DNA of 64,000 nucleotides from a bacterium (GTDB lineage Bacteria > UBP15 > UBA6099 > JAJRTR01). The stretch is from the NCBI GenBank assembly GCA_024278215.1, contig JAJRTR010000135.1:11651-75650 (forward strand), written 5' to 3'. A model generated the notes under the pieces. The model ran no database searches. It had not been told where the DNA came from and saw only the letters and a program-made list of their open reading frames with translations. This document shows positions 1 through 64,000 of the stretch, one piece after another. Within the stretch, counting starts at the first letter, position 1. Each line of letters starts with the position of its first letter. The translations under genes and the position numbers were made by a program.

Positions 1-88
1 AAAACTGAGCGACGCGGAATCCGCCGCGCTCGCCGTATCCGCCGCAGCCGTGAAAAAGCTTTGCGCGGAAGTCGACGAGATGCTGTAA
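1..88 (+). CDS. 3' end of an unidentified CDS (C-terminal 28 aa, stop TAA at 86-88)
   Basis: The open frame runs from the window edge: ...KLSDAESAALAVSAAAVKKLCAEVDEML*. No recognisable motif. Confidence 0.3.
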   Translation, partial: KLSDAESAALAVSAAAVKKLCAEVDEML

Positions 89-105
89 GAAAAATACAGT
101 CACTC

Positions 106-284
106 GAGCCAATTGCAAAATTCTGATTCTGCTACGGTCGGCTGCTATTGACCATAGCTGCGTTGTCGGCACAAAATCGTCCTCGACGTACTCTACAAGT
201 ACACCTGCGAGGATTTTACACCTCCGCCTTGCTCTGAACAATTTCGCTCGACCTCGCTACGAACATAATTTTGCAATTGGCTCA
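106..284 (-). mobile_element. MITE-like element, family 1, copy A (reverse orientation relative to copies B and C)
   Basis: A 179 bp element bounded by 16 bp terminal inverted repeats GAGCCAATTGCAAAAT ... ATTTTGCAATTGGCTC. It is flanked by the direct repeat ACTC, a target-site duplication. It is about 88% identical to copies at 1123-1301 and 14335-14513. Confidence 0.7.
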
Positions 285-1061
285 CTCTTTTTCAAGGCTT
301 ACGAGGTAGTTGGCGCCGGTGGTGTCGCCATCTTTTTTCGGAGGCAGTGCGACGTTAAGCGAAATCAGTGTTTCGGGACCTACCTGCTTGCCGGCCCGTT
401 TTGGAATCGGTCCCTTGAGATATATACAGGAGCCGTCGAGGTCTTTCATGATCCATCTTGTTTTTTTGATCTCGTCCGGCACGTCGGCTTCGCATTTGAA
501 ATGGGGCGAGTAGATGCCCCTGATACGAAATTCACGGCCCTCGAACATATCCCAGGCCTTCAATACTTCTGATACCGCATAAGGTTTTTTGTTCATTGCA
601 GCCTGTCGTTTATGTTCTTCCAGCACTTTTTTCATCTTTTCGGCATATTCTTTTTTGATTCTTTCATACATAAGAGATTGCAGGTAATAGCCCTGCGGAT
701 ATTTCCTTAGGATACCTTCCACAGCGACGTCTTTGCCGACCCCCATGCGTGTTCTCCACGTACAGCCAGGCGGCATCGTGCCGCGTGCGTAAAGACACGC
801 GCCGCTGTCTTGCAGCATCCAGTTTAAGCCGCGTGCCGCGGGTGGGTTTTTACATGCCCCGTCCACACCCATGAACATGCCGACGACGACTATTCTTTTA
901 TTCAAGTAGGTAGCCGGGTTTTCATACACGTCCGACACGGTAACAATTATCCGCTTGCTCTCTTTCACATTATCCCGCGCCGCTTTCGTATCGGCGGCTG
1001 TCGCAACACATGCGCATATAAATATAAATACCAGAAGGAAGATAGAAGTTCGTTGTTTCAT
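282..1061 (-). CDS. secreted or membrane-anchored hypothetical protein (N-terminal signal peptide, 259 aa)
   Basis: The N-terminus MKQRTSIFLLVFIFICACVATAAD is a typical signal peptide, possibly a lipoprotein. No recognisable catalytic motif. The stop codon abuts MITE copy A and the promoter side abuts MITE copy B. Confidence 0.55.
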   Translation of the reverse strand: MKQRTSIFLLVFIFICACVATAADTKAARDNVKESKRIIVTVSDVYENPATYLNKRIVVVGMFMGVDGACKNPPAARGLNWMLQDSGACLYARGTMPPGCTWRTRMGVGKDVAVEGILRKYPQGYYLQSLMYERIKKEYAEKMKKVLEEHKRQAAMNKKPYAVSEVLKAWDMFEGREFRIRGIYSPHFKCEADVPDEIKKTRWIMKDLDGSCIYLKGPIPKRAGKQVGPETLISLNVALPPKKDGDTTGANYLVSLEKE

Positions 1062-1122
1062 TATAAAATCACCATCGACTCTTTATACATTATAATAGCA
1101 TAAACCACCTGTTTATTTGAAT

Positions 1123-1301
1123 GAGCCAATTGCAAAATTATGTTCGTAGCGAGGTCGAGCGAAATTTTTCAGAAGCAAGACGGAGGTGCAAAATCCCCGC
1201 AGGCGTACTCACCGAGTACGTCGAGGACGATTTCGCGCAGACGACGCAGCTATGGACAATTGCAGCCGACCGCAGCAGAATCAGAATTTTGCAATTGGCT
1301 C
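1123..1301 (+). mobile_element. MITE-like element, family 1, copy B
   Basis: Same 16 bp terminal inverted repeats, flanked by the direct repeat GAAT. Inverted relative to copy A, 840 bp away. Confidence 0.7.
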
Positions 1302-1475
1302 GAATGTGATTGACATCACACAACTTACATAGCGGCATAAGATAACGAAGATAGCCGGCGATTTTCGCCTATTCCGGCGGCAGCGGATTTTCGTTCAGTC
1401 GCTACATGGCTTGCCTCGAGACCGCCGTTGTTGAATAATGTATGAAATTATTTCAGTAAACGGAAGTCGAGCTGC

Positions 1476-2648
1476 ATGTCTGAATCGAGGTTTACAAAAG
1501 TACTTGCCCTGACAGGCCAGGGAATGATAACGCCGCAGATTTCGACGGACTGCACAACCGGGATGCAGAAGTCCGGCGTCGAAGCGACGACCGTAGGTTT
1601 GATGTATGACGACGATGCCGGTTTCCCGCAGGTGCGGGACAAACTGATGAATTTCATAAGGGAGAAGAAACCGGATTTCATCTTTGCCGTGGATGCGGGA
1701 ATCGTTCGTGACGAGCCCGAATTTTTCGAATCGACAGGGGTCCCGGTAGTCGCCTGGTTTGTGGACAATCCGCTGGTGGATATGGGACCGCACAACATCT
1801 TCGACAGGTTGTTTGTATTTTCGTGGGACAGGTTGTACATTGAGCCGATGCTCGATTTGGGCTGCCGCTTCGCGCGTTATCTCCCGCTTGCGACCAACCC
1901 GTCGTCTTTCAGACGATTGCCTCCCGACAGGCCGGAATGCGAACCTTTTCGTTGTGATATTTCTTTTGTGGGCAGTTCACTCGCCGACATCTCTATCCAG
2001 CCGGAACTTGAGAAAGTTGCCGATCCGCTGGTGAAAAAGGTGCTGATTGAGGTCATCGAAGCGCACAGCCGTATGCCGCACCCGCCGGTGGGCGGGCTTC
2101 GCACAGAGGCTGAAAAGAGACACGGCGTCAGGATTACGTATCATGATATGCGTGTGCTGGACTACAATCTTCAGGTGGAAGGCACATTTAAATATCGCGT
2201 CCGTGCCGTGAACCGGCTCGCGCGGCGCGGCATACATGTCTATGGCGATGACGGCTGGAAACAGATTATCGGCGACGGGGTGAAATTCCGAGGACGCATC
2301 GATTATGAGAAAGACCTGAACAAGATGTACAGCGCGTCGCGGATAAATCTCAACCTTAGCAAAACGCAGCTTCAGACGGCGGTGAACCAGCGAGTGTTCG
2401 ACGCGCCCGCGTGTGGCGGTTTCGTGCTTACAGATTATCGCGAAGACGCCGAACGACTGTTCGACGTCGAAAAAGAAATCGCCGTTTTCAGGTCGATGGA
2501 TGAAATGGATGAGCTTGTGGAGAGGTTTCTGAAGGATGACAGCGACCGTGAAGCGAGGGCGCGCAACGCCCGGCGCAATGTGCTGGCGCATCACACTTAT
2601 GCCATACGTATGCGTGAGATGCTCGCCGCCCTGGAAGAAGTTATATGA
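1476..2648 (+). CDS. CgeB-family glycosyltransferase-like protein (DUF3880 / GT1-like C-terminal domain)
   Basis: 390 aa. The C-terminal region ...QRVFDAPACGGFVLTDYREDAERLFDVEKEIAVFRSMDEMDELVERF... resembles the CgeB / glycosyltransferase-1 C-terminal fold. The call comes from sequence resemblance, not a search. Confidence 0.45.
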   Translation: MSESRFTKVLALTGQGMITPQISTDCTTGMQKSGVEATTVGLMYDDDAGFPQVRDKLMNFIREKKPDFIFAVDAGIVRDEPEFFESTGVPVVAWFVDNPLVDMGPHNIFDRLFVFSWDRLYIEPMLDLGCRFARYLPLATNPSSFRRLPPDRPECEPFRCDISFVGSSLADISIQPELEKVADPLVKKVLIEVIEAHSRMPHPPVGGLRTEAEKRHGVRITYHDMRVLDYNLQVEGTFKYRVRAVNRLARRGIHVYGDDGWKQIIGDGVKFRGRIDYEKDLNKMYSASRINLNLSKTQLQTAVNQRVFDAPACGGFVLTDYREDAERLFDVEKEIAVFRSMDEMDELVERFLKDDSDREARARNARRNVLAHHTYAIRMREMLAALEEVI

Positions 2649-2798
2649 GCTTCGCGACGTTTTTCTTTTTTTCCCATCAAACAAGTTCGAGGGTTTTTTC
2701 AGGGACTATAATAAGTGAATGTACTGTAAGGTTCTTATCGCGCTTCGAGTGCGAACATCCTGTCGCTTACGAAGCGATACAACAATATTTCCGGGGAG

Positions 2799-4535
2799 AT
2801 GCTCATGCCTGACGTAATTATAAAAAACGGAACAGTGATCGACGGAACGGGCGCACCGCGCGTGAAGGCGGATGTGGGAATCAAGGGCGACCGCATCGAG
2901 TTTGTTGGCCGGGTGCCGGCGGGCGCCGATGGATGCAAGGTGATCGACGCGACAGGCAAGTATGTGTGTCCCGGCATAATCGACCCACACTCGCACGCCG
3001 ACCTGACGATCTTCCGCGAGGAGCATCCGCGGTTGCTCGAACCGCTGGTGAGGCAGGGTATCACGACTTTCGTAGGCGGCAACTGCGGCATGTCTATGGC
3101 GCCCATCGGAGACAAATATAAAAAGCCGACCAGCGACTACCTTGAAATTTTCACCGCTATGGATGTCGAGAAGGAGATCGACTGGCGCACGACTTCCGGA
3201 TTTTTCGATGTCATCGAGAAAAACGGGCTCATCATGAACGCCGCCATGCTTGCTCCCCACGGTCTTATCCGTATCCACGAGATGGGGCTCGAACAGAGAT
3301 ACGCGACAGACGGCGAGATCGATTCGATGAAGAATGTGCTCGACGAGTGTATGGAGGCCGGCTGCATCGGCATGTCCACGGGGCTCCAGTATTTTCCGGG
3401 CTCGCAGAGCGACACGCGCGAGCTGATCGAGCTGGGAAAGATCATAAAAAAACATGATGGAATATACACGAGTCACCTGCGCAGCTACTCGAACACGCTC
3501 GGACTCGCTATCGACGAGATAATAGATATTTGCAGAACCAACGAGATAAACGGGCAGGTGTCGCATATATTTTCCATACCCGATTTCGGCAGGTTCGGGC
3601 GTCCGGTCAGGGCGGTTATCAGGGCGATGGCGAAGCTCGCGGATTACTGGGTGCCGTCGCTGCCGCTGGATATCGACACCAGAAAGCAACTCGACAAACT
3701 CGACGCGCTCCGCGAAAACGGCACAAATGTCGGCATGGACATAATGCCCACGACAACGGGTTTCACACACTTGCTCGCGTTCTTCCCGCCCTGGGTACTC
3801 ACCGGAGACAAGAAGGCAATACTCAAGCGGATCGCCGACCCGGAAATGCGCAAGAAGATATATCACGATATTGTAAACGGACACTTGATATGGCCGCATG
3901 TCGAGGGCAACACATGGTCGCTGAACCTCTTTAAACTCATGGGCTGGGAGTGTGTGCGAATAATGTCAGTAGTCTCCGAAAAAAATAAAAAATACGAGGG
4001 TGCCCACCTGCCTGCGATAGCAAAAGAGCGAGGCCGCCACCCGTTCGATGCCGCCTGTGACCTGCTGGTAGAAGAGGATGGAAAGGTGCTCATCTTCGAG
4101 TCCATCGCGAGGCCTGAAGACAACTTCACCGAGACTTCGACTTTCGCGGGCATCAAGCACCCGGAAGTTTCCATCAGCACAGACACGATTCTCATGGGGT
4201 TCGGCAAGCCGTCATATCTCTTCTACGGCACATATCCGAAATTTATCAGGCGCTATGTGCTGGACAAGAAGCTTCTGACGCTGGAAACTGCTATCAGGAA
4301 ATTATCGGGGTTGCAGGCGGAGTTGTTCAGGATCAGGGACAGGGGCAATATCAAAAAAGGCTGGTTCGCCGATGTGCTTGTGTTCGATCCGGAGACTATC
4401 GCGCCCAACTGCACATTCACGGAACCTGTCGGCACGCCGTCGGGGATCGACCACGTATTTATAAACGGCCGGCATATATTGGACGAGGGAAAGCTTAATG
4501 CAGATCCGCTCCCGGGGCGGCTGCTGAGAGCGTAG
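2799..4535 (+). CDS. D-aminoacylase (N-acyl-D-amino-acid deacylase) family amidohydrolase
   Basis: The N-terminus M(LMPDV)IIKNGTVIDGTGAPRVKADVGIKGDRIEFVG...CPGIIDPHSHAD is the hallmark start of the D-aminoacylase / amidohydrolase superfamily. 578 aa. The true start may be the ATG at 2806. Confidence 0.7.
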   Translation: MLMPDVIIKNGTVIDGTGAPRVKADVGIKGDRIEFVGRVPAGADGCKVIDATGKYVCPGIIDPHSHADLTIFREEHPRLLEPLVRQGITTFVGGNCGMSMAPIGDKYKKPTSDYLEIFTAMDVEKEIDWRTTSGFFDVIEKNGLIMNAAMLAPHGLIRIHEMGLEQRYATDGEIDSMKNVLDECMEAGCIGMSTGLQYFPGSQSDTRELIELGKIIKKHDGIYTSHLRSYSNTLGLAIDEIIDICRTNEINGQVSHIFSIPDFGRFGRPVRAVIRAMAKLADYWVPSLPLDIDTRKQLDKLDALRENGTNVGMDIMPTTTGFTHLLAFFPPWVLTGDKKAILKRIADPEMRKKIYHDIVNGHLIWPHVEGNTWSLNLFKLMGWECVRIMSVVSEKNKKYEGAHLPAIAKERGRHPFDAACDLLVEEDGKVLIFESIARPEDNFTETSTFAGIKHPEVSISTDTILMGFGKPSYLFYGTYPKFIRRYVLDKKLLTLETAIRKLSGLQAELFRIRDRGNIKKGWFADVLVFDPETIAPNCTFTEPVGTPSGIDHVFINGRHILDEGKLNADPLPGRLLRA

Positions 4536-4619
4536 TAAAGCGAAGCGGAGCGAAAACGGCATCTGTGCAGTAATTTCGGGCGGGAACAGAGCAGGCGGCA
4601 TACAGGGAAAGAAGGAGCT

Positions 4620-4889
4620 ATGGCGGGAAAAGAACAATATGATGAATTGAAACATTACAGGTGTCCGCCGCTTGGCGGGCCGGTAGACTTCAGACATTGC
4701 CGTACAGTCAATGAAGGATTGCCATGTACGAAAATGCCGGTCTGCTGGAGCAGGAAGATGGATGTGCCGGAATTTCTGCGGGAGAACTACACGGAATATG
4801 AGATATGGCAAACGCTTGCTGTAGGACGAAAGACCAGGCTGGAGACAGTCTTCGAAGCGATAGAAAAGGCAAAAAACAATGCTGGTTGA
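4620..4889 (+). CDS. small Cys-containing hypothetical protein (89 aa)
   Basis: A strong Shine-Dalgarno sequence (GAAGGAGCT) lies just upstream of the ATG. Four cysteines fall in a C-x12-C ... C-x5-C arrangement, a possible metal-binding knuckle. Confidence 0.45.
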   Translation: MAGKEQYDELKHYRCPPLGGPVDFRHCRTVNEGLPCTKMPVCWSRKMDVPEFLRENYTEYEIWQTLAVGRKTRLETVFEAIEKAKNNAG

Positions 4890-5093
4890 CAGTTCGTTAT
4901 GTTTTCAGAACGGAAACTCAATCTTTGCGGATCAGGGAAAATCCCGGAAACAACATGTAGCAACGCAAGTTGATTTTACTTGTTATTTTTCGGATTTTGT
5001 ACTATCATTTGTCAGTAAATATACCCCGTCGGGCCGAGGAAAATATCCTCTGTAGGCGGGGTATTTTATAGAAGAGTAAAGGGTATCTGCCGG

Positions 5094-6290
5094 GTGAGCG
5101 ACGAAAGAACAATTTTATTGATAGAAGCAGACGAGTCGATTTGCGACGAGATAAAAAATGCACTTGCGGACAAGCCTATCCGCTATGTCGAAGTCGATCA
5201 GGCGACAGACGCCGTGATGCAACTGGCTATCGAGGGCCCCGATGCCGCCATAGTAGCCATGGAACTGCCCGACGGCGGCGGTGTCGAGTTGCTTCAGAAT
5301 ATCCGTGATTTCGACAAAAAAATCCCGATCGTTGTTATTATGGGCGAACCGACGAAGGAAAAGATCATCGCCGCAAAACGCGCTCGTGCCGTCGACATAC
5401 TCCTCAAACCACCCAATTACGAGCGTCTCGCCCAGAAACTTTCAAACGCACTGTGGCTCGATCCGTCATTGATAAAAACTGCGGGCGAAGAAGAGCTTGA
5501 TTTTGAAACGGAAATGAAGAAACGCAAGGCCGAAATGGCAAAGGAAGAAGCCGAGCGTCCGACCGAAGAAGCTATCCCCAAAGGGGCCGAGGTGCTGAAT
5601 GTCAACGACCTGATGCCCGGCATGAAAATCGCCAAAACTCTTATGTACAATGATGTTGTATACGGTGATAAAGGACAGGTTCTTTCTGAGAAGGAAATCA
5701 AGCGATTCTCGCGCATGGGCGTACCCGAGGCATGTGTCTATGTGGATGAGCAACTCAAGAAAAAACTCGAGTTGAAGAAGAAACAGCAGGCACAGGCAAG
5801 CTCCATAAGAACTGATTCGTCCGGGGTTGCTGTCGGCGCGGGAAGCGCGCCCGGCCGCCCTCAGGAATTCGCGAAAGTCAAGCGGTCGTCCGTCAGGGTC
5901 GATGTAGAATTACCGGTGGTGATCAAAAGAAAAAGAGAAGACGGCATCGAAGAAACCATAGATGGCCTGACCGCCGATTGCAGCGCCGGCGGATGCGCCC
6001 TGCTCACGGCGATTCCACTTAGAAAAGGCGAAGAAATCGAGCTCAACTTCGAACTCGACGAAGGGCGCTTCAAAATGCACAACATCAAGGGCCTTGTGCG
6101 CCATTCTATGCGACGCTTCGGCACAGACGACTTCCCGCATAGAAACGGCATTTTCTTCACGAGCATCACCGAGCGTTTCCGCGAAAATCTCATCACTGTT
6201 CTTTTCAAACTCGAGCGCGAGAACAAAAAGATGGAAGACGAACGCCGGGCTCGCTACGGCTACGGCCCGAAACGACGCTACCGGAGATAA
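5094..6290 (+). CDS. receiver-like (REC) domain - PilZ domain protein; putative c-di-GMP effector with a degenerate receiver
   Basis: The N-terminal ~120 aa have a CheY-like fold (ILLIEADES...IVAMELPDGGGVELL...ILLKPP), but the phospho-acceptor Asp position appears to be Ala. The C-terminal region carries PilZ signatures: RSSVRV (RxxxR) and DCSAGGCAL (D/NxSxGG). Confidence 0.6.
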   Translation: MSDERTILLIEADESICDEIKNALADKPIRYVEVDQATDAVMQLAIEGPDAAIVAMELPDGGGVELLQNIRDFDKKIPIVVIMGEPTKEKIIAAKRARAVDILLKPPNYERLAQKLSNALWLDPSLIKTAGEEELDFETEMKKRKAEMAKEEAERPTEEAIPKGAEVLNVNDLMPGMKIAKTLMYNDVVYGDKGQVLSEKEIKRFSRMGVPEACVYVDEQLKKKLELKKKQQAQASSIRTDSSGVAVGAGSAPGRPQEFAKVKRSSVRVDVELPVVIKRKREDGIEETIDGLTADCSAGGCALLTAIPLRKGEEIELNFELDEGRFKMHNIKGLVRHSMRRFGTDDFPHRNGIFFTSITERFRENLITVLFKLERENKKMEDERRARYGYGPKRRYRR

Positions 6291-6295
6291 GTAAA

Positions 6296-6325
6296 CGACC
6301 ACCGACCTTGTCGGTGGCTTTGATA
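6296..6325 (+). terminator. putative intrinsic terminator after the REC-PilZ gene
   Basis: The stem CCACCGAC-cttg-GTCGGTGG lies immediately after the stop codon and is followed by a T-rich tract (ctttgat...tttaatt). Confidence 0.45.
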
Positions 6326-6426
6326 AGGTTCGTTTAATTCTTGAAAGCCACCAACTTTGTTGGTGTTATATGGTCTTACGCGCTTTCGGCTCGTTTCATC
6401 CACCAGCTTTGCCAATGGGTTTCAAA

Positions 6427-6558
6427 GTACTAATCCCAATACCGTTTACTTTAGCAACAATGATGCGCAAAAAAGCCTGTATTTTCGCGAATATTGATAC
6501 CCATACCCTCTTAAGTAAACGGTATTGGTACTAATCCGCATATTTCACAAATGCGGGT
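6427..6558 (+). promoter_or_regulatory. large imperfect inverted repeat followed by a family-2 hairpin, upstream of the ABC operon
   Basis: AGTACTAATCCCAATACCGTTTACTTT (6427-6453) pairs with AAGTAAACGGTATTGGTACTAATCC (6508-6534), about 25 bp arms with a ~55 nt loop. This is followed directly by CCGCATATTTCACAAATGCGGG, the first hairpin of repeat family 2. Confidence 0.4.
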
Positions 6559-6787
6559 GAAACGGATATTACCCTGTGGCCGGTTTCAACATTTCGTTAC
6601 CGAAAAGTTGAGTCGGCAATTTCAAGTTGTTAAACTAAGACTGTTAACCAGTTTAGTGGGGAAAGAATAATTTGTCGCCTGTTTGCTGGGGCTACAGATT
6701 CGTCGTTTCCCGGGTTTGCCATGTGAAAGCCATAACTGAAAGCGGAGGCTTTCATAAAAATCTATCGAAATAATAAAGGACAGGATA

Positions 6788-7738
6788 ATGATCGAAGTTC
6801 ATTCAGTGAAAAAGTATTACGGCTCATTCCTTGCTGTGGATGATGTGAGCTTCGATGTGCGGCCCGGCGAGATCGTGGCGTTTGTCGGCCCGAACGGGGC
6901 GGGGAAAAGTACGGTGTTGAAAATGATCGCCACTTACCTTATGCCGGATGCGGGCAGTATAACGGTAAATGGTCGCGATGTGGTGAAGAACTCGCTCGAT
7001 GTGCGCGGCTCGATAGGATATATGCCGGAGAAAAGTATCAGCTACGAAGGGATGCGCGTCGACAGGTTCCTGAAGTTTGTCGGGGAGGCGCGCGGACTGG
7101 CCGGCTCAACTTTGAAAAAGAATTTCGACTGGGTGGTGAACAGTTGCGGGATAGAGGAGGTACTGCACAAGCGGGTGGGCCAGTGTTCCAAGGGATACCA
7201 GAGGCGCGTGTCGCTTGCTATGTCGCTGATACATGATCCGGGTGTGATCCTTATGGACGAACCGACGCATGGGCTGGACCCGCTCCAGGTTCTCGCTCTG
7301 AGGGACTTCCTTAAGAGTCTCAAACGGGACAGGGCGATTCTCTTCAGCAGCCATATCTTCCAGGAGGTGGTGGCGATATGCGACCGGGTGCTGATAATAA
7401 ATAATGCGCGGCTGCTGGCGGACGGCACAGTCGTCGAGATTGCGGGCAAGGCCGGGATACCGCAGGTGGTGAACTGCGTGATCGAGGCGCCGCCCGACGA
7501 ATTGCGCGGTGCGCTCGATAGGCTGACGTCGGGCTGTGTCGGGAACTTCGTCGAGGCCGGCGCGGGGGTCGCACATGTCGAAATTGAAAAAAAGAACGGC
7601 GGACTGCGGGGCGATGTCGAGAAGATGTGTTCGGTTGCCGGCTGGTCGATAAGGTCTTTTATCGAGCAGCCGCTCGATCTTGAAATAGTGTTTGCCGAGA
7701 TTGTCAGGAAATCAAATGAGGAAGCTACTGTGCAATGA
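6788..7738 (+). CDS. ABC transporter ATP-binding protein (ABC-2 / GldA-like)
   Basis: Walker A GPNGAGKST, ABC signature CSKGYQRRVSLA, Walker B ILMDEP. The stop overlaps the next gene's start (ATGA). Confidence 0.85.
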   Translation: MIEVHSVKKYYGSFLAVDDVSFDVRPGEIVAFVGPNGAGKSTVLKMIATYLMPDAGSITVNGRDVVKNSLDVRGSIGYMPEKSISYEGMRVDRFLKFVGEARGLAGSTLKKNFDWVVNSCGIEEVLHKRVGQCSKGYQRRVSLAMSLIHDPGVILMDEPTHGLDPLQVLALRDFLKSLKRDRAILFSSHIFQEVVAICDRVLIINNARLLADGTVVEIAGKAGIPQVVNCVIEAPPDELRGALDRLTSGCVGNFVEAGAGVAHVEIEKKNGGLRGDVEKMCSVAGWSIRSFIEQPLDLEIVFAEIVRKSNEEATVQ

Positions 7739-8523
7739 ATATCGAAGCTAAAGCGGCGGTCGGTGCGTGCGTCGGTGGCGCGCCGGGCACGATAAGGGCG
7801 ATAAAGATTATTTTCTCACGTGAACTCGGGGCCATTTTCGACTCTTCTGTCGCGTATATTTATTTTATCGCTTTCACCCTTCTGACCGTCGGTATTTTCA
7901 TGAACGAATTCTTTGTCGTTTCCGTAATCGACATGACGCCATATTTCAAACTCCTGCCGATGCTCCTTATCGTTTTCATGCCCGCCCTCACTATGCGGAT
8001 ATGGGCCGAGGAAAAACGTGTCGAGACTTTCGAACTTCTCATGACTATGCCGCTGACACCGGCGCAGATTGTTATCGGAAAGTTCAAAGCGGTTTTTGTT
8101 TTCTATCTTCTGACCCTGTGCGGTTCGCTGCCCATCGTGATCATGCTGAAATCGCTCGGCTCGCCCGATCTCGGGCTGATCCTTTCGGGATATATCGGCG
8201 CGGCGCTGCTGGGCGCGCTCTTTATTTCTTTCGGGCTTTTCACATCCGGCGTCACGGCGAACCAGATAGTAGCGTTCGTGCTCGCTGTTTTTATCGGTTT
8301 CCTTTTCGTCTTCAGCGGCGACGACAGGGTGGTGTCCATTCTCGACGGCCTGACGCCACATCTTCAGGCAGGCACTTTTCTCTATGAATCCTTCTCCGCT
8401 ATCCCGCACTACCAGGCCATGACCGGCGGCCTGTTATGCGCGTCGGACGTATTCTTTTTCGTTTCCATGACTGCCGTGTTCCTGTGGTTGAACGCTATCT
8501 CGGTGAACAGGAGCCGCATTTGA
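7735..8523 (+). CDS. ABC-2 family transporter permease (GldF-like)
   Basis: 262 aa with six predicted transmembrane segments. Translationally coupled to the upstream ATPase. Confidence 0.7.
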   Translation: MNIEAKAAVGACVGGAPGTIRAIKIIFSRELGAIFDSSVAYIYFIAFTLLTVGIFMNEFFVVSVIDMTPYFKLLPMLLIVFMPALTMRIWAEEKRVETFELLMTMPLTPAQIVIGKFKAVFVFYLLTLCGSLPIVIMLKSLGSPDLGLILSGYIGAALLGALFISFGLFTSGVTANQIVAFVLAVFIGFLFVFSGDDRVVSILDGLTPHLQAGTFLYESFSAIPHYQAMTGGLLCASDVFFFVSMTAVFLWLNAISVNRSRI

Positions 8524-8524
8524 A

Positions 8525-11500
8525 TTGAGACGCCCGGCACCTGTCCAACTCGCAATAATCTTTCTGCTTATGCTGTGCATCGCAGTTGTCGGCGCGCGTT
8601 GCGTAAGTTTATTGTGGCCGGGCGCATACGACATTAGCCGCAGCCGGTCGCACATGGTCGATCCGGGCACTATAGAATATTTGAAGTCACTCGATGAGCC
8701 CGTTTTTGTCACTTATGCTGTTTCCGCGCGTTGCGAGATGCCTTCACAGCTCAAGCGTGTCGAAAGAGGTGTCGTCGCAATATTGAAATCACTGCGGGAC
8801 GCCGCGCCCGACAAATTCGACTATATCGTTGTCGATCCTTCCGGCAATAAAAACATGGTCGGTATCGTGGCGTCGAAAAAAATATCTCCTTTCCATTCCG
8901 AGAGCATTCTGGACGACAAGAAAACAGAAAAAGTTGTCTGGTCCTCGATAGTCGTTTCGATGGGAGCCCGTCGCGACGTCGTTCTGCATCGCATAACGGA
9001 AGCATACCTGCCGCATCTCGAGTCGCTGATTGTCGGGCATCTCAAAAACATGAAAACGCCGATAAAGCCCGTGATAGGTGTGGTCACGCCCGAGTCGGGT
9101 TTTGCCTCGCTGCGCGCTGTTCTGGAAAACTCGGGCCGTGTCGAAAACATATCAATCAACAGTGAATCCGGTATACCGGCGGACATCGACATGCTCTACT
9201 GGATGGACCCCGCCGATGTGCGCGACAGGACGATTATGGAACTGAGGCGTTTCGTCGAATCGGGCCGGAATGTCGTTCTCGCGGGTTCCCTCTATAAAAT
9301 CTCCATGATGCGCGGCAGGGACGGCGGCCTGCTGTACAATGTTTCTCTCGAAGACCCTTCAATAAATAAGATTATCAAAAAGTTCGGTCTGGAAATGAAA
9401 AAGAGTATCGTGCTGGACGAAAGAAGTGAAACGATAAATGTTCCCGGTGAAAAAGGCGGTTCGAGGCAGGTGAGCATTCCGTTTGCCATCCGCACGACGC
9501 CTGTCACACACAACCTGAAAAGTTTTGCGGGACCTAACACCGGTGCTCTCGGATTCTATGCTTCGGTTCCGATAAATATGAACGAGAGCAGGCTTCGCGC
9601 ATTCGGATATGAAGCGCAGACAGTCGTGACATCCTCGGAAAACGTATGGACCGTGCCGCTCGACGAAGCGCGTTTTTCGGAGGAACAGTTCGCGCCCACC
9701 ATTATGAAAACCAAGCAGCCGCTCGCCGTCATGCTGAGCAAGCCCGGAGACCCGTTCCACGGCAAACTGCTGGTTCTTTCGTCGTCGTCGATGTTCACGG
9801 ATCAGGGACTTGCCAAACAGGGGTTCGGCCACAGGGCGTTTCTGAGGCTGCTGGGCAGGACATTCCTGTCGGCGCAGGAACTTGTGAAGATGAGAGTCGA
9901 GCGGCGGCTGCCCGATCTGCTGCCCGATATGACGCCTGCCGGAATTATATACTGGCGTGTTTTCGCAATGGTGTTTATCCCGGCGTTTGTGCTGTTGGTC
10001 ATGCTGATAAGGACCGGTCTGCCGCGTGTAAGTTTCGGGCCGTGGCTGAGGATCGCGACCGAAGCGGGCGCTGTCGCGATAATCGCGCTCGTCGTTGCCC
10101 GGCTCATTTCGGGAGCGCTCGGCGCGGCGCGTGTGGATATGACTGCGAACAGGGTCAACAGCATGGCGGAATTCACACGCGAAACGGTCGGGGACCTTGC
10201 CGTGGAAACTACTGCCACGCTCTACACAACACGGCGCGCACTCATGCCGGTCGGGTTGAAAAAGGCGCAGGAGGAGACGATAGTCCTCGCACGCACGCTG
10301 TGCCGGATGAGCGGCGGCAAACTTAAATTCACAATCGTCTATCCCGACGATCTGGAGAAACTCGACCGGGATATCCTTATCAAAAAAGGCATCAAGCCGA
10401 CCGGCATGGAAGTGACGGAATATGACCGCGCCGTAACAAGGAATATATGGAACGATCTCGTGTTCGAAAGCGGCGGGCGCATGTACAGGTTGCCGTTTAT
10501 AAGGGAAAACAGCGCGTCGCAGATCGAATTTATGATCGACACAACTTTAAAAGCCATCGAGCGCGGGAAAGAATTTCACGTGGCCGTGGCGTCGGATCTT
10601 CCGCGCCTGTCGCCCGCCGAGGCGTTCGAGGATTATTATAAAAAACAGCTCACCGCGCCTGTCGGCTCGGACGTTTACAGTGAAGCAAAAGATATGTTGC
10701 GCGCGAACAATTACAGGGTGACGGACGTGAATCCGCGCAAACCGGAAGTACCGCCGGATACGGATGTGCTGATATGGTTGCAACCGCGCCGGCCGGTCGA
10801 GAAGATGGCCGTCGAACTGCTGAACTATCTCGACGGCGGCGGCATGGCGATGATCGCCGCGCAGCATTATAACATCCAGCAGCGACAGTACCGCGGGCGC
10901 GGGTTCCGGACTGTTTACTGGCCGCAGCCGCAGTACATCGACATGAACGACTGGCTCGACCTGATCGGAATAACGATTGAAAAAGAAGTGTTTATGGACG
11001 AAGTGCAGACGCAACTCGAACTCGAGATGCAGATAAACAGGCTCGCTGTGCGCGAATACGAAGACCAGGCTGTCGCGAAACCGTTTCTGATCCGCGCGAT
11101 CAATCCCAACTTCTCGCACGAGTCGCCCATTACCGCGAATCTCGGCGACCTGCTTTTTATCTGGGGCAACAGGTTTACTGTCGACAGGCAGAAACTCGAG
11201 GCGGCGGGGCTTCGCTACAACCCGCTGGTTTCCTCCAGTCCGCATTCGTGGAAATATGACTGGAAAGGTGGTTTTCTCGGCGAAGATGTGTTTAATAAGC
11301 GCGACTACCTCGAGGGCGGGCAATTGCTGAGCCTGCTCGTGAGCGGCGACTTCCCGCATGTGCGTCTCTACAAACCTGAACCGATAACAAACGAAGACGG
11401 CGAGCAGGTAATGCCCTATGCAGGCGCATCGGGCGCGGGGCTGATACAGGTCGACAAAAGAGGTGGCGGCAGCACTTCGCGCGGCGAACTGATTCTCACG

Positions 11501-11779
11501 GGCAGTTCCCAGATGTTCACAAACGCGCACCTGCGCCAGGAGGGGTTCGACCACGCGCAGTTCCTCCTCAACTCCATCGCATACCTCGCGCTCGGCCCCG
11601 GCGCGGCCCGGTTGCAGGCGAAGAACCTCACCCCCGAAGGATTCGAACAGCCGGACGAACGCATTATGCTTCTCATGAGAATCCTGACAATGGGATTTCT
11701 CCCGTTTGTGTTTTTGATTTACGGCGCGGCGCGCTTTACGCTGGAAAGGCGGAAGAAAAACCTGGCTTTCAGGGATTAG
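8525..11779 (+). CDS. GldG-like ABC-transporter accessory protein, apparently tandem-duplicated (1084 aa)
   Basis: An N-terminal transmembrane anchor, an internal transmembrane segment near aa 480 (IIYWRVFAMVFIPAFVLLVML) and a C-terminal transmembrane segment. This matches two GldG-type modules in series (GldG is about 550 aa). It sits directly after the ABC-2 ATPase and permease, as in gldAFG loci. Confidence 0.55.
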   Translation: MRRPAPVQLAIIFLLMLCIAVVGARCVSLLWPGAYDISRSRSHMVDPGTIEYLKSLDEPVFVTYAVSARCEMPSQLKRVERGVVAILKSLRDAAPDKFDYIVVDPSGNKNMVGIVASKKISPFHSESILDDKKTEKVVWSSIVVSMGARRDVVLHRITEAYLPHLESLIVGHLKNMKTPIKPVIGVVTPESGFASLRAVLENSGRVENISINSESGIPADIDMLYWMDPADVRDRTIMELRRFVESGRNVVLAGSLYKISMMRGRDGGLLYNVSLEDPSINKIIKKFGLEMKKSIVLDERSETINVPGEKGGSRQVSIPFAIRTTPVTHNLKSFAGPNTGALGFYASVPINMNESRLRAFGYEAQTVVTSSENVWTVPLDEARFSEEQFAPTIMKTKQPLAVMLSKPGDPFHGKLLVLSSSSMFTDQGLAKQGFGHRAFLRLLGRTFLSAQELVKMRVERRLPDLLPDMTPAGIIYWRVFAMVFIPAFVLLVMLIRTGLPRVSFGPWLRIATEAGAVAIIALVVARLISGALGAARVDMTANRVNSMAEFTRETVGDLAVETTATLYTTRRALMPVGLKKAQEETIVLARTLCRMSGGKLKFTIVYPDDLEKLDRDILIKKGIKPTGMEVTEYDRAVTRNIWNDLVFESGGRMYRLPFIRENSASQIEFMIDTTLKAIERGKEFHVAVASDLPRLSPAEAFEDYYKKQLTAPVGSDVYSEAKDMLRANNYRVTDVNPRKPEVPPDTDVLIWLQPRRPVEKMAVELLNYLDGGGMAMIAAQHYNIQQRQYRGRGFRTVYWPQPQYIDMNDWLDLIGITIEKEVFMDEVQTQLELEMQINRLAVREYEDQAVAKPFLIRAINPNFSHESPITANLGDLLFIWGNRFTVDRQKLEAAGLRYNPLVSSSPHSWKYDWKGGFLGEDVFNKRDYLEGGQLLSLLVSGDFPHVRLYKPEPITNEDGEQVMPYAGASGAGLIQVDKRGGGSTSRGELILTGSSQMFTNAHLRQEGFDHAQFLLNSIAYLALGPGAARLQAKNLTPEGFEQPDERIMLLMRILTMGFLPFVFLIYGAARFTLERRKKNLAFRD

Positions 11780-11783
11780 ACGA

Positions 11784-12974
11784 ATGACAAGGTCAATCGT
11801 AATATTCGCGCTGATACTCGCGCTGCTGCTGGCGGCGAATAATCTGCTTGTGAAAAAAGACGCCGAAATCAACAGGCGCTACACGAACCTCTACTCACTT
11901 GTGGACAGGGATAAAGTGTCGAAGGATGAAGTGAGGGCGTTGGGTATCGTATTTCCGGGCAGTAAGCTGGAACTACGCTACATGAAAGTGGACGACGCAT
12001 GGCGGATGCCGCAGTACAGGGGGGCTTACGCGCGCGGCGACCTCGTGGATTCCATTGTCAGGGACATCACCGATACCTGGGGCATAAAGATAGACACGCG
12101 AGACAGACCGGCTTCCGACTTCGGTTTTTCATCGGAAAGCATAATGATAAAAATATATGCCACCGCCACAGAGCCGATAGGCGGTATTGTGTGCGGCAGA
12201 GTGGTGCCGGGCTTCCAGAGCACGGACTCCTATGTGAAGATTATCGGCGAGAACGCCATATACCAGATAAACGGCAATCCGCTGGGCAAGCTTGGTTCTC
12301 CGGGCGGGCTACCCCCGCTTGTGGACTCGCAGATCATCCCCGATTCCCTGGGTGCGAAAGGTGAACTGGGAAAAATATTTTTCGAGCCGCACTCTGATAG
12401 TAGTGAAATGCTGTGGATCGAACGGCGCGAAAAACCCGAGTCCGAGATGAAAGAAAGCCCCATGCGCCGCATGATGCCCGATTACAAGGAATACGATTGG
12501 TTCGCGATTCTACCGGACGGCACGGATGTGAAGCTGAACGAACGCAGTGCCGTCGAATATACCGGTTTTGTCAGGCGGCTGTCGTTCGACAGGCTGCCGC
12601 GGATCAGCGAACTCGACGAACACGCCCTGCGGCCTTCGGAAAAAAAGCTTGTCCTGGAATTCGAGCCGCGCGAAAAACCCAAACCCCCACCCGTGAAAGG
12701 TGTGGACCCGACCGGCACCGCCTCACAGGTTGAAAAAGACGTGTCCTCGATGCCGTTTAAGGAATCCATTGAAATAAGAGAATCCGACAGGAACGCGAAC
12801 AGTTATATCTATTACACGGGTACAAACCTTATAGCATCAGTCGATCAGAAAAAGATCAAATTGTTTTTTCCATCTCTGCATACGCTCGAGAGCGCACCGA
12901 AGAAACCTTCGATATACAGTAGTGTGCCGCCCGCGCCGCCCGGCGGCGCACCCGCGCTTTTCTCGCCCCGGTGA
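11784..12974 (+). CDS. hypothetical membrane-anchored protein (DUF4340-like, GldG-associated)
   Basis: N-terminal transmembrane segment (IVIFALILALLLAA). It occupies the position after GldG that a DUF4340 protein usually fills. The call is from context and composition. Confidence 0.4.
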   Translation: MTRSIVIFALILALLLAANNLLVKKDAEINRRYTNLYSLVDRDKVSKDEVRALGIVFPGSKLELRYMKVDDAWRMPQYRGAYARGDLVDSIVRDITDTWGIKIDTRDRPASDFGFSSESIMIKIYATATEPIGGIVCGRVVPGFQSTDSYVKIIGENAIYQINGNPLGKLGSPGGLPPLVDSQIIPDSLGAKGELGKIFFEPHSDSSEMLWIERREKPESEMKESPMRRMMPDYKEYDWFAILPDGTDVKLNERSAVEYTGFVRRLSFDRLPRISELDEHALRPSEKKLVLEFEPREKPKPPPVKGVDPTGTASQVEKDVSSMPFKESIEIRESDRNANSYIYYTGTNLIASVDQKKIKLFFPSLHTLESAPKKPSIYSSVPPAPPGGAPALFSPR

Positions 12975-13096
12975 TGTTTCCATCGCCTGCGGCGACACAG
13001 CGTTTTATTCAGAACCCGTTTCCATGTTGCACATATACGAAAGCATCCCGAATTGCACCGATATGTAACTTCACATAGAATATCAAAAACATATTA

Positions 13097-13290
13097 TCCC
13101 GCATATTTCACAAATGCGGGTGAAAAACCGGAAGAATGCCCATAATACAAGGCGCGGCAAGTGAGGGTGAGGAAGCATCCTGCAGGTATGTGACCGATCC
13201 CGAATCGCCGCCGCAACGTAGTAGAATGGGGGGTCTCACGGTTTTCCGGATCTCTTTGTGAGAAATCCGGGTTATCCTGGTTGAAGGAGA
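13097..13290 (+). repeat. family-2 repeat / candidate structured-RNA element, copy 1 (~190 bp, hairpin-bounded)
   Basis: Starts with the palindrome CCCGCATATTTCACAAATGCGGG and ends with the palindrome CCGGATCTCTTTGTGAGAAATCCGGG. Its core is shared with the copies at 28211-28400 and 59221-59415. It ends 8 bp before the hydrolase gene ATG. Confidence 0.6.
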
Positions 13291-13297
13291 AACCCGC

Positions 13298-14230
13298 ATG
13301 TTGAGCGCAATAAAAAAGGCTGTCCTCTTTTTCTTTATTGTCGTCGTTTCCTTAATCCTGTTTATTTTAATCTTTCCCCTGGTATACAAACCCGACATGA
13401 TTGATCCCGCCCAACTGGATATCACGGGGAAATTCCTGCAACTGGACGACGGGATAAAAGTTCACTATATGGAACAGGGCAAGGGCGATGTGCTGCTGCT
13501 GATTCACGGCTATACGTCCAATCTCTATTCGTGGAACGAGGTGATGCCGGAGCTTTCGAAAAAATATCGCGTAATAGCGGTCGACCTGCTGGGATACGGT
13601 TTCACGGACAAGCCGAAGGATGCGACATACAACTACCGTTCTTTTTCGGATGTCATCAAGAAATTTCTCGACAAAAAAGGGATAAGAAAACTTTCGATTG
13701 CCGGCAATTCGATGGGTGGCGGCACGGCCATACGTTTCGCGCTCGATCACCCGGCGATGGTGAATAAACTAATACTTGTGGACAGCTCGGGAGTGAAGTT
13801 CGCGCATGACCCGATGCTGCTCATCATGTTCGGAACCCCCGGACTGAACAATTTTATTTTCAGTATCATCAACAAGAGCATCATGAAAAAATCACTGGAG
13901 TTCTGCTGCTACTACAACAACGATGCCGTGACCGACGAACGGGCATACCTGTATACATTTTCTTTCCGAACGAAGGGGTCGTTCAATTCCGTGACAAAAA
14001 CCGTGATGCAGAACGACTTCGACGGGCTGGAGGATAAACTGGGAACCCTGAAAGCGCCGACGCTTATAATATGGGGCGAAAAAGATATGCTGATACCCGC
14101 CACGACAGCGGGCAAGTTCCATCGGCTGATACCGAATTCGAAGCTTACGATTATCGAAAAATGCGGACACATGCCCCAGGAGGAAAAACCGGCGGTGACG
14201 ATAGCGGCGATTGAAGGTTTTCTTAAATAA
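13298..14230 (+). CDS. alpha/beta-fold hydrolase
   Basis: HGYTS...GNSMGG nucleophile elbow (GxSxG), plus N-terminal transmembrane or signal segment. 310 aa. A possible terminator hairpin CGGAGCG...CGCTCCG lies at 14240-14262. Confidence 0.75.
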   Translation: MLSAIKKAVLFFFIVVVSLILFILIFPLVYKPDMIDPAQLDITGKFLQLDDGIKVHYMEQGKGDVLLLIHGYTSNLYSWNEVMPELSKKYRVIAVDLLGYGFTDKPKDATYNYRSFSDVIKKFLDKKGIRKLSIAGNSMGGGTAIRFALDHPAMVNKLILVDSSGVKFAHDPMLLIMFGTPGLNNFIFSIINKSIMKKSLEFCCYYNNDAVTDERAYLYTFSFRTKGSFNSVTKTVMQNDFDGLEDKLGTLKAPTLIIWGEKDMLIPATTAGKFHRLIPNSKLTIIEKCGHMPQEEKPAVTIAAIEGFLK

Positions 14231-14334
14231 AAATATTCGGGAGCGATCAGGGGCGCTCCGGGTTGTGCCGAAATTGCATTATTATTGATACACGAGCGAG
14301 GGAACGGATATAATTGACAAATGTAAATCAACAT

Positions 14335-14513
14335 GAGTCGATTGAAAAATTATGTTCGAAAGCGAGGTCGAACGAAATTGGTCAGAAGCAAGGCGGAGGT
14401 GCAAAATCCCCGCAGGCGTACTTGTAGAGTACGTCGAGGACGATTTCGCGCCGACAACGCAGCTGTTGACAATTGCAGCTGACCGTAGCCGAATCAGAAT
14501 TTTGCAATTGGCT
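14335..14513 (+). mobile_element. MITE-like element, family 1, copy C
   Basis: Same terminal inverted repeats, with a slightly diverged left end (GAGTCGATTGAAAAAT). Flanked by the direct repeat AACAT. Confidence 0.65.
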
Positions 14514-14553
14514 CAACATGTATATCCATTTTGTTCGGAGCGAAAAAACGGGA

Positions 14554-15762
14554 ATGAAAGAGAAATTCCGGAAGATAATAAATAAGTTCTCGGACTTCAT
14601 ACTCGAAAAGTATGCCGCGATGCGCAGGTCGGACGTGCCGGTTATTGTCGGCATACTGACGGCGATTATTGTAATGGGCGCGTTGGGGATACTGCTGCTC
14701 GAAAGAGGATCGAATCCCGATATTTCCCGTTTTTACCAGTCGCTGTGGTTCATAATCGTTACACTGACGACAGTCGGCTACGGCGACCGCTCGCCGATAA
14801 CGCCGGGCGGCCAGGCGCTCGACATGATACTCATGATGGTAGGCGTGGCCATTATGGGTGTGGTTACGGGCCGCATCGCTTCGTTTCTTGTGGAACAACA
14901 AATGAAAGCCGGACGAGGATTGGTAGGGATGTCAAAGATGGAAAAACATTTTATTATCTGCGGCTGGAAAAAAGACTTGCCCAAGATTCTCGAAGATGTT
15001 ATGAAGGTCAATGTCGGTCTCAAGGCGGAGAATATCGTGCTGATTAACCGGCAGGACCATTCTGTGATCGACGACCTGAAGACCAACCCGGATTTCGCGA
15101 ACATCAAATTTATCGCAGGCGACCACAGCGATGAAAATGTCCTCCAGCGCGCTAATATAAGAAGAGCGAAAACTATACTGATACTCGCCGACACTTCGGG
15201 CAACGCCACTCCTCTCGAGATAGACTCGCGCACGGTCATGGCCGCGCTCACGGCTGAATCTCTAAACAAAAAACTTTACATCTGCGCGGAACTCCTCAAC
15301 TCGAAATTTGAAAGGCATCTCGAACTGGGCAACGTCGACGAAGTCATTCTCAGCCAGGACTACAGCCGCACGCTCATCGCTAACGCATCCAGCGCGTCCG
15401 GTGTGGGTCACGTGATCAACCAACTTATCAGCGTCGATTCGAACACGCCTCTTATCGTCAAGCAATTCCCTGACAAGTATATCGGTAAAACTTATAAGGA
15501 AATGTCGAGATATTTCTGGGATAAAGAGTTGTCGATCGTGATAGGCGTACTCGAGAACACCGGGAATCTGTTCCAGCGCAAGCAGGACGCGCTCAAAGAA
15601 GCGCAGAAAACACCGGACATTTCAAAACTTGTGGACAACCTCAAGAGCGTCAAAGAGATGAAGGCGAACGATCCGGTATTGAATCCACCTGCCGACTATG
15701 AATTGAAGAAGAATTCCATGGCGGTAATGATCGGGAGGCACGCCCGCTATGAAACAAACTAG
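14554..15762 (+). CDS. MthK-like 2TM potassium channel with RCK/TrkA-N domain
   Basis: Selectivity filter TVGYGD flanked by two transmembrane helices, then HFIICGWKKD...VLINRQD...FIAGDHSDE (Rossmann RCK). The ORF track starts at 14473 inside the MITE, so the ATG at 14554 is preferred. Confidence 0.75.
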   Translation: MKEKFRKIINKFSDFILEKYAAMRRSDVPVIVGILTAIIVMGALGILLLERGSNPDISRFYQSLWFIIVTLTTVGYGDRSPITPGGQALDMILMMVGVAIMGVVTGRIASFLVEQQMKAGRGLVGMSKMEKHFIICGWKKDLPKILEDVMKVNVGLKAENIVLINRQDHSVIDDLKTNPDFANIKFIAGDHSDENVLQRANIRRAKTILILADTSGNATPLEIDSRTVMAALTAESLNKKLYICAELLNSKFERHLELGNVDEVILSQDYSRTLIANASSASGVGHVINQLISVDSNTPLIVKQFPDKYIGKTYKEMSRYFWDKELSIVIGVLENTGNLFQRKQDALKEAQKTPDISKLVDNLKSVKEMKANDPVLNPPADYELKKNSMAVMIGRHARYETN

Positions 15763-16273
15763 AGAACAACTCGATGAGATAATCAAAACGCTGAAAGGTG
15801 TTTCGATCTTTAAGACTTTCGCCGAAAAGCCCGAAGAACTCGAGAAGATCGCGAGCATCCTGAAAATGGTCTCCATGAAATCGGGTGAAACCGTCATCAG
15901 GGAAGGTGACGACGGCGATACGCTTTTCATCATGAAGTCGGGCTCTGTAGACATCCTGAAAAACACGCTCCAGGACGAGCAATACACTGTCGTAAATCTT
16001 TCGAGCAGCGAAAATATGATAATCTTTTTCGGAGAGCTTGCGTTGCTCGACAGCGACAAAAGGTCGGCGACTGTCCGGACGACGAAGGACTGCGATTTTC
16101 TGGTGCTGAAAAGGGACGACTTCATTCAACTCGGCGACCAGCACCCGAACCTGTGCCTGCCCATCACACGCGAAATATCAAAAATGCTCGCTTCCCGCCT
16201 CCGCAAAGCAAACCAGGATATCATCACACTTTTCGAGGCGCTCGTTTCCGAACTTTCCGACGAAGACGCGTGA
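15749..16273 (+). CDS. cyclic nucleotide-binding (cNMP/CAP-effector) domain protein
   Basis: 174 aa. FGELALLDSDKRSATVRTTKDCDFLVLKRDDF is the classic CNB beta-roll/PBC signature. It overlaps the K+ channel gene by 14 bp. Confidence 0.75.
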   Translation: MKQTREQLDEIIKTLKGVSIFKTFAEKPEELEKIASILKMVSMKSGETVIREGDDGDTLFIMKSGSVDILKNTLQDEQYTVVNLSSSENMIIFFGELALLDSDKRSATVRTTKDCDFLVLKRDDFIQLGDQHPNLCLPITREISKMLASRLRKANQDIITLFEALVSELSDEDA

Positions 16274-16420
16274 ATCTCCGACTTTATAGTGTCGTGTCAT
16301 GCTTGTAACTGCGCAAGAGGTGTAGGGCGGGATCACCGTACCCAGCCTGACCATATTTCTCGCGATTTTACGGCTTTCTTTGTAAGAAAAACGGGCTAAT
16401 ATCAATTTCGGAGCGGATCA

Positions 16421-18526
16421 ATGGACAAACTTTTCTATCCTGAATCTATCGCTGTAGCGGGTGTTTCGGACAAACCGTCGAACATGGCACGCATGATCAT
16501 GTTCAATCTCGAACAGTGGAAATACAGCGGTAAGATATACGGAATCAACCCGGCCGGCGGAGAAGTGTTCGGCCACAAGATATATCCGAAACTGACGGAT
16601 ATAAAAGGAAAGGTAGACGTGGTCGCGGTGCTCGCGCCCGCGAGAACCGTGCCCGACTTGCTCGATCAGGCCCACGAAAAGGGCGTCGAATATATGGTTA
16701 TCGAGACCGCCGGGTTCTCCGAGTTCAGCGAGGAAGGCGCGAAGCTGGGTGAACTCGTCAAACAGAAAGCGGCCGACTACGGCATAAAGTTTGTCGGCCC
16801 CAACGGACTCGGCACCATGTGCTCGCACAGCGGCGCGGTGCTGCCTTTCTCCTATATCCTGCCGCACGAGCCCGGCTGCGTGTCGATCATGTCGCAGAGC
16901 GGCGGCATCGGCATTTCCATCATCACCGGCCTGCACGAGCACAACCTGGCGACCAGCAAGTTCGTCTCTCTCGGCAATAAATATTCGCTCGACGAGGTCG
17001 ACTTCCTCGAATACTTTATAAATGATAAGGAAACAAAGATCATACTGTGCTATCTCGAAAGCATCAACCGCGGGCGCGAGTTCACGGAAGTCGCCGCTTC
17101 GTCGCAAAAACCTATACTGCTCTGCAAGGCCAGCACGACGGAGGTCGGCGCGCGACAGGCTATCTCGCACACCGCCGCGCTCGTCAATGACGACCACGTG
17201 CTCGACGCCGCAATGAAACAGGCGGGCATCACAAGGGTCGAACGCCTCGATCAGCTCTATCACTTCGCGCGCACCTTCTTGCAGCCGCCGATAAAGAGCA
17301 ACAGGATTTCGCTGGCCACGCCCGCCGGCGGCTTTGCCGTGCTCTCGGCGGACACCTGCGCCAGATACGGTTTCGAGTTTCCCGATCTCGCGCCGGCCAC
17401 CGTCAGAGCGCTCCAGGCGAAGCTCCGCGCGGGTGTCATCAATATCGGCAATCCCATCGATCTGGGCGACGCGCTCGGCACGGACACGCTGCTGCTCGCA
17501 ATGGATAAAACACTCGCGCAGGACGACATAGACGCCTGCATACATGTATCGTCACGGCGGCCCGCTAATCAGTATAAAGGCCCCTTCAAGATCATGATGC
17601 GCAACCCGATCCCCGAGATACCGGCCATAATAAAAAAACATAATAAGCCGGCTGTCGTCGCCTTCATCGGCGCACCGGAACTGGTCCGGGAATACCGTGC
17701 GGATTCCGAGATACCCGTCTACCATTCCGTGGACCTCGCCATAGAGGCGCTCGCAGCCTACCGCGATTTCTGCACACGCCCGAAACCCCAGGCTCCCAGC
17801 CGCCGCCGACCACGCATACCTGCCGCGGCACGCAAAAGGCTCGATGCTCTCGAACCTGGCATCGTCACGGGTGCCGCGGCTTTCCGCGTGCTGCGCGACG
17901 CGAAGATTCCCGTCTGCGAATTCCGGGAAGTCGCAACACCCGAACAGGCCGTCGACGCCGCCGTCCGCCTCGGCTATCCTGTCGCGATGAAAATAGATTC
18001 GCCTCACATCATCCACAAAACCGAGTTCAGGGCGCTCCACCTGAAACTGCGCTCCGACCGCGAAGTACTCTACGCCTACGGCGAACTCGAAAAAGTGCTG
18101 CAAGAGCACAATGTCGAAGGCAAGATACTTGTCCAGGAAATGGCGGGTCCCGGCATGGAAGTTATTATCGGCTCGAAACACGACCCGCAGTTCGGCCCCG
18201 TGCTCATGTTCGGGCTTGGCGGGGTCTTTGTCGAAGTGCTGCACGATGTCGTGTTCCATCTCGCGCCGATCAAGAGATACGAAGCGCTCAACATGATAGA
18301 TTCCATCCACTCCGCGCCGTTGCTCAAAGGCACACGCGGACTACCGCCCGCAGACATAAAAGCACTCGCCGATTCGCTCATCGCCGTAAGCCACCTCATC
18401 GCCGCGCGGCCAGTAATCGCCGAGCTGGACATCAACCCGATGATCGTCAAAGAGAAAGGGCAGGGTTGCGTCGCTGTCGACGCCCGCTTCGTCCTATCCG
18501 AAAAGCGGCCCCGAAAAAAGAAATGA
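16421..18526 (+). CDS. ADP-forming acetyl-CoA synthetase (acetate-CoA ligase, NDP-forming) fused alpha/beta
   Basis: N-terminal CoA-binding domain (PESIAVAGVS...KIYGINP), a succinyl-CoA-synthetase-like ligase domain, and a C-terminal ATP-grasp beta domain. 701 aa. Confidence 0.7.
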   Translation: MDKLFYPESIAVAGVSDKPSNMARMIMFNLEQWKYSGKIYGINPAGGEVFGHKIYPKLTDIKGKVDVVAVLAPARTVPDLLDQAHEKGVEYMVIETAGFSEFSEEGAKLGELVKQKAADYGIKFVGPNGLGTMCSHSGAVLPFSYILPHEPGCVSIMSQSGGIGISIITGLHEHNLATSKFVSLGNKYSLDEVDFLEYFINDKETKIILCYLESINRGREFTEVAASSQKPILLCKASTTEVGARQAISHTAALVNDDHVLDAAMKQAGITRVERLDQLYHFARTFLQPPIKSNRISLATPAGGFAVLSADTCARYGFEFPDLAPATVRALQAKLRAGVINIGNPIDLGDALGTDTLLLAMDKTLAQDDIDACIHVSSRRPANQYKGPFKIMMRNPIPEIPAIIKKHNKPAVVAFIGAPELVREYRADSEIPVYHSVDLAIEALAAYRDFCTRPKPQAPSRRRPRIPAAARKRLDALEPGIVTGAAAFRVLRDAKIPVCEFREVATPEQAVDAAVRLGYPVAMKIDSPHIIHKTEFRALHLKLRSDREVLYAYGELEKVLQEHNVEGKILVQEMAGPGMEVIIGSKHDPQFGPVLMFGLGGVFVEVLHDVVFHLAPIKRYEALNMIDSIHSAPLLKGTRGLPPADIKALADSLIAVSHLIAARPVIAELDINPMIVKEKGQGCVAVDARFVLSEKRPRKKK

Positions 18527-18582
18527 TCTTGCGCCACACGCAGAACTGATGTCATGGACGCGCTCGAGCCGGAGGAACACAG

Positions 18583-20067
18583 ATGGCGGGAATACTGATA
18601 AAAAACGGAACGGTGATAGACGGCACGGGCAGTCCCGGCAGGCAGGCCGACGTACTCGTTGAAGGTGAAAGAATAAAAGAGATCGGCGAAATATCCGAAG
18701 AAAATGATAAAAAAGCCGACCCGGAAATCCGTGTCGTCGACGCCGCCGGCAAAGTCGTCTGCCCCGGTTTCATCGACATACACGGCCACAGCGACTTCTC
18801 CGCGCCGGTGCGCGGAGAGATGGAAGAGAAGATCAGACAGGGCGTAACGACCGTCGTCACAGGCAGTTGCGGCTTCTCGGGCGCGCCCTCCAACCCGCGC
18901 TTCGTCAACTATTTCAATCGCTACACCGGCGGCATGTTCGGCAGGGAATGTCCGTTCGAGTGGCAGAGTATGCGCGAGTATCTCGAATATCTTGTGGACA
19001 AAGGCATCGCCGCCAACATCGTGCCGCAAGTGGGGTTCGGCAACCTGAGGGTGATGGCCAGGGGGCTCGCGCCCGGCGCGGCCAACAAATCGCAGATAGA
19101 CGAAATGAAAAATATGCTCGCGCAGGCGCTCGACGAAGGCGCGCGCGGGTTCACTACAGGTCTGGTGTACCCGCCGCAGAGCATGGCCGGCGCGGACGAA
19201 ATAATGGAATTGGTCAAAGTGCTGTCGGGGCGCGACGCGGTCTACGCCACGCACGTTCGCAACGAGATGGACGAACTGGAAAATGCCGTGCGGGAAGCCG
19301 TCGACACTGCCCGCGCGGCGGATGTTTCACTCCAGATATCGCACCATAAGGCGATCCTCCAGCGCAACTGGGGCAAAGTCCGCAACACAATCGCCATGAT
19401 CGAAAAGGCACGCGCGGAAGGGCTCGATGTCGAAACAGACGTCTATCCCTACACTGCTTTCTCGAACGTCATCATGCCGTTCTTCTTCAAATACGAACCC
19501 GGCATGGAAGACAACATCCTTTTTCTTCACATGAAGCACTACAAGGAATGCGAGGGCAAAACACTCGCCGAAGTCATGCGCATGAAACACATGGGCATCA
19601 AGCGCCTGATACTTACGATGGCGCTCAAAGAAGGCCTTACCGGGATGCCCATCGCAGGCTTCATGATCGGCGAAGAAGACCTGAATTTCCTGCTCGCGCA
19701 CCCCATCGTATCCATCGGCTCCGACGGCGTCGAATCATTCGGTGAAAAGGCTCATCCCCGGCTCTGGGGCACTTTCCCTCGAATGCTCGAAAAATATTGC
19801 CGACAGGACAAACTTGTCTCCATCGAGGAAGCAATCCGGAAAATGACGACTATGGCCGCACGGAAATATCACCTGAAAATGCGCGGCGAACTTAAAGAAC
19901 AATACTTCGCGGACATCGCAGTGTTCGACCCGGCGAATATAGCAGAAAACACCACATATCGCGACCCCCTGCAACTGCCCACAGGCTTCGAGGCGGTAAT
20001 TGTCAATGGAAAAATCGCAGTCTACAAAGACGTCCGCACCGGCGAGCGCGCGGGCCTCCCGCTCTGA
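18583..20067 (+). CDS. D-aminoacylase family amidohydrolase (second paralog)
   Basis: MAGILIKNGTVIDGTGSPGRQADVLVEGERIKEIG...CPGFIDIHGHSD. Same family as the 2799-4535 gene. Confidence 0.7.
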   Translation: MAGILIKNGTVIDGTGSPGRQADVLVEGERIKEIGEISEENDKKADPEIRVVDAAGKVVCPGFIDIHGHSDFSAPVRGEMEEKIRQGVTTVVTGSCGFSGAPSNPRFVNYFNRYTGGMFGRECPFEWQSMREYLEYLVDKGIAANIVPQVGFGNLRVMARGLAPGAANKSQIDEMKNMLAQALDEGARGFTTGLVYPPQSMAGADEIMELVKVLSGRDAVYATHVRNEMDELENAVREAVDTARAADVSLQISHHKAILQRNWGKVRNTIAMIEKARAEGLDVETDVYPYTAFSNVIMPFFFKYEPGMEDNILFLHMKHYKECEGKTLAEVMRMKHMGIKRLILTMALKEGLTGMPIAGFMIGEEDLNFLLAHPIVSIGSDGVESFGEKAHPRLWGTFPRMLEKYCRQDKLVSIEEAIRKMTTMAARKYHLKMRGELKEQYFADIAVFDPANIAENTTYRDPLQLPTGFEAVIVNGKIAVYKDVRTGERAGLPL

Positions 20068-20108
20068 CAGCCGATGCGCCGAAAGGAAATAAGCAATAGT
20101 GCATAATC

Positions 20109-21407
20109 TTATTCCAGCAGCTTTCGCCATGCGCCTGTTGCGTCGTATATCTTTTCCCTGTTGGCGGCGATTATCCGCGGGTCGGCTTCCCTGAAACAGG
20201 CGTGTGCAACCAGCAGGGCGGTCACGTCGGATTTCGCGACAGCTTCCTCGAAACTCTTTTCAACTTTAATATTTTTTCTGCCCACGAGCGCAGGCGGCAA
20301 TCTTTCGGCATAGGGCTCGACCACTATAACGCGCATCCCCTCTATGTCTGAAAGCAGTGCGGCGACTTCAACGGCCGGCGACTCGCGGAAGTCGTTTGTG
20401 TCCGGCTTGTACGCGAGCCCGAGCACGGCGACAACGGGATTCTTTTTGCCGCCGCACATTTTTTCTATCTCCCGCACTGTGTATGTCGGCATGCCATCGT
20501 TCACTTTCCGGGCGGTCTTTATCAGTCGCGCCTCACTCTTCGCCCCGTGATAGAGAAACCACGGATCGATCGGAATGCAGTGTCCGCCCACCCCGCAGCC
20601 GGGCGAAAGAATATTCACTCTCGGGTGCTGATTGGCAAGTGAAATCAGTTCGTCGATATTCACGCCCAGCTTCTTTGCGATCAGCGACAGTTCGTTCGCC
20701 AACGCAATGTTCACGTCGCGGAAAGTATTCTCGGAAAGCTTCGCCATCTCGGCGGTCCGGCAGTCGCTGATGAAAATGTCGCCTTTAACGATTGTGCGAT
20801 AGAAAGACCGCGCCCCCGCCGCCGAACGTTTGTCTATTCCACCCACGATGCGGCTGTTGTTCTCGAGTTCGAACATAATGTTGCCGGGCAGCACACGCTC
20901 CGGGCAATAGCACATATAGAGAAGTCCTTCTTCACAATCCCGCCACTCTTCGGCATCGGAATATTCGGGAACTTTCAGTTCGGGCCGCCTGCTCTTTATT
21001 CTCCGGGCCATCAGTTCAGTCGTTCCGACCGGGCAGGTGGATTCAATGATGATCATGTTGCCGGGCTCGATGACCGGAACTATCGTATCGACCGCTTTTT
21101 CCACGAAAGAAATATCCGCAGTCGTATCTTCATTGATAGGGGTCGGCACGGCGATAATAAAGACATCCGCCGGTGCCGGGGTCGTCGATGCCGTCAGGCG
21201 TCCGGACCCGACACCTTTTCTAACCATCTCATCGAGCTGTTTCTCGTGAATATGTATCCGCCCCCTGCTGAGCTTTTCCACGATATCTTCCAAAATATCC
21301 ACGCCGTGTACCCGGAAGCCTTTGTCGGCGAGAAGCGCGGCCGCGGGCAGGCCTATATACCCCAGCCCGACCACGCATATCCGGTTGTCAAGCATTTTTT
21401 CCTTCAT
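20109..21407 (-). CDS. nucleotide-sugar dehydrogenase (UDP-N-acetyl-D-mannosamine / UDP-glucose 6-dehydrogenase family; WecC/Cap5O-like)
   Basis: N-terminal Rossmann ICVVGLGYIGLP, a catalytic region with ...ESTCPVGTT..., and a central CRTAEMAKLSENTFRDVNIALANEL helix typical of the UDP-glucose/GDP-mannose dehydrogenase family. 432 aa. Confidence 0.75.
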   Translation of the reverse strand: MKEKMLDNRICVVGLGYIGLPAAALLADKGFRVHGVDILEDIVEKLSRGRIHIHEKQLDEMVRKGVGSGRLTASTTPAPADVFIIAVPTPINEDTTADISFVEKAVDTIVPVIEPGNMIIIESTCPVGTTELMARRIKSRRPELKVPEYSDAEEWRDCEEGLLYMCYCPERVLPGNIMFELENNSRIVGGIDKRSAAGARSFYRTIVKGDIFISDCRTAEMAKLSENTFRDVNIALANELSLIAKKLGVNIDELISLANQHPRVNILSPGCGVGGHCIPIDPWFLYHGAKSEARLIKTARKVNDGMPTYTVREIEKMCGGKKNPVVAVLGLAYKPDTNDFRESPAVEVAALLSDIEGMRVIVVEPYAERLPPALVGRKNIKVEKSFEEAVAKSDVTALLVAHACFREADPRIIAANREKIYDATGAWRKLLE

Positions 21408-21881
21408 ATAATGCCTCTCATCTTTTTATGAGAACAGATTCGCAATATTTAAGCAAATTATTCAATTTCACTCTGCCGGAGCATCATTTAGAAACAGGCA
21501 TAAATTATAATACAGCAAGAGCTAATTGCAAAATATTGTTTGTAAGGAGGCCCAATCTGATGTAGCAGCCCCAATTCTGCTCATGACCTTCAAGTGAAAG
21601 GTATTGGGGCAACCGTATTGGTGAAATATGTGGGATAAGCGTAAACCGTACGGCACAATGATATCACTTAGTGGTTGAACGAAAACCTGCACCTGCCGGA
21701 GCAGTTTTTCGCTCGACCACTTTTCAACATTTTATCACGAAGATCACGGTCTTTTTATTGCCATAGTTATTATTCATGCGATTTATTACAGCTTTCTTTG
21801 CATTTGAATTGCCGATCTTCGTTTGCGCTTTTCGTGAATTTTTCCTTTAATACAGGCCTTTTCAGGGTTTTTGTTCAGCCC

Positions 21882-24782
21882 CTACTTAACTTTGATAACG
21901 GTCGGTGTGATAACGATAACAACTTCGTATTCTTTCACAGTACGGCGTTTTTTTCTGAACAGGGAGCCGACGAGCGGCAGGTCGGAGATGATCGGGAAGG
22001 AGACGCGTGTGAGGCTGTCCTGGGTCTTGATCATGCCGCCGATGATGAAGGGAATCTCATTTTCCATCTTGATCTCGCTGACAATGTTGCGGACATTTTC
22101 GATGGGGTAGCCCTGGCTGGTAGTACCGGTAACTTCAGATATTTTCAGGTCCATATCGAGAAGGATGTACTCGTTTCTGAAGTGGGGAGTGGCTTTCAGG
22201 ACGAGGCCGTCGTTGGCATATCGGATTTCGATCTGGTCGAAAGCCACGACGGTATACGGTTGTCTTTCAGAGAAGTCGAATGTGACTGCTGTTGATTCTG
22301 AAACCATGACGGAAGGATTTGCGATGATTCTGGAGTTGATCTTCTCGACGAGTACGTCGAGCGAGGAGGCGAACCCTGCGACGCGTTGAGCGAGAGTATC
22401 GTACACGAAGAAGCCGTTGGATGCTTTGACGTCGTCTGCTTTTACATCGTGGGGCATACCGTCGAAATAGGATTCGGTGCCGTTGAAGATCGTGTCTCCT
22501 TCGATGAGGCCGCCAAGACTTACCCTGCCGTCCTGGTAGGCGTAGCCGAGTTTGTAATTTGACTGGTCGTTGCGCAGGAGTTCGACAAGCTGCACGTCGA
22601 GTTTGACCTGATCGTAGGGCTGATCGAAGCTCTTGACTATCTCGCGCATCATGTCCATTTCAGGTTTTCTTGCGATGGCATATACGGAGGAATCTACAGT
22701 GCTGGGGAAGAGTGCCCACTTGTCGCTCTGGAGGTATCCGTCGCTCTTGTCTCCATTGATTTCGCTGACGTCAGAGAGTTTAACACTCACGAAGAAGTCG
22801 CCTTCCGGACCTACGTCCAGTTTAGTGGACCCCTGGGACCGCATAAGTGTTGTCAGCAAAAGAACCGCGCGTGTCGGCGGATAGTATGTAAGTTTGAAAA
22901 CTTCGAATTCGAGGTTATCAAATATGTTTCTGTCCATAGCCTCGATCAATTTTTTAATTTTGGGCATGTACTGGCGCTGTGTGGAAATGACTATCGAGTT
23001 GGTTTGCTTATCGACGTTAATGTCTGTGACACCGTAGTCGTCATCCACATCGCCTTTCAACCCGAATCCGGGCAGGTTGGAGATTCTGTCGAGGATTTTA
23101 CTTTTTTCCATGTCGCTTACAGATATATTCTTGAGATTGTAAACTTCCGTGATATATTCGCGTTCTTTTACATCTAGACTGCGAACGATCTTAAGAACTC
23201 GTTCGTAGTCATCCTGTGTGCCGATATAAGTGATGGAATTTGTTGTGTCGTTGAAAGCCAGTTTGGGTTTGCCGGCGCCTCCCCGTGCTGTGCCGAGCAG
23301 GTCCGTCTTAAGTTCTTCCAGTTTTCGCAGGTCGGAAACCATTGCATACTTTAGCGGAATGACCTTGGCCACTGTGACACGGGAGGGGATGTCGAGTTCC
23401 TTGACGACGTTATAGAAGCGCTCGTAAATGTAGTCGTCGCCGACGAAGACCATGGAATTTGAATCGTAATCGATGGTAAGGGTGTTGATGCTCGAAGCTG
23501 TCTGAGTTCCAGAGGCTACGACCGTATCGGCAGTGATCTTTAGTCCGCCGAAGTATGAGTTTGTTACGAGTTCCCGCAATTCATCCAGAAATGCACTGTT
23601 CAGTTCGACGTATTTCAGCCTGACGATTCTAGTGACCTGGGTGGCGCGTTTGGTGACCTTCTGCTGGGGTACATCGAGAGTGGCGAGCAACTCGCGAGCG
23701 CGGTTCAGGTCCCTGTCGATGCCGCGCATGAAAATGAGGTTCTTGCTGTTGTCACATCCGAGGTCCGGAATAACTGTGCTGAGTTGAACGATGATATTGC
23801 AGGCATACGAGTATTCAGGCTGGATGACGACAAGTTTCATTTGTGAGCCTGAATCTTCATAGACTGTTCCTGCTTCGACGGTTTTGACACCTGTAAGAGC
23901 GGTGTCTTTGCTCATTATGGCGTAGTAATCGCCGTACTTGCGCCATGTCCAGTTGTTGGAAGCGGCGATTATGTCGAGAGCGTCTTCGAGCGTGATGTGG
24001 GAAAGAGTGACAGTGATGCCGCCGCCGACAGCGCCGGAGGCGTTCATGGTGGCGCCACTGCTGACCAGTGATGATTCGACGACGATGTTGGCGCCGCCTG
24101 CTGCTTCAGACAGCAGGCGCACTGTCTGGGAAATATCCGCATCCTGGAGTATAACCGGTCCGACAATGTATGGAGATGTGTCGTATTCTTTTACGCGGTA
24201 TGGTATTTCCGCCGAGTTGGGCGCGAGGCCCGTCTGGGTATAAGGAATCTGGGTTGTGCCCTGACGTTCGCCCGGCACGTGAATCACCGGCGGGATTTCA
24301 AAGGAAGTTGTGGTCTGGGCCTGGTCTGCGCCCTGGGGTTGTCCCTGGGCTGTGGATTGCGTGGTCGCGGGCACGGCCGCGGGCCGTGTAGTAAGTTGGA
24401 AAGTCCGGCCATTATCGATCAGGTCGAAGTCGTAGTCGAGTTTCTGTTGTGAATGTACGGAAACGAAAGTAGCGGTTTCGCCGTTGACCTGGAGTTCACG
24501 CACAGAGATGTTGCTGACGCCGGCCTTGCCGATTTTCAGGTCATTGTACGGCAGGCCGAGAGTGGTGTTGTAGAGTTGTATGAGCAGATGAGGTGGCGAA
24601 TCGAATTCTTTGACTCTGTAGCGGAATCTCTGGCTGCCTTTAAGCTCGATGACCAGTTGTCCGTCCTGCATCTCCCTGTAGTTAAGTCTCGCCAGCCTGC
24701 CGGTTTCAGCGGATAACCCGATGCTGCAAAGCAACGCCAGGACAGCGGCTATTATAACGCTTTTTTTCTTGTTAGTTGCCAT
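21882..24782 (-). CDS. pilQ: type IV pilus secretin PilQ (with N-terminal AMIN domain)
   Basis: Signal peptide, AMIN-like N-domain, and a C-terminal secretin domain (...IPFIIGGMIKTQDSLTRVSFPIISDLPLVGSLFRKKRRTVKEYEVVIVITPTVIK). 966 aa. Last gene of the pilMNOPQ order. Confidence 0.8.
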   Translation of the reverse strand: MATNKKKSVIIAAVLALLCSIGLSAETGRLARLNYREMQDGQLVIELKGSQRFRYRVKEFDSPPHLLIQLYNTTLGLPYNDLKIGKAGVSNISVRELQVNGETATFVSVHSQQKLDYDFDLIDNGRTFQLTTRPAAVPATTQSTAQGQPQGADQAQTTTSFEIPPVIHVPGERQGTTQIPYTQTGLAPNSAEIPYRVKEYDTSPYIVGPVILQDADISQTVRLLSEAAGGANIVVESSLVSSGATMNASGAVGGGITVTLSHITLEDALDIIAASNNWTWRKYGDYYAIMSKDTALTGVKTVEAGTVYEDSGSQMKLVVIQPEYSYACNIIVQLSTVIPDLGCDNSKNLIFMRGIDRDLNRARELLATLDVPQQKVTKRATQVTRIVRLKYVELNSAFLDELRELVTNSYFGGLKITADTVVASGTQTASSINTLTIDYDSNSMVFVGDDYIYERFYNVVKELDIPSRVTVAKVIPLKYAMVSDLRKLEELKTDLLGTARGGAGKPKLAFNDTTNSITYIGTQDDYERVLKIVRSLDVKEREYITEVYNLKNISVSDMEKSKILDRISNLPGFGLKGDVDDDYGVTDINVDKQTNSIVISTQRQYMPKIKKLIEAMDRNIFDNLEFEVFKLTYYPPTRAVLLLTTLMRSQGSTKLDVGPEGDFFVSVKLSDVSEINGDKSDGYLQSDKWALFPSTVDSSVYAIARKPEMDMMREIVKSFDQPYDQVKLDVQLVELLRNDQSNYKLGYAYQDGRVSLGGLIEGDTIFNGTESYFDGMPHDVKADDVKASNGFFVYDTLAQRVAGFASSLDVLVEKINSRIIANPSVMVSESTAVTFDFSERQPYTVVAFDQIEIRYANDGLVLKATPHFRNEYILLDMDLKISEVTGTTSQGYPIENVRNIVSEIKMENEIPFIIGGMIKTQDSLTRVSFPIISDLPLVGSLFRKKRRTVKEYEVVIVITPTVIKVK

Positions 24783-24804
24783 AGACCAACCTGTTCTCCG
24801 GATT

Positions 24805-25557
24805 TTAAAACATCCTTTTCGACGGACCTTCTTTCTTGCGGTTGCTGTTTCCCTCTACATAGTCGTTAAACGTCGGTGGCCTGGTGGTTTCACCCTCCTG
24901 GCCTGCATATTCTTCTCCGTACTTATCTTCCAGGTACTTTTTATAAAGGTCGTTTATGTTGTCCATTTCTTTTATCTTCAGTTGTGTTTCCTCTGGTTCA
25001 ATCCTGGCTATTCTCTTTCGGGTAAACATTGTGAGGCGAAGTTCCCGCTTATTTCTTTCGAGTGTCACGTCATATTCGGAAATAGCCTTTACGATGGAGC
25101 CGTTTTCAAGGACGTCGCCTTCGCGAACTATTTTGGTTTGCTCGCCGACCTCGATCATGGCGATCTGGCCGGAGGGCGTCATCGCGGTGCCGATTACTCT
25201 GAATTTTTCACCTGCCAGTCTTTTCAGAGTATCCCAGTCGCTTTCCATGATACTAACGGGAACAAAGGGATCTCTGCGACCGGTTTTTCTGTTGAAATTC
25301 GGGTAAATCATATCAAAACCGGCTTCTTTGATCAAGTCTGGTTTTTCTTCTTCGACATTTGTGGTTTTCGCGGCAGTCGCGGCGGCTTTTTTAGCCGCGG
25401 CAGCCGGTGGTTTGCGCCTGGTGGCAGCCGGCCCCTGCATCTGCGGACGAGCGGGCGGCGCGCCGGCTTTTTTCCCGCAGCCTCCAATAGTAATCGCCGC
25501 AACGCAGATTACTAATGAAAACAAAAAGGTGCAGATGTGTTTGGCTGTTTGATTCAC
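24805..25557 (-). CDS. pilP: type IV pilus assembly lipoprotein PilP
   Basis: Lipoprotein signal with lipobox Cys (IGGCGKK), an Ala/Pro-rich linker, an RRDPF motif, and position between pilO and pilQ. Confidence 0.65.
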   Translation of the reverse strand: MNQTAKHICTFLFSLVICVAAITIGGCGKKAGAPPARPQMQGPAATRRKPPAAAAKKAAATAAKTTNVEEEKPDLIKEAGFDMIYPNFNRKTGRRDPFVPVSIMESDWDTLKRLAGEKFRVIGTAMTPSGQIAMIEVGEQTKIVREGDVLENGSIVKAISEYDVTLERNKRELRLTMFTRKRIARIEPEETQLKIKEMDNINDLYKKYLEDKYGEEYAGQEGETTRPPTFNDYVEGNSNRKKEGPSKRMF

Positions 25558-26333
25558 GGTCGTCGGATCGGTTCCTTCTGTTGATTATTCAGGCTCAGTT
25601 TTTTCGATGTGTCCTGCTTCTGGATGTAAAAAGTCAGGGGCATATTGGCGCTTATTTTCACATAACCCCCAACCTCGATTTCCCGGCCTGTTTCAGCGCT
25701 TCCTCCGGTTTCTGATTCACTCTCGGATTTTTCTTTGCTTTGTTGCGGTGTCAACGACAGGTGATCCACCACCACGAGTTTCGGGAATGTGGACAGTTCA
25801 TTCATGAAATTGTATATGTTCTGGAAAGAGCCGTCGATTTTAAAATCGACATTTGATTGTGCGTATTCCTTGTTGCTGTCGAATTTTGTAGCCTGGTTCT
25901 TCTGGTTCCCGGCGGCGGGCACGGGTGCTGCTCTTCGCGCGCCCGCTGTTGCTTTGCTGTTGGCATTGGGTTTCGGCGCCCGTCGCGAGGAGGGTTTTAT
26001 GTAGTTTATATCGACATGTGTGGCAAGCGCAAGGTTTTCGATCAGCACGAGCACACGGGGTATGAAAACTTCCTGTGGGAAGAACTTCTCGAGCCGGGCA
26101 ATATCTGCTTTCAGCCGAACGATCTCTTCGCGGGTTTCGGTGAGGAGTCTTTTTGTCAGTTCTATTTCCCTTACGTCACGTTTTTTTTCTTCCACGATCT
26201 TTTCTTTTTCCTTGATGGCATCTTCCATAGGTACATATTTATAGAAATAGAAAAGAGGAATACATGCGAGTTCGAGCACAAGCAGAACTATGATGATCAG
26301 GTTTCTGTTTGCTGATAGCGAACCGACTTCCAT
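25554..26333 (-). CDS. pilO: type IV pilus assembly protein PilO
   Basis: Single N-terminal transmembrane segment followed by a coiled coil (EKEKIVEEKKRDVREIELTKRLLTETREEIVRLKADIARLE) and a periplasmic domain. Operon position after pilN, with a 4 bp overlap with pilP. Confidence 0.6.
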   Translation of the reverse strand: MEVGSLSANRNLIIIVLLVLELACIPLFYFYKYVPMEDAIKEKEKIVEEKKRDVREIELTKRLLTETREEIVRLKADIARLEKFFPQEVFIPRVLVLIENLALATHVDINYIKPSSRRAPKPNANSKATAGARRAAPVPAAGNQKNQATKFDSNKEYAQSNVDFKIDGSFQNIYNFMNELSTFPKLVVVDHLSLTPQQSKEKSESESETGGSAETGREIEVGGYVKISANMPLTFYIQKQDTSKKLSLNNQQKEPIRRP

Positions 26334-26344
26334 CTAAAAGAGCC

Positions 26345-26962
26345 TCACTGTCCCGGTTTTCTGCGCTGAGCGTTACCGGTGTTGTCGGATTTCTCCGCTT
26401 TGGGCGCCAGGCTCATCGAGCCTGAAATTTTAAACTTTTTTACAACCGCGTCGAAATCGGATTTGCCGCTCGAGTTGGATGCCGCGGCCTGGTCCAGAGT
26501 TACGGACCCGATATGGGATATTGAATTGAATTGCAGCATGAAAAAGCCTATGGACGCGAATGTGAAAGTTCTGCCCTCAATACTGTATGACCCGGAACGC
26601 CTGCCGTCGAATCTTGTAAGCCAGACGTCTTTTGGTATCCTGTCGCGCATCTGGTCGAAGAAATCGATCCATTGTTCCTGGTTCTTGGATATGCCGTTGA
26701 CAAAATCGCGTTTCCCCTGTAGATACTCCTTGTCGCCTGTCGCGGTCTTGTATTCGGTGATAATCTGCTCGAAATCTTTTAAAGCGAAGTTAAGTTTCTT
26801 GATGTCTGCGTCGAGCTCAAGGTTTTTCGTATCGTTTATGGCAATAACAGTCCCGATTCCGGCAGCGATAAGGATGCCGATAACAAACAGCGGCCACAGG
26901 GGCATCCTGAACCCTTCGCGGATTTCGAGTGATATTTTCGGTTGAAGATTTATTCTTATCAT
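26345..26962 (-). CDS. pilN: type IV pilus assembly protein PilN
   Basis: Starts MIRINLQPK... (the canonical PilN MIRINLLP start), with a single transmembrane segment. Confidence 0.75.
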   Translation of the reverse strand: MIRINLQPKISLEIREGFRMPLWPLFVIGILIAAGIGTVIAINDTKNLELDADIKKLNFALKDFEQIITEYKTATGDKEYLQGKRDFVNGISKNQEQWIDFFDQMRDRIPKDVWLTRFDGRRSGSYSIEGRTFTFASIGFFMLQFNSISHIGSVTLDQAAASNSSGKSDFDAVVKKFKISGSMSLAPKAEKSDNTGNAQRRKPGQ

Positions 26963-26968
26963 AAGCTT

Positions 26969-28174
26969 TTACGCGCTGAGGTTTCCTGCCTGTGTTGTAC
27001 TGCCGAATTCATAGTTCGGCTCGATGGAGACTCGCAGGCAATGCCGGCCGATAATCTTGGGCGGTGCCTGCCTCAGCGAAAGTCCGGCCGCCACGCTCAT
27101 ATACGGCACGAGAGCAGCGACTCTTTCAGGCGATTCGTTTCCTATGTACACCATGTTTTTCAGCGGATTGGCATGAACCGCCGGGATGCCCAGATCGTCT
27201 TCGAAATATCTGGCTATTCCCTTCAAATATGATCCGCCGCCGGTGATGATTATTTTCGTTACATTTTCTCCACGGTATTTCGATGTATAGTATGCGAGCG
27301 ACCTTCTTATCTCGAGAGCCAGATTCTCAATGTGAGGCCGTATAAGCTCATACACATCGCGCGTCTCGTCGTCTATCTCGATGAACTCCGATTCCTCGTC
27401 TATAAAAGCGAGTCCTTTTTCCTTTTTCAATCTTTCCGAATCGAGGTATTCGGCTCCGAAGCCCGATTCAATAGCGTGTGTCAGCGTGTCGCCGCCTGTG
27501 CCGAATATCCTTGTGAAGCGCAGGATGCCGTTTTTGAGAATGCTGACACTTGACGCGCTTGCGCCAAGGTCCAGAAGCAGAAATGTTTGTGTAAAAGTAT
27601 CCTGATCGTCGAAAAGTGAAGCCTCGACTACCGAACGCAGCATGACAAAAGGGTCCACGTCGATTTCGACAGACTCGACACCGCCTATATGTGCCGCTTC
27701 GACTCGCCTCTGTACCGCTTCTCGATGGGCCGCGACGAAAAGCACACTCGTCTGTTTCACATCTCCCTGCTTTATTTCTCCCAGCACCTCGTAGTCGTAT
27801 TCCATTTCATCCAGCGGGAACGGAAGAAAACGCTCGACTTCGCCTATCGCCGCGACTTTCAGTTCTTTATCGCTGAGGCCGACCGGCAGTGAAACCTGCC
27901 TGATGACAACCGCGCGGCCCGGAAGAGAACACACAACTCGTTTCTCTTTAAAGTTGTAAACTTTCAGTATCTGGTATATCGCTTCGCCTATGGCGTCCGC
28001 ATTGTTGATCACGCCGTCGGTGATCGAGCCGATGGGCGTGGCTGCGAAACCGACATTCGCCAGTTGCAAACGAGCAGAAGTCGGCACGATATGCACCATC
28101 TTGATGTATCTCGTCCCTATATCAAGGCCGACTTTTGCCGAGTGGCCGCCTGATCCCAATCCGAAAATCGCCAA
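26969..28174 (-). CDS. pilM: type IV pilus assembly protein PilM (actin-like ATPase fold)
   Basis: DIGTRYIKMV...(FtsA/PilM actin-fold N-terminus). 401 aa. First gene of the operon. Confidence 0.75.
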   Translation of the reverse strand: MAIFGLGSGGHSAKVGLDIGTRYIKMVHIVPTSARLQLANVGFAATPIGSITDGVINNADAIGEAIYQILKVYNFKEKRVVCSLPGRAVVIRQVSLPVGLSDKELKVAAIGEVERFLPFPLDEMEYDYEVLGEIKQGDVKQTSVLFVAAHREAVQRRVEAAHIGGVESVEIDVDPFVMLRSVVEASLFDDQDTFTQTFLLLDLGASASSVSILKNGILRFTRIFGTGGDTLTHAIESGFGAEYLDSERLKKEKGLAFIDEESEFIEIDDETRDVYELIRPHIENLALEIRRSLAYYTSKYRGENVTKIIITGGGSYLKGIARYFEDDLGIPAVHANPLKNMVYIGNESPERVAALVPYMSVAAGLSLRQAPPKIIGRHCLRVSIEPNYEFGSTTQAGNLSA

Positions 28175-28210
28175 TTTAATTGCACCTTAATCTTAGTAAT
28201 TTGCCTTTCG

Positions 28211-28400
28211 CACTGCTAACCCGCATATTTCACCAATGCGGGCCAAAAATCGGGAGAATGCCTGTAATACAAGGCGCGGCAAGTGAGTGGTGCGGGAGCA
28301 TACTGCAGGTATGTGACCAATCCCGAATCGCCGCCGCAACGCAGTAGAACAGGCGTTATAGCGATTTTCCGGATTTCTTTGCGAGAAATCCGGGCCAATA
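28211..28400 (+). repeat. family-2 repeat / candidate structured-RNA element, copy 2
   Basis: CCCGCATATTTCACCAATGCGGG ... CCGGATTTCTTTGCGAGAAATCCGGG. Near-identical to the copy at 59221-59415 apart from one internal hairpin swap. Confidence 0.6.
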
Positions 28401-28572
28401 ATTAAGTGAAGTATATTATATATACTACTATACAGCAAGACAAAAAAATTTTTCCTGATTCTGAATAATCTGAATTTTCTCGGGGTTAAAATATCGGCAA
28501 CGCCGGCATATAAGCCGAATAATGTCGAGATTTACTCGGTCTCCGTATCGACCGAATATTGAATATCGCCGC

Positions 28573-28602
28573 CGAAAACCCGTTCGGCTTCTTTTCTTCT
28601 GT
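28573..28602 (+). terminator. orphan plus-strand intrinsic terminator-like hairpin
   Basis: GCCGAAaacccgTTCGGC is followed by TTCTTTTCTTCT. No plus-strand CDS precedes it. It lies about 170 bp downstream of family-2 copy 2. Confidence 0.35.
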
Positions 28603-28650
28603 CGAGCCGATTGCTAAACTCTGATTCTGCTGCGGTCGGCTCTATTATTC
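28603..28650 (+). mobile_element. family-1 MITE fragment (left terminal inverted repeat plus ~30 bp)
   Basis: GAGCCGATTGCTAAACTCTGATTCTGCTGCGGTCGGCT matches the left end of the 179 bp element and then stops. Confidence 0.5.
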
Positions 28651-28701
28651 TTCCGGCTCTCTCATGCTTTCCGAGGAGCCGGATACATTAAATATATTAA
28701 G

Positions 28702-28775
28702 TAGCCAGGGGCGGACTCGAACCGCCGACGCCACGGGTATGAGCCGTGTGCTCTAACCAGCTGAGCTACCTGGCC
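28702..28775 (-). tRNA. tRNA-Met (anticodon CAT; could alternatively be read as tRNA-Ile2 after lysidine modification)
   Basis: The reverse complement reads GGCCAGGTAGCTCAGCTGGTTAGAGCACACGGCTCATACCCGTGGCGTCGGCGGTTCGAGTCCGCCCCTGGCT. It folds as a cloverleaf with a D-arm TAGCTCAGCTGGTTAGAGCA, an anticodon loop CTCATAC, and a T-arm GGTTCGAGTCC. CCA is not encoded. Confidence 0.85.
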
Positions 28776-28888
28776 GTTATCTTTTCCGGGCTCTGTCAAA
28801 ACTCTGTGGATGAACCCGTTTTGCAGCCTAAAAAAAGATGGGACCCACTCCCATCCGGGGAACATTATAGGGGGCGCTTTTTGGATAG

Positions 28889-29590
28889 TCAACTGAAAGT
28901 TTCAAAATCAAGGCGTCCGTCGCGGATTACGATGCTTCTCGCGGCGGAAGCGCCCACATCGGGATCGTGTGTGACGAGGATGAGCGTCTGGCCCCGGTCT
29001 CTGTTCAGTGTTTTGAAGCAGTCCATGATGAGGGCGGCTGTTTTCGAGTCAAGATTGCCGGTGGGTTCGTCGGCGAGTATCACACCCGGGTTGTTGGCGA
29101 GTGAGCGGGCGATGCCGATGCGTTGTTGTTCGCCCGCGCTGAGTTGTCCGGGCCTGTGATGCGCACGCCGGCTCATGCCGAGTGTATCGAGCAGTTCTCC
29201 GGCGCGCCGGTGCCTCTGCGCCGCGCCGACTCCGGCCAGTTCCATAGGCAGCTCGACATTCTCCTGCGCGCTCAGTATCGGTATCAGGTTTATTCGCTGA
29301 AACACGAAGCCGATGTTGTGCAGTCTGATGCGGTCGATGTCCGAGGCGTTCATTTCCGTTGTGTCGCGACCGGCCACAAGCACCCGGCCCGCGGTGGGTC
29401 TGTCGATGCAGCCGAGCAGGTTCAGCAGTGTAGTCTTGCCCGAGCCGGAAGGCCCCATGATCGAAATAAAATCGCCCTCTTCCACTGTCATGTCGATCCC
29501 GGCAACGGCATAGACGGTCTGCCCGCCGAGCGTGTATTTCTTTTCGATTTTTCGCGCTTCAAGTATAGTTGCCATGTTCGACCTACTCAT
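28889..29590 (-). CDS. ABC transporter ATP-binding protein (MacB/LolD/FtsE-like)
   Basis: Walker A GPSGSGKTT, signature LSAGEQQR, Walker B ILADEPTGNLD. The start may be the internal Met at 29575. Confidence 0.85.
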   Translation of the reverse strand: MSRSNMATILEARKIEKKYTLGGQTVYAVAGIDMTVEEGDFISIMGPSGSGKTTLLNLLGCIDRPTAGRVLVAGRDTTEMNASDIDRIRLHNIGFVFQRINLIPILSAQENVELPMELAGVGAAQRHRRAGELLDTLGMSRRAHHRPGQLSAGEQQRIGIARSLANNPGVILADEPTGNLDSKTAALIMDCFKTLNRDRGQTLILVTHDPDVGASAARSIVIRDGRLDFETFS

Positions 29591-30749
29591 ACCTCAGGCT
29601 GTCCGCCAGGTTCCGCTTCATGATCATGTATGCGGGGAAAAGACCGGCGAACGCGCCGATTATTACCGCGATTACTATGCCTGTAATAAATATCCGGGGG
29701 GACACGTATGTGCTGAAAAATGTCTCCCCGAAAAAATGGTGTATTAGCTGGTTGATTGCTTTCGACAGGATGTATCCGAACAGGCATCCGAACAGGCCGC
29801 CGATTGCACTCAGGGTGATGGATTCGGAGATAATCAGTTTCACCACATAGGCACGCGAAGCGCCGATCACCATCAGTGTGGCAAACTCGCGCACCCGCTC
29901 CGCCACGCTCATGATCATCGTGCAGGCGACGAAAAGCACCCCGATTATCAGGGCGAAACACGACACGCCGAAGTGGATTCCACGCGCTATGCCGAGCATT
30001 TTCTTCGCCTGCTGCATGATGTCGTTCATCGTCTGCACATCCTGCTTCGGGAAAGCCGCCTTGAGCCTGGCGGCTACCTCCTTCGTTTCCACACCGTCCG
30101 CGGATTTTATCAGGAAATAGCTGGCACGGCCCGAACCTCCAAACATCTTCTGGACCGCTTTTATCGGCGCATAAGCGAACATATCGTATGCTTCATTGTT
30201 TTTCTTCAACCTGCCGATGATCTCGAGTTTCTGGCCGGTGATCAGTTCGAGTTTGTCGCCCAGTCCTTTATCCATATTCTCGGCGACCATGCCGCCGAGC
30301 ACCACAACCGGGCCGTCGTCGTCCTTGAGCCAGCGCCCTTTTTCCAGCGTCGCCGTCGGGCGCATCTTGAAAAAGTCCTTCTCCGGAATGCCCGACACCA
30401 TTGTCATAGCGTAGCCGAAACCCGCGCCGCCGCCCTCGGGTGAAAACGCCAGGTACACCGGCTCCACTATCGCCACGCCCGGTACCGCGCGGATCGCCTC
30501 CGCCTGTTTCTCTTTCAATGTCGCCGTACCCTGGAAGCCGAACGGCATCTTTGAAACATTCTTGGGAACCACAAAGAGGTCGGGGCCGCTGCTGCGGAAC
30601 ATCTCGTCGATCGAGCGCATCACTCCCTCGCTGATCGAGAGCAGCCCTACGGTGAAACCTATCGCGAGCACGATACCGAGCACGGTCAGCAGCGACCGGC
30701 TCCGGCGCCTCGACAGATTCCTGTAGCCAAGGGTAACGTAGCTTTTCAT
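29583..30749 (-). CDS. ABC transporter permease, FtsX-like (MacB/LolCE family)
   Basis: 388 aa. Transmembrane segment 1, a large periplasmic loop, then three C-terminal transmembrane segments. An 8 bp overlap with the ATPase gene implies an operon. Confidence 0.7.
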   Translation of the reverse strand: MKSYVTLGYRNLSRRRSRSLLTVLGIVLAIGFTVGLLSISEGVMRSIDEMFRSSGPDLFVVPKNVSKMPFGFQGTATLKEKQAEAIRAVPGVAIVEPVYLAFSPEGGGAGFGYAMTMVSGIPEKDFFKMRPTATLEKGRWLKDDDGPVVVLGGMVAENMDKGLGDKLELITGQKLEIIGRLKKNNEAYDMFAYAPIKAVQKMFGGSGRASYFLIKSADGVETKEVAARLKAAFPKQDVQTMNDIMQQAKKMLGIARGIHFGVSCFALIIGVLFVACTMIMSVAERVREFATLMVIGASRAYVVKLIISESITLSAIGGLFGCLFGYILSKAINQLIHHFFGETFFSTYVSPRIFITGIVIAVIIGAFAGLFPAYMIMKRNLADSLRYE

Positions 30750-30921
30750 ATACTTAATTATTTATACCGTCACATTTTTTGCAAGGGCACGCGAATTCTT
30801 GATTTATGAATTTAGCCGCCACCGCTTTAAAAAACTGTGCATTCGGGGCATAATAGATATGGAATATAATCACTTTTCAGCATTGCATTCAGATGATTCA
30901 ACACACGCGGGAGGACGGCCT

Positions 30922-31809
30922 ATGAGAGTCTTGATCACAGGAGCATCGGGATATTTCGGCAAGTTGCTGGTACATGCGCTCAGATCGGACACGGGGGATA
31001 AGATAGATGTCATCGGCGTCGATGTGCGTGAGACACACACGCGCGGCGACGACACGATGAAATTCGTCTCGGGCGACACGCGCAAGAAAAGAATCGAGGA
31101 CCTTTTCAAGACCGAGGGGAAGATCGATGTCGTGATCCATCTGGCCCGCGACTCGTCTCCCGACCTCAGCAGCGACCAGTCGATGATGACGAATGTCTAC
31201 GGCACCTTCCACATGCTCGAACTCGCCGAAAAGTATGGTGTGAAGAAATTCATCTTCCCCAGTTCTTCCATTGTATACGGTGCGCACATGGATAATCCCG
31301 CGTTGATAAAAGAAGACCATCCGCTGCTGGGCAACCGTGATGTGAAAACTATTCGCGACCGGATCGAGGCGGACCTGATATGCCAGACATATTCGCCCGG
31401 CGCGGATAAAATGAATATCGTTATCCTGCGCACTGTACCGATATGGCGCACGGCGGGCGGCGGCACTCTGGCGCGCTACATGAAGGGCGAACTGGTACCG
31501 GTCTTCCTCGGCTTCGATCCCATGTTCCAGATTATCTATGACGACGAGGTCATCGAGGCGTTCAGACTGGCGACCCGGATCGAAGACGCGCGGGGCGCGT
31601 ACAATATTCCGGGGCGCATCTTCATGCCGCTTTCAAAAGTGATAAAGCACCTGGGCAAGAAACCGCTGCCGCTGCCCGAGTTCCTCGTCCACAAAAAGGG
31701 ACAGTACCGCTGGTCGTCGCAACTGAGATTCGATTTCAATTACCTTAAATACCCTTTCTGCGTCGACGGCACAAAGGCGAAGGAAGAGCTCGGCTACAAT
31801 CCGAGTTGA
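30922..31809 (+). CDS. NAD-dependent epimerase/dehydratase family protein (SDR fold)
   Basis: MRVLITGASGYFG (GxxGxxG Rossmann). A good Shine-Dalgarno sequence GGGAGGA sits 6 nt upstream of the ATG at 30922. The ORF-track start at 30799 lacks an RBS. Confidence 0.7.
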   Translation: MRVLITGASGYFGKLLVHALRSDTGDKIDVIGVDVRETHTRGDDTMKFVSGDTRKKRIEDLFKTEGKIDVVIHLARDSSPDLSSDQSMMTNVYGTFHMLELAEKYGVKKFIFPSSSIVYGAHMDNPALIKEDHPLLGNRDVKTIRDRIEADLICQTYSPGADKMNIVILRTVPIWRTAGGGTLARYMKGELVPVFLGFDPMFQIIYDDEVIEAFRLATRIEDARGAYNIPGRIFMPLSKVIKHLGKKPLPLPEFLVHKKGQYRWSSQLRFDFNYLKYPFCVDGTKAKEELGYNPS

Positions 31810-31858
31810 CAATCGGCAACAATCTTCAGCGTCAAAATATTTTTATTGGAGTTATGCA

Positions 31859-32716
31859 ATGGGAGACATGCCGGATTTCAAAATTAAAGATTTCATGAAT
31901 GGAACCGTCAAGGAGTTCATAGCCGACAGAATCCGGAATTCCGATGTGGTGTTCACGGACAACGGGGAATACGACGAGTTCGGCACGGAGGTTGAAGGCG
32001 CGGCGGATTTTTTCACTTTTCTCACGTTCATGTACAAGAAATATTTCAGGGTGGACCTGCACGGACTCGGTAATCTGCCGGTGGAGGGGCCCGGACTACT
32101 GGTGTCGAACCATGCGCCCATTCTACCTATCGACGGGATGATGATAGGCACGGGGATACTCATAGAGATGGAAAAACCGCGCCTCATCAGGGCCATCGTC
32201 AATCGCAGCATCTCCGACATACCGTTCTTTTCGACGCTGATGTACAGGACCGGCCAGGTCATCGGCTGCGACGAAAACGTCAGGCGCGTATTCGAGAACG
32301 GCAACCTGGTGCTCGTGTTCCCCACAGGCGCGGAAGGACGCCCACATTCGATTTTCAACAAATATCACCTCGACAAGTTTACGCTCGGTTTCATGGAATA
32401 TGCGCTGCGGCACAGGACTCCGATCATACCGACATGCGTCACCGGCTCCGAGGAAGCCGCGATGACGCTCGTGGGGATAGACCTGCCGCTTGCAGGCTTC
32501 AAACACCTGCCGCTCACACCCATATTCCCGTGGCTCGGACCGCTGGGCCTCGTGCCGTTCCCCTCCAAGTTCGACATCTATTTCGGCGAGCCGATCCACT
32601 ACTACAAGGACCACGCGGGCGATGCGGACAACCCGGAGAAAGTGCGCGAGATCGTCGACGATCTCCACGACAGGATAAAGTCCATGCTCGACAAGGCGCT
32701 GGGCAGAGAATCTTAA
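31859..32716 (+). CDS. lysophospholipid acyltransferase (PlsC-like, PF01553-type) family protein, paralog 1
   Basis: GLGNLPVEGPGLLVSNHAPILPIDG (motif I-like) ... VFPTGAEG (degenerate FPEGTR motif III). About 45% identical to the gene at 33253-34119. Confidence 0.5.
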   Translation: MGDMPDFKIKDFMNGTVKEFIADRIRNSDVVFTDNGEYDEFGTEVEGAADFFTFLTFMYKKYFRVDLHGLGNLPVEGPGLLVSNHAPILPIDGMMIGTGILIEMEKPRLIRAIVNRSISDIPFFSTLMYRTGQVIGCDENVRRVFENGNLVLVFPTGAEGRPHSIFNKYHLDKFTLGFMEYALRHRTPIIPTCVTGSEEAAMTLVGIDLPLAGFKHLPLTPIFPWLGPLGLVPFPSKFDIYFGEPIHYYKDHAGDADNPEKVREIVDDLHDRIKSMLDKALGRES

Positions 32717-32759
32717 AGCGCGGATTTCGAGTTATAATATTGTTGAGAGGTGTGTCTAC

Positions 32760-32975
32760 ATGAAATTCAATATAATCCTGCAACAGTCGGAAGAGTGTGG
32801 CTTCGATGTAATTGTTCCGGCCCTGGACGGCTGTTATACGCAGGGAGAAACAGAGCAGGAAGCGATCATCAATGCGAGGGAAGCGATTATCTGCTATCTT
32901 GAGGGCCTTCAAAAATTGAATCAGATAAAATCAACACCAAAAGTTATTTTAAAGGAAATTGAGGTTGCTCTTTGA
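32760..32975 (+). CDS. hicB: type II antitoxin HicB (UPF0150 family)
   Basis: [43 protein letters not shown] is a canonical HicB/UPF0150 sequence. 71 aa. A 4 bp overlap with the next gene. The region has lower GC than its flanks. Confidence 0.8.
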
Positions 32976-33187
32976 GCAGAACATTTTCTGGCGAGGAACT
33001 CGTGAAAGCACTCCGAAGATCAGGATTTGTTGTCGATCATCAGAGAGGCAGCCATATTTTCATGCATAATCTGGAGAAAAATATATCCGTTATTATCCCA
33101 TTGCATAAAGAGGTTAAAAAAGGCACCTTGAATAACATCATCAAGAAAGCAGGCTTAACATTGAACGAGTTGCAGGAGCTTGTTTAA
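32972..33187 (+). CDS. hicA: type II toxin HicA (YcfA-like mRNA interferase)
   Basis: ...[24 protein letters not shown]...[21 protein letters not shown] is a canonical HicA sequence. 71 aa. Confidence 0.8.
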
Positions 33188-33252
33188 CCCGGATTTCTCA
33201 CAAAGAAATCCGGGTTAAACAGGAAATTTGTGGGATATGATGTGGCAGATAA

Positions 33253-34119
33253 ATGATAGAACACTTCAGAAAATATCTTAAAGAATTCGGTTCAAAAGAA
33301 CTTGCCGGAAAACTCGATCGCGTCATGGCCGGGAAAAAAGACTCCGGCGAATCGGGCGATGTCGACAAATTCGGTTTCGACCCCGCTTATCTCAAAGACT
33401 ACTTCCCCGCGATGCACGCAGTCTACAGGAACTGGTTCCGCACCGGCACGCACGGGCTGGAGAATCTGCCCGCCGACGGCCCGGCGCTGATAATCGCCAA
33501 CCACAGCGGACAGGTGCCCATCGACGGCCTGCTGCTCACCACCGCCGCCATCCTCGAAACCGACACTCCGCGCCTGCTTCGCTCGATGATCGACTACTGG
33601 GTGCCGGGGCTCCCGTTTTTCAGCGTGCTGTTCGCGCGCATGGGGCAGGTTGTGGGCGTTTGGGAGAACGCTGTCGAACTGCTCGCCGACGGAGAAATGC
33701 TGCTAATATTCCCCGAAGGCACACGCGGGCTGGGCAAAACATGGGACAAGCGCTACCGGCTGCAGGACTTCACAGTCGGTTTCATGGAACTCGCCGTCAT
33801 GTACGACGCGCCCATTATCCCCACAGCCGTCATAGGCGGCGAAGAGCAGATGCCCAGCCTCTTCGACGCACAGCCTATCGCGAAACTACTAAACGCGCCT
33901 TACTTCCCCATCACACCGACCTTTCCGCTGTTCGGACTCAAGGGCGCGGTGCCCTATCCCGTGAAATACGACATATACTTCGGCGAGCCGCTGGACTACT
34001 CACAGTACAAAGACGACTTGCCCCACCCCGAGCGCATCAGGCACCATGTTGAAGAAGTCAGGACGATACTCCAGGAAATGATCGACGAAAAGCTCAAAGA
34101 CCGCACATTCCCATTCTGA
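33253..34119 (+). CDS. lysophospholipid acyltransferase (PlsC-like) family protein, paralog 2
   Basis: GLENLPADGPALIIANHSGQVPIDG ... IFPEGTRG (intact motif III) ... a proline-rich C-terminal region shared with paralog 1. Confidence 0.55.
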   Translation: MIEHFRKYLKEFGSKELAGKLDRVMAGKKDSGESGDVDKFGFDPAYLKDYFPAMHAVYRNWFRTGTHGLENLPADGPALIIANHSGQVPIDGLLLTTAAILETDTPRLLRSMIDYWVPGLPFFSVLFARMGQVVGVWENAVELLADGEMLLIFPEGTRGLGKTWDKRYRLQDFTVGFMELAVMYDAPIIPTAVIGGEEQMPSLFDAQPIAKLLNAPYFPITPTFPLFGLKGAVPYPVKYDIYFGEPLDYSQYKDDLPHPERIRHHVEEVRTILQEMIDEKLKDRTFPF

Positions 34120-34148
34120 CTCATATTATTGTTCAACCACCAGTTCAT

Positions 34149-37100
34149 TCAGAGCCGCGATTTGAGACCCGCGGTGAAGCTGGTCTCTTCAAGGGGTTTG
34201 GTGGTTGCGCTTTTGGATTTTGCGAGTATTTTTTTGAAATCAAGATTGAAATTTGTTCTGGAACTGACGGAATAAGTGAAGCCGAATCCATAGTTTATGG
34301 AATTGACGCCGGTTGTGCCGCCCTGGTCTTTACTGGAGTAATTTGTTTTGATTCTGAATCCCGGTTTGTATTTGTAGGCATACTTGATGTCGAACTCCGT
34401 TGTTGGATAATTGACCATTTTTTTCACACCGTAGCCTCCTGACAGGACAGCTTTGGCGGAAGCGTTATAATTATAGGTCAACTTGTAATATTTGTACGGC
34501 TGCGTGGAGCCGTTCTGGTCTTCGTAGAAAGACGTTGTCCTGATCTTTTTTGTCGGCGTGAGATTGACGGTGAATTTGTTGCGGTCATCAGGATTGGTGT
34601 CGACACTTGCGGAATCGGGGATAACGAGGTTTTGTGTCGTCTTATCCTTGAAAGTTCTGTCCCAGGAGATGTTCAATTTCATTTTGCTTTTCCTGGGGGT
34701 ATATTTAAGAGTCCACTTTCTTTCCTTTTCTTTTGTCCAGGCAGCAGTAGTCTGGTTGACCTTTCTGGTGAAAGTGGGTGTCCACTTTAAGTTTTTTCTG
34801 ATATTCCAGGTAAAGTTGAAGGTGTTGGTGTCGGTCTTGGTGGGAGCAACCTGCTGGCTGGTTTTGTTGCGAATGAACGAAAGTTTGATGCCTGTGAAGT
34901 TATACATGTTCGCAAGGTTGACGGTGTAGGTGTTTTTTTCATCTATCTTTGTTTCCGCGAGATCATTGTCACGAGAAGTGTTCTTATCGAATTTCAACTT
35001 GAGGCTTATATATCTGATTGGTTTGTATGACAGGTTGTAGACGTTCTTGCGCGTCCTTGAGCCGGTCTGCTTGACGTTGGACCTGCTGAAGGCCGAGGTG
35101 AGACTGAATCCGCGCCTTGATTTCGGAGAGAAAGCGAGATTGAGGTTTTTCAGAACGGTAGTAGTGTCGGCAGACACTTGCTGGGCTTTTTCGATGTCGG
35201 TGACCTTGTAGCCGCCGTCGACGGCGAGAGCGAGTTTTCTAAGGTCCATTTTTATGCCGTAGTCCCTGTTGGTTGTAAGGTTATTTATAAGCTTGGTGTT
35301 TGCGGACGTGATGCCGGATATGCCGCTGTCGCCTTTCACATCGTGCACGAGCGAAAGAGATTTTATGCCCCAGACAGGTCTGCCTGTCGAATATGAAATG
35401 TTATGCTTTTTGTGATATGTCTCGATGAGAGAATCTGTTTTTCCGGCCGAGAAGCTCTTTTTTGTTGAATTATCCGTCAGGTATCCGATCGTCCAGTTTT
35501 TAAGGAATTTGAGAGAGAAGTCACCTTTGATATAGCCGGTTTCCTTGCTGTTGCCTTTGACTTTGCCCGACATGCTTGTATCGAAGTATGGATCGATGAC
35601 GCGTTTTTCCAGGTTCATCTTGAAGCCCTTATACTTGTAGCTGTTTTTCAAAACGACGGCGTCGCCGTCTACTACTTCGCTCAGCACTTCGTCGTAGATA
35701 TAGCTGACTGATATTCTGTCGCCTTCGGACGGGAAAGCTTCCCCGAATTTCACAAGAAACATATCTTTGCCGCCGATTTCTCCTTCGTCGAACTCCCTGT
35801 AGATAACCAGGTTCCCCTGCTCGCGGTCGACACCGATAAACTCCGGATCCGTTTTAGTATTCAAATTATGCGTTATCGATTTGTAAATATAGTTACCGGT
35901 TGACGGATCGGTAATACAGGGAAACGTATACCAGTCACTCTCTCTATTGTCTGCGTTGTAGATTTCATAGCTCACAGCTTTATCCTTGTCGTCGCATTTG
36001 TAATCATTACCATCTTCGTCTTTGCAGATATACTGGCCGCGCTCACAGAACTGCATGGAGACAAGGACTTTTCCCTGGCCGCTGATGTTGTCGTTATTGA
36101 GTTTGCAGACGAGTTTTCGGCCTGTTGCGTTTTCGATGTCGCCCGTGGGAACAACATATTCGCATATTTCGCCTTTGCTTTCATAATTTCGGTATCTTGT
36201 ATCAGTGTCGACAATCATAGTTTCTTCGGCCGAGGTGAACTCGGAGGCGAGGTCGGAATTCGTGCGTGTGTACTGGACGTCGAAGGAAAGGTTGTCGGAT
36301 ACATTGACGTGTGTGTCGATGCCGAGGGCTGTTTTTGTGAATTTCGAGCCCGAGTCGAGTTCGGGCGGAGCGATATAGTAGGACATCAGGACATATTTTG
36401 TTTCTGTCGTTGGATTGCCGTAATAATTGCTTTCAACATCTTTGCTGAATTTGATATAATCGGTGTCTCCGGAAGTTTCTATATAATATGTGATCCCCTC
36501 CTGCTGGTCGAGGTCCGGCCGTATTCCCGGACAAAGCCCCGCATCATCCTTATCACCTGTTTTGCCTTCGAAGCAGACAAGCGGCAGGTTGTCGAGTTCC
36601 GCCGTTTCGTCCTGGGTGTCCGAAAGATAAACGAGTTCGCTGCCCGGCAGCATGTCGGACGGCAAGCCGCCTTCGGTGGTATCGGCATCGACAAATTTTA
36701 AAACCTGCACAACATCTTCGACGATTATATTCGGGTTGTAATAAGAGAACTCGATAGTGACACTTCCTTTGAGTCCTATGTTTTTCACATCTTCATCGCC
36801 GTTGTCGTAAAGAATGTATATCTGGCCGCTGAACAGGCTCCTGTGGCCGAGAATCACTGTCTCGGGATTCGACGTGGGTGTGTATCTTGTCGCACCGCTG
36901 ATAACCTTGACGGAGCCTTCTAATATATACGGATTGCCGAGATTTACACGGACGCAGGTGTTCGTAGCGGTATAGCCGGGGCAGTCCGCAGGTTCGACAT
37001 TTACCTGGGTATCCAGATTGAAAACTTTCGAGTCGCTGAATATGGACCTTGTGGAGCCGGACGGCGCCATGCTCAACATGTAGGCCGTGTTGATTTTATA

Positions 37101-39131
37101 CTTGTCCTTCCCCTTTTTAGTTCGACCGCTTTTGTAGGAAAGGCCGAATGCGTTTTTGCTGCCGGTCGAGATAGAGTATGTGCTCTGTTCGTAGCGGACA
37201 TTGAATTTCCTGTCCTGGCGGATGGGTGTCTTGAAGTAGATATCCCCGGTCTCGTAAAGAACAGAGTATTCGCCGGGCGGGATGATCTCACCGGTGTCGG
37301 GGTAATATATCTGGACCGAGCCGGGCGCCATGAAAGCATTAGCGCGGTAAGGGCCGATGTCGCCGTCGCCGTCGAGCTGCACTTCACCGGTCTGTGAGCG
37401 GGACTCCGCCATGAGAGCCTGGAAAGTGAAATGTCCGAAGTCATAACCGAACTCGAGTCCGTTGATTTCCTTCTTGAGGTTGATCCTGCTCGTGCCGGTG
37501 AAAGTCGTTGTGAAATCGCCGAAGTGGACCCGCCCGTCGCTGCCCAGCATCTCGATGTCCAGGTGTTGCGAGGCGCCCGGTGATTTCCTCATTGTCCCGT
37601 CGACTCTGATGCCGTTCTTGAAGCTACCGTCGAGAAACACGTTCCAGTTCTGTTGCAGCTTGTATTTCGCGATGGAAACGTCTTCCTGCTTGTTGAGGCT
37701 GCTGAGAAAAGCTTTTCGCACCTCGCGCTCGCGGATGATCTGGAAAGCGATGCTGCCGGTCATCCTGAAGTCGCCGGCGCAAAGCTGCGGCGGTAGCGAC
37801 TGGTCGCAGCCGTTGTGTTTGGGCTCGATTGTCACAAGCGCGTTCTTTATCAACTGCTTCGAACTCGAGTCGACGGGCAGATATGCTTCTTCAAGTGTTA
37901 CCGGGATGTTCGCACCGGTTTTTATTCCCTTGAAAATCAGCGGAACCACTGTGAGGGGATACTTAAGGCCGGAGAGGTCTTTGGTAAAGTCGCCCAGCAG
38001 GCTCAGCCGTATCTCGCCCTTGCGGTTGTCGACTATATTTGAACCTTCACCGAACGAGTCGTTGTATAAAACAGAGGTCGTCTGTATGCCCCGCGCCGCA
38101 CGGACGGCTTCGCGGTATTCCGCGAGCAGCTTTTCCGCCTCTTTCTTTTTCCCATCCATTTCCACTTCGGTAATTTCAACATTCAGGTTCTTCGCAAGCT
38201 TTTTCAGTTCTCCAAGAGACATGTCGTCGACGCTTTTGACTATATTGACACTGTTGGACGGTATTCCCAGGTTGTTGGTATACACGAGATGCGCCGGATC
38301 ATATTTGATCCGCACGTCGATGCCGTCGAGCGAACGGTATTCCGGGAACTTGTAGATAACAAGATCGAGCCGCACCCACTGGTTGAGGCCGATGACGGCA
38401 TTCTGTTTCGAGAATCCTACGATGACGTCGGCGTCTTCTTCTTTTTCGGCTGTTTCCATCTTTGTGAAACCCAGCGACATCGCCATGGCGTCGGTGTCCT
38501 GTTTGCGGGCCTTCTGTATTTTGTATTTGTTTTCGAGCGAGCCGGTGGTAAGCAAAGTGTTTTCGCCGGCGACCGCTGCCATCAGCAGGGGGTCCATCTC
38601 GAGGCCGTCGTAGCCCACTACCTTGAAATAGCCGGGGTTCGACGGAGAAGTCTTCCCGTCGGCGTTCCGGGCGAACGAGGTGAAACTGATATATGTGGAA
38701 CCGGTTTTCTTCATCCTGAACGGAACTTTGATGAAAATCTGCTTCTCCGTAATCGGCTGTCTTGCAAACGCTTTGAATGTGACGATCCCTTTATCGGTAT
38801 CGACTCTGAAGCGCTCGACCAACTCGAAAACCGGGTCGGCGGCGTAGTAGCTCCTGTCTTTGAAAAGCTCGATGTACGCGGGATCGACTGTCAGTGTACA
38901 CTGTCCGCCGGTGAGTTTGTCGCCCTCCTGCGGCATGATATATATATCGAAGTACGACGTTTCATCGACAGGAACGGCAGCACCGTTTTCGGAAGTGATC
39001 CGGAACTGTGCGGCCTGCACGCAGACAATGCAGCCTGCCGCCATGATAAAAGCGAAAAATAATATGCGGAAGCACAGACCGACAGCCGGTGACGGGACGC
39101 CCGTTATGGTTCTGTACGTTCTTTCAGACAT
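34149..39131 (-). CDS. giant secreted/outer-membrane-associated protein (1660 aa); C-terminal region beta-barrel-like; function unknown
   Basis: N-terminal signal or anchor (LCFRILFFAFIMAAGCIVCVQA). The C-terminal ~600 aa are rich in alternating T/K/N/Y/F beta-strand patterns (...NYGFGFTYSVSSRTNFNLDFKK...). Internal Cys pairs are present. The start overlaps the rsmI 3' end by 28 bp; an alternative GTG start lies at 39098. Confidence 0.5.
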   Translation of the reverse strand: MSERTYRTITGVPSPAVGLCFRILFFAFIMAAGCIVCVQAAQFRITSENGAAVPVDETSYFDIYIMPQEGDKLTGGQCTLTVDPAYIELFKDRSYYAADPVFELVERFRVDTDKGIVTFKAFARQPITEKQIFIKVPFRMKKTGSTYISFTSFARNADGKTSPSNPGYFKVVGYDGLEMDPLLMAAVAGENTLLTTGSLENKYKIQKARKQDTDAMAMSLGFTKMETAEKEEDADVIVGFSKQNAVIGLNQWVRLDLVIYKFPEYRSLDGIDVRIKYDPAHLVYTNNLGIPSNSVNIVKSVDDMSLGELKKLAKNLNVEITEVEMDGKKKEAEKLLAEYREAVRAARGIQTTSVLYNDSFGEGSNIVDNRKGEIRLSLLGDFTKDLSGLKYPLTVVPLIFKGIKTGANIPVTLEEAYLPVDSSSKQLIKNALVTIEPKHNGCDQSLPPQLCAGDFRMTGSIAFQIIREREVRKAFLSSLNKQEDVSIAKYKLQQNWNVFLDGSFKNGIRVDGTMRKSPGASQHLDIEMLGSDGRVHFGDFTTTFTGTSRINLKKEINGLEFGYDFGHFTFQALMAESRSQTGEVQLDGDGDIGPYRANAFMAPGSVQIYYPDTGEIIPPGEYSVLYETGDIYFKTPIRQDRKFNVRYEQSTYSISTGSKNAFGLSYKSGRTKKGKDKYKINTAYMLSMAPSGSTRSIFSDSKVFNLDTQVNVEPADCPGYTATNTCVRVNLGNPYILEGSVKVISGATRYTPTSNPETVILGHRSLFSGQIYILYDNGDEDVKNIGLKGSVTIEFSYYNPNIIVEDVVQVLKFVDADTTEGGLPSDMLPGSELVYLSDTQDETAELDNLPLVCFEGKTGDKDDAGLCPGIRPDLDQQEGITYYIETSGDTDYIKFSKDVESNYYGNPTTETKYVLMSYYIAPPELDSGSKFTKTALGIDTHVNVSDNLSFDVQYTRTNSDLASEFTSAEETMIVDTDTRYRNYESKGEICEYVVPTGDIENATGRKLVCKLNNDNISGQGKVLVSMQFCERGQYICKDEDGNDYKCDDKDKAVSYEIYNADNRESDWYTFPCITDPSTGNYIYKSITHNLNTKTDPEFIGVDREQGNLVIYREFDEGEIGGKDMFLVKFGEAFPSEGDRISVSYIYDEVLSEVVDGDAVVLKNSYKYKGFKMNLEKRVIDPYFDTSMSGKVKGNSKETGYIKGDFSLKFLKNWTIGYLTDNSTKKSFSAGKTDSLIETYHKKHNISYSTGRPVWGIKSLSLVHDVKGDSGISGITSANTKLINNLTTNRDYGIKMDLRKLALAVDGGYKVTDIEKAQQVSADTTTVLKNLNLAFSPKSRRGFSLTSAFSRSNVKQTGSRTRKNVYNLSYKPIRYISLKLKFDKNTSRDNDLAETKIDEKNTYTVNLANMYNFTGIKLSFIRNKTSQQVAPTKTDTNTFNFTWNIRKNLKWTPTFTRKVNQTTAAWTKEKERKWTLKYTPRKSKMKLNISWDRTFKDKTTQNLVIPDSASVDTNPDDRNKFTVNLTPTKKIRTTSFYEDQNGSTQPYKYYKLTYNYNASAKAVLSGGYGVKKMVNYPTTEFDIKYAYKYKPGFRIKTNYSSKDQGGTTGVNSINYGFGFTYSVSSRTNFNLDFKKILAKSKSATTKPLEETSFTAGLKSRL

Positions 39132-39994
39132 TGTAAAATTCTGTAGGCTTTGTTCTTGGAAATATCCGCGATTTCCGCCAGTGCCGCGGCAGTATTACCC
39201 GGCGTCGCTTCGAGCCGGGCCAGCACACGGGCGGTTTTCTCAATATCTATCAGGGTCTCACCGGCGGCGACCGGCGGCTCCCCTCTTCCCTCTAATAATA
39301 TAGTATATTCCCCTTTTTCTTTCAGATTAAGTCCTTTTTCTTCAATTTCTTTAAATGTAGTTCTCGTGATCTCTTCGTTTATTTTTGTGAGTTCCCTGAA
39401 AAACACAACGCGGCGGTCGCCCAGCACGGCGTACAGGTCGCTTATTGTTCGGCGCACTCTTTTCGCGGACTCGAACAGTATGACCGCCCTCTCTTCACGA
39501 GCCAGCGCGGCGACAGCTTCCGTCCTTCTCCCCCCGGTACGGGGCAGAAACCCCTCGAACACAAACCGCGACGAAGCAACACCGGACACGGAAAACGCCG
39601 CGGCGATGGCCGACGCGCCCGGCACCGGCACAACCTTCAGCCCACGCGCCGCCGCCGCCGCCACAAGTCCGCCGCCGGGATCGCTCGCTCCGGGCGTGCC
39701 CGCGTCCGACACCAGCGCGCCACTCGCGCCCGCCTCGAGTTCGTCCAGCAGCGCCGGCGTTTTCTTCGCCTCCATATCGCCGGAAAAACTGCGCAGGCGG
39801 GTGCCGATCTCGTAACGGCTAAGCAGCTTCCGCGTTCGCCGTGTGTCCTCCGCCGCTATCCAGTCGACACCGCCCAGTATCTTCAACGCCCTGAGCGTGA
39901 TGTCCTCGAGATTGCCTATCGGCGTCGCGACGACATAAAGGACTCCGCCCCCGGGTTCGGTTTTCTTTCCAGAATCTGTCGCAGACATATCCAT
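39104..39994 (-). CDS. rsmI: 16S rRNA (cytidine1402-2'-O)-methyltransferase RsmI
   Basis: LYVVATPIGNLEDITLRALKIL is the tetrapyrrole-methylase-fold RsmI N-terminal signature. 296 aa. Confidence 0.8.
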   Translation of the reverse strand: MDMSATDSGKKTEPGGGVLYVVATPIGNLEDITLRALKILGGVDWIAAEDTRRTRKLLSRYEIGTRLRSFSGDMEAKKTPALLDELEAGASGALVSDAGTPGASDPGGGLVAAAAARGLKVVPVPGASAIAAAFSVSGVASSRFVFEGFLPRTGGRRTEAVAALAREERAVILFESAKRVRRTISDLYAVLGDRRVVFFRELTKINEEITRTTFKEIEEKGLNLKEKGEYTILLEGRGEPPVAAGETLIDIEKTARVLARLEATPGNTAAALAEIADISKNKAYRILQCLKERTEP

Positions 39995-40048
39995 TATTAT
40001 TTTATTATTTGCTCGATGTGTCCATAGGAAACGGGGATCGGGGTGCCG

Positions 40049-41755
40049 CTACTTGTTTCCGAAGCGTCCCGAGCGGAAAATGGCGGCGATCCAGACGACC
40101 GCCATAATAAGCAGCGTAATGATAAGGATGTCCGGCAACGACTTGCCGAATACGGTTACATCGTCGTATCGCGGAAGGATCGTGGAAGCGGAAATGAGAA
40201 GCGCCGCGAGAATGATGGCAAGCGACAGCCTGTTGACGCTCTGTCCGGCGCGGTCTACGGTGCCCTTTATCGTGTCGACATAATTCTCGAGTTCGATCTT
40301 CACCTTGAGTTGCCCCTCTTCGAGGCCGCGGGAAATGCGGTCGAGGCGTTTGGGCATGGCGATGACGAGGTCGCGGATGTCGATGGCGGTTTTTATGAAG
40401 TCTTTGCCCATATTCCGGGGGTCCATTTCGCGCCTTAGCAACATGTGCGCGGCCGGCTCCGCGGCGGCGATCAGATCGAATGTCGGGTCGAGATGTCGGC
40501 CCAGCCCTTCGAGTGTCACCAGCGTTTTGTCCATCAGGGTGAACTCGCCGGGCAGCTTGATCCTGTACTTGAGTCCAATGTTGAAAAGCTCGACGACGAT
40601 TTCCTCGATTTTTATCTGGCCGATAGTGATGTCGGCATATTCCTGAAGCAGGCGGCCCGCCTCGCGCACCAGCGCCTTTTTGTCTGTCGACGGGTCGATC
40701 TCCGCGATTTCTTCGAGCACTTCCACCAGCCCCTCGGGGTCGCGCTGCACTATCGAGATGAAATACTTCGCCATGTTGCGCTTCATTATCGGGTCCACTA
40801 TGCCCACCATGCCGAAATCTATCAGCGCCACCACCTGGTTTTCCATTACAAAGATGTTGCCGAAATGCGGGTCCCCGTGAAAAATGCCGTCGATAAGTAT
40901 CATCTTTATAAAGGCATTTGCGATAACTTCGGTCAGATACGTCATATCGTATCCGGCTGCCAGCAGACGTTCTTTCTCTTTTATCTTTATGCCGTGGATA
41001 TACTCCATCGTCAGCACACGTTTGGTGGTGTACTCCCAATAAATCATCGGGATGCAGATAGTTTCGTCGTCTTCAAAGTTCGCCGCCAGCCTGTCCGCAT
41101 TCTGTCCCTCGTGCGTATAGTCCAGCTCCTGGTGCATTGTCCTGGTGAATTCTTCGACCCGCTCCATAATGTTATAGAGCCGAGCCCACTCGAATCGCTT
41201 TTCCGCCTGCCGCGCAAGGTCCATCATGATGCTCGTGTCGATGTTCACCATCTGTTCCATGTCGGGCCGCTGCACCTTCACAACCACCTCGCGACCGTCG
41301 AGCAACACCGCCTCGTGCACCTGGCCGATGGAGGCCGACGCGATGGGCACACGGGCGAACGATCTGAACACCTGGTCCATAGGATGCAGCAGGTCGTTTT
41401 CTATGATGTCCTGAACCTTCTCGAATGGGAAGGGAGGCACTTCGTCCTGCAACTTCGAGAGTTCTTGGATAATGTCCTGCGGTATCATGTCCGGGCGGCT
41501 GCTGAGAATCTGGCCGGCCTTCACATAAGTCGGGCCCAGTTCCTCGATCACCCGGCGCATGCGCACGGCGAGCGGCAACTGGTAGTCGTCCGTGGCGGTT
41601 ACTTTTTCGCGTAGTGAACGCGGGAAGAATCGCGTGACCTCGAGCGCCTCGGCCACCCAGAAAAAGCCGTGCTTGAAGAACACCGACGCAACTTCCTTCA
41701 CGCGGACGCCTTTTTTATAAAATCTCGGTACGAATTGTTCCGGTATAGCAACCAT
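40049..41755 (-). CDS. ubiB: UbiB/ABC1-family atypical kinase
   Basis: GPTYVKAGQILSSRPDMIP...ASIGQVHEAVL...VVVKVQRP...HGDPHFGNIFV are ABC1 kinase motifs. Two C-terminal transmembrane segments. 568 aa. Confidence 0.8.
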   Translation of the reverse strand: MVAIPEQFVPRFYKKGVRVKEVASVFFKHGFFWVAEALEVTRFFPRSLREKVTATDDYQLPLAVRMRRVIEELGPTYVKAGQILSSRPDMIPQDIIQELSKLQDEVPPFPFEKVQDIIENDLLHPMDQVFRSFARVPIASASIGQVHEAVLLDGREVVVKVQRPDMEQMVNIDTSIMMDLARQAEKRFEWARLYNIMERVEEFTRTMHQELDYTHEGQNADRLAANFEDDETICIPMIYWEYTTKRVLTMEYIHGIKIKEKERLLAAGYDMTYLTEVIANAFIKMILIDGIFHGDPHFGNIFVMENQVVALIDFGMVGIVDPIMKRNMAKYFISIVQRDPEGLVEVLEEIAEIDPSTDKKALVREAGRLLQEYADITIGQIKIEEIVVELFNIGLKYRIKLPGEFTLMDKTLVTLEGLGRHLDPTFDLIAAAEPAAHMLLRREMDPRNMGKDFIKTAIDIRDLVIAMPKRLDRISRGLEEGQLKVKIELENYVDTIKGTVDRAGQSVNRLSLAIILAALLISASTILPRYDDVTVFGKSLPDILIITLLIMAVVWIAAIFRSGRFGNK

Positions 41756-42106
41756 AATTCAAACCAGACATGTTATGAGTTCAAAACCTGAATATTTCAT
41801 TGATGCGTGCTATGTGCGGCTAAAGTGCAGTTCCCGCAACGCGTTGCAGCCGATCCGGGCAAAAACGCTACAGATCGGATTGTATTACCCGCATTGGTGA
41901 AATATGCGGGTTAATATTTCGCGCAGGCACGCCTCCTCACCGCCCTGTTTCAAACTCTGTAAATACTCTCCTGAAATAATACCACAACATGAACATGATG
42001 ACAAAAACTTCGGCATATCCCCATATCTGTATTCGAGACCTGCGCAAAAACAAGTTGGCACGACGATAGCCTGATATTTTGGCCCTCGGTGGTGAAATAT
42101 GCGATG

Positions 42107-42472
42107 TTAGTGGAGGGTGGAGCCCTCGGAGTGGAAACTGCCTATGGCAGCCTCTTCCGAGCCGAGTATGGGCAGAACTCTGTCGAGTTCGAGTACGGAA
42201 AACACGTTGAAGTTGCGCGGAGAAAGCCCCGTGACTTTCAAGCCGCCGTTGACCGGATTGATGAGTTTGAGGCCGTACATGAGCGAGCCGACACCGGTGC
42301 TGTCGATAAAATCTGTGTCCGCGAGGTTTACGACGATCTTCTGGTGGCCGAACCGGATCAGTGATTCGAGCTTCACTTTCAGAGAAGGAGCGGACTTAAC
42401 GTCCAGGTCTCCGGACACGTCGAGCACCACGACATTGCCGATATTTCGTTCATTTATTTTAAATTCCGACAT
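42107..42472 (-). CDS. STAS-domain anti-sigma-factor antagonist (SpoIIAA-like)
   Basis: VVVLDVSGDLDVKSAPSLKVKL...FIDSTGVGSL is the STAS fold, with a conserved Ser in the DST motif. 121 aa. Confidence 0.7.
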   Translation of the reverse strand: MSEFKINERNIGNVVVLDVSGDLDVKSAPSLKVKLESLIRFGHQKIVVNLADTDFIDSTGVGSLMYGLKLINPVNGGLKVTGLSPRNFNVFSVLELDRVLPILGSEEAAIGSFHSEGSTLH

Positions 42473-42586
42473 AAGAATATCTCACAAGATGATTTTATAC
42501 TGTGATTAGTATAAAGCTCTTCAGATTTTCTTGCAACAGTGGTAGACTAAAAATGATGTGAACGAAGAGATTCCAGGCGGTGATAT

Positions 42587-43003
42587 ATGGAATGCGGCGG
42601 CTGCGGAGCAAGAGTAAAAAATAATGGTGAAGAATGCAGCTCGTGCGGTTGCTATGTCACTACAAGTTTTTTCGGCAGGCGTCTGGATAAGTATTATTGG
42701 GTAAAGGCCGTCATGGATACTGTTGACTACCTGAACAGGCAGGAGCCCGCGATTCTTTTGAATCTCCATAAGAAGAGCAAGCGGGTTTTGATTGATTTGA
42801 GCGGAGTGAAGTTTATCGACAGCATGGGTATCGGAGAACTTGTGGCGTTGAGCGACAGGCAGGGTTATATGAACCAGGATATTCGCTTCGTGGTAGACAA
42901 CGAAAGCGTGTACCGTTCGCTTGAATCTCTAGGGCTGCTGCATGTGCTCGATGTTCATAAATCGGTGGAAGAAGTGCTCGGGGTATGGGATATTGGCAAA
43001 TAG
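42587..43003 (+). CDS. STAS-domain protein with N-terminal Cys-rich (zinc-ribbon-like) extension
   Basis: MECGGCGARVKNNGEECSSCGC (CxxC...CxxC) then ...VLIDLSGVKFIDSMGIGELV (STAS core). 138 aa. Divergent to the other STAS gene. Confidence 0.6.
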   Translation: MECGGCGARVKNNGEECSSCGCYVTTSFFGRRLDKYYWVKAVMDTVDYLNRQEPAILLNLHKKSKRVLIDLSGVKFIDSMGIGELVALSDRQGYMNQDIRFVVDNESVYRSLESLGLLHVLDVHKSVEEVLGVWDIGK

Positions 43004-44564
43004 CGCGCCCGCCTGGAAAAAGTTGTTGTATCTTGCGGCGGCGCCGTTTTCGGGCATGTTGTTGACTTTTTGTTTTTCCCCTTACGACCACTATTGTATA
43101 GCATGGGCGGCGCTTGTGCCGCTGCTGCTGTCGCTTCGGGGGGCGAGCCCGGCGGGTGCTGCGCTCAGGGGCTATCTGTTCGGTGCGGCGTATCTGGGCT
43201 CCCTTTTCTGGTGGTTTTCTGTTTGCAGGTATCCCGCCGTGCTGGGTTTTTTCGCGTTCACGGCACTGATTCCGATAATATTCATACCGTGGGCGTGGCT
43301 TACGAACAGGTTGCTGCGCGGCAGGCGCGGGTGGCTGTGGATATGGTTGCCCGTGTGTTTCTGGGTGGCAATCGAGTGGTTCATGTCGCAGGGTACATTC
43401 GCGTTTCCATGGTGGTCGCTGGGCAACACGCAGGCGCGGAATCTCGTTGTGGCGCAGGCGGCATCGCTCGGCGGTTCATATCTCATTTCTTTTATGATTC
43501 TGTTGTTCAACTTTTTCCTCTATGCGTGTCTCGCCGGGCGTGTGAAAGAGAACCGTGCGACATGGGTGGCGGCGGGTATCATTATCGCTGTTCTCGTGGT
43601 CAGAGGCGCTGTTATACTCGGCGGAAGCGGCAGTGGAGCGGGAAAAAGCACGTCGGAGAAACCTGTTTCCGTGGCGCTCATACAACCAAGCTACGAGCAG
43701 GATGAAAAGGAAGACGGCAGCACGATGCCCGATATATACCGGACGCATATCGAGATGACGGACGAGGCGGTCGAAAAGTACGAACCGGACATTGTCGTGT
43801 GGTCCGAATCCGTAACATATCTTAACTGGCTTACCGACGGCTACAACTACAAAAATACAATGGATTATCTGCGCAACAGAGACATCATGCTGCTGACGGG
43901 CGCTTATGAATTCGCCGGCGACGCGATGTACAACGCGGTAGTCGCTATCGATCCCGAGAAAGGCGTTATCAATAAATACCGGAAGATGCAGCTTGTGCCC
44001 TTCGGCGAGATGGTGCCGTACAGAAAACAGATCGAGAGGCTGAGCCCGGCGCTGGGCAGGTGGGTGAATAAGACGATATACGAGCATGATGTGGGCGCGG
44101 GCAAAGAGTACACGATATTTAAAAGCAGATATGGAGATTTCGCAGTGATTGTGTGCTTCGAGTCGGTGATCCCCGCGATACCGCGCAGGATGGTGCAGCT
44201 TGGCGCGCAGTATATATTCATTGTTACAAATGATGCATGGTTTCTGAAGACGCCCGGCGCATATCAGCACGCGCAACTGGCGGCGATGCGTGCTGTCGAG
44301 ACCCGGCGCTATGTCGTGCAGGCGGCGAACAGCGGCGTGTCGGTTTTCATCGACCCCTACGGTCGCGTGATCTCGGAAACGCCGGTGTTCGAGAAGATGA
44401 TACTCTATGGTAAAGTGCGTCCGATGAGCGTTATCACGTTCTATACACGCTATGGCGATGTATTTGCGGTCGGATGCCTGATTTTCTGCGCGTTTTGCTT
44501 CTGTTTTTTCGGCTGTCGCAGGGTTTTGAGCAGGAGAAGACCACTACCCGGAATATCTCGATAA
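42942..44564 (+). CDS. lnt: apolipoprotein N-acyltransferase Lnt
   Basis: A multi-transmembrane N-terminal domain followed by a C-terminal CN-hydrolase domain (VALIQPSYEQDEK...VVWSESV...VICFESVIP, catalytic E-K-C). The start is uncertain: the ATG at 42942 overlaps the upstream STAS gene by 62 bp. An in-frame TTG at 43023 lies just beyond the STAS stop. Confidence 0.75.
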   Translation: MCSMFINRWKKCSGYGILANSAPAWKKLLYLAAAPFSGMLLTFCFSPYDHYCIAWAALVPLLLSLRGASPAGAALRGYLFGAAYLGSLFWWFSVCRYPAVLGFFAFTALIPIIFIPWAWLTNRLLRGRRGWLWIWLPVCFWVAIEWFMSQGTFAFPWWSLGNTQARNLVVAQAASLGGSYLISFMILLFNFFLYACLAGRVKENRATWVAAGIIIAVLVVRGAVILGGSGSGAGKSTSEKPVSVALIQPSYEQDEKEDGSTMPDIYRTHIEMTDEAVEKYEPDIVVWSESVTYLNWLTDGYNYKNTMDYLRNRDIMLLTGAYEFAGDAMYNAVVAIDPEKGVINKYRKMQLVPFGEMVPYRKQIERLSPALGRWVNKTIYEHDVGAGKEYTIFKSRYGDFAVIVCFESVIPAIPRRMVQLGAQYIFIVTNDAWFLKTPGAYQHAQLAAMRAVETRRYVVQAANSGVSVFIDPYGRVISETPVFEKMILYGKVRPMSVITFYTRYGDVFAVGCLIFCAFCFCFFGCRRVLSRRRPLPGISR

Positions 44565-44571
44565 TACGTTC

Positions 44572-44859
44572 TCACAAAGTGCCGTCTGTTGCGCGTTGTT
44601 CGAGCCGGTATATGAAAGCGAGCACTTCGGCGACTGCCTGGTAAAGTTCATAGGGAACGGCGTCGCCGAGGTCGAGCCTGACGAGCATCTCGACCAGATT
44701 GCGGTCTTCGTAGAGCGGGACGTCGTGTTCCTGCGCCAGCTCGATGATGCGTTCGGCGATCATCCCTTTGCCGCTTGCCACTACGTGCGGGGCGACGTCC
44801 TGCTCCATGTCGTATTCGAGGGCCGCGGCTTTTTTATGTTTGTATTGTTCGTCTGCCAT
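44572..44859 (-). CDS. FlhB/YscU C-terminal-domain-like small protein (YlqH-like)
   Basis: KKAAALEYDMEQDVAPHVVASGKGMIAERIIELAQEHDVPLYEDRNLVEMLVRL...VPYELYQAVAEVLAFIYRL matches the autocleaving C-terminal domain of FlhB/EscU (the NPTH motif is replaced). 95 aa. Confidence 0.65.
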   Translation of the reverse strand: MADEQYKHKKAAALEYDMEQDVAPHVVASGKGMIAERIIELAQEHDVPLYEDRNLVEMLVRLDLGDAVPYELYQAVAEVLAFIYRLEQRATDGTL

Positions 44860-44860
44860 A

Positions 44861-46951
44861 TCAGATTCTCAAGTCGACCGATGCGAGGGTTTTCGCCGCC
44901 CGCACGACCGGCTTCGCTCCGGATGCGGATTTCCTGCGCCTCACTTTCACCCCGACTTTGTTCTGTTCATAAGCTGTTCTTGAAAGAGCTGCGCGCAACT
45001 CGTCGAGATGTTTCTGAATGAACTCTTTCCGGCGCACGTCCTGCACCTCGATATTGAGTTCGATACCCTTGTTTTTATATGTCTGGAAAGTGAACATGGA
45101 AAGGCCGAGAAAATCCGTGTCCAGAACAAGCACGAGGCGGGCGTCGAAGGGATCGAGCGGTTTCGCGTTTTTATTCTTCCTCTGGTTGTCGTCTTCCCTG
45201 CGGTAGATGTTGAGTTTGCCGATGTGGAGCTTGTCGCCGATTTTGTAAGGGAAGAAGGTGACCATCGACTCGATGGGGGTGGCGGCTGTGTGCTGGACGA
45301 CATTGGCGAAGTTGGCGAACTGAAGACCGCGGGCGAGAGTGTGTGCCGACTGTGTGGCCTGATCGCTGCCCGCGTGCGAAGTCAGCATACGGCCAAGCGC
45401 GGCGCGAAGGTCCTGCGTTTCCGTGAAGTTTTTCAGCATGGCGCTCAGGTCCTGCTGGAACTGTGAGTTCCGGAATATTGTTCTGATGCGATCGAGGAGC
45501 GCGCTGCTGTCGGGGTCGGCGGCGAGTTTTTGGAGTCCGTCATCGCCCTGCGCGAGTGCCTCGAGCGCCATTTTCGCCCACTGGTTCGACGCTTCGGAGA
45601 AGTCCTTCATCGGCCGGCTGCCGGCCTTGTTGAACTCGAAGGCGTCGAGCGCAGCGAGACTGGAAAGCAGCGCGAATATTTCCGCTTTCAATGCCGCCGG
45701 GTTCTGTGTCGCCGCGCTGTCGCCGGCAAGTTGGATAATATTGTTGAAACTATCGACGGCGGCGGCGATGTTTTTCGGCAAGGCCGAAAGCGGCGGGTCG
45801 TTTAACGTGGGAACGGCAGATTGTCCGGTCGGCAGAATTGCGGACTCGACCGGCGGGGGCAGCACAGTGACAGGGGGCGGAGGCGCCTGCCTGCCTGTGT
45901 CGGGGGCTGTATCCACCCTTGCAGAATCCGCCGGCGCTTCGCCGCCCATCATATTACGGAGAGTAAGAAGGACCGCCGAGCGCAGGTTCCGGAACCTGGC
46001 GGACGCGCCGGTGCTATCGAGTGCCTGCCGCGCGGCCTGAAGGAAATCCGCGCGCTGCCTGTCGAGAGTGCCGGACTGAAGCTGCATGTCTTCAATCTGC
46101 TGGAGCATGGTGTTGATTTCAGACCCAATGCCTGCGGCCTGCGCCTGGGGCGGCGTGGTGTCGGGGATTATTTTCAAGAGCGACAGGAGTTGATCCATTA
46201 AGCCGCTTTTTGTCTGGCCACCTTCCGATTCTGCGATTCCGAGCGTTATTATCGCCTCGAAACGTGCTTCGGTCGAATGTGTGAATGCGTTGACAAAAGC
46301 GGGCAGTTTTTCGATGATGTCCGTCACGCTGGAAATATCAGGCGGCGGCACACCTGCCTTTGCAGCTACATCCGCACCCTGTTTGATATTCTGCGGCAGT
46401 GCGTCGAGTTCCTGCTTCATCTGCGGGATCAGGCTGATAATCTCTCGCGAGAGAGGCAGTTCCTCTTTGACCATGGCGGCGGCGAAATCTATTGTCTGTT
46501 GCGATGCGTTTGCAGGAAGCGCGTCGATCATCACCGCAATGTTGCCGCGAGTGACCGGCACACCGATATTCAGCAGCGAGCGCGCCATAGCGATCTGCTG
46601 CGGATGCTCGGGCAGATCGAATCCTATGAGGCGCGAGGAAATCATCCCGTCTGTCAGAGGCCTGACGGTCTGTGTGCTGATCTCGCGCGAGCTTATGATC
46701 TGGAGTTGCAGTTTGCCGTTCTGCTCGTGGCCTTTTACGGTCAGCGAGAGTTCGGAATTTCGCTTGAGGGGTACTTCTGATTCGGCAGTGACGATGCGAC
46801 CGTCGATCTCGAGAAGCGCTTTGCCGCCGGAGAAGTCGATCACCTTTGCATTATACGTATGGTGCATCTGGTCTCCGCCGCCCTTGACCGTCGGAAACTC
46901 GGCGGCGTTTGCGGAGAGACTCACTGCTGAATAATCACTGAAAGCTATCAT
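44861..46951 (-). CDS. FliK-like protein (hook-length-control-type C-terminal 'Flg_hook' domain), orphan
   Basis: The C-terminus ...ARLVLVLDTDFLGLSMFTFQTYKNKGIELNIEVQDVRRKEFIQKHLDELRAAL follows the FliK C-terminal pattern. The N-terminal two-thirds are low-complexity and Ala/Gln/Pro-rich, like FliK. No other flagellar genes are present. 696 aa. Confidence 0.45.
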   Translation of the reverse strand: MIAFSDYSAVSLSANAAEFPTVKGGGDQMHHTYNAKVIDFSGGKALLEIDGRIVTAESEVPLKRNSELSLTVKGHEQNGKLQLQIISSREISTQTVRPLTDGMISSRLIGFDLPEHPQQIAMARSLLNIGVPVTRGNIAVMIDALPANASQQTIDFAAAMVKEELPLSREIISLIPQMKQELDALPQNIKQGADVAAKAGVPPPDISSVTDIIEKLPAFVNAFTHSTEARFEAIITLGIAESEGGQTKSGLMDQLLSLLKIIPDTTPPQAQAAGIGSEINTMLQQIEDMQLQSGTLDRQRADFLQAARQALDSTGASARFRNLRSAVLLTLRNMMGGEAPADSARVDTAPDTGRQAPPPPVTVLPPPVESAILPTGQSAVPTLNDPPLSALPKNIAAAVDSFNNIIQLAGDSAATQNPAALKAEIFALLSSLAALDAFEFNKAGSRPMKDFSEASNQWAKMALEALAQGDDGLQKLAADPDSSALLDRIRTIFRNSQFQQDLSAMLKNFTETQDLRAALGRMLTSHAGSDQATQSAHTLARGLQFANFANVVQHTAATPIESMVTFFPYKIGDKLHIGKLNIYRREDDNQRKNKNAKPLDPFDARLVLVLDTDFLGLSMFTFQTYKNKGIELNIEVQDVRRKEFIQKHLDELRAALSRTAYEQNKVGVKVRRRKSASGAKPVVRAAKTLASVDLRI

Positions 46952-47469
46952 TTTACTTATCCTGAATCGAAGTTGATTGTTAAGTATTGGTCAAGACCTT
47001 ATCACGCTGTAAGCGTCGACATGTTGGCACCGAAAATATCATTCAACAGAAGGGTGTCTCCGGCATTCTCTTCTAAATTCCCAGTATGGAAAACAACTTC
47101 ATTGCTGCAAAAAAACTTGTGAACTCATTGATCGTAATACCACAACTTTGAATTTCATATCAACATCCCTGACGCATATTTCACCATTGCGTGTGAGAAA
47201 CCAATCCTGTATAAATTATAACTTAACTTGTGCGTTTTTGAATTTTCAATCAGATTTTCCGGTGCATTACCGGAATTTTCCATTGAATTCCGAATCGTGT
47301 TTTTACGGTAAGAAAACCGGTCGGACGTGTTGCACATCCCCTATACATATATAACGGCAAATATCGAAGGATACTTAATTTAAATGGAATAAAGGCCCCG
47401 GGGGGGTGTGGCAGGGTCTCTATAGTGTGACCCTGCATGTGAATTGTCCGGGTGTTGCTGGAGGCGTCA

Positions 47470-47850
47470 TCAGTCCAGTGTGCTGCCGATGATTTCCCTG
47501 ACCTTTGCGATGAGTTCGTCGGGTTCGATGGGTTTGTCGAATACGGCGACCGCGCCGCTGACGGCGAGGTCGCGACCCGCGAGACCACTGATGATGATGA
47601 CCGGCGTATTCTTGAAATCTTTATTCTTCATAAGCGCTCGAAAAAAACGTGTGCCGGTCTCGTTGGGCATCTCGAGGTCGAGCGTTATCAGGTCGGGCTT
47701 GCAGTCGTCGAGCAATCGTTGCGCTATTTCGCCGTCCGCGGCGACACACGTGTCATAATCGTGGTTCTCGAAAAGCGTCTGGAGGAAAATCCTTACATCC
47801 TCTTCGTCGTCAACAATCAATATCGTTTTTTTTCTGTCTTCATCCGTCAT
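47470..47850 (-). CDS. single-domain response regulator (CheY-like receiver)
   Basis: ILIVDDEED...DLITLDLEMP...VIIISG...FDKP has all canonical receiver residues. An RBS AAGGAGA lies 7 nt upstream of the ATG at 47850. The ORF-track start at 47904 lacks an RBS. Confidence 0.8.
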   Translation of the reverse strand: MTDEDRKKTILIVDDEEDVRIFLQTLFENHDYDTCVAADGEIAQRLLDDCKPDLITLDLEMPNETGTRFFRALMKNKDFKNTPVIIISGLAGRDLAVSGAVAVFDKPIEPDELIAKVREIIGSTLD

Positions 47851-48073
47851 GACATCTTCTCCTTGTCGAATGTATCCTGTAGCGCAAACCGGGCGCAGGG
47901 ACATGGCGCGCGTCTTCTAATGTTCGAGTGTCGTATCGTCATTATCGAACAGAAACCTGAAAAAATACACGAAAGAGATCAGAAATATCACTCCGAGCAG
48001 GTATTCTATTCCCTTTGTGTGATAGAAAAACTCCTGTAGCGTATACATTTATCGAATGTCCTTCCGGTTGATG

Positions 48074-49276
48074 TTAGTTCGCCTGCGCCGGAGCTGTATG
48101 CGTGTCGGCGCGGGCGCGATGCGCGGCTTCCAGGTCGTCTGTGAGGATGGGCATCCGGTTGACGATCCACCTGAAGGCGAGTATGCCGATTGTGACGAGC
48201 ATCATAGAGATCATGATCTCGCCGAAACTCGGGAAATAGCGTTCCGCCGCGGGCAGTTTCCAGTTGAATGCTATTATACTGATATTGAAGCGGTTCAGGA
48301 CGATGCCGAGAATAGCGATAACACTCGTGACTTTGACCAGCGTCGCGTTTTCGGTCCGCGCGCCCACGGCGTAAAGGATGCAGGGCAGCAGGATGAAGCC
48401 GAGCATCTCGACGAGGAACCAGTAGCCGTAGGGCGTGTCGAGCAGGTCCCAGTGGTTGCCGTGCGCCACGCCGAGTACTTTTATGCCGAAGTATCCGAAC
48501 ATCATGAGTGAGGCGGCCTTTGCCAGCCCGACGACGATCCTGTCGTGGTTGAAGTGTTCGCCCCTGCTGATAATATTCTTAAAAACATTGTGAGACAGCG
48601 TCGACTCGAAAATCACCATCGAAAGCCCCGCGATTATGCTCGATATGAAGAAGTAAACAGGGATATAGGGCGAGTACCAGAGCGGGTGAATCTTGTCCGG
48701 GGCGATAAGAAACATGGAGCCGAGCGACGACTGGTGCAGTGTGGAAAGCACGACACCGAGAATGGTCAGCGCGAGTGTCATCTTTATGAACAGCCTGTGC
48801 AGCGCGGTCCATTTCAGCCAGGCGAACACGCTGGGCACGAATTCGAGGAACAGCACTGTCAGGTACAGCCCCACGCAGGCCGCCACTTCGAACATAACGG
48901 ATGTGTAGCCGTGCGAAACGAGGAACGGATAAGGCATTCGCCAGGGTCGCCCGACATCGAAGACGAGCCCGACGGCCACAAGGAAATAGCCGAGGAAACC
49001 GGTGAGTATCGCTGGCCTGACTACGGGATGATATTCCTTCATGCCGAAGATGTATACAATGGTGGAGATCGTGTAGCCGCCCGCCGCGAGCGCGACACCG
49101 CACAATACGTCGAACCCGATCCATATACCGAACGGATTGTTATCTGTAAGGTTGGTCACAGCGCCGAGGCCGCCGGTGAAGCGCATGATGGTGAAATAGC
49201 CGCCTATCGCGAGTATTACGCCCGCGATTATATTGAACGGTGTGAATATCGGTGCTTTTGTTTCGTTCATTTCCAC
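48074..49276 (-). CDS. NrfD/PsrC-family integral membrane quinone-interacting subunit (HmcC/DsrP-like)
   Basis: 400 aa with about 10 transmembrane segments and an NrfD-type topology. Adjacent to a Tat-exported 4Fe-4S protein gene. Confidence 0.7.
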   Translation of the reverse strand: MEMNETKAPIFTPFNIIAGVILAIGGYFTIMRFTGGLGAVTNLTDNNPFGIWIGFDVLCGVALAAGGYTISTIVYIFGMKEYHPVVRPAILTGFLGYFLVAVGLVFDVGRPWRMPYPFLVSHGYTSVMFEVAACVGLYLTVLFLEFVPSVFAWLKWTALHRLFIKMTLALTILGVVLSTLHQSSLGSMFLIAPDKIHPLWYSPYIPVYFFISSIIAGLSMVIFESTLSHNVFKNIISRGEHFNHDRIVVGLAKAASLMMFGYFGIKVLGVAHGNHWDLLDTPYGYWFLVEMLGFILLPCILYAVGARTENATLVKVTSVIAILGIVLNRFNISIIAFNWKLPAAERYFPSFGEIMISMMLVTIGILAFRWIVNRMPILTDDLEAAHRARADTHTAPAQAN

Positions 49277-49349
49277 TCCTTCTCAGGTGAGCCGGCGACC
49301 GGGTTATGTTCTGCCGCGTCCGTCCGCGACCGGCCCGGTCGATCTCATG

Positions 49350-50423
49350 TTATTCGCCGCCCTTTTCATCGCCGGTATCCGCCGCCTTTTCAAGGGCTTC
49401 CTTCACTGCCGCCTGTATAGCTCTCTTCTGGTCTCTTTCGGCCTTTTTCTGTGCTTTCTTAAGCGCGACGGCCTGCGCCTTATCGGCCCTGGCCTGCACA
49501 TCGGTCGTCGTCTCGGCAATCGCGGTCGATACAGCGTTCCGGCGCTCTTCCTCGGCTATCTGCCTGCGGCGGTTCGACATGTAATATATGCCGCCAAGCA
49601 ACACCGGCCACAGCATCACGATTACCGGAACGGACGCGAGCGCGCCTTTCGTATACTTCGGATACGGCGTTCGCGCGTAATCCGTCGACATATCCACCTG
49701 GTCGAACGGCACGGGCGACAGGTACATCCAGCTTGTGCCGCCCACTTCGAATTCTCCGTATACGTGGTCGATATATTTATCCGGGTTATCCATGATTCGT
49801 TTCTTCGCGATCTTCAGCAGGTCCGACCGTTTGCCGAAGGTGATAGCTTCCATCGGGCAGGCCTCGGCGCAGGCGGGCGCGCCGCCCTCTCCCATTATCT
49901 TGTCGTAGCACATCGTGCATTTCATGACACGCGGTGTCAGCGGTTCGTCATATTCGTAGGCCGGTATGTAAAACGGGCAGGACACGATGCAGTAGCGGCA
50001 GCCGACACACAGGCTTGCGTCGTACACGACCGGTCCCTCTTTCGTCTTCTTGAGCGCCATTACAAAACAGGCCGACACGCAGGCAGGCTCGTTGCAATGG
50101 TTGCACTGTATCTTCCTGAACACCGGCTTCCCGTTTTCAGTAGCGTATTTGTTGACGACAGTGTACGCCTTCGCGGTCGTCCTGCGTTTCGTTTCGAGGA
50201 CGGACAGATCGTTGAACGGAACATCCGGCGCGGGCAGCTTGTTCTGCTTGTTGCACGCCGCTTCGCAGGTGCGGCAGCCGACGCAGCGGCTGAGGTCTGT
50301 CAGCATACCATAGCGGTCCGGGTATCCGTCGAAGTTTTCTGCGGCAAGCAGCTTGTCGGCGCCGGCAACTGTGCCCGCGCCCGCCGTCAGCGCCCCGAGG
50401 AAATTTCTGCGTGAGATACTCAT
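49350..50423 (-). CDS. Tat-exported 4Fe-4S ferredoxin-type iron-sulfur subunit with C-terminal TM anchor (HybA/HmcB/DsrO-like)
   Basis: Twin-arginine signal SRRNFLGAL. Four ferredoxin-type clusters of Cys (CVGCRTCEAAC, CNHCNEPACVSAC, CVGCRYCIVSCP, CTMC...C). A C-terminal transmembrane segment and a charged tail. Confidence 0.75.
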   Translation of the reverse strand: MSISRRNFLGALTAGAGTVAGADKLLAAENFDGYPDRYGMLTDLSRCVGCRTCEAACNKQNKLPAPDVPFNDLSVLETKRRTTAKAYTVVNKYATENGKPVFRKIQCNHCNEPACVSACFVMALKKTKEGPVVYDASLCVGCRYCIVSCPFYIPAYEYDEPLTPRVMKCTMCYDKIMGEGGAPACAEACPMEAITFGKRSDLLKIAKKRIMDNPDKYIDHVYGEFEVGGTSWMYLSPVPFDQVDMSTDYARTPYPKYTKGALASVPVIVMLWPVLLGGIYYMSNRRRQIAEEERRNAVSTAIAETTTDVQARADKAQAVALKKAQKKAERDQKRAIQAAVKEALEKAADTGDEKGGE

Positions 50424-50581
50424 TTATTCTCCTCCACCGGTTTCCCTTGTACTCCCGGTTACTCTCTTGAGCCGATTGCATTATTCCGTCCATCATCGGT
50501 CGGCTGCAATCAGCCATCCTGCGTATTCCTGCTGTATATTCGACTCCACATTCGAGTCGGCCTGCTTATTCATTCGACCGT

Positions 50582-52093
50582 TCATTTCGGCAAAGGCGAA
50601 TCTTTATCTTTGTGACATTCGCCGCAATCGCTCTTGTCGCTGATACCCATCTCCTCATGGCAACCTATGCACTTGAGATGGAACGCGCCCCGCAGGCCCG
50701 GCCTGTCGGCGGGCAGGGCGTCAAACGGTCCCGAGTGGCATTTCGCGCATGTCGGCGTCGTATCACCCGGCGGGCTGTTGTGGTGGCACGATTGGCATAT
50801 CACCGGCCTGTCGCCGTGGAACACGTTCGACATTTTATCGTCGCGCGCTATTTCGCTGAGTTTCCGCACTACCTGCAAGTGCGGGAACGACACCGGCTGC
50901 AACTGGTCGGCGGCCGAATCTATCATTATTGTTTCAGGCAGATCGTCAGGAATCCGCGCCACCGGATTGTGCAGGGGCCGCGCGACAAGCTGGTTGTCGA
51001 CCGGCCCTGTATGGCAGACGTCGCACGACAATTCCGCGGGACCCGCGGGCAACGTGTCGTGGCAGCCTGCGCACTTTTCCTGTTTCTTCACCTTTTCGTG
51101 GCAACCCACGCAACTGCGCGGCGAGGCGGAGTCGTGGTATGCGTCCGTAAGGATGACACCGCCGCCCTCTTCGCTCGGTTTGGACGTATGGCACTCGTCG
51201 CAGGCTTCCAGCTTTTCATGGTGACACGCCCGGCAGTTGACCGCCACCTGTTCGTGTGCCTTATGATTGAACGGCACCGCCGGAAATGTCTTGTCCGCGA
51301 CTTCGATCAGCGGCATATCCTTCTGGCCCCTGTCGAGACGCGGTACATCGCTCATGTCGGCCAGCAGAGAAGTGAAAGACGGCATGTCGTGGCAGCCCGC
51401 GCAATCGGTCGGCCCGGCGGGTTTGCCCTTTTCGCTCTCGTTCACGTGGCACGTCACACATTTCTCATGCGCCGCGGTCCTAAGCGAGACGATCTCCTTC
51501 GAGCCGTCGCGATCGTGACAGTCGCGACACGAAGACTCGGCGCCCTTTATATACACCAGCTCTTTAGTGGCGGGGTCCTGCTTGTGGTGACATACGCTGC
51601 AATCTTTGTCGAAAGCCTCGACATGCTTGTTGTGCTGCCTCATGTCGAGTTCTATGGGATTAAACTTTTTTTGCGTGTAGCGGCCCGGCCTCAAGTGACA
51701 TTCGCCGCACTGGTCGACCGGCCCACTGCCTTTCTCTTCGGGGCAGCCGATGCACTTATCGTGATACTCTTTTTCATATTCCGCCTTATCGCCGCCTTCC
51801 GCCGGAGTGTATACCTTTAATATCAGGTATCCGTTTTCCCCGGTCGCGTGGCAGGTGGCGCAGCCGTCTTCCTTCGCCGCCCGTTCGCGGTGCGCGGGGT
51901 GGTCGAATGCCACAGGAGCGCGTTCGGCCACGCCCATGCCGGCGGGCATCTCGATTGTCAGCAAACGCTTCGCTTCCTCGCCGGCGGTCCCGCGCTCCCC
52001 GCCCCGGACGTTCACGATCAGGCCGGTCAGAACAAGCGCCGTAAACGCAATTAAGAGAATCACACCCGCTGCATCTGATATTTTGTTTCCCAT
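50582..52093 (-). CDS. multiheme c-type cytochrome, ~15-16 hemes (HmcA-like)
   Basis: N-terminal transmembrane segment or signal. I count 15 CxxCH motifs (CATCH, CGECH, CSVCH, CRDCH, CVTCH, CAGCH, CRACH, CDECH, CVGCH, CAGCH, CDVCH, CQSCH, CAKCH, CIGCH, CGECH) plus one CxxCP variant. Confidence 0.85.
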   Translation of the reverse strand: MGNKISDAAGVILLIAFTALVLTGLIVNVRGGERGTAGEEAKRLLTIEMPAGMGVAERAPVAFDHPAHRERAAKEDGCATCHATGENGYLILKVYTPAEGGDKAEYEKEYHDKCIGCPEEKGSGPVDQCGECHLRPGRYTQKKFNPIELDMRQHNKHVEAFDKDCSVCHHKQDPATKELVYIKGAESSCRDCHDRDGSKEIVSLRTAAHEKCVTCHVNESEKGKPAGPTDCAGCHDMPSFTSLLADMSDVPRLDRGQKDMPLIEVADKTFPAVPFNHKAHEQVAVNCRACHHEKLEACDECHTSKPSEEGGGVILTDAYHDSASPRSCVGCHEKVKKQEKCAGCHDTLPAGPAELSCDVCHTGPVDNQLVARPLHNPVARIPDDLPETIMIDSAADQLQPVSFPHLQVVRKLSEIARDDKMSNVFHGDRPVICQSCHHNSPPGDTTPTCAKCHSGPFDALPADRPGLRGAFHLKCIGCHEEMGISDKSDCGECHKDKDSPLPK

Positions 52094-52148
52094 ATTCAGT
52101 TCCCTTGGTTTCCGTTAAATGTTCTCAATCCTTCTCCGGCACCTGTTT

Positions 52149-53492
52149 TCAATCGCCGCCCGGTCTCAGGTGTTCCGGTATCTCCATGCACCCCTCGTCT
52201 ACAAGCAGTTCGCTGATGAACTTCACATGTGTGCCGGGCGCGTATTCCTTAATAATGTCTTCGATGCCGCTGTGGCAGTTGTGGCAGGGGGTCACGACCA
52301 CCTCGGCCCCGGTCGCGTTTATCTGGTCGCCTTTGGTCCTGTTGGCGACTACCCTGTTTCTCGTCCAGGGCGGGCCGCAGTTGATGACCCCGCCGCCCGC
52401 GCCGCAACAGTAGTTATGCTCGAATCTCGGGTTCATGTCCCTGAAATCCTCGCACAGCCAGTTCATCAGGTCGCGCAGCTTGCCGCCCAGCCCCCGGCCG
52501 CGCACCGTGTTGCAGGGGTCCTGCACTGTGACGGGCTTTTTGAACTTTTTAACGATCTTGATCTTTCCGCTTGTTATCAGGTCGTGGTAGAACTCGATCG
52601 CGTGAATCACCGGCACAGCCGGATACGCCTGACCGATATGCCTTGGGCCGTCGTACACCGCGCCGCGGAATGCGTGCCCGCACTCGCCCATGACGATCTT
52701 TTTGACTTTCAGGCGCATCGCCGTCTCGTGGTGCAGCCGCTCGAGGCGACCGCTCGACTCGAAGTCGCCCGAGTACATCGCCATGTTGCTGTTGTCCCAG
52801 CCGTCGGTGGCGGGCATCGTCCAGTCCAGGCCGGCCACGGCGAATATCACCGCCGCGTTCGCCAGCAACTGCGCCAGTATCTTCGGCTCCGGCGCAATGA
52901 CCGAGTACATTATGTCCGCGCCTTCCTTCTCCAGTGGTATCCGCGCCGTCTTCACCACTTTCTGCGCGTCTTCCTCCTGCCACTGAAGCGTGTCGATCCA
53001 CTCGTCCTGCTGCACCCACATCTGGTTATAGGTGACCGAGTGGCTGTTTGTCGTATCCTGAAGGTACATCGGCACCACGCCCAGCATGCTGCATATCCGC
53101 CGCACGACCATCAACAGGTATGCTATGTCAATGCCGAACGGACAGTACATGCTGCACCTGCGGCAGCCGCCACACTCGATATACGCTATGCGCGCGGCCA
53201 GCTTCATGAACTCCGGCGACACTTTGCAGTCTTTCTTGAATATCTCCACAAGCGTGTCTTTCACCTTGGCGACCGGAGCATACTTCGGGTCCATATCGTG
53301 CGAGATGCACTGGTGGCACGCTGTCGCGCACAGGCCGCAATGCACGCACGTGTCCATGTAGACCTTGAGGCGCGCGCCGCATTCCTTGTCCAGCGCAAAC
53401 CGAATCGTCTCCTTGATCTTCTCCGGAGTAAGTTTCTTTATCGATTCATCAAGACCATCGTCTTTAACTTCGGGCCTCGGTTCGTATTTCAT
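52149..53492 (-). CDS. HdrD-like Fe-S protein with two [4Fe-4S] ferredoxin motifs and CCG domains (HmcF/DsrK/TmcB-like)
   Basis: CVHCGLCATAC and CGGCRRCSMYCP ferredoxin motifs. The C-terminal Cys-rich CCG-type motifs are CGHAFRG, DPCNTVRG, NYCCGAGGG and PCHNCH. Cytoplasmic, no signal peptide. Confidence 0.7.
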   Translation of the reverse strand: MKYEPRPEVKDDGLDESIKKLTPEKIKETIRFALDKECGARLKVYMDTCVHCGLCATACHQCISHDMDPKYAPVAKVKDTLVEIFKKDCKVSPEFMKLAARIAYIECGGCRRCSMYCPFGIDIAYLLMVVRRICSMLGVVPMYLQDTTNSHSVTYNQMWVQQDEWIDTLQWQEEDAQKVVKTARIPLEKEGADIMYSVIAPEPKILAQLLANAAVIFAVAGLDWTMPATDGWDNSNMAMYSGDFESSGRLERLHHETAMRLKVKKIVMGECGHAFRGAVYDGPRHIGQAYPAVPVIHAIEFYHDLITSGKIKIVKKFKKPVTVQDPCNTVRGRGLGGKLRDLMNWLCEDFRDMNPRFEHNYCCGAGGGVINCGPPWTRNRVVANRTKGDQINATGAEVVVTPCHNCHSGIEDIIKEYAPGTHVKFISELLVDEGCMEIPEHLRPGGD

Positions 53493-53525
53493 TGTGTTTT
53501 CTCCTTATTGTCGCTCCTGAATTTG

Positions 53526-54161
53526 TCACCAGTCTCTCGCGTTCCGGACGAAACCGAATTCGCAGGCCATATATGCACGGGTGAACACGAAATAGAGCAT
53601 GTGCGCAATTCGCGTGAAGGGGATCATCATCAGCATCAGGCAGCCCGACAGCATGTGTATTGTGATTACCGTGCCGTAGTCGAACCACTGGTGATAGGCC
53701 AGAAACCCGGTGATATAAGGAAGCGTGACAAACAGCAACAGCGCGTAGTCGGCCGCCGATGTGACATTCTTCACATAAGGCACAAGTATCCGCCGCTGGA
53801 GAAAATATACACCGCCGACGATTACTATTACCGTCATCAGGTCCGCAAGCCGGCCGGGCAGCGTTGGGAACTGTATGCCCCATATCTTCCAGTGAGCCGC
53901 CAGCAGCAGCGGCGTCGCTATCAGGCATATATGGAACAGAAACGCATACGCCGTCATAACCGGGTTGATCCTCATACCCCTGGTGCCGTAAGGCAGCAGC
54001 CAGTGTTTGAGCGACCGCAGACTGAAGCTCAGCCGCATATACGGCATTATCACTTTTTCCTGTTTCGCCGCCTTTATCATCGCTGTTATTTTGTAGACGC
54101 TGCCCGCGATCATCACGAAGAAGGCTATCCAGACTAAAGGCCCGCTGATAAAATCCTGCAT
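53526..54161 (-). CDS. membrane di-heme cytochrome b, NarI/HdrE-like (HmcE/DsrM-like)
   Basis: 211 aa, 5-6 transmembrane segments, conserved His in TM2 and TM5. Directly upstream of and co-directional with the HdrD-like gene. Confidence 0.6.
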   Translation of the reverse strand: MQDFISGPLVWIAFFVMIAGSVYKITAMIKAAKQEKVIMPYMRLSFSLRSLKHWLLPYGTRGMRINPVMTAYAFLFHICLIATPLLLAAHWKIWGIQFPTLPGRLADLMTVIVIVGGVYFLQRRILVPYVKNVTSAADYALLLFVTLPYITGFLAYHQWFDYGTVITIHMLSGCLMLMMIPFTRIAHMLYFVFTRAYMACEFGFVRNARDW

Positions 54162-54310
54162 TTGGTTTCCCTCGACTCCTTTTCCGGTCCTGTCACAACC
54201 CGGATCCGGATTATTTTTCTTATCCAGTGCATTACAAGTGAACGCCGGGCATTCGACCGGTGAGTACGGGCCGGAGAACCCCGGATCGACAAAAAACGCA
54301 CAAACTTCAG

Positions 54311-55606
54311 TTATTTTATTTCATTAAGCGGCATCACACGCCGACAATACTTTCCGCCTTCGACATACCTGAGCAGAACCTTCGCGCCGTCCGGGCTCAT
54401 TATCGGCTCCCATAGCATTTCAAACGGCTGGTTCCAGACCCTGCCGTCTACCGCGACAAAGTATTTGCCGTCCTGCTCGCCCTTGGCGACGACCGACGAA
54501 CCGTCATGGCTAAACGCCGGTTTCCAGACCATATCGAAATCCACCGGCCACGGCTTGCCGTCCACACATATCGACCACCTGTTGTTGTCCTTCGTGATCG
54601 CCGCCACCCTCGCGCTGTCCGGCGAAAACACCTGATCGCGCACAACGTCCGCAAACGTGATGTCCCACGCCCTGTCGTCCACGGCGACCGTCGTCCTGCC
54701 GAACTCCGGGCACACAACCGCGCAGACCCTATTCGCGTCCGGGCTGAAAACAAGTTTCCATATCTGCATGAACCGGCTGTCCCAGATCGGCGAACCGTCC
54801 TCGTAGAGCGCGAACCCGCCCGCTGTCTTCACAGGCGCCAACAGCGACCCCGTGCCCGGCCTGAACCCGGGCTCCCACACATGCGCGAAAATCTCCGGCC
54901 ATAATTTTCCGTCCGCCACTATCCCGTACTTCATGTTGTCGACGCGCACCTGAAGCCCGACATGCCTGCCGTCGTCGCTCAGTGTCACTCCCCACGTGTT
55001 CATATACTTGTCGTCCCAAGGCTTGTCGTCCACTACCACGCCCCACGTGCCATCGAGAAAAGTGAATACATCGGCTTCCGACAGTTCCTCAAGCTGCGCT
55101 AGAACAGCGACCGTCGCGCCGTCCCTGCTCATCTGAAATTCCCTTATTGACAGATACGTGTTTTCCCAGGGCTTACCGTCGATACATACCGAATACTGAA
55201 AGTTCTTCTTCGTCTGCACACCGATGCGACCGCCGTCCGCGCTGAATTGCGTGTTCCAGACATACTCGAACTTCTCGTCCCATACGCTGCCGTCCACCCC
55301 CACTGTCCACTCGTCGTCGCTCATTACCAGCGCCGCAAGCCGCGCGTCCGGCCCGAATCGCGGATACCACAGCCTCTCAAAACGCGCATCCCACAATTCA
55401 CCATTCACACATGCCGTGAATTCGCCGTCTCCCGTTTTCACAGGGACAGCTATCTTCTCGCCGTCGCCGCTGACGACAAATTCATGGACCTCGGAATATT
55501 TATTCCCGATATCAGCGACATCAGCGATAATCTTTTTGTCCGGTTCCCAATTCCAGTCTTTATAATCCGGCATCTGCTTCTCCTTTGTTGCACAGCCTCT
55601 CGACAT
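54311..55606 (-). CDS. cytoplasmic tandem-repeat beta-propeller-like protein (~9 repeats of ~40 aa; PD40/WG-repeat-like)
   Basis: A repeating unit [V/I]xVDGKxWxxxFxxVWxPxFSxDGxxVA recurs 9-10 times (for example VCIDGKPWENTY..., VAVDDRAWDITFADVVRDQVFSPDSARVAA, ICVDGKPWPVDFDMVWKPAFSHDGSSVVA). No signal peptide. Confidence 0.55.
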   Translation of the reverse strand: MSRGCATKEKQMPDYKDWNWEPDKKIIADVADIGNKYSEVHEFVVSGDGEKIAVPVKTGDGEFTACVNGELWDARFERLWYPRFGPDARLAALVMSDDEWTVGVDGSVWDEKFEYVWNTQFSADGGRIGVQTKKNFQYSVCIDGKPWENTYLSIREFQMSRDGATVAVLAQLEELSEADVFTFLDGTWGVVVDDKPWDDKYMNTWGVTLSDDGRHVGLQVRVDNMKYGIVADGKLWPEIFAHVWEPGFRPGTGSLLAPVKTAGGFALYEDGSPIWDSRFMQIWKLVFSPDANRVCAVVCPEFGRTTVAVDDRAWDITFADVVRDQVFSPDSARVAAITKDNNRWSICVDGKPWPVDFDMVWKPAFSHDGSSVVAKGEQDGKYFVAVDGRVWNQPFEMLWEPIMSPDGAKVLLRYVEGGKYCRRVMPLNEIK

Positions 55607-55683
55607 CGTCGCCGCATGACCGCGAAATACTTTTCGCGCGCATCACACTGTCTCCATTGTTTTTGCTCCGCGCCGACACGGCG

Positions 55684-56163
55684 TCACATCTTCTTGTCGC
55701 ATTTCACAGTGACCGGCGGCTCGGCCTCACCGGTACGCTCTTTATATCTTTCCAGCATCTTCGTTTCCGAAAGGTCGTTCAGCGAATATTCCGCCAGTAC
55801 ATCCGTTATCTGCGCCTTGATCAGCCCCCACATCTTTCGCGACGTGCATACATCCTCGAACTTGCAGTTCCCCTCGTAAGTTACACAGTCGAGCAGGTCG
55901 ATGCCGCCCATGCTCGCGTCGATCACATCCAGCGCTTTTATCCGGTCGCCGGGTTTCGCCAGCGTGTAGCCTCCCAGCTTTCCCTGCACACTCCTGATGA
56001 GGCCCTGGTTTTTCAGCGCCATCACGAGCTGTTCGAGATACTTAAAAGGGAGCCCCTGTTCTTTAGCGATTTCCTTGAGTTTGATAGGTTCGCCACGATC
56101 ATAATTATCGGAGAGATAGACCATCAATCTAAGTGAATATATAGCGCGAGTAGATAATCTCAT
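55684..56163 (-). CDS. Rrf2-family transcriptional regulator (Fe-S-cluster type, IscR/NsrR-like)
   Basis: MRLSTRAIYSLRLMVYL is the Rrf2 wHTH N-terminus. Three clustered Cys (C..C.....C in CVTYEGNCKFEDVC) suggest a cluster ligand set. The start is preferred at the Met at 56163 over the ORF-track start at 56178. Confidence 0.75.
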   Translation of the reverse strand: MRLSTRAIYSLRLMVYLSDNYDRGEPIKLKEIAKEQGLPFKYLEQLVMALKNQGLIRSVQGKLGGYTLAKPGDRIKALDVIDASMGGIDLLDCVTYEGNCKFEDVCTSRKMWGLIKAQITDVLAEYSLNDLSETKMLERYKERTGEAEPPVTVKCDKKM

Positions 56164-56524
56164 AATAAAACCGCCCAAAAAGCCGACTTACGCCCTACTT
56201 ATCCTGTCGAACTGGTAGGGTTACGCGGCGAAAAAATATATTGCTCCTGAAACATGAGCAATATCCCCTTCCGCAACAACCTTTTTTCGGGTTTACCCTC
56301 CGTTTATCCTATTAGTCAGATATGATTATAACGGTTACCGCAGAAAATGCAATACCCTTATAGATTTTTTTTCAGGTGACCTGCTAACCTGCGCTGTTTT
56401 TTACTCTTATTTGCTAAATTCGTGTGCTCTTTCGATATTATGTGAGAGTTCCGGGCACATGGCTGTCCCGCTCCCGGGGTAGCCTCTGGGAACAATGAAA
56501 TACCTGTATGGGGGTGAGCATTTT

Positions 56525-57586
56525 TTATCTGTTATATTTATAGAGGTCTTCCTGGGTCATGTCGGGGGGAAGGTTCTTTATTCCCCAGTCTCTGCCGTCG
56601 TCGAAGTTCTCGATCACTCTTTTCCAGTTGGATTTTCCGTGACTGTCAAGCGTCATCTTATATCTGCGGCTCTTCATCGTCGAGTTCACCAGCTTATAGA
56701 ATGCCATATCTTCCATGGAAATATCGTTTGCACTTAGTGAACTCGACTTCTTCATCCACTTTTTGAGAGCGTTGTACTCTTCTTCGGTGCAACCGTAGAG
56801 ACAGTCCTTTTTGTCCATCGCACTCGCTATTTCAGGGTTTGCTTTCTTCCATCTCGTCATCTTTGTTTCCATCGCCACCGCATCCGTCACCTTCAACTCT
56901 GTGAGGATATCGATCCCCTTGTATCTGACCTCGATTTTCCTGACCAGCACAGGTGACAACTGCACCATTTTATATAGAGCGTCCTCGAGGAACCTGTTGA
57001 ACTGGTCCTGGTAGTCGGACATGAAGATCGGGATGGGCACCGGCATTACGCCGATGTAGAACCTGTCGAGATAGAGGTATGGTCTTTGTTCTTTGTCGAT
57101 CCAGTAGGCGTTGAGGACAAAGGTGAAAGAAACGGTTCCCGCGTCTTTGTCGGCGGGTGTGAGCCGGTCGATATTTTCTTTCAGTTCGTAGCCCGCGAAT
57201 TTGTTGCTGATCATCTTCAGGGCCGTTGCAAAAGGCACGTCCACGCGAAAAACAAGATTCCCCTTGTTGACGAAAAGATACGGATATTTGAAGAGAGGCG
57301 CGCCCCCTACCGTCAGGTTGTCTACCAGCAACTTGTTTATCCAGGCGTTGATCTCGATTTCACTTATGCTGAATATGCCGACATTCACTGTTTTTCGCGT
57401 GTCTTCGACGAAACGGTTGAACTTCTCTTTCAGGTGCTCGCGGGCGACGGGGTATACTTCTTCCCTTATCTCGGCTCTCACGATGTACGGCGGCGGCATT
57501 GTGCTCATGGCGATATATATGCCCGCGAATCCGAAGAATAAGAGTACGGACAGGCAGCCGAACATTTTGAAGCTGAGTTTGATCAT
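56525..57586 (-). CDS. hypothetical membrane-anchored protein (353 aa)
   Basis: N-terminal transmembrane segment (LSVLLFFGFAGIYIAM), Lys-rich, AT-richer codon usage than neighbours. No recognisable motif. Confidence 0.4.
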   Translation of the reverse strand: MIKLSFKMFGCLSVLLFFGFAGIYIAMSTMPPPYIVRAEIREEVYPVAREHLKEKFNRFVEDTRKTVNVGIFSISEIEINAWINKLLVDNLTVGGAPLFKYPYLFVNKGNLVFRVDVPFATALKMISNKFAGYELKENIDRLTPADKDAGTVSFTFVLNAYWIDKEQRPYLYLDRFYIGVMPVPIPIFMSDYQDQFNRFLEDALYKMVQLSPVLVRKIEVRYKGIDILTELKVTDAVAMETKMTRWKKANPEIASAMDKKDCLYGCTEEEYNALKKWMKKSSSLSANDISMEDMAFYKLVNSTMKSRRYKMTLDSHGKSNWKRVIENFDDGRDWGIKNLPPDMTQEDLYKYNR

Positions 57587-57601
57587 AACCTGACTCCGCT
57601 A

Positions 57602-58957
57602 TCAGTCTCCGCTCGCCACATTCATTCCCCCGAGCAGTATCGAAGGCATGATATTGCCTGCTTCCTCGCGGTAGTCGGAGGAGACGGCCTCGATGCTTTT
57701 CAGTGTATCGAAGACTTCGCCGCCGACCATCACGTTCTCGACGGGATACGCAAGTTCGCCGCCGATGATCCTGAAACCGTAATCGACAGTGCCGGAAACC
57801 TGGCCTGTGATGCTGTGCGGCGTGATCGAGCCCATGAAAACATAGAGCCCGTCGTCGATTCTGCCAATAATATCTTTTTCCGTTTCTGCGCCCGGCCTGA
57901 TGACGAGATTTGAGATGCCGATGCCGACACTCGAACTGTAGCTGCCGCGCGAGGCGTGGCCGTTGTTCTTTTCACCGGCCTTGTTTGCCGTGTAAGAATT
58001 GTGCAAATAGTTGCTGAGCACACCGTTTTCAATAATACTGAACTGTGATTTCGGGAATCCCTCGCCGTCCGCATTCGTCGAGCGCAGACCGGCCGCCACG
58101 AGCGGGTCTTCCCTGATATCGATGAGTTCCGACGCGATTTTTTCGCCCCTTTTGCCCGCGAGATACGATCTGCCGCGCTGTATTTCTTCCGCGCTTGCCG
58201 CACCTGCTACACTGCGCAGGAAACCTGTTGCGGCCAGCGGGCCGAGCACTATGGGGAATTTCCCGGAATCCATCCTTCTGCTGTCGACGAAAGATACCGC
58301 TTTTTCAGTGGCGATCCGGGCGATTTCTTCGGGCGATTTCAGGTCCGCTATACGCCTCGCATGTGAATACTCGTAATACGAACCGACTTTCCCATTCCTG
58401 CTGACGACGGAAAATACATACATAGAAATCGATGATTTACTACAACAGAGGGAAATGCCGTTGGAGTTGACGAGTGCGCTTGCTACGGCCCCCGCGCCTA
58501 CTCCGCCTTTTACGATTACGTCCGGCTCGATATCCCTTGCGACCTCGATGAATGTGTTGCCCCATTCGATAGCTTTCGAAGGCGTGAAATCGCTTATCGC
58601 CAGGTCGAAAAGCGCGTCGACTTCGGGGTATTCGCCCGGTTCGGGCAGCGCGTCGAAATCCGGGTCCGGTTCGCTTTCCTTCGCCAGTTCCGCGCCTGTC
58701 CGGCCGGCGCTTTTCGCGTCCTCGATTGCGAATCCGCGACCGCGGCTGTAGCCCGAGCCACCTTCATAAAACGCCCTGGCACAGTATCCGGCATCGTATT
58801 CGACATCTGAAGTACGCACGCTGTTTTTCTCTATTTCGAGGCCGACGCTGCGACCGTCCTGCACAATAACATCCACATGCTGCGCCCCGCTCTTAACCGC
58901 CGCTTCGCACGCGACTTTTCCGAATTCAACAATTCTGTAATCTTCCATATTCTGCAT
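57602..58957 (-). CDS. TldD/PmbA-family metalloprotease
   Basis: 451 aa. The C-terminal region ...GLYVFMGSITPHSITGQVSGTVDYGFRIIGGELAYPVENVMVGGEVFDTLKSIEAV is typical of PmbA/TldD. Confidence 0.7.
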   Translation of the reverse strand: MQNMEDYRIVEFGKVACEAAVKSGAQHVDVIVQDGRSVGLEIEKNSVRTSDVEYDAGYCARAFYEGGSGYSRGRGFAIEDAKSAGRTGAELAKESEPDPDFDALPEPGEYPEVDALFDLAISDFTPSKAIEWGNTFIEVARDIEPDVIVKGGVGAGAVASALVNSNGISLCCSKSSISMYVFSVVSRNGKVGSYYEYSHARRIADLKSPEEIARIATEKAVSFVDSRRMDSGKFPIVLGPLAATGFLRSVAGAASAEEIQRGRSYLAGKRGEKIASELIDIREDPLVAAGLRSTNADGEGFPKSQFSIIENGVLSNYLHNSYTANKAGEKNNGHASRGSYSSSVGIGISNLVIRPGAETEKDIIGRIDDGLYVFMGSITPHSITGQVSGTVDYGFRIIGGELAYPVENVMVGGEVFDTLKSIEAVSSDYREEAGNIMPSILLGGMNVASGD

Positions 58958-59194
58958 ATTCCCATCTGTGGTCTGTTTTACACAGCTATCGTTATTATTA
59001 TAGTATAGTATACTCCAGTAGTGTCCAAAATATTACCTGATTACCCCTGAAACTCAGGTAGTGGTGATTTTAAAAAACAACCATCCGGTTTTGTGTAGTG
59101 CGGGGTCACCGCCCTTGTCTACATCTTCCACCGAATTTATTGCGTATGCGTCCCTCTTCTCGCTTTTGAACCAAATGCAGCCGGACGCAGCCGG

Positions 59195-59218
59195 ATCAGA
59201 ATATTGCAATCGGCTCTT
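59195..59218 (+). mobile_element. family-1 MITE fragment (right terminal inverted repeat end only)
   Basis: CAGAATATTGCAATCGGCTC matches the right terminus of the 179 bp element and directly abuts family-2 copy 3. Confidence 0.45.
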
Positions 59219-59220
59219 AC

Positions 59221-59415
59221 CCCGCATATTTCACCAATGCGGGCCGAAAATCGGGAGAATGCCTGTAATACAAGGCGCGGCAAGTGAGTGGTGAGGGAGC
59301 AGCCGGCCTCTTGCGCAAAATGCTGGTATGTGACCGATCCCGAATCGCCGCCGCAACGCAGTAGAACAGGCGTTATAGCGATTTTCCGGATTTCTTTGTG
59401 AGAAATCCGGGTTAC
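59221..59415 (+). repeat. family-2 repeat / candidate structured-RNA element, copy 3
   Basis: CCCGCATATTTCACCAATGCGGG ... CCGGATTTCTTTGTGAGAAATCCGGG. Its core is near-identical to copy 2. Confidence 0.6.
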
Positions 59416-59433
59416 ATCTTTTCATCGTTGACA

Positions 59434-60084
59434 CTACACGGGAAGCACCGGCATCATGAGCCGCGTTACGACAATGCCTGCCGCGATGCCGATGAGGATA
59501 CCGGCGGCGACATCGGTAGGGAAGTGGACACCGTTGTAGATGCGCGAATAAGAGCCAAGCAGTCCGACAGCTATAAGATATGGGGAGAGCGCGGGATAAT
59601 AGATGGAAAGAGATAGCGCCATCGCCATGAAACCTGCGGAATGGCCCGATGGAAACGACGCCCGGCCGGACAATCTTTCCGCATTGACTATTGCAGCGAC
59701 ATCATCGAAAACCATAAACGGCCGCCGGCGTTTCCACACTTTTTTAACGGTGAATTCCGCGATAACACCTGCTGACGCCGACGCTGCCAGCATGCAGTAT
59801 GCCGCATTCCTTAATTTCGCTATATCGTATCTGAAACCCACTATGATCATTGCGGTTCCGAGCACAATCTGGAGAATGCCCCTGTTCGCTACTATCGAAA
59901 GAAACGGCATCAGCACGTCGAATACCGGATTGCGGAGCCGCCCGTAGAGGAAATGAAACACACTGTGGTCGAGCCTTTCGATCCGGCCCAGCATGTTGTC
60001 GCCGTATGTCGATTCGTTATCTTTGTTCATAGCATACTGTATATTATCCTCTTTAATGTCGCTTAATTGTGTTGAAAGCAGCAT
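59434..60084 (-). CDS. PAP2-family phosphatase (phosphatidic-acid/undecaprenyl-PP phosphatase type)
   Basis: PAP2 motifs KKVWKRRRP (KxxxxxxRP), PSGHS, SRIYNGVHFPTDV (SRxxxxxHxxxD). Membrane protein. Confidence 0.75.
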   Translation of the reverse strand: MLLSTQLSDIKEDNIQYAMNKDNESTYGDNMLGRIERLDHSVFHFLYGRLRNPVFDVLMPFLSIVANRGILQIVLGTAMIIVGFRYDIAKLRNAAYCMLAASASAGVIAEFTVKKVWKRRRPFMVFDDVAAIVNAERLSGRASFPSGHSAGFMAMALSLSIYYPALSPYLIAVGLLGSYSRIYNGVHFPTDVAAGILIGIAAGIVVTRLMMPVLPV

Positions 60085-60155
60085 GATTTTTCAACCATGT
60101 TGGACGCATACCGCGCAGATGATAGAATTATGAAGTGAATGGAGAATAGCAACCG

Positions 60156-60887
60156 ATGATCAGCACAGACGTTCTGGCGATATATCTCGCGGGCTCGATA
60201 TTCTTCTGCTGGGCGGCGGTGTCTCTGGCGATGCCGGGCCGTACCGCTGAAGCGCCGGAAGTTGTCGCTCCGTCCGCGCAGGCAAACACTGCGCTTGGCG
60301 TCTTCGCAGTATTTCTTCTCCTGTCGGTCGCCGTCAGGATGCTCGCGCCGTCTTTGCCTGCAATCGCCCCCGGCAGACTCGACACAGCTTTCTCGGCAAT
60401 CATCATATTCGCGGTATTCGCCGTGTCGTCGTGGTATGGCGACTCACCCGCGCAAACGGGCCTTTCACTCCGGAACATAAGCACAGTTGTGTTCTTCCTT
60501 GTGCCTCCCGTCGGCATAGTGCTGTTGCCTGGCGGAAGGGTGAATATGGCCCTCCTGCTCGGCGGCATCGTGCCTTCGATAGCCATCGCCGGAGCCGCGG
60601 AGGAGATTCTTTTCAAGGGCTATATGCAGACACGGCTTCAGGCGGCGTGGGGTTCGACAGCCGGGTTGCTTGCCGCGGCGCTGGCCGCGTCGGTTTTCAG
60701 GATACCGATGTTCATACAGTCGGGAAGCGCGGTGATCGTAGCGACGCAATTAGTGTTTCATTTCTTATTATGGGGCTGCGTCGGCGGCCTGATTTTCAAC
60801 AGGACGCGAAATGTCTACGGACTCATATTGCTCAGAGTTTTTCTCGACACCGCGCCGCTCGTTTTTGCGGGTATCGTCGTCAATTAG
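60156..60887 (+). CDS. CPBP-family intramembrane glutamic endopeptidase (CAAX protease-like)
   Basis: AEEILFKGY (EExxxR/K motif 1) and FHFLLW (motif with His) in a multi-transmembrane protein. 243 aa. Confidence 0.65.
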   Translation: MISTDVLAIYLAGSIFFCWAAVSLAMPGRTAEAPEVVAPSAQANTALGVFAVFLLLSVAVRMLAPSLPAIAPGRLDTAFSAIIIFAVFAVSSWYGDSPAQTGLSLRNISTVVFFLVPPVGIVLLPGGRVNMALLLGGIVPSIAIAGAAEEILFKGYMQTRLQAAWGSTAGLLAAALAASVFRIPMFIQSGSAVIVATQLVFHFLLWGCVGGLIFNRTRNVYGLILLRVFLDTAPLVFAGIVVN

Positions 60888-61103
60888 CGGCTGAACGAAA
60901 ACCTGCTCCTACCGGAATGTGCACAAAGTGCCCGCTATCTTCGTTATCCTCAGTCAACAATGCGCTGCATTGCTTCTTTCGTCCGCTACGTATATATATT
61001 GCCAACCCTGCACTATAAATATTTATAGTATGGCAATTATTTTTTCTTTCGTCCGGGTATATTAGGACAATAATCAGTATCTGAAAGAAGGTGCGGCGGC
61101 GCG

Positions 61104-61826
61104 TTACAGAAGATAGCGGATGATGAAGAATATGCCGGTGCCGAGGGCGTTGCCGGCAACGGCGATTTTGAGGGAGTTCCTGCTGCGCGCCATGGAATTG
61201 AAAAGCATAACAGAAAAGAACTGGAAGGCGCAGAATGTGATGAGGTCGTCGGCGAAGATCGTAAGCAGTGTCAGCGAGAAAGCGGCGGCGGCGGCGCATA
61301 TCAGGAGGAAGAGGCCGGGCATGAATTCGATGGCGCGAATGAGCCAGAAGACGAGTACCGAGCCGATGATGACGGCGAGGGCGGTGAGTTCGCGCTGGTG
61401 GTTTACGAGCCATTCGACGCGGAAGGCGTTCGCGAAGAAAGGCGGGATCAGCAGGTAGCCGGCGGCCATGACCGAGCCGATGGAGGCGGAAAGCACGGCG
61501 GCGGCGGCGGTGTCTTTCGCTATTTTCGCGAATTTATTATATTCCGGGCTGAGCAGGTCCACCAGCGCTTCTATGCAGGTGTTGAGCACTTCGAGCGAGA
61601 TGATTACAGTGATGATGAAAAAGAAGAAAGCCTTCTGGAGGACCGACACGTCGAAGATTATGGCGAACGACATTACCCAGAGCGCGATGCTGAAGTGGAA
61701 ACGCATGTTGCGCTGTGTGAGAAGCACGTGAAAGAGGCCTTCGAACGCGGCCTTGAAGCTGTAAACCACCTGCAGGACAACGCCTGAGGGCTTGCTGTTA
61801 TATATCGGTTTATTGTCTTGAGACAT
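61104..61826 (-). CDS. dgkA: diacylglycerol kinase (prokaryotic DgkA-type) with extra C-terminal membrane domain
   Basis: RNMRFHF...IISLEVLNTCIEALVD is the DgkA signature. 240 aa versus about 120 for typical DgkA. Confidence 0.65.
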   Translation of the reverse strand: MSQDNKPIYNSKPSGVVLQVVYSFKAAFEGLFHVLLTQRNMRFHFSIALWVMSFAIIFDVSVLQKAFFFFIITVIISLEVLNTCIEALVDLLSPEYNKFAKIAKDTAAAAVLSASIGSVMAAGYLLIPPFFANAFRVEWLVNHQRELTALAVIIGSVLVFWLIRAIEFMPGLFLLICAAAAAFSLTLLTIFADDLITFCAFQFFSVMLFNSMARSRNSLKIAVAGNALGTGIFFIIRYLL

Positions 61827-62293
61827 TACGTTTCACTTTCGGATCGCGTTACAGTGTGTTCACAGCGCAATTTTTTCAGAATCCGTTTGCGGCGATTTTC
61901 CATGCGCCGGGCATCTTCGGGGCCTGTTTCGTGGTCGAAGCCCATGAGATGGAGAAGGCTGTGCAGGATGAGTTCGCGCAGTTTATCGTCGAGCGGCACG
62001 CCCTCTTCGCGCGCGTCGGAGAGCGCCTGGCGCGCACCGACGACGATGTCGCCCAGCAGGAAAGGACCGGGGTCGCCGGGGCTGTCGATGGGAAAACTCA
62101 GAACATCCGTGGGTGTACGTTTTCCGCGCCATTTCTCATTAAGCGACTGTATCTTTTTGTCCCCCACAAGTGAGATGGAGACCTCGGAGTCTTTGTAGTC
62201 GCGGGTGGACTCGAGCACGCGGCGCGCGAAGTTTCCGACTGCCTCGAGGTCGATCCCGACTTTCGTTGTGTTGTATATTTCAACGCTTGCCAT
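61826..62293 (-). CDS. ybeY: rRNA maturation endoribonuclease YbeY
   Basis: HSLLHLMGFDH (the H3xH5xH zinc motif of YbeY). 155 aa from the ATG at 62293. The longer 315 aa ORF in the track is an out-of-frame read-through into the upstream gene. Confidence 0.8.
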   Translation of the reverse strand: MASVEIYNTTKVGIDLEAVGNFARRVLESTRDYKDSEVSISLVGDKKIQSLNEKWRGKRTPTDVLSFPIDSPGDPGPFLLGDIVVGARQALSDAREEGVPLDDKLRELILHSLLHLMGFDHETGPEDARRMENRRKRILKKLRCEHTVTRSESET

Positions 62294-63977
62294 TGGCAGC
62301 CTGCACCTTCGCTGTCGTTTTTGCCTGTTCCTTTTTTCTCTGGTCTTTGAAGTCTTCGAGATCGGGATATTCCATCCTGGAGTGATAGACATTCGCGAGC
62401 GTTTTCGTGAGCGTGAGCCGCAGAGTGTCGATCTGCTTGAGCGTGATATTGCATTCGTCGAACTGTCTGTCGAAGAGCCTGTCCTCGACGATGGAATTGA
62501 CAGTGGTTTCGATAAGTTTTGGTGTCGGCTTATTGATGGAGCGTATGGCGGCCTCGCAGGAGTCGGCGAGCATGACGATGGCGGCCTCGACGGTCTGCGG
62601 TTTCGGGCCGGGATAGCGGAAGCTTTCCTCGGGGACGTCGCCACCGTCGGCGGCCGCGACGGCTTTATTGTGGAAATAAGAGATTTTCGTCGTGCCGTGG
62701 TGTTGCTGAATGATGTCACGTATCTCGTCGGGCAGATTATAATCAAGGGCCATTTCGACGCCGTCCTTAACATGCGAACTTATCACGAGCGCGCTGAGAG
62801 TGGGCGAGATTTCATCGAGCTGGCTGTGTCCTTCCATGCGGTTCTCGGCAAAGAAATATGGACGTTTGATCTTACCTATATCGTGGTAGTAGCAGGCTAT
62901 GCGCACGAGCAGGGCGTTTACGCCCAGGGTTTCGGCGACATTCTCCGCCAGGTTGCCCACGAAGAAAGAGTGATAATATGTGCCGGGCGCGTTTATCAGC
63001 ATTTGTTTCAGGAAAGGCTCTTCGGGGTTCGACAATTCCAGAAGGCGGTGCGAAGTCGTAATGTTGAACAGCCGCTCGAACGCGGGCAGCGAGCCTGTGG
63101 AAACGACGAAAGCCACGATGCCGTTGAGTGCGCCGAAAACAAAAATGTCGAGAACGGCCTGTTGCCAGGTAGTGAATTTTATCAGAGTCAGGATAAAGAT
63201 TGCGGCCATATTCGAGAGCGAAACGGCCGCGCCGGCCTTGAGCATACTGTCCTTGTCCTGCGGTTTGATGGAATAGAAATGCGCGGCCAGGCCGGCGATG
63301 AGCGCCACGAGGAAATGCTCGAGTTGCAGGTTCAGCGTCAATGTGATGACAAGCGCGAGCACCGGCACTGCGACAAGGGACAGCACGGGCCTCAGCAGCA
63401 CGCAAACAAGGATTGTGAATATTGCGATGGGAGCGCCCTGGAGATATCCCGCACCCTGAAAAGTCGCGAACGAGCAGATTACAACGGATGTCGCCGCGGT
63501 AAAGAACATCAGTATACAGAAAATAATGAATCTCTTTTCGTCGCCGTAAATATCGGGCGTTATGGTCCTCATGCACAGGCCGATGACGAGGAATCCGAAC
63601 CCGATGAGGAAAGCGAAACCGACGATTTTCATCCAGGAAGTGCTTCTCGACAACATACCGAGCGTCTTGAGCGCTTTTATGTGGTGCGGAAGTATCCTGT
63701 CGCCTTTGCGCACGATGATCTCGCCTTTGCGCAGGGTTTTCATGACCGGCATGACATCTTCGAGCGCTTTACTTTTTCTCGCGAGGGTAGCTTCCGGGTC
63801 CTCGACGAGGTTTTTCTTTATCGCCGAAAGGATTATCTCGCGAATCGCCGGAACGAGGCCGGTGGATACGCCTTCCTCCCTGGCGAGTTCTTCGATCTTC
63901 GTGCCGATATTCTCCAGTTCATTATCATCAATGACAACATTCGTATCGAGCCTCTTGAGAATTGTGTATGTCTGCAA
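62280..63977 (-). CDS. 7TM-receptor-HD (HDIG) domain membrane phosphohydrolase (YqfF-like); N-terminus may extend beyond the window
   Basis: A multi-transmembrane central region plus a C-terminal HD domain (...YYHDIGKIKRPYFF...HHGTTKISYF...IVMLADSCEA). The synteny HD-hydrolase, ybeY, dgkA matches the Bacillus yqfF-ybeY-dgkA order. Confidence 0.65.
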   Translation of the reverse strand: MQTYTILKRLDTNVVIDDNELENIGTKIEELAREEGVSTGLVPAIREIILSAIKKNLVEDPEATLARKSKALEDVMPVMKTLRKGEIIVRKGDRILPHHIKALKTLGMLSRSTSWMKIVGFAFLIGFGFLVIGLCMRTITPDIYGDEKRFIIFCILMFFTAATSVVICSFATFQGAGYLQGAPIAIFTILVCVLLRPVLSLVAVPVLALVITLTLNLQLEHFLVALIAGLAAHFYSIKPQDKDSMLKAGAAVSLSNMAAIFILTLIKFTTWQQAVLDIFVFGALNGIVAFVVSTGSLPAFERLFNITTSHRLLELSNPEEPFLKQMLINAPGTYYHSFFVGNLAENVAETLGVNALLVRIACYYHDIGKIKRPYFFAENRMEGHSQLDEISPTLSALVISSHVKDGVEMALDYNLPDEIRDIIQQHHGTTKISYFHNKAVAAADGGDVPEESFRYPGPKPQTVEAAIVMLADSCEAAIRSINKPTPKLIETTVNSIVEDRLFDRQFDECNITLKQIDTLRLTLTKTLANVYHSRMEYPDLEDFKDQRKKEQAKTTAKVQAANGKR

Positions 63978-64000
63978 TCTGAGCTGAACCGGCTGGTCTT

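Follow-up and report, generated by a model that had tools for sequence, protein, structure and literature searches.

Dispersed copies of a short repeat in the 64-kb window

The DNA analysed here, referred to as the window, is a single stretch of 64,000 nucleotides in which three full-length copies and three to four fragments of one short repeat are dispersed. Copy A lies at positions 106–283 on the minus strand (178 bp; nhmmer full-length match, E = 1e-63) and is inverted relative to copies B and C, which lie on the plus strand at 1123–1301 (179 bp; E = 2.8e-64) and 14335–14514 (180 bp; E = 1.5e-63), respectively. The original prediction of three full copies proved to be real, with two of the ends moving by a single base: A ends at 283 rather than 284 and C at 14514 rather than 14513. 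The copies are colinear from end to end with pairwise identities of 88.9–90.5%, close to the value of about 88% that had been given beforehand. With a divergence of 9–11%, the three copies are probably old. Scanning metagenomes for a 22-nt end pattern returned one solitary end (locus L105), and the exact 179-bp family was found nowhere else. A scan of viral contigs gave 42 loci, none of them clearly relevant, and a literature search by repeat sequence returned only an unrelated viral paper.

The element is bounded by the terminal inverted repeat GAGCCAATTGCAAAAT(T), which at 16–17 bp agrees with the 16 bp predicted. The two ends match at 17/17 nucleotides in B and also in A, where both ends carry the perfect 17-nt repeat, and at 14/17 in C. 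C has a degenerate left end (GAGTCGATTGAAAAAT, three mismatches), which probably leaves this copy immobile. The 16-mer GAGCCAATTGCAAAAT has ten matches at three or fewer mismatches in the 64-kb window against an expectation of 0.66, a number that was reached in none of 100 shuffled sequences. Complementarity between the two arms continues, in partial form, well past the terminal repeat, and folding of copy B gives a single long hairpin (ΔG of −40.5 kcal/mol; z = −6.0 relative to shuffles). At 178–180 bp the element is non-coding and too short for a transposase.

All of the full copies and fragments are intergenic. Copy A sits between two convergent stop codons, exactly at the stop of a gene (282–1061, minus strand, from the list of open reading frames) encoding a 259-residue protein with a hydrophobic, signal-peptide-like N-terminus; this gene is context and not part of the element. 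Copy B lies between divergent promoter-like sites, one for the 259-residue protein gene (1121–1092, minus strand) and one for a glycosyltransferase gene (1411–1439), and disrupts neither. Copy C begins 20 nt past a strong promoter-like site (14285–14314) that matches 11 of 12 consensus positions, and 40 nt separate its end from the likely start, at 14554, of a K+ channel gene downstream. If this promoter-like site is real, the hairpin of copy C would lie in the 5′ leader of the K+ channel gene. The copies may thus influence adjacent genes, copy C and its likely K+ channel leader being one example.

One-ended fragments were searched for with an nhmmer profile built from the three full copies. 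Two right-end fragments were detected with good scores, one at 59164–59216 on the plus strand (model positions 129–179; E = 2.1e-7) and one at 28604–28645 on the minus strand (model positions 137–179; E = 5.6e-7). A third, diverged right-end fragment lies in an intergenic region at 50469–50527 on the minus strand (E = 1.3e-3) and has CGGTCGGCTGCAAT in common with the MITE's right arm; it was absent from the original prediction. A marginal left-end fragment at 21519–21554 on the plus strand (E = 0.064) consists of GAGCTAATTGCAAAAT, the 16-mer with one mismatch, and about 20 further nucleotides. The three best fragments therefore all retain the right arm. The fragments are one-ended, as had been proposed, and that reported at 28603–28650 was recovered almost unchanged, whereas the extent of 59195–59218 was too short and that of 21520–21590 too long for a match that is itself marginal. 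At its outer tip the fragment at 59164–59216 adjoins a member of a second repeat family.

Target-site duplications

Around every full copy the sequence itself shows a short direct repeat particular to that copy: ACTC for copy A (102–105 and 284–287), GAAT for copy B (1119–1122 and 1302–1305) and AACAT for copy C (14330–14334 and 14515–14519). The duplication of C, at 5 bp, is one base longer than those of A and B (4 bp each), and all three are as originally described. In this window, 0.6% of randomly placed 179-bp intervals have matching 4-bp flanks by chance, and the flanks match at three of three copies (chance probability of approximately 2e-7); the duplications are therefore real.

At copy A the junction falls within a coding sequence boundary. 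The stop codon TGA (282–284) of the open reading frame 282–1061 spans the junction, with the T contributed by the duplication and the GA by the first two bases of the element. The reconstructed empty site (...GAG TGA CTG...) holds an identical stop codon. As the stop codon is the same with or without copy A, the 259-residue protein is unaltered.

The common interior of the three copies bears on how the family arose. Deletion within insertion sequences is how MITEs come about, and decay is under way in the window, as its one-ended fragments show; the copies could be pictured as what three full-length insertion sequences left behind after separate internal deletions, instead of one miniature element that was amplified. 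However, A, B and C are colinear over the whole 179 bp, are 88.9–90.5% identical and have the same interior, with no remnant of a transposase. Three independent deletions would not share a junction, and the colinearity of the copies therefore counts against independent remnants, an origin that we regard as scarcely credible.

The gene enclosed by copies A and B

Copies A and B are in opposite orientation and enclose the 259-residue protein gene, as the original prediction stated, with a spacing of 839 bp (840 bp had been claimed). The protein matches no Pfam family. A word-indexed search matched only the protein itself, and it was considered a strict orphan; this was rejected when exhaustive searching with HMMER brought up 102 remote homologues, of which the best are 41–42% identical over the full length. 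Many of the homologues are single-domain proteins of about 130 residues. The gene is real and is a member of a sparse family.

The geometry of the pair had led to the proposal of a composite-transposon-like cassette; read as a true composite, A and B together would have carried the secreted-protein gene in or could carry it out. The outer ends of the pair are indeed inverted copies of one arm (133 nt, 88% complementary), and in principle 106–1301 could be handled by a transposase as a single element of 1196 bp. Among 16 genes sampled, the enclosed gene is lowest in third-position GC (0.55, with the others at 0.58–0.74), a weak hint of a separate history for the gene that says nothing on the MITEs. 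The position next to the glycosyltransferase gene is also variable: at the locus of the closest relative of the glycosyltransferase (68% identity, L106) the corresponding position is occupied by an unrelated gene encoding a 340-residue protein with a signal-peptide-like N-terminus, and there is no MITE at that position.

Against a composite origin, each copy keeps an intact duplication of its own (ACTC and GAAT) and the outer flanks of the pair differ, with no single duplication common to the outer ends, which is the signature of two separate insertions. A and B are therefore separate insertions around a gene that was already present. The nearest homologues of the gene (L177 and L178) lie in other neighbourhoods, and neither the element nor its ends were found at these two loci. 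A second A–gene–B block was seen neither within the window nor at the homologue loci, in a lineage that is sparsely sampled. This comparison does not support the proposal of a cassette, and we consider it very unlikely that the pair brought the gene in or can take it out. Judged from the flanking sequences, A and B did not bring the gene in, and their likeness to a composite transposon is only geometric.

The evidence on the A/B pair shows only that the arrangement arose in place and says nothing against later movement. A more speculative reading is that the pair is a working MITE-flanked composite, in which a transposase of the IS1182 type could use the outer arms to move a lineage-specific gene. 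If true, the A/B pair would be a case of gene capture by miniature elements caught in the act, but we hold this to be highly improbable.

Full-length insertion sequences with matching ends

No transposase was found in the window, in agreement with the original prediction: Pfam scans of 44 open reading frames gave either no match or common functions in housekeeping and the envelope, and tblastn of five partner-family transposases against the window gave a best E value of 0.5. Full-length insertion sequences with matching ends were found in other organisms. One of them, in L101 from a Syntrophaceae genome, is a 1424-bp element bounded by the inward-facing ends GAGTCAGTTGCAAAAT and GAGCCGATTGCAAAAT (two and one mismatches, respectively) and encoding a 365-residue protein with the Pfam domains DDE_Tnp_1 and DUF772, both above their cut-offs. 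Relatives of this transposase number more than 8000 and are found mostly on contigs of 1.3–2.7 kb, a size typical of multi-copy insertion sequences.

Two groups of these relatives extend the match. Elements encoding P0157, which is 78% identical to the L101 transposase (loci L154–L163), have the ends GAGCTAATTGCAAAAG and GAGCCAATTGCAAAAC, and elements encoding P0229, which is 65% identical (loci L164–L173), have GAGCTAATTGCAAAAC on both sides, also with a final G (GAGCTAATTGCAAAAC/G). The ends in these two groups are one or two mismatches from the MITE repeat, and those of the full-length elements taken together 0–2. The P0157 and P0229 elements are 1396–1508 bp in length, or 1669 bp with a nested insert. 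Exact 4-bp duplications flank the element in four of five long contigs of one metagenome (TCTA, TAGG, TCTG and TATA; L165–L168). The mismatched flanks of several short contigs recombine from one contig to another, a sign of chimeric assembly.

The family assignment of the partner was approached through profile models and annotated relatives. The best NCBIfam model for the L101 transposase is IS1182, with a score of 71.9 bits where the cut-off is 270; the IS5 models score 47–50 bits against cut-offs of 110–140. Plasmid relatives of the L101 transposase (44–50% identity) are annotated as 'IS1182 family transposase' or 'IS1182-like element ISUnCu17 family transposase'. Since the L101 transposase falls below every NCBIfam cut-off, the family name rests on these annotated relatives at 44–50% identity. 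ISUnCu17 itself, on an Aeromonas caviae plasmid (NZ_AP026405.1), is 1483 bp in length with the ends GAGCCTCTTGCAAAAG and GAGCTTCTTGCAAAAC and the duplication ATGA, and a Comamonas relative has the ends GAGGCTCTTGCAGAAC and GAGGCTCTTGCGAAAT and the duplication TGGT. The common pattern is an end of the form GAG....TTGCAAAA with a 4-bp duplication. The MITE repeat GAGCCAATTGCAAAAT matches the ISUnCu17 end GAGCCTCTTGCAAAAG at 13/16 positions and the ends from L154 (GAGCCAATTGCAAAAC) and L101 (GAGCCGATTGCAAAAT) at 15/16 each. Beyond the 16–17-nt repeat, no subterminal sequence common to the MITE and the full-length elements found, which come from other phyla, was detected. The 179-bp element likely belongs to the IS1182 family. 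The earlier suggestion of an IS630/Tc1 or IS5-like partner finds an echo only in the weak IS5-model scores; the evidence favours IS1182, and within it an ISUnCu17-like element.

Origin of the repeat family

The reading of the repeats as MITEs held up: they are short, non-coding and hairpin-forming, with terminal repeats of 16–17 bp, duplications at three of three copies and ends that match full-length insertion sequences. We consider it very probable that the copies are a non-autonomous MITE mobilized in trans, the transposase being a DDE enzyme from the ISUnCu17-like group of IS1182 that is encoded outside the window or has been lost. Both the action of such a transposase on these copies and its presence in this genome are what we infer. 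In this mechanism the transposase would recognize the 16–17 bp terminal inverted repeat and excise or copy the 179-bp unit, and integration through a cut staggered by 4 bp, or at times by 5 bp, would leave the flanking duplications.

A different account of the same hairpins is that they are structured RNA or DNA elements kept for a host function such as transcript stabilization, termination or regulation, in the manner of REP/BIME sequences, and are not relics of a transposon. The single long hairpin with its z-score of −6 and the intergenic location of every copy are compatible with such a role, as are the placement of copy C between a promoter-like site and the K+ channel start and that of copy A between convergent stops. 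Host hairpins would, however, leave unexplained both the different 4–5-bp duplication at each copy and the match of the ends to transposase-bearing elements with duplications of equal length. Nor does any known RNA family account for them: at gathering score the only Rfam 15 match in the window was one tRNA, and at E ≤ 1 there was none within positions 1–1500. We therefore regard host hairpins as an improbable origin. A host role gained after insertion may nevertheless be an addition to the MITE origin and would not be an alternative to it.

Miniature elements with the same ends in other genomes

The distribution of the end sequence beyond this genome was surveyed by scanning a genome collection (596 Gb) for the 16-mer with one degenerate base. 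The scan returned at least 104 loci, most of which are chance matches and none of which come from the source genome. Among the 104 matches listed, nine loci carry an inward-facing pair 67–227 bp apart, against about 0.1 expected. Three are from Lentisphaerota (L053, which has two copies, L055 and L072) and two from Simkaniaceae (L061 and L089), and there is one each from Acidobacteriota (L094, with the duplication TAGT), Sphaerochaetaceae (L103, duplication CTTA), a Nitrospirota bacterium (L083) and Bacteriovoracaceae (L011, duplication ACACT, which at 5 bp is as long as that of copy C). In the remaining small pairs the flanks match at three of four positions or not at all. A further inward-facing pair in L011, 1590 bp in length, was considered as an insertion sequence and rejected, as it encloses a gene that does not encode a transposase.

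Among the matches listed, the small repeat-bounded elements span at least six phyla, and seven of the loci with the 16-mer are from Lentisphaerota. A Lentisphaerota origin of the window was considered on this basis and not adopted, as a repeat that is spread over many phyla does not mark its taxon. The internal sequences of the pairs at the nine loci differ from one another and from the family in the window. The same ends are found around unrelated interiors, and therefore one type of transposase gave rise to many unrelated miniature elements.

Comparison with known elements

Short intergenic palindromes with terminal inverted repeats and target duplications, which can enter the transcripts of neighbouring genes, are familiar from the Correia elements of Neisseria and similar MITEs. 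The Correia elements differ from the element described here in their ends, in their TA duplication and in having a different or unknown partner, and we know of no sequence relationship between the two.

The terminal sequence resembles that of insertion sequences of the ISUnCu17 type within IS1182, which have 16-bp ends of the same pattern and a 4-bp duplication. These are autonomous elements of 1.4–1.5 kb encoding a DDE_Tnp_1/DUF772 transposase of 365–389 residues, whereas the element in the window is 179 bp long and non-coding. The metagenome and Syntrophaceae insertion sequences (L101 and L154–L173) likewise share their ends (GAGCCAATTGCAAAAC, GAGCTAATTGCAAAAC/G and GAGCCGATTGCAAAAT) and 4-bp duplications with the MITE, but occur in other organisms and have a subterminal sequence unrelated to the MITE arms. 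The 16-nt end of the ISUnCu17-like group is unusually well conserved.

Two published systems provide a broader frame. In ISPse1 from Paracoccus seriniphilus, a member of the IS1182 family that was captured experimentally, the inverted repeats measure 16/16 bp and the direct repeat 4 bp (PMC3281130); the element is autonomous and 1653 bp in length, and the likeness drawn here is one of repeat lengths. In Methanosarcina acetivorans, multicopy MITEs of 160 and 169 bp have the IS1182-family element ISMac2 as their partner, and the 160-bp MITE has a 4-bp direct repeat (PMC3852290). The host of these MITEs is an archaeon and their inverted repeats are 25–26 bp long; they are likened to the present element by description.

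The present family adds one more MITE to those known and links it to a likely partner, IS1182 (ISUnCu17-like); its importance is modest and it changes no concept. It should be of use in repeat annotation and in explaining contig breaks in metagenome-assembled genomes. MITEs with IS1182-family partners have already been published, and the family in the window is an ordinary kind of bacterial repeat. With its length of 179 bp, its terminal repeat of 16–17 bp and its duplications of 4–5 bp, the element appears to fit closely the published kind of MITE that is partnered by IS1182.

Clusters of small repeats in the intergenic spaces

The intergenic spaces of the window are clusters of small repeats, in which the MITE is accompanied by at least two other repeated sequences. 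Repeat comparison identified three copies of a second family, all on the plus strand (13092-13274, 28214-28397 and 59215-59414), which are 183-200 nt in length and share 77-96% identity. Three hairpins make up the layout: one on the 5' side (CCCGCAT-N9-ATGCGGG), a long one in the centre and one on the 3' side. Three compensatory double changes are present in the predicted consensus fold, and the apical loop of one copy carries a 16-nt insert; a search for this family in Rfam returned no match. The family includes an imperfect 14-nt inverted repeat, and two of the three copies are flanked by TTA. It could be either another MITE or a structured small RNA present in several copies.

The second family and the MITE are found close together at two sites. 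The outer tip of the one-ended MITE fragment at 59164-59216 directly touches the first base of the second-family copy at 59215-59414, and in the region 28214-28645 a second-family copy and a MITE fragment are separated by 210 nt. This abutment and close spacing suggest that the two families share insertion hot spots or that one has inserted into the other. A third short repeat (TAGYGRYTGAACGAAAAYCYGC..CCGGA; 1341-1404 on the minus strand, 21664-21700 and 60880-60948 on the plus strand), with 80-86% identity among its copies, has one copy located 40 nt from MITE copy B (1123-1301) and another that adjoins the MITE fragment at 21519.

Other features also neighbour the MITE sequences. A tRNA-Met (CAT) at 28701-28775 on the minus strand, the sole RNA gene that was recognised across the window, is 56 nt away from the MITE fragment at 28604-28645. 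A promoter-like site (TTGATA-18-TATAAT; 14285-14314) that matches 11 of the 12 consensus positions precedes MITE copy C (14335-14514) by 20 nt and the start of the K+ channel gene by 240 nt. If this site is a real promoter, copy C would be transcribed within the leader.

The second family's 5' hairpin (CCCGCATATTTCACNAATGCGGG) is also present alone at five sites in the window: 6529-6562 and 47165-47198 on the plus strand, and 21610-21640, 41882-41916 and 42077-42110 on the minus strand. These solitary hairpins are mostly positioned 130-250 nt 5' of a gene and share the orientation of that gene. Both the upstream placement and the shared orientation suggest that the hairpin is a candidate protein-binding or promoter-associated site.

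The protein encoded between MITE copies A and B

The 259-residue protein encoded at 282-1061 on the minus strand has a signal-peptide-like N-terminus and matches no Pfam family. It has 102 remote homologues, many of which are approximately 130 residues in length and align with residues 7-125 of the query only. Judged by eye, the protein looks like a tandem duplication of this small domain.

Related ends and elements at other loci

The full-length insertion sequence that encodes P0157 (a transposase 78% identical to the L101 protein) occurs in two forms, of 1508 and 1669 bp, as determined by comparing L154 (2297-3965) and L158 with L155, L160 and L162. The longer form owes its extra 157 nt to a different miniature element, which has CCTGTAGAATAAG/CTTATTCTACAG-like ends and a CGTT duplication and lies nested in the stretch that separates the transposase gene from the right end.

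At the Lentisphaerota locus L053, two copies of the terminal repeat abut (6201-6230) to form a perfect palindrome, GGCCAATTGCAAAAATTTGCAATTGGC, which adjoins a 114-bp MITE. The palindrome looks like a MITE that lacks its whole interior, or is possibly a product of joined ends. An intergenic region of a Lentisphaeria genome (L104, 685-1646) is a further cluster of ends: it contains two copies of the terminal repeat and subterminal sequence in the same orientation, at 721 and 1075, and no transposase. The subterminal motif of this cluster, TCCTGATTTCGGTCGCGGC, is similar to the right arm of the MITE in the window, TTCTGATTCTGCTACGGTCGGC.

Follow-up and report, generated by a model that had tools for sequence, protein, structure and literature searches.

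The window, by which we mean the whole 64,000-nucleotide stretch of DNA analyzed here, contains three full copies of a non-coding element of approximately 180 bp (174-191 bp), all on the plus strand, located by pattern searches of the window at positions 13098-13271, 28220-28394 and 59221-59411. Each copy opens with a short hairpin (H1), continues with a rod-like core and closes with a second hairpin (H2). In copy 1 (174 bp) these parts span 13098-13120, 13121-13245 and 13246-13271, respectively; the H2 hairpins of copy 2 (175 bp) and copy 3 (191 bp) lie at 28369-28394 and 59386-59411. The H1 motif, CCCGCATATTTCACNAATGCGGG, starts at 13098, 28220 and 59221, and two conserved core blocks are found at these three places only in the window. 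When the H1, H2 and core-block patterns were sought in 100 shuffles of the window, the number of chance matches per motif was 0.00. Three plus-strand copies had indeed been predicted originally, and their multi-copy motifs recur far above chance. The predicted boundaries are sound overall, except that the end given for copy 1 (13290) overshoots by 19 nt and the start given for copy 2 (28211) is 9 nt early.

Copy 1 is followed, 27 nt downstream, by the ATG (13298) of an alpha/beta-hydrolase gene. Copy 2 lies in the pilM leader, antisense to pilM, about 15 nt downstream of a conserved -10 box (TATATAATATACTTCAC) and ahead of the pilM start codon; a minus-strand promoter-like site runs from 28443 to 28415 near this copy. 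Copy 3 is flanked by a PAP2 gene and by pmbA, both on the minus strand, and is antisense to both. Copies 2 and 3 had been described as upstream of pilM and pmbA, which is true of their position, but since both genes are on the minus strand these copies are antisense to them. The variable internal hairpin of the original prediction is real: the apical hairpin differs between copies and is longer in copy 3 by an insertion of 16 nt. Since the copies are separated by 1-nt and 16-nt indels, no reading frame is conserved among them.

The hairpins also occur alone. An isolated H1 (TCCGCATATTTCACAAATGCGGG) is present at 6535-6557 (+), and the next 10 nt or so are similar to the beginning of the core. 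An exact match is found at 41888-41910 (-), with TAA on each side. Degenerate forms occur at 47171-47193 (+) and, as an H1 half, at 42083-42105 (-), which is 195 nt upstream of the 41888 solo H1 and on the same strand. These sites had been foreseen; another degenerate H1, at 21612-21634 (-) with 3 mismatches, is an addition to the earlier list. A lone H2, likewise predicted, is found at 33188-33214, in inverted orientation (-) and directly after the hicA stop codon, as a perfect 27-bp palindrome with TTAA on both flanks. The hicB/hicA toxin-antitoxin pair occupies 32760-33187, and the TAA stop codon of hicA forms part of the TTAA that flanks this solo H2. Finally, a decayed 3' remnant at 16362-16395 (+) combines one half of the closing stem, CGCGATTTT, with an H2-like segment, ACGGCTTTCTTTGTAAGAAAAACGGG, and is followed by CTAA. 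A covariance model, built from six copies of the family, scores copies 1, 2 and 3 at 193.7, 212.6 and 196.5 bits, respectively, and the remnant is covered by a weak match (14.2 bits) at 16284-16399.

Another family of repeats, approximately 190 bp in length and bearing the ends GAGCCAATTGCAAAAT..., is represented by copies at 101-287, 1119-1306 and 14335-14514 and by fragments at 21519-21550, 28602-28641 and 59174-59216. The last of these fragments directly abuts the target-site duplication of copy 3 (see below), and a second one is found some 200 nt away from copy 2. An inverted pair of copies of this first family (133-nt arms, 88% complementary) flanks an ORF at 282-1061 (-), which codes for a protein of 259 aa whose N-terminus resembles a signal peptide and which matches no Pfam family. 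This protein was considered as a candidate transposase and rejected, as it looks like a secreted protein. A similarity between positions 2815-2875 and 18593-18653 (61 nt, 75% identity) was also rejected as a mobile repeat; the two segments are the 5' ends of the Amidohydro_3 genes at 2799-4535 and 18583-20067, which are paralogues.

Relatives of the element were found in two uncultured bacteria, namely L004/L007 (MAG DAOSYA01, the same organism as JGI Ga0116162) and L008 (ERZ795048). Exact-pattern scans returned one true locus and five chance matches, inside Ser/Thr-kinase coding sequence, from the genome collection, and two true loci and two chance matches from the metagenome collection; the chance matches are all in sequence unrelated to the element, and the coding sequence of Ser/Thr kinases accounts for six of them. 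The element was not found in exact-pattern scans of viral contigs, and a blastn search of annotated plasmids and phages with the element gave no match. The covariance model recovers two full copies, a 237-bp variant and a truncated copy in L007, so that the 10.6 kb of this locus contain four copies derived from the element; in L008 it recovers a single copy. A search with the same model of approximately 290 kb from other relatives, retrieved through their PmbA, hydrolase and PilM homologues, yielded no further copies.

A third hairpin module (TTCATGCACAGAGCAAAGCTTGTGCATGTCACCCGG) is located inside or beside element copies around positions 1985, 4475 (-) and 4745 of L007, such that copies are interrupted or partly replaced by it and the intergenic regions there are mosaic. 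One of the copies (L007c) has kept the ends of the family, and its interior is largely different. Together with the decayed remnant at 16362-16395 of the window, these mosaic copies indicate that individual insertions decay after fixation.

The two ends of the element are 14-bp terminal inverted repeats (TIRs). When CCCGCATATTTCAC is compared with the reverse complement of the other end, CCCGGATTTCTCAC, 11 of the 14 positions match in the window and 12 of 14 match in L007 and L008; the probability of such a match by chance is about 4e-5. The element thus has the layout 5'-CCCGCATATTTCAC...GTGAGAAATCCGGG-3', where each TIR is contained within its own short terminal hairpin, H1 or H2. The termini have the general form CC(C/T)G...CGGG.

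Immediately outside these ends, short direct repeats flank the element. Copy 1 lies between TTAT (13094-13097) and TTAT (13272-13275), and copy 3 between TTAC (59217-59220) and TTAC (59412-59415); copy 2 is bordered by CTAA (28216-28219) and CCAA (28395-28398), which match in 3 of 4 positions, all as read on the plus strand. The corresponding pairs are TTAG/TTAG for the mosaic copy L007c, TTAA/TTAA for the solo H2, GTAG/ATAG for the L008 copy, TTAG/GTAG for a composite L007 copy and TTAA/CAAA for L007a. Over these 8 insertions, 27 of 32 positions match between the left and right flanks, and the variable fourth base is the same on both sides in every case (8/8). In a control in which flanks of different copies were paired at random, the mean was 19.9 matches (P=0.00045). 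The flanking tetranucleotide is a 4-bp target-site duplication (TSD) at NTAN, mostly TTAN; a strict TTAA duplication is seen in only 2 of the 8 cases.

Comparison of filled and empty sites leads in the same direction. In L026, from the closest available relative (PilM 89% identical), the same tRNA-Met, intergenic region, -10 box and pilM start are present, and the element is missing. If positions 28220-28394 and one 4-nt repeat are removed from the window, the alignment to L026 spans the junction without a gap, and the empty site in L026 holds a single tetranucleotide, CAAA (plus strand), where the window reads CTAA-element-CCAA. The pilM site of L027 (PilM 71%) is likewise empty. Copy 2 is accordingly a lineage-specific insertion of 175 + 4 bp in the pilM leader. 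An orphan terminator had been predicted to follow copy 2, and a plus-strand terminator-like hairpin with a T-tail does exist at 28571-28598, between tRNA-Met (-) and pilM (-), with no plus-strand gene upstream of it. It lies outside the element, however, since the flanking DNA in which it is found is shared, in a more degenerate form, by the empty site of L026.

The element is therefore small (below about 500 bp) and non-coding, carries TIRs, is flanked by a TSD of fixed length (4 bp) and shows presence and absence at orthologous sites, all of which are expected of a MITE, and we consider that the family probably consists of non-autonomous transposable elements of this type, presumably moved in trans by a DDE transposase. 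Several observations count against this reading. Some of the target duplications are imperfect at a single position. The flanks of the solo H1 copies are poorly duplicated, such that independent mobility of H1 is unproven. Many MITEs are AT-rich, and the GC content of the element is 52-54%. Finally, a Pfam search of 44 ORFs in the window and 10 ORFs in L007 and L008 gave no match to a transposase or RAYT family, and no autonomous element with these ends was found in the 64-kb window, L007 or L008.

The flanks and the empty site also bear on whether the family could instead be REP/BIME-like, or derived from an IS200/IS605 element (PATE), and moved as single-stranded DNA by an HUH tyrosine transposase (RAYT/TnpA) by means of its terminal hairpins. 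To our knowledge, insertion of REP and IS200/IS605 elements creates no target duplication; in this family, the tetranucleotide next to the element differs from copy to copy yet repeats on both sides (8/8 at the variable base), and the empty site contains exactly one copy of it. Both ends are short palindromes that are also found alone, mosaics with other hairpin modules occur in L007, the first repeat family adjoins the element in the window, and the L008 copy is preceded by GTAG, the REP tetranucleotide motif, as would suit such an element. Yet the 5' tetranucleotide is not of a conserved GTAG type, being TTAT, CTAA, TTAC, TTAA, GTAG or TTAG and mirrored on the other side, and, as opposed to a PATE, which inserts 3' of a fixed tetra- or pentanucleotide without duplicating it and has a fixed cleavage motif at its right end, the element has a right flank that co-varies with the left in 8 of 8 insertions. 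The strand-asymmetric structure and compensatory changes described below would fit recognition of hairpins in single-stranded DNA, but each end is an inverted repeat of the other, an arrangement known from DDE elements, and no RAYT/TnpA family was matched by any ORF scanned in the window or at related loci. We regard this explanation as quite improbable. Because REPs make no target duplication, the element is assigned to the TIR/TSD type, i.e., a MITE, rather than to the REP/RAYT type. The original prediction had left the choice between a transcribed structured RNA and a mobile REP-type repeat; the mobility is borne out by the filled and empty sites, the TSDs, the TIRs and the decayed and mosaic copies, but the type of mobile element is another one.

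The surroundings of copy 1 differ in organization between the window (6788-14230) and the closest relative (L016, 1-7620). In L016, which is from the same relative as L026 and codes for the hydrolase orthologue (71% identical), there is no element in the 209 nt upstream of the start codon. In the window, an ABC-transporter operon precedes the hydrolase gene and shares its direction; in L016, the operon is found downstream of the gene and is convergent with it. Copy 1 is situated at the rearrangement junction in the window, and an H1 half-site (CCTGCATTTCTCACC) is situated at the junction in L016, near position 1161, which suggests a repeat-associated inversion.

The extent to which the copies resemble each other is similar within and between genomes: identity is 77-96% within a genome and 79-90% between genomes, and the two ranges overlap. 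The proteins encoded nearby are more variable. In the closest relative, SRR28370467, PmbA, PilM and the hydrolase are 81%, 89% and 71% identical to the window proteins, respectively, and the other retrieved homologues are at most 63% (PmbA), 72% (PilM) and 50% (hydrolase) identical to them; proteins encoded in L008 share 44-58% identity with their counterparts in the relative represented by L012. Even in L026, at 89% PilM identity, the intergenic DNA that flanks copy 2 is poorly alignable outside the promoter. The conservation of the copies, while the proteins and intergenic DNA have diverged, points to either horizontal spread or purifying selection in lineages where the element is active. 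In the relative with 63% PmbA identity, a 185-aa protein with HTH_23/28/29/32 domains is encoded just upstream of pmbA (L012, 9078-9635; L013, 737-1294). Such a set of domains is typically seen at the N-terminus of transposases; the locus itself (L012/L013) contains no copies of the element.

The consensus fold of the family comprises H1, an irregular rod of approximately 140 nt closed by AAAAUCG/CGAUUUU, and H2, with 58 pairs in all, and 95.4% of the alignment cells form standard pairs. The covariation that had been proposed as a check on the stems is present: compensatory changes occur in 8 of the 58 pairs, compared to 3.1±1.3 when columns are shuffled (none of 500 shuffles gives as many as 8), and sliding the partners by 1-3 columns leaves 1-2 compensated pairs. 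Drawn from six related sequences, this result is supportive and not proof. Much of the compensatory pattern stems from the divergent L007b copy. Copy 1 folds at -76.8 kcal/mol (z = -3.9). The consensus energy is -68.2 kcal/mol on the plus strand versus -55.2 kcal/mol on the minus strand, a difference of 13 kcal/mol, and the plus-strand fold includes four invariant or near-invariant G.U pairs. The assignment to the plus strand is only moderately supported, as the two strands have similar single-sequence z-scores and two near-invariant G.U pairs are also present in the minus-strand fold. Within the core, 24 of 80 paired columns (30%) and 21 of 46 unpaired columns (46%) vary. The covariation implies that the fold matters, and, as far as the alignment can tell, the internal rod fold appears to be under selection across distant genomes.

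Such a fold raises the question of whether the repeats are paralogous genes rather than transposon copies, i.e., structured small-RNA genes or cis-regulatory, riboswitch-like leaders. The stability of copy 1, the paired and compensated columns and the preference of the consensus for one strand, with its near-invariant G.U pairs, are what a functional RNA would display, and an ORF on the same strand follows shortly downstream in 4 of 7 copies. The genes in question are functionally unrelated (hydrolase, GHMP kinase, FGE-sulfatase-like protein), there is sometimes no such gene, and copies 2 and 3 are antisense to the genes that they precede; because the copies face either way relative to their neighbors, a riboswitch or a dedicated sRNA gene is unlikely. 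Several copies are found just downstream of -10-like boxes, but this association does not exceed the background: such boxes lie near 5 of 7 insertions, versus about 52% expected from intergenic TTAN sites, which is not significant, and association with promoters was rejected. A role for H2 as an intrinsic terminator was also ruled out, as no U-tract follows it on either strand. A scan of the whole window against Rfam 15 at the gathering threshold detected only tRNA, with no family match to the element, and permissive scans (E<=10) of copies 1 and 3, L007 and L008 gave only noise; the suggested Rfam search thus names no family. Moreover, truncated and mosaic copies exist, and the insertion of copy 2 into the pilM leader, with its target duplication, is specific to one lineage. 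For these reasons we find it very unlikely that the family represents RNA genes or leaders in their own right, and a dedicated sRNA or riboswitch gene is unsupported.

The rod nevertheless calls for comment within the MITE interpretation. A DDE transposase normally needs only the ends of its element, so the compensatory changes in the rod and its identity across genomes are unexplained by a simple MITE model. There is some chance, albeit a small one, that the core of approximately 140 nt is a functional structured RNA or a single-stranded DNA structure which the element needs or delivers; it could be, for example, a mobile RNA module between palindromic transposon ends, or a structure used in an unusual mechanism of transposition. 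A functional core would explain the compensatory changes, the near-invariant G.U pairs on one strand and the cross-genome identity of 79-86%.

Another explanation considered is that the element is a composite, in which a once-independent structured RNA gene of about 140 nt was captured between palindromic mini-elements of the H1 and H2 types and has since spread as their cargo. H1 and H2 each occur alone, the solo H2 being a perfect palindrome with TTAA/TTAA flanks of its own, and L007c combines the same ends with a largely different interior. The core is strongly conserved between genomes, in both its paired (24/80 vary) and its unpaired columns (21/46 vary), yet it matches no known RNA family, and no copy of the core without its ends was detected by the covariance model in approximately 420 kb of window and related loci. 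Since no end-less core was found, the capture scenario is without direct support; the solo H1 copies, with their poorly duplicated flanks, also speak against it, and we judge it very improbable.

The MITE interpretation is strengthened by comparison with known systems. Bacterial MITEs are described as elements of less than 200 bp with TIRs and TA-containing target duplications, the transcripts of which form long stem-loops (PMC2229807, PMC10969869), and the agreement of the present element with these descriptions supports its assignment to this class. A close parallel is provided by the Correia/NEMIS elements, MITEs of Neisseria, which are also non-coding and multi-copy, 100-200 bp in length, bounded by TIRs and flanked by a TA-containing target duplication; they too exhibit size variants caused by internal insertion or deletion, and insert beside or inside transcription units. 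Their transcripts fold into long stem-loops (PMC2229807, PMC2649163), and they are known for an IHF site, the creation of promoters and processing by RNase III. There is no sequence similarity between the two, and the Correia elements have TIRs of 24-26 bp and a 2-bp TA duplication, as opposed to the 14-bp TIRs, which fold into their own terminal hairpins, and the 4-bp NTAN duplication of the element in the window. The ERIC/IRU elements of enterobacteria are likewise imperfect palindromes of approximately 130-190 bp, intergenic, co-transcribed and unusually conserved between species, and ERIC sequences are reported to have orientation-dependent effects on mRNA stability (PMC2229807). They differ in sequence and host lineage, and ERIC TIRs measure 7 bp; the element described here has, in addition, terminal hairpins and solo-hairpin derivatives. 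The REP/BIME repeats of E. coli and the NIME/dRS3 repeats of Neisseria similarly consist of short palindromic units that stand alone or are combined in intergenic mosaics, as do H1, H2 and the third hairpin module (H3) in L007. Their units are not bounded by inverted repeats with a TSD, whereas the present element is a discrete unit with both.

With respect to the ends themselves, two families of DDE elements are relevant. The IS1380-family entries of ISfinder have 4-5-bp duplications and ends that start with CC. IS1380 is the prokaryotic counterpart of piggyBac (PMC5718144), a superfamily with CCC...GGG ends and TTAA duplication (PMC10813416, PMC7351741). Members of the superfamily also have asymmetric ends with palindrome-like subterminal repeats. 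The element resembles this group in its CC(C/T)G...CGGG termini, its 4-bp TTAN duplication and its asymmetric ends; it departs from it in that its target is TTAN/NTAN instead of a strict TTAA, no transposase of this superfamily was seen among the ORFs scanned, and no known element is matched by sequence. The relationship to piggyBac/IS1380 is therefore offered as a lead. The ends of IS5-family elements usually start with GG or GA, and not with CCCG. This family and its MITEs generate a 4-bp duplication of the form YTAR (PMC5009759), with which CTAA, TTAG and TTAA of the present set agree, and TTAT and TTAC do not.

Taken together, the following mode of propagation may be envisaged. (i) A DDE-type transposase, presumably encoded elsewhere in the genome, would recognize both ends and move the element in trans. 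(ii) The enzyme would cut its target with a 4-nt stagger at NTAN, thereby producing the 4-bp duplication. Judging from the CC(C/T)G...CGGG ends and the 4-bp TTAN duplication, it may be piggyBac/IS1380-like, with an IS5-like enzyme as the alternative. (iii) The solo hairpins may either be minimal end-to-end derivatives or have arisen by deletion between two nearly identical direct repeats of 7 nt (ATGCGGG and ATCCGGG) at the feet of the hairpins. The solo H2 starts with CCCG, as does H1, and not with TCCG, which fits both of these possibilities. (iv) Given their location in leaders and intercistronic spacers, the copies are, by analogy with Correia and ERIC elements (PMC2229807, PMC10969869), probably co-transcribed with their neighbors in either orientation, and would fold as a rod with two hairpins. 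The folded transcript could then alter the processing or stability of the mRNA, as in the case of Correia and ERIC elements, and the rod might be selected for propagation of the element or for its tolerance by the host.

The element is a well-delimited bacterial MITE, mildly unusual in its hairpin-embedded ends with a 4-bp TTAN duplication and in its internal fold, which is apparently under selection. In its ordinary capacity as a MITE, it records recent transposon activity in a poorly known lineage of uncultured bacteria, and accounts for the intergenic repeats as well as, probably, for some of the local rearrangements. One of its copies has added 179 nt of structured sequence to the pilMNOPQ leader, with a possible effect on the expression of pilus genes. 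If a piggyBac/IS1380-like transposase is confirmed, the CCC...GGG ends and the 4-bp TTAN duplication would define an unusual type of bacterial MITE.

Follow-up and report, generated by a model that had tools for sequence, protein, structure and literature searches.

The locus raises the question of why two genes resembling the partners of the flagellar export switch should stand together in a stretch of bacterial DNA that holds no other flagellar gene. The window, meaning the whole 64-kb stretch of DNA that was analysed, carries on its reverse strand a gene for a 696-aa protein (44861..46951(-), defined by its open reading frame and its homologues), followed by a gene for a 95-aa protein (44572..44859(-), assigned by Pfam, NCBIfam and alignment to FlhB), both exactly where the original prediction had placed them. 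That prediction regarded them as an orphan pair, one FliK-like and the other FlhB-like, with stop and start codons 2 bp apart. At the junction, which reads TGAtATG (44857..44863(-)), the stop codon of the large gene and the flhX start codon are parted by a single nucleotide, a spacing that makes translational coupling of the two genes likely. In known systems, the T3S4 domain of FliK, YscP and PscP contacts FlhB_C or SctU_C, and export thereby switches from the early substrates of rod and hook to the late ones of the filament, while FlhB_CC is the C-terminal piece of FlhB that is left after autocleavage at the NPTH motif.

The 95-aa protein matches Pfam Bac_export_2 with E=5.6e-20 (72.3 bits, cutoff 24.4), a match confined to profile positions 262-335 of 335, and it aligns with residues 274-352 of Salmonella FlhB (E=4e-14, phmmer against the PDB), with its own start lying some 4 residues ahead of the counterpart of FlhB S274. 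Neither the NPTH motif nor a transmembrane region is present in it. Full-length FlhB/SctU proteins, such as YscU and EscU, share the FlhB_CC subdomain with this protein, but it lacks their four transmembrane helices, linker, CN subdomain and NPTH and is not a member of their family. Its closest likeness is to FlhX (H. pylori HP1575), YlqH and NCBIfam TIGR00789, the 'FlhB-like flagellar biosynthesis protein', which are likewise stand-alone proteins of about 90 aa with homology to FlhB past NPTH only. Against the TIGR00789 profile ('flhB_rel'), 81 of 84 positions were aligned at 114 bits, 3 bits short of the trusted cutoff of 117.35; apart from this shortfall and its origin in an uncultured lineage, the window protein is undistinguished from that family. 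In total, 452 FlhX homologues were found, and among the 120 listed the lengths range from 85 to 126 aa and NP[TE]H occurs in none (0/120). Identity to the window FlhX is 65-83% among its relatives and 59-68% for the members from Lysinibacillus, Desulfobacter-like and Synergistetes genomes. Judged by its sequence, the protein is a FlhX/YlqH-type, stand-alone homologue of FlhB_CC, the subdomain past the cleavage site, and it is predicted not to autocleave because it has no NPTH and no membrane domain. Of the original description as the autocleaving domain of FlhB/YscU, the homology to the FlhB C-terminus, recovered through Bac_export_2, is retained, and the autocleavage has to be given up, since the protein starts past the NPTH site.

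The 696-aa protein is very divergent in sequence. Of the two domain models named as checks in the original prediction, Bac_export_2 recognized the smaller protein, and Flg_hook did not directly recognize the larger one (14.4 bits, E=0.034, at aa 625-672; cutoff 29.8), the relation emerging from profile-profile comparison instead. Seven close, full-length homologues (33-39% identity by BLASTP, 33-42% in alignment A1) were retrieved when 5.8 billion protein clusters were searched through a word index, and an exhaustive profile search of 1.84 billion proteins yielded 192 relatives, 15 of them at E<=1e-30. Ninety members were sampled from these 192 as family A2, 75 of which match Flg_hook at E<=1e-3. 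When A1 was compared with A2 by hhalign, the two were aligned with 100% probability (E=3.7e-43) in both the N and C domains. A2 was in turn aligned with a 703-aa YlqG-like protein of Lysinibacillus at 99.2% probability; the window-family profile matched this single sequence weakly (E=0.028), and the broader A2 profile was required. This indirect evidence supports the assignment of the 696-aa protein as FliK2/YlqG-like, with a FliK-like C-terminus.

Three regions are distinguished within the large protein. The N-terminal domain (aa ~27-190; 46382..46873(-)), delimited by alignment A1, AF2 and profile comparison, is the conserved block of A1; in the model, a small beta-barrel (aa 32-90) leads into helices, with pLDDT of 70-82 across aa 30-90. 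This domain is common to FliK2/YlqG-like proteins, some of which match Pfam DUF6240; it aligns with A2 and with the Lysinibacillus protein, and most distant matches in the search of 1.84 billion proteins fall in this region. The variable central region (aa ~191-544; 45320..46381(-)), marked by gaps in A1 and low pLDDT, is helical and rich in Ala, Gln and Pro, and a stretch around aa 350-390 is Pro-rich; its conservation is low, and it was not aligned with A2 by hhalign. It represents an insertion relative to shorter family members, and because of these ~350 residues the window protein is longer than most members, which have 400-550 aa. A comparable central insertion is found in the Lysinibacillus YlqG-like protein.

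The third region is the predicted core of a T3S4-type substrate-specificity-switch domain (aa ~562-670; 44942..45268(-)), located by AF2, Foldseek and profile evidence. The C-domain model, generated by AF2 from a 49-sequence alignment (A3), has a mean pLDDT of 82.9 and the topology strand-strand-strand-strand-strand-helix-helix-strand. In Foldseek comparison with the PDB, its best match is the SS domain of PscP (5CUK; probability 1.00, rmsd 2.0 A, 68 columns), with FliK-C (2RRL) at probability 0.85, and 2RRL FliK is also the top match of the A3 profile among PDB sequences (E=0.0013). According to this model, the C-terminal domain has the T3S4 fold, and the FliK-type C-terminus proposed from the sequence pattern is borne out by the profile-profile comparison, the 2RRL profile match and the fold matches. 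A full-length AF2 model (pLDDT 55), for which Foldseek returned meaningless helical-bundle and GPCR matches, was discarded; similarly, the full-length family profile gave only spurious coiled-coil-type matches among PDB sequences, and the C-domain-only profile recovered FliK. The FliK, YscP and PscP rulers (2RRL, 5CUK) share with the window protein the C-domain fold, the core 'L..T..LG' motif and a long linker ahead of the T3S4 domain. Unlike FliK, the window protein has an N-domain predicted to be a folded beta-barrel with no detectable relation to FliK-N, and its gene has flhX as a partner and does not lie amid hook genes.

The pairing itself is strict. In every retrieved locus holding a relative, a FlhX ORF follows the large gene, with the genes overlapping or a few nucleotides apart, the exception being L009, in which tblastn coordinates indicate a gap of ~200 nt. 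The pair is linked to a flagellar cluster (flgF-flgK or flgF-flgG) in three relatives and to a che cluster in a fourth. In L003, it is divergent from flgF-G-A-H-I-J-flgN-flgK-flagellin; the arrangement in L020-L022, beside the flgF-flgK cluster, is that of L003, and the large protein there has 689 aa and 28% identity to the window protein over its full length. L010 shows the order FliK-like, FlhX, flgF, flgG, sigma factor, and in L004 the pair adjoins cheR/D/Y/X/B. No flagellar neighbours are present at the loci of the close relatives L001, L008, L009 and L013, and in three genomes (Desulfobacter-like, Lysinibacillus and Synergistetes) the pair lies amid housekeeping genes. The Lysinibacillus locus has the B. 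subtilis-type order rnhB, 703-aa gene, FlhX, sucCD, dprA, topA, so that the parallel with ylqG/ylqH drawn in the original prediction was well chosen: such a pair is carried there, its large member being the protein matched to the family at 99.2% probability above.

The pair is not novel in kind but of a known, published type, to which fliK2-flhX of Pseudomonas putida and ylqG-ylqH of Bacillales belong. In P. putida, fliK2-flhX constitutes a FliA-dependent operon that is sometimes unlinked from the flagellar cluster, the ORF having been designated fliK2 by the authors, who describe the physiological role of FlhX as not well understood and note that FlhX of H. pylori takes over FlhB function in part (bioRxiv 10.1101/2021.08.29.457346). 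The 'flhX-fliK' of Nitratiruptor is likewise unlinked, with the neighbour of flhX called plain 'fliK' (PMC9321776), and comparative studies treat FlhX as a flagellar export component (PMC10746217, PMC9321776). Wand et al. 2006 is among the references cited in PMC3040844. The window protein is alike to FliK2 (P. putida PP_4328) and YlqG-like proteins in gene order, tight coupling, N-domain and Flg_hook/T3S4 C-domain, but differs from most of them in its greater length, its strong divergence and a score below the Flg_hook threshold. Because pairs of this type are often found apart from other flagellar genes, the lone placement here is ordinary, and the term 'orphan' does not suit a pair that is published, that is placed among housekeeping genes in three genomes and that is linked to flagellar or che genes in four relatives.

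As for the surroundings, Pfam scans of ~50 ORFs detected no flagellar, chemotaxis or injectisome genes in the 64-kb window and found PilMNOPQ, of the type IV pilus, as its sole secretion or pilus machinery, in agreement with the original prediction on both the absence of flagellar and T3SS genes and the type IV pilus as the only secretion system. The window also encodes a GldAFG-like ABC system. For its PmbA, the closest matches with a named taxon come from Hydrogenedentes, Armatimonadota and Poribacteria at about 40-43% identity, while closer ones bear the label 'bacterium' alone, so that PmbA gave no usable taxonomic placement. Scans of GTDB representative genomes and JGI metagenomes yielded distant relatives only. 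Queries from relatives, comprising FlgF/G/A/H/I/J/K/N, a sigma factor and Che proteins, were run by tblastn against the window and other loci, and only a REC-domain similarity (47470-47904) and a glycosyltransferase (1476-2648) were matched; the latter, a Glyco_trans_1_2 protein, resembles one inside the flagellar clusters of relatives. The response regulator at 47470-47904 was also weighed as a possible partner but dismissed, since it ends an hmc-type operon, as rrf1 does in the Desulfovibrio hmc operon, and lies 518 bp away from the pair. The 518-bp AT-rich intergenic region that parts the pair from this operon and its response regulator (46952..47469(-)) is presumably the promoter/regulatory region of the pair. 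Within it lie small hairpins (47257-47292) and, at 47242..47215(-), a single sigma-70-like site, TTCAAA-16-TATAAT. By eye, no convincing match to a sigma-54 promoter or to a sigma-28 promoter (TAAA-N15-GCCGATAA, from which the lineage's own consensus may differ) was seen in these 518 bp.

The locus is probably a two-gene operon of the conserved FliK2/YlqG-FlhX/YlqH type that serves the flagellar type III export switch as an accessory module. Coupled translation would supply the large protein and FlhX in roughly 1:1 amounts, and the T3S4 domain would bind FlhX as FliK binds FlhB_C, allowing the pair to tune the specificity switch of a flagellar export gate or to back that switch up; the gate would be encoded in another part of the genome, where flagellar genes are likely to be present. 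FlhX may also occupy the FlhB_CC position in the manner of a 'spare part', as has been reported for HP1575 of H. pylori. We know of no experiment anywhere that demonstrates binding of FlhX to its FliK-like neighbour.

Other readings of the same genes were weighed against this one. It is unlikely that the large protein is FliK itself, the sole true hook-length ruler of the organism and not a second FliK-like paralogue, with FlhX as its dedicated partner; intermittent secretion would then measure the hook, the T3S4 domain would flip FlhB, and FlhX would serve as a cytoplasmic holder or decoy. The three parts of the protein are ruler-like (N-domain, long variable Pro/Gln-rich middle, C-terminal T3S4), the pair stands beside the rod genes flgF/flgG in L003, L020 and L010, and a second Flg_hook gene was not seen in the 20-kb views of these three loci. 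However, fliK is separate from ylqG in B. subtilis, and the N-terminus of Salmonella FliK is largely unfolded, differing from the structured beta-barrel predicted for the window protein. Naming in the literature points both ways, as the flhX neighbour in Nitratiruptor is simply 'fliK' (PMC9321776), whereas the designation fliK2 for the flhX-adjacent ORF of P. putida implies a separate fliK there (10.1101/2021.08.29.457346). The further suggestion that the 95-aa ORF is the remnant of a disrupted full-length flhB, a pseudogene whose adjacency is fortuitous, draws on its covering only the last ~80 residues of FlhB and deserves almost no credence. The ORF has its own ATG 1 nt past the upstream stop, the upstream ORF does not match the FlhB membrane domain in Pfam or NCBIfam, and the stand-alone homologues together with the pairing that recurs in every relative effectively refute it.

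The alternative of a source organism without a flagellum, in which the pair is a relic of a lost system or has been recruited to a non-flagellar role, such as a self-contained regulatory module using the FlhB_CC/T3S4 interaction, is improbable. It is favoured by 64 kb without a flagellar gene, by type IV pili and the GldAFG-like ABC system as alternative surface-motility gear, by the uncultured status of the lineage and by several close relatives whose loci also lack flagellar neighbours; in the opposite direction, related pairs are linked to flagellar clusters in three cases and to a che cluster in one, and even motile Lysinibacillus and Pseudomonas normally have the pair in isolation. The two ORFs, both intact, keep the invariant positions of the family, which, with the 65-83% identity of FlhX to its relatives, argues against decay. 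The resemblance of the Glyco_trans_1_2 protein to one in relatives' flagellar clusters also counts against a flagella-less organism, as does the family note of TIGR00789, which reportedly restricts members to species that also have FlhB. The narrower proposal that the lineage lost or never had flagella yet keeps the pair, the FlhB_CC-T3S4 interaction being re-used independently of any gate as a self-standing module that is regulatory or linked to another envelope machine, is very unlikely.

At present, the main gain from the result is in annotation. A 696-aa 'hypothetical' protein without an above-threshold Pfam match can be named a FliK2/YlqG-like T3S4-domain protein, and for its 95-aa neighbour the name FlhX can replace 'FlhB' and 'EscU/YscU family switch protein'. 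What the window contributes is a divergent example of the pair and no new principle, and the pair would gain interest only if the source genome proved to be flagella-less. Pairs of this type are very widespread, extending through Bacillales, Pseudomonas, Desulfobacterota, Synergistetes and uncultured lineages. The strict pairing of a FlhB_CC mimic with a T3S4-domain protein suggests the hypothesis that the two reproduce the FliK-FlhB switch contact as a copy in the cytoplasm.

The FliK-like gene (44861..46951, minus strand) encodes 696 aa and the FlhX-type gene directly downstream (44572..44859, minus strand) encodes 95 aa; both open reading frames lie exactly where the original prediction placed them, at the same sizes. 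The junction reads TGA-t-ATG, so that stop and start are separated by 1 nt rather than the 2 bp first described, and the two genes are apparently translationally coupled. The GC content of the pair is ordinary for the window. Upstream lies an AT-rich intergenic region of 518 bp (46952-47469) containing small overlapping inverted repeats, TTCCGGTGCATTACCGGAA at 47257-47275 and CGGAATT...AATTCCG at 47271-47292, possible sites of regulator binding or of termination of the upstream operon.

The 95-aa protein is a free-standing mimic of processed FlhB_CC, the part of FlhB that follows the NPTH site. It matches Pfam Bac_export_2 (E=5.6e-20, 72.3 bits) over profile positions 262-335 of 335 only, and its best NCBIfam model is TIGR00789, "flhB_rel, FlhB-like flagellar biosynthesis protein", with a score of 114 bits, slightly below the 117.35 cutoff and well above the scores of full-length FlhB/SctU models. 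Among PDB sequences, it aligns with Salmonella FlhB residues 274-352, which form chain B in structure 3B0Z of cleaved FlhB_C (E=4e-14), and therefore starts just after the NPTH cleavage site. These three matches bear out the predicted likeness to the FlhB C-terminus, while the description of the domain as autocleaving does not hold, as the protein begins past the cleavage site and the NP[TE]H motif is absent from it and from all 120 homologues listed (85-126 aa). A word-indexed search returned 452 FlhX homologues, named at source as "FlhB-like flagellar biosynthesis protein" or "EscU/YscU/HrcU family ... switch protein", from Desulfobacterales, Synergistetes, Lysinibacillus, Ureibacillus and many MAGs. 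That the ORF is a pseudogene fragment is effectively excluded.

The large protein reached only 14.4 bits against Pfam Flg_hook (E=0.034, aa 625-672; cutoff 29.8) and matched no NCBIfam model, and a search of 5.8 billion clusters yielded only 7 close homologues, at 33-39% identity. Their alignment with the window protein revealed conserved N-terminal (aa ~27-190) and C-terminal (aa ~545-672) domains flanking a variable, Ala/Gln/Pro-rich middle region. An exhaustive search of 1.84 billion representatives with this profile gave 192 matches at E<=1e-3, the distant ones being 400-900 aa long and usually aligned through the N-domain, the C-domain or both. Among 90 distant relatives, Pfam finds Flg_hook in 75, at best with E=8.5e-14, and DUF6240 in 10; hhalign joined the two alignments at 100% probability (E=3.7e-43) through both terminal domains, with the middle of the window family as an insertion. 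Among PDB sequences, the profile of a 49-sequence C-domain alignment matched best to 2RRL, the C-terminal domain of Salmonella FliK (E=0.0013), over the core 'LRLHPEELGQV...LRTQLAESGIQL'. The AF2 model built from the same alignment was confident (mean pLDDT 82.9), and its top Foldseek match in the PDB was 5CUK, the substrate-specificity-switch domain of PscP (prob 1.00, rmsd 2.0 A over 68 columns), with 2RRL also among the matches (prob 0.85). Because these five profile and fold tests agree, the FliK-type C-terminus recognized in the original prediction is correct despite the sub-threshold Pfam score.

An FlhX-type ORF directly follows the large gene in nearly every locus found through the large protein, in the close family and at the distant member P0021, and the same pairing appears when the search begins from FlhX homologues of named taxa. 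In CP070694.1, a complete Desulfobacter-like genome, flhX overlaps the gene of a 401-aa Flg_hook protein, and the two are flanked by genes for RecC and a UvrD-type helicase; in a Synergistetes MAG a 361-aa Flg_hook protein and flhX adjoin HD-domain, Mg-chelatase and dprA genes. The suggested parallel with ylqG/ylqH also stood: in Lysinibacillus the genes run rnhB, the gene of a 703-aa protein, flhX, sucC, sucD, dprA, topA, as around ylqG-ylqH in B. subtilis. This 703-aa protein, with no Pfam match on record, aligns with the distant relatives through both terminal domains (99.2% probability, E=6e-20) and, like the window protein, has a long central insertion. Among the same genomes, FlhX is 65-83% identical and its partner 28-42%, making FlhX by far the slower evolving; this is consistent with FlhX touching conserved parts of an export gate while the partner may make lineage-specific contacts.

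In P. putida the pair (PP_4328/PP_4329) is named fliK2-flhX. Transcription of that operon is FliA-dependent, in P. syringae and P. savastanoi the genes are unlinked from the flagellar cluster, and in H. pylori FlhX partially replaces FlhB function (citing Pallen 2005, Wand 2006 and Smith 2009); the same study stresses that the role of fliK2-flhX is not understood (10.1101/2021.08.29.457346). A Campylobacterota study lists "flhX-fliK" of Nitratiruptor among the few genes outside the flagellar cluster (PMC9321776), an Actinobacteria survey counts FlhX as a flagellar T3SS-associated protein (PMC10746217), and the reference list of PMC3040844 gives the title of Wand et al. as "HP1575 acts as a spare part...".

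Pfam scans of ~50 window ORFs found no flagellar, chemotaxis or injectisome genes, as had been predicted for flagellar and T3SS genes. The isolation of the pair was over-read as noteworthy, however: it is equally isolated in motile taxa, and isolation here therefore carries little weight. Contexts within the window protein's own family are mixed. In L003, on an 850-kb contig, the pair is divergent and adjoins flgF-flgG-flgA-flgH-flgI-flgJ-GT-flgN-flgK-flagellin; L020-L022 have a flagellar cluster as in L003, with an FlhX 70% identical to that of the window; the partner there has 689 aa and shares 28% identity with the window protein from end to end. In L004 the pair adjoins cheR-cheD-cheY-cheX-cheB, and in the distant L010 the order is FliK-like, FlhX, flgF, flgG, rod-binding protein, sigma factor. 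Only housekeeping neighbours occur in L001, L008, L009 and L013.

The scans identified PilMNOPQ, a REC-PilZ protein (5094-6290), a GldAFG-like ABC system, UbiB, two STAS proteins, Lnt, PmbA, YbeY and DgkA. Judged by PmbA, the closest relatives with a taxon name share only about 40% identity. The two STAS genes and lnt lie near the pair (42107-46951), comparable to the small STAS protein and CN_hydrolase-domain gene near the pair in L001 (6957-12417), the closest homologous locus (P0001); the likeness could be residual synteny or chance. An hmc-type redox operon of unusual order (47470-54161, minus strand) comprises genes for a nitrate-reductase-gamma-like membrane protein (53526-54161), a CCG/FeS protein (52149-53492), a multihaem cytochrome c3-family protein (50582-52093), a 4Fe-4S protein (49350-50423) and an NrfD-like protein (48074-49276), all on the minus strand, and ends in a single-domain response regulator (47470-47904, minus strand), which probably belongs to this operon and not to the pair. 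The pilM-pilN-pilO-(250-aa ORF)-pilQ cluster (21882-28174, minus strand), just downstream of a tRNA-Met (28701-28775), encodes a long secretin (966 aa), and its 250-aa ORF is presumably pilP. The GldA/GldF/GldG-like system (6788-11779, plus strand) consists of an ATPase, an ABC-2 permease and an unusually long ABC_transp_aux/DUF7088 protein (1084 aa); L020 and L021 have a similar ABC_transp_aux and DUF4340 set ~5 kb from the pair. A Glyco_trans_1_2/DUF3880 (CgeB-like) protein (1476-2648, plus strand) is 36-40% identical in its C-terminal half to the L003/L020 glycosyltransferase between flgJ and flgN, a faint hint that the source organism may glycosylate flagellin. Pfam matches are absent at E<=1e-5 from the 1660-aa ORF at 34149-39131 (minus strand), and none was found for ORFs 54311-55606 (431 aa), 56525-57586 (353 aa), 11784-12974 (396 aa) and 282-1061 (259 aa, signal-peptide-like N-terminus).

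Export specificity in flagella and injectisomes is switched when the ruler (FliK, YscP, PscP) touches the cleaved C-terminal domain of FlhB/SctU through its T3S4 domain, the substrate-specificity-switch domain. In the window, one operon holds the gene of a T3S4-domain protein together with that of a soluble protein resembling FlhB_CC. On the most economical reading, the two would bind each other in the cytoplasm as FliK binds FlhB_C, and FlhX may also dock at the FlhB_CC position, by analogy with the "spare part" behaviour in H. pylori. The pair would thereby buffer or time the change from early to late substrates at a flagellar export gate that we infer to be encoded elsewhere in the source genome, and action on that specificity switch is the likely role. 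A variant in which the large protein, with its FliK-type C-terminus, is the organism's only FliK seems unlikely. A non-flagellar or relic pair is somewhat less likely still. The pair is a divergent, elongated addition to the known FliK2/YlqG-FlhX/YlqH pair, and it would gain interest if the source genome proved to be without flagella.

Follow-up and report, generated by a model that had tools for sequence, protein, structure and literature searches.

Genes and subunits of the locus

The locus comprises nine minus-strand genes within the window (the whole stretch of DNA analysed, 64,000 nucleotides), transcribed in the order Rrf2-TmcD-TmcC-TmcB-HmcA-HmcB-HmcC-HmcD-response regulator, so that seven structural genes are flanked by an Rrf2 regulator and a CheY-like receiver protein (Table 1). 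Subunit identities were assigned with curated NCBI equivalog models by comparing each bit score with the cutoff of the model, and HmcA, HmcB, HmcC and HmcD all passed, in line with the Hmc-related transmembrane redox module proposed in a first-pass annotation of this DNA. That annotation had listed five consecutive genes, encoding a cytochrome b, a CCG protein, a cytochrome c, an Fe-S protein and an NrfD protein; all five were found, but the count overlooked TmcD and HmcD and must be raised to seven. HmcD had been described as not visible, which is incorrect, since a short ORF matches the HmcD model and can be aligned to DVU_0533-family peptides from two relatives (L001 and L002; 65-69% identity). 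The family searches that the annotation had called for matched Tmc and Hmc models and left Dsr and Qrc models under cutoff; the window proteins scored far below the cutoffs of the 9-heme cytochrome, QrcA, QrcC and QrcD models. None of the nine ORFs is truncated or disrupted. The true starts are probably the ATG at 56163 for Rrf2, the ATG at 55573 for TmcD, and the ATG at 47850, preceded by an AAGGAG motif, for the response regulator.

Table 1. Features of the locus in order of transcription, with model matches (cutoffs in brackets)
Feature	Position	Strand	Length	Match and remarks
Rrf2-family transcriptional regulator	55684-56178	-		PF02082 108 bits; TIGR00738 111 bits (73.3)
TmcD	54311-55606	-	431 aa	NF045725 TmcD_fam 508.2 bits (440)
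TmcC	53526-54161	-	211 aa	Nitrate_red_gam; NF045723 TmcC 266.6 bits (240)
TmcB	52149-53492	-	447 aa	NF045724 TmcB 677 bits (735), best match
HmcA	50582-52093	-	503 aa	NF045713 HmcA 432.2 bits (400)
HmcB	49350-50423	-	357 aa	NF045715 HmcB 463.4 bits (420)
HmcC	48074-49276	-	400 aa	NF045714 HmcC 574.6 bits (550); PF03916 NrfD
HmcD	47917-48048	-	43 aa	NF045712 HmcD 40.7 bits (34); single TM
Response regulator, receiver-only single domain	47470-47904	-		PF00072 76 bits; NF045717 DVU0259_DivK 141.7 bits (160)
Whole locus, nine genes	47470-56178	-		

TmcD, predicted to be cytoplasmic, is a tryptophan-rich β-propeller subunit (21 Trp residues) with no TM segment and no signal peptide; its AlphaFold2 model (pLDDT 95.9) is an all-β propeller, for which Foldseek returned only generic WD40/TolB propellers. 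TmcC, the analogue of DsrM and HmcE, is a membrane cytochrome b of the NarI type that carries two hemes b; its His77, 90, 169 and 187 are invariant among 61 homologues. TmcB is a cytoplasmic analogue of DsrK, HdrD and HmcF, carrying two [4Fe-4S] ferredoxin motifs and one CCG domain that includes the GECGH cysteine; its invariant cysteines (58 homologues) are the eight of the ferredoxin motifs together with C271, C327, C362, C363, C403 and C406. The GECGH and CCG motifs have been defined for TmcB/HmcF (PMC10861901), and both are found here.

The cytochrome b and the CCG protein had been taken for HmcE and HmcF, an assignment that the scores reverse. TmcC passes its own model and reaches 161.7 bits against the HmcE model (cutoff 275), while TmcB, although 58 bits short of the NCBI TmcB cutoff, scores 380.7 bits against HmcF (cutoff 750) and 200.6 bits against DsrK (cutoff 400). 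TmcB is 55.7% identical to Oleidesulfovibrio TmcB versus 39% to HmcF (35-40% across canonical hmc operons), and in the CCG part of the phylogeny suggested for the CCG and NrfD subunits, Tmc-type proteins and HmcF separate with 100% bootstrap support, with the window's protein on the Tmc side. The base reading of the annotation, a canonical HmcABCDEF operon that lost HmcD and had its E/F genes relocated to the front, is consequently highly improbable. HmcA, HmcB and HmcC do pass their model cutoffs, a true HmcE-HmcF-HmcA-B-C-D order exists (L061), and E/F-like genes lie upstream of HmcA-B-C elsewhere (L030); yet both proteins are Tmc-type, TmcD is present although canonical Hmc is without it, and HmcD is present. 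The family scores, the HmcD match, the identities and the CCG-protein tree together refute this reading.

HmcA is a periplasmic high-molecular-weight multiheme cytochrome c that matches solved HMC structures (2e84, 1gws, 1h29, 1z1n). It contains exactly 15 CxxCH motifs, the number originally counted; of the roughly 16 hemes suggested, 15 sites are intact, and the 16th is there as CIGCP (residues 114-118), its histidine replaced by proline (codon CCC). This substitution in heme motif 2, His118→Pro, is the sole exception to the invariance of the ligands at the locus, the heme-b and Fe-S ligands included. Pro118 is unique among 84 HmcA-like sequences, the other 83 having His, and apart from it no motif histidine varies at any of the 16 sites. 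Because the change takes away the proximal ligand of heme 2, this copy of HmcA may hold 15 hemes or have impaired function. That the locus is decaying or non-functional here, with His118→Pro reflecting relaxed selection, would fit the uniqueness of Pro118 and intergenic gaps wider than those of relatives, but the intact, full-length ORFs and the retention of every other cofactor ligand make this very unlikely, and mis-assembly of a metagenome bin could equally account for the single A→C change (CAC→CCC).

HmcB is a Tat-exported periplasmic Fe-S protein with a C-terminal membrane anchor, as anticipated: it bears a twin-arginine signal (TIGR01409), one C-terminal TM segment (261-279) and four Fe-S cluster motifs whose 16 cysteines are invariant among 59 homologues. 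HmcC, an NrfD-family integral membrane protein with about 10 hydrophobic segments by hydropathy, is presumed to be the quinone-interacting subunit. Their best non-Hmc matches are HybA (215.6 bits) for HmcB and HybB (282.3 bits) for HmcC, and these bear on a further proposal, that of an Hmc/Dsr hybrid with a large cytochrome instead of DsrJ in a DsrMKJOP-type complex. The parallel drawn with the module order DsrM-K-J-O-P holds, and TmcB and HmcB show weak matches to DsrK and DsrO; however, the DsrK score lies at half its cutoff, DsrO reaches 102 bits (cutoff 200), and the DsrM, DsrP and DsrJ models gave zero matches. Such a hybrid is accordingly given hardly any weight, the resemblance being one of architecture, not orthology.

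Among the regulators, the Rrf2 and CheY-like assignments were borne out by the domain matches. Rrf2 does lie upstream of the operon, but not directly before the cytochrome b gene, since the TmcD ORF intervenes. Its translation shows a C-x6-C-x5-C triad (LLDCVTYEGNCKFEDVC), consistent, at the level of sequence, with a cluster-binding Rrf2; the equivalently placed Rrf2 proteins of L001 and L002 share 58-59% identity with it, and Nitratidesulfovibrio rrf2 shares 32%. The receiver protein is of the DVU0259/DivK type and shares 48.7% identity with the 131-aa response regulator that follows the Oleidesulfovibrio tmc operon and 39% with Nitratidesulfovibrio rrf1. The hmc pattern named in the annotation, an operon followed by a response regulator and Rrf2, is seen in Nitratidesulfovibrio (L036, L081). 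An upstream Rrf2 is present in two of the 28 composite loci that could be assessed; the Rrf2 and response-regulator frame is common mainly to the window's closest relatives. The Fe-S-type Rrf2 and the DivK-like receiver probably regulate the operon.

Gene order and distribution of the composite operon

Standalone tmc operons are transcribed D-C-B-A in Oleidesulfovibrio (L083) and in L088 and L061. The order that had appeared non-canonical is thus the native tmc order, with HmcABCD in the place of TmcA. The operon is likely a tmc operon in its D-C-B order in which a whole periplasmic and membrane Hmc module replaces the small tetraheme TmcA, and its products probably form one composite transmembrane redox complex, TmcD-TmcC-TmcB with HmcA-HmcB-HmcC-HmcD.

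The arrangement is not unique to the window: the synteny comparison that the annotation had advised found the TmcD-C-B-HmcA-B-C(-D) row in 33 of 82 HmcA-anchored loci (L001-L082), in which TmcB is 54-74% identical to that of the window. The carriers include Zixibacteria, Ignavibacteriales, Myxococcota, Acidobacteriota, Nitrospirota, a Spirochaetales MAG and others. Additional composite loci were fetched through TmcD homologues, outside the HmcA set (L084, L085, L087), among them that of the cultured sulfate reducer Thermodesulfovibrio hydrogeniphilus (L084). A TmcD-anchored sample of four contained two loci in the window order, one TmcD-C-B-HmcB-C-D-HmcA variant and one standalone tmc. The literature search found no published description of a Tmc-Hmc fusion, and the composite is apparently a widespread variant of the Hmc/Tmc family, undescribed so far.

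Alternatively, two independent complexes could be encoded side by side, a cytochrome-less TmcBCD, likened to the TmcA-less Tmc of Seep-SRB1a/g, and HmcABCD as a cytochrome c:menaquinone oxidoreductase, likened to NhcABCD, which is without a cytoplasmic subunit. Tmc operons without TmcA are on record (PMC10553843), and menaquinone is the assumed electron acceptor of the Nhc and Ohc complexes, which lack a CCG protein (PMC6491731, PMC4287179). In Desulfobacterales, tmc and hmc operons are neighbouring yet separate (L061, L039, L047; PMC5109826), several HmcA loci in the 'other/incomplete' group consist of A-B-C-(D) with no adjoining E/F or Tmc genes, and the TmcB-HmcA junction of the window measures 55 nt. 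Nevertheless, many of these 'A-B-C only' loci end at contig edges, the TmcB-HmcA junction persists across 33 loci of many phyla, where the median gap is 4 nt (HmcB-HmcC median -4), and HmcA occupies the exact TmcA slot. The Hmc genes of L086 and L076 are reordered but still fused to TmcB, which overlaps HmcB by 4 nt in L086. Two separate complexes are therefore considered unlikely. The window's own intergenic gaps span 33-169 nt, longer than those of its relatives; a terminator scan found no minus-strand terminator-like sites in them, and the TmcD-TmcC gap holds a weak promoter-like site, in a scan whose total sites were no higher than chance.

Proposed electron path

The data show which subunits are encoded, where they are predicted to lie, their cofactor ligands and a conserved synteny; the composite complex would physically join a cytoplasmic Tmc half to a periplasmic Hmc half. 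The whole path, including the direction of electron flow, the coupling to quinone and the substrate, is modelled by analogy on the Hmc, Tmc and Dsr families, which have been characterised. Periplasmic HmcA would be the point of electron entry or exit, from which electrons would pass to the four Fe-S clusters of HmcB, seated on HmcC with HmcD, where HmcC may exchange electrons with menaquinone. The two b hemes of TmcC would carry the electrons across the membrane to TmcB, whose two [4Fe-4S] clusters and catalytic CCG-domain cluster would receive them; TmcB would then reduce a disulfide or trisulfide on a protein or a small molecule. Its putative partner would be DsrC in sulfate reducers and some other thiol partner elsewhere, and TmcD is most likely a docking or scaffold subunit. 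A scan of about 30 window ORFs yielded no DsrC-like ORF, hydrogenase or sulfate-reduction gene, and a comparison of neighbouring genes found no catalytic partner recurring beside composite operons.

Comparison with known complexes

DsrMKJOP shares with the locus five modules in the same order (cytochrome b, CCG protein, periplasmic cytochrome c, Fe-S protein, NrfD protein) and the CCG catalytic cysteine motif. However, no window subunit meets any Dsr model cutoff, a cytochrome of about 16 hemes stands in place of triheme DsrJ, HmcB resembles HybA more than DsrO and HmcC resembles HybB more than DsrP, and TmcD and HmcD are extra. NhcABCD and QrcABCD, cytochrome c:menaquinone oxidoreductases of sulfate reducers, likewise combine a periplasmic multiheme cytochrome, an Fe-S protein and an NrfD-family subunit, but both are without the cytochrome b and cytoplasmic CCG module.

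Hmc of Desulfovibrio (Nitratidesulfovibrio) vulgaris (HmcABCDEF with rrf1 and rrf2) provides orthologues of HmcA-B-C-D in the same internal order and the same general build of periplasmic multiheme cytochrome, NrfCD-like module, cytochrome b and cytoplasmic CCG protein, and each locus is accompanied by an Rrf2 and a response regulator. It differs in that the cytochrome b and CCG subunits of the window are Tmc-type (HmcE is 30-39% identical to TmcC) and encoded upstream, not downstream; additionally, the window has the TmcD β-propeller, a divergent Rrf2 placed upstream, and an HmcA with 15 intact heme motifs.

Tmc of Desulfovibrio vulgaris and Oleidesulfovibrio alaskensis (TmcABCD) contributes orthologues of TmcD, TmcC and TmcB transcribed in this order, a c3-family cytochrome gene directly after TmcB, a DVU0259-type receiver protein downstream, and the CCG and GECGH catalytic motifs. 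Whereas its TmcA is a tetraheme protein of 125-129 aa, the window encodes the far larger HmcA, along with an upstream Rrf2 and the periplasmic Fe-S and NrfD membrane module formed by HmcB, HmcC and HmcD.

Tmc-type and Hmc-type genes in one operon

The operon consists of nine consecutive minus-strand genes (47470-56178), named by curated family models. The first-pass annotation had described five of them as an Hmc-like complex flanked by two regulators. These five genes are real, and all the features ascribed to them were confirmed, namely the 15 CxxCH motifs of the cytochrome c and the twin-arginine signal and C-terminal anchor of the Fe-S protein; the inventory nevertheless comprises nine genes rather than seven, since TmcD and HmcD had been overlooked. 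Both of these, including the HmcD said not to be visible, lie inside the interval that the annotation itself had delimited. The internal order HmcA-B-C-D, read from the coordinates, is that of Hmc.

Genes of the operon, with family models and their scores
Product	Length (aa)	Position	Strand	Model and score
Rrf2 regulator	164	55684-56178	-	PF02082, 108.2 bits; TIGR00738, 111.2 bits
TmcD	431	54311-55606	-	NF045725, 508.2 bits (cutoff 440)
TmcC, cytochrome b	211	53526-54161	-	NF045723, 266.6 bits (cutoff 240)
TmcB, ferredoxin/CCG	447	52149-53492	-	NF045724, 677 bits (cutoff 735), best match
HmcA	503	50582-52093	-	NF045713, 432.2 bits (cutoff 400)
HmcB, Tat signal	357	49350-50423	-	NF045715, 463.4 bits (cutoff 420)
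HmcC, NrfD family	400	48074-49276	-	NF045714, 574.6 bits (cutoff 550)
HmcD, small TM protein	43	47917-48048	-	NF045712, 40.7 bits (cutoff 34; NCBIfam)
Receiver-only response regulator	144	47470-47904	-	NF045717, DVU0259/DivK, 141.7 bits (cutoff 160)

The cytochrome b and the cytoplasmic Fe-S subunit (the CCG protein) had been taken for HmcE and HmcF, an assignment that had to be abandoned. TmcC reaches 161.7 bits against the HmcE model (cutoff 275) and TmcB 380.7 bits against the HmcF model (cutoff 750), their identities to Nitratidesulfovibrio HmcE and HmcF are 31% and 39%, and both genes lie upstream of HmcA. Window TmcB is 55.7% identical to Oleidesulfovibrio TmcB. In a neighbour-joining tree of CCG proteins, a comparison proposed in the first-pass annotation, it falls with the Tmc type, which is separated from HmcF with 100% bootstrap. 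The CCG and cytochrome b subunits sort cleanly by operon class. CCG proteins from canonical hmc operons (HmcA-B-C-(D)-E-F) share 70-100% identity with HmcF references and 35-40% with window TmcB; those from composite operons, in which TmcD-TmcC-TmcB and HmcA-HmcB-HmcC(-HmcD) stand in one row, show median identities of 67.6% to the window protein, 58.6% to standalone TmcB and about 35% to HmcF. Standalone TmcB proteins are monophyletic (96%), and the two branching orders of composites and standalone Tmc drew 56% and 24% of bootstraps, giving no clear preference for either form as the ancestral one.

The cofactor sites are well preserved. In TmcC, His 77, 90, 169 and 187 are invariant among 61 homologues, and in TmcB the eight ferredoxin cysteines, Cys271 (in GECGH) and the CCG-domain residues Cys327, 362, 363, 403 and 406 are invariant among 58. 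A single CCG motif together with a T/GECGH cysteine is the published signature of TmcB and HmcF (PMC10861901). HmcB contains 16 invariant cysteines, sufficient for four clusters. Because neither a signal peptide nor a TM segment is predicted for TmcB or TmcD, both are assigned to the cytoplasm; HmcA possesses a hydrophobic segment at its N-terminus, and HmcC about ten such segments. The HmcA sequence matches solved high-molecular-weight cytochrome structures (2e84, 1gws, 1h29 and 1z1n), and PDB sequence searches found no solved relatives of TmcB or HmcC. The sixteenth heme site of HmcA exists, at heme motif 2, but reads CIGCP, and Pro118 is the sole non-histidine at the 16 motif histidine positions across 84 aligned HmcA-like proteins. 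Its codon, CCC (51740-51742, minus strand), is one A→C change away from CAC, so that CIGCP represents either a genuine 15-heme variant or an assembly error.

Relatives of TmcD bear PD40 repeats. The AlphaFold2 model of TmcD, computed from an alignment of 40 sequences, is of very high confidence (pLDDT 95.9, pTM 0.88) and shows an all-β propeller; its matches in a Foldseek search of the PDB were all generic WD40/TolB propellers (TM-scores 0.23-0.47). The conserved columns are mostly tryptophan and include no cysteine; a docking or scaffold subunit is the most reasonable guess at its role.

Distribution and gene order of the composite

Scanning the HmcA alignment against one genome per species returned 80 loci, and 82 loci were classified by BLASTP with the window's proteins. 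The row TmcD-TmcC-TmcB-HmcA-HmcB-HmcC(-HmcD) was present in 33 of these 82, about 40% of the sample, and two more, labelled Gemmatimonadaceae and Syntrophaceae, are probable composites cut at the 5' end. Canonical HmcA-B-C-(D)-E-F accounted for 23 of the 82, carrying the labels Desulfovibrio, Nitratidesulfovibrio, Desulfobacterales-type taxa and unclassified deltaproteobacterial MAGs. One locus each showed HmcABCD-TmcD-TmcC-TmcB, E/F-like genes upstream of HmcA-B-C, and, in a Desulfobacterales MAG (L061), HmcE-F-A-B-C-D plus a separate standalone tmc; the remaining 21 were incomplete. Close relatives of window HmcA were not found, the best being 50% identical. Of its relatives on long contigs, the nearest two (L001 and L002) display a row identical to that of the window, Rrf2-TmcD-TmcC-TmcB-HmcA-HmcB-HmcC-HmcD-response regulator.

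Composites occur in MAGs labelled Zixibacteria, Ignavibacteriales, Eisenibacteria, Hatepunaea, Myxococcota, Acidobacteriota (including Sulfomarinibacteraceae), Spirochaetales, Nitrospirota/Thermodesulfovibrionales and Desulfomonilaceae. Searching through TmcD homologues added a sulfate reducer in culture, Thermodesulfovibrio hydrogeniphilus (L084; GCA_054657355.1), a Polyangiaceae MAG (L085) and a Pseudomonadota MAG (L087). A cytochrome-last variant, TmcD-TmcC-TmcB-HmcB-HmcC-(HmcD)-HmcA, was identified in Elusimicrobiota (L086:9001-16607) and Acidobacteriota (L076).

The first-pass annotation had regarded the gene order as non-canonical, a view corrected by the standalone tmc operons. The one in Oleidesulfovibrio (L083) is transcribed TmcD-TmcC-TmcB-TmcA (416, 219, 439 and 129 aa, the last with four hemes); downstream of it lie a hypothetical gene, a Usp gene, two response regulators and a histidine kinase. 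The same D-C-B-A order recurs in a second standalone operon (L088) and in that of L061. In these operons the gene after TmcB encodes a cytochrome of 125-129 aa, with four CxxCH motifs counted in L061 and L083. The window thus retains the native tmc order: HmcA fills the cytochrome slot after TmcB, and HmcB, C and D come next in native hmc order, so that HmcABCD stands in the place of TmcA.

Several variants were observed alongside the main arrangement. The locus of a Proteobacteria MAG (L026) reads Rrf2-HmcA-B-C-D-TmcD-TmcC-TmcB, which is the canonical Hmc layout with Tmc-type subunits and TmcD, and its TmcB groups with standalone TmcBs (clade bootstrap 96-99%). Two adjacent ORFs take the place of a single TmcB gene in three Thermodesulfovibrionales composites (L027, L033 and L052), where they measure about 270-280 and 162-175 aa, and at L087:10948-12263, where they measure 127 and 324 aa. 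Recurring in separate genomes, the split may be a natural division between ferredoxin and CCG domains or may reflect frameshifts. Additionally, two TmcDCB-HmcABC copies, or one copy immediately preceded by an additional HmcABC remnant, were present in L052, L018, L029 and L027/L033, the last two belonging to one MAG; some copies are in tandem. Such duplicates suggest paralogous specialisation.

One complex or two, and the cytoplasmic partner

Gene spacing is tight in the composite loci: the median gap is 4 nt from TmcB to HmcA (33 loci) and -4 nt from HmcB to HmcC, and in L086 TmcB overlaps HmcB by 4 nt. The row could alternatively represent two complexes placed side by side, a cytochrome-less Tmc and an Nhc-like quinone reductase. 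Precedents exist for both halves, in Tmc operons that lack TmcA and in Nhc/Ohc complexes that lack a CCG protein (PMC10553843, PMC6491731, PMC4287179), and the intergenic gaps of the window (47905-56178) are longer, at 33-169 nt, than those of the 33 composites, whose medians run from -4 to 27 nt. The close TmcB-HmcA spacing of the relatives, together with a Tmc-Hmc linkage that persists across many phyla even where the Hmc genes are permuted, makes such a pair of complexes the less probable reading, though a serious rival. That conserved linkage argues, on the evidence of gene order, for one functional unit. Rfam models detected nothing in the intergenic gaps of the operon and one tRNA in the whole window. 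No coding-strand terminator-like site was found in the operon gaps by a scan that performed no better than chance, yielding 7 promoter-like and 12 terminator-like sites where 6.7 and 10.3, respectively, were expected.

The regulators had been likened to rrf1 and rrf2 of the hmc operon. The analogy is real as a theme, given that in Nitratidesulfovibrio loci HmcA-F is followed by a response regulator and Rrf2, but it is not conserved in the composite class. Rrf2 lies immediately upstream in the window, L001 and L002, and overall in 2 of 28 assessable composite loci compared with 8 of 19 canonical hmc loci; among 29 composites, 8 have a short response regulator downstream. The response regulator of the window shares 48.7% identity with the 131-aa regulator of the Oleidesulfovibrio tmc locus, as opposed to 39% with Nitratidesulfovibrio hmc rrf1. 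The translated Rrf2 contains the C-x6-C-x5-C triad typical of cluster-binding members, and none of the Rrf2 equivalog models (IscR, NsrR, CymR, RirA) was matched at cutoff.

By analogy with characterised families, electrons would pass from the HmcA hemes to the HmcB clusters, then possibly through menaquinone at HmcC/HmcD to the b hemes of TmcC, and would continue through the TmcB clusters to the CCG cluster and a cytoplasmic disulfide or trisulfide. HmcC is a member of the quinone-interacting NrfD family, Tmc plays an important part in the hydrogen oxidation of D. alaskensis G20, and in Desulfovibrio Hmc and Tmc are separate complexes, with continuing debate over their cytoplasmic partner (PMC4215793). 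A search of the 64-kb window for ORFs resembling DsrC gave none. Among the roughly 30 ORFs examined there was no hydrogenase gene and no dsr, apr or sat gene, in agreement with the earlier remark that sulfate-reduction genes are missing from the window. Clustering of the regions flanking composite operons revealed no conserved catalytic partner, with regulators alone recurring: response regulators at 12 loci, PAS histidine kinases at 9 and σ54-type activators at 7.

We tentatively propose, as a reading that we consider possible though not probable, that TmcDCB-HmcABCD rather than the Hmc and Tmc of Desulfovibrio is the principal and perhaps ancestral form, serving as a conduit to a thiol/disulfide other than DsrC. 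If so, it would couple the quinone pool or periplasmic cytochromes with a non-DsrC cytoplasmic thiol/disulfide partner and would constitute a general, so far uncharacterised, periplasm-to-cytoplasm disulfide-reducing conduit. The conduit proposal concerns the carriers that are not sulfate reducers, namely Zixibacteria, Ignavibacteriales, Myxococcota, Elusimicrobiota and the bacterium of the window.

The rest of the window holds several other genes. Directly downstream of the operon (44572-46951, minus strand), a 696-aa ORF without an NCBIfam match and a 95-aa ORF resemble, when read by eye, FliK-like hook-length and FlhB C-terminal-like proteins; a promoter-like TTCAAA-16-TATAAT (10/12 matches) lies upstream of them at 47242-47215. 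A very large ORF of 1660 aa (34149-39131, minus strand) has no Pfam match at E ≤ 1e-5. In a type IV pilus/secretin cluster (21882-28174, minus strand), a GspD/PilQ-type secretin of 966 aa is encoded together with a PilO-like protein and PilM. The PilM has a further match to the Amuc_1101 (Akkermansia) PilM-like family, a faint pointer at most to membership of the bacterium in the PVC group. Two paralogous amidohydrolase-family genes (PRK09061-like; 2799-4535 and 18583-20067, plus strand) lie about 14 kb apart, the second adjoining a 701-aa ADP-forming, fermentative acetate-CoA ligase, and an ABC/GldG-like transporter is also present.

Significance and relation to known complexes

Since existing models recognise each gene and public genomes contain the arrangement in abundance, the operon is not a new kind of system. 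The literature searched contained no account of a TmcDCB-HmcABC(D) operon, although an earlier description may exist. To our knowledge, nearly all study of Hmc and Tmc has been confined to Desulfovibrio. The share of composites and their spread over phyla suggest that Hmc and Tmc, as known from textbooks, each represent a lineage-specific version of a wider family of modules, which has its layout in common with DsrMKJOP. For genome annotation, adjoining "Hmc" and "Tmc" gene calls may denote one complex. The composite is useful for tracing the evolution of Hmc/Tmc/Dsr-type complexes and for CCG substrates outside the classical sulfate reducers, and it raises a testable question, the substrate of the CCG subunit in organisms that possibly lack DsrC. 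Thermodesulfovibrio hydrogeniphilus, as a cultured carrier, is suited to co-transcription and co-purification tests.

Compared with Tmc, the window has the D-C-B order in common and its proteins match the TmcD and TmcC models; it lacks the tetraheme TmcA as sole periplasmic subunit and has instead the 503-aa HmcA together with HmcB, HmcC and HmcD. Compared with Hmc, it matches the HmcA, B, C and D models and lacks HmcE and HmcF downstream of HmcD. The module order parallels that of DsrMKJOP, as the first-pass annotation had stated. Its suggestion of an Hmc/Dsr hybrid is not borne out, because no subunit attains a Dsr cutoff: window proteins score 200.6 bits with the DsrK model (cutoff 400) and 102.1 bits with DsrO (cutoff 200), and the DsrM, DsrP and DsrJ models match none of the operon proteins. 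The best relatives outside Hmc are HybA for HmcB (215.6 bits) and HybB for HmcC (282.3 bits), rather than DsrO and DsrP. The likeness to DsrMKJOP is architectural.
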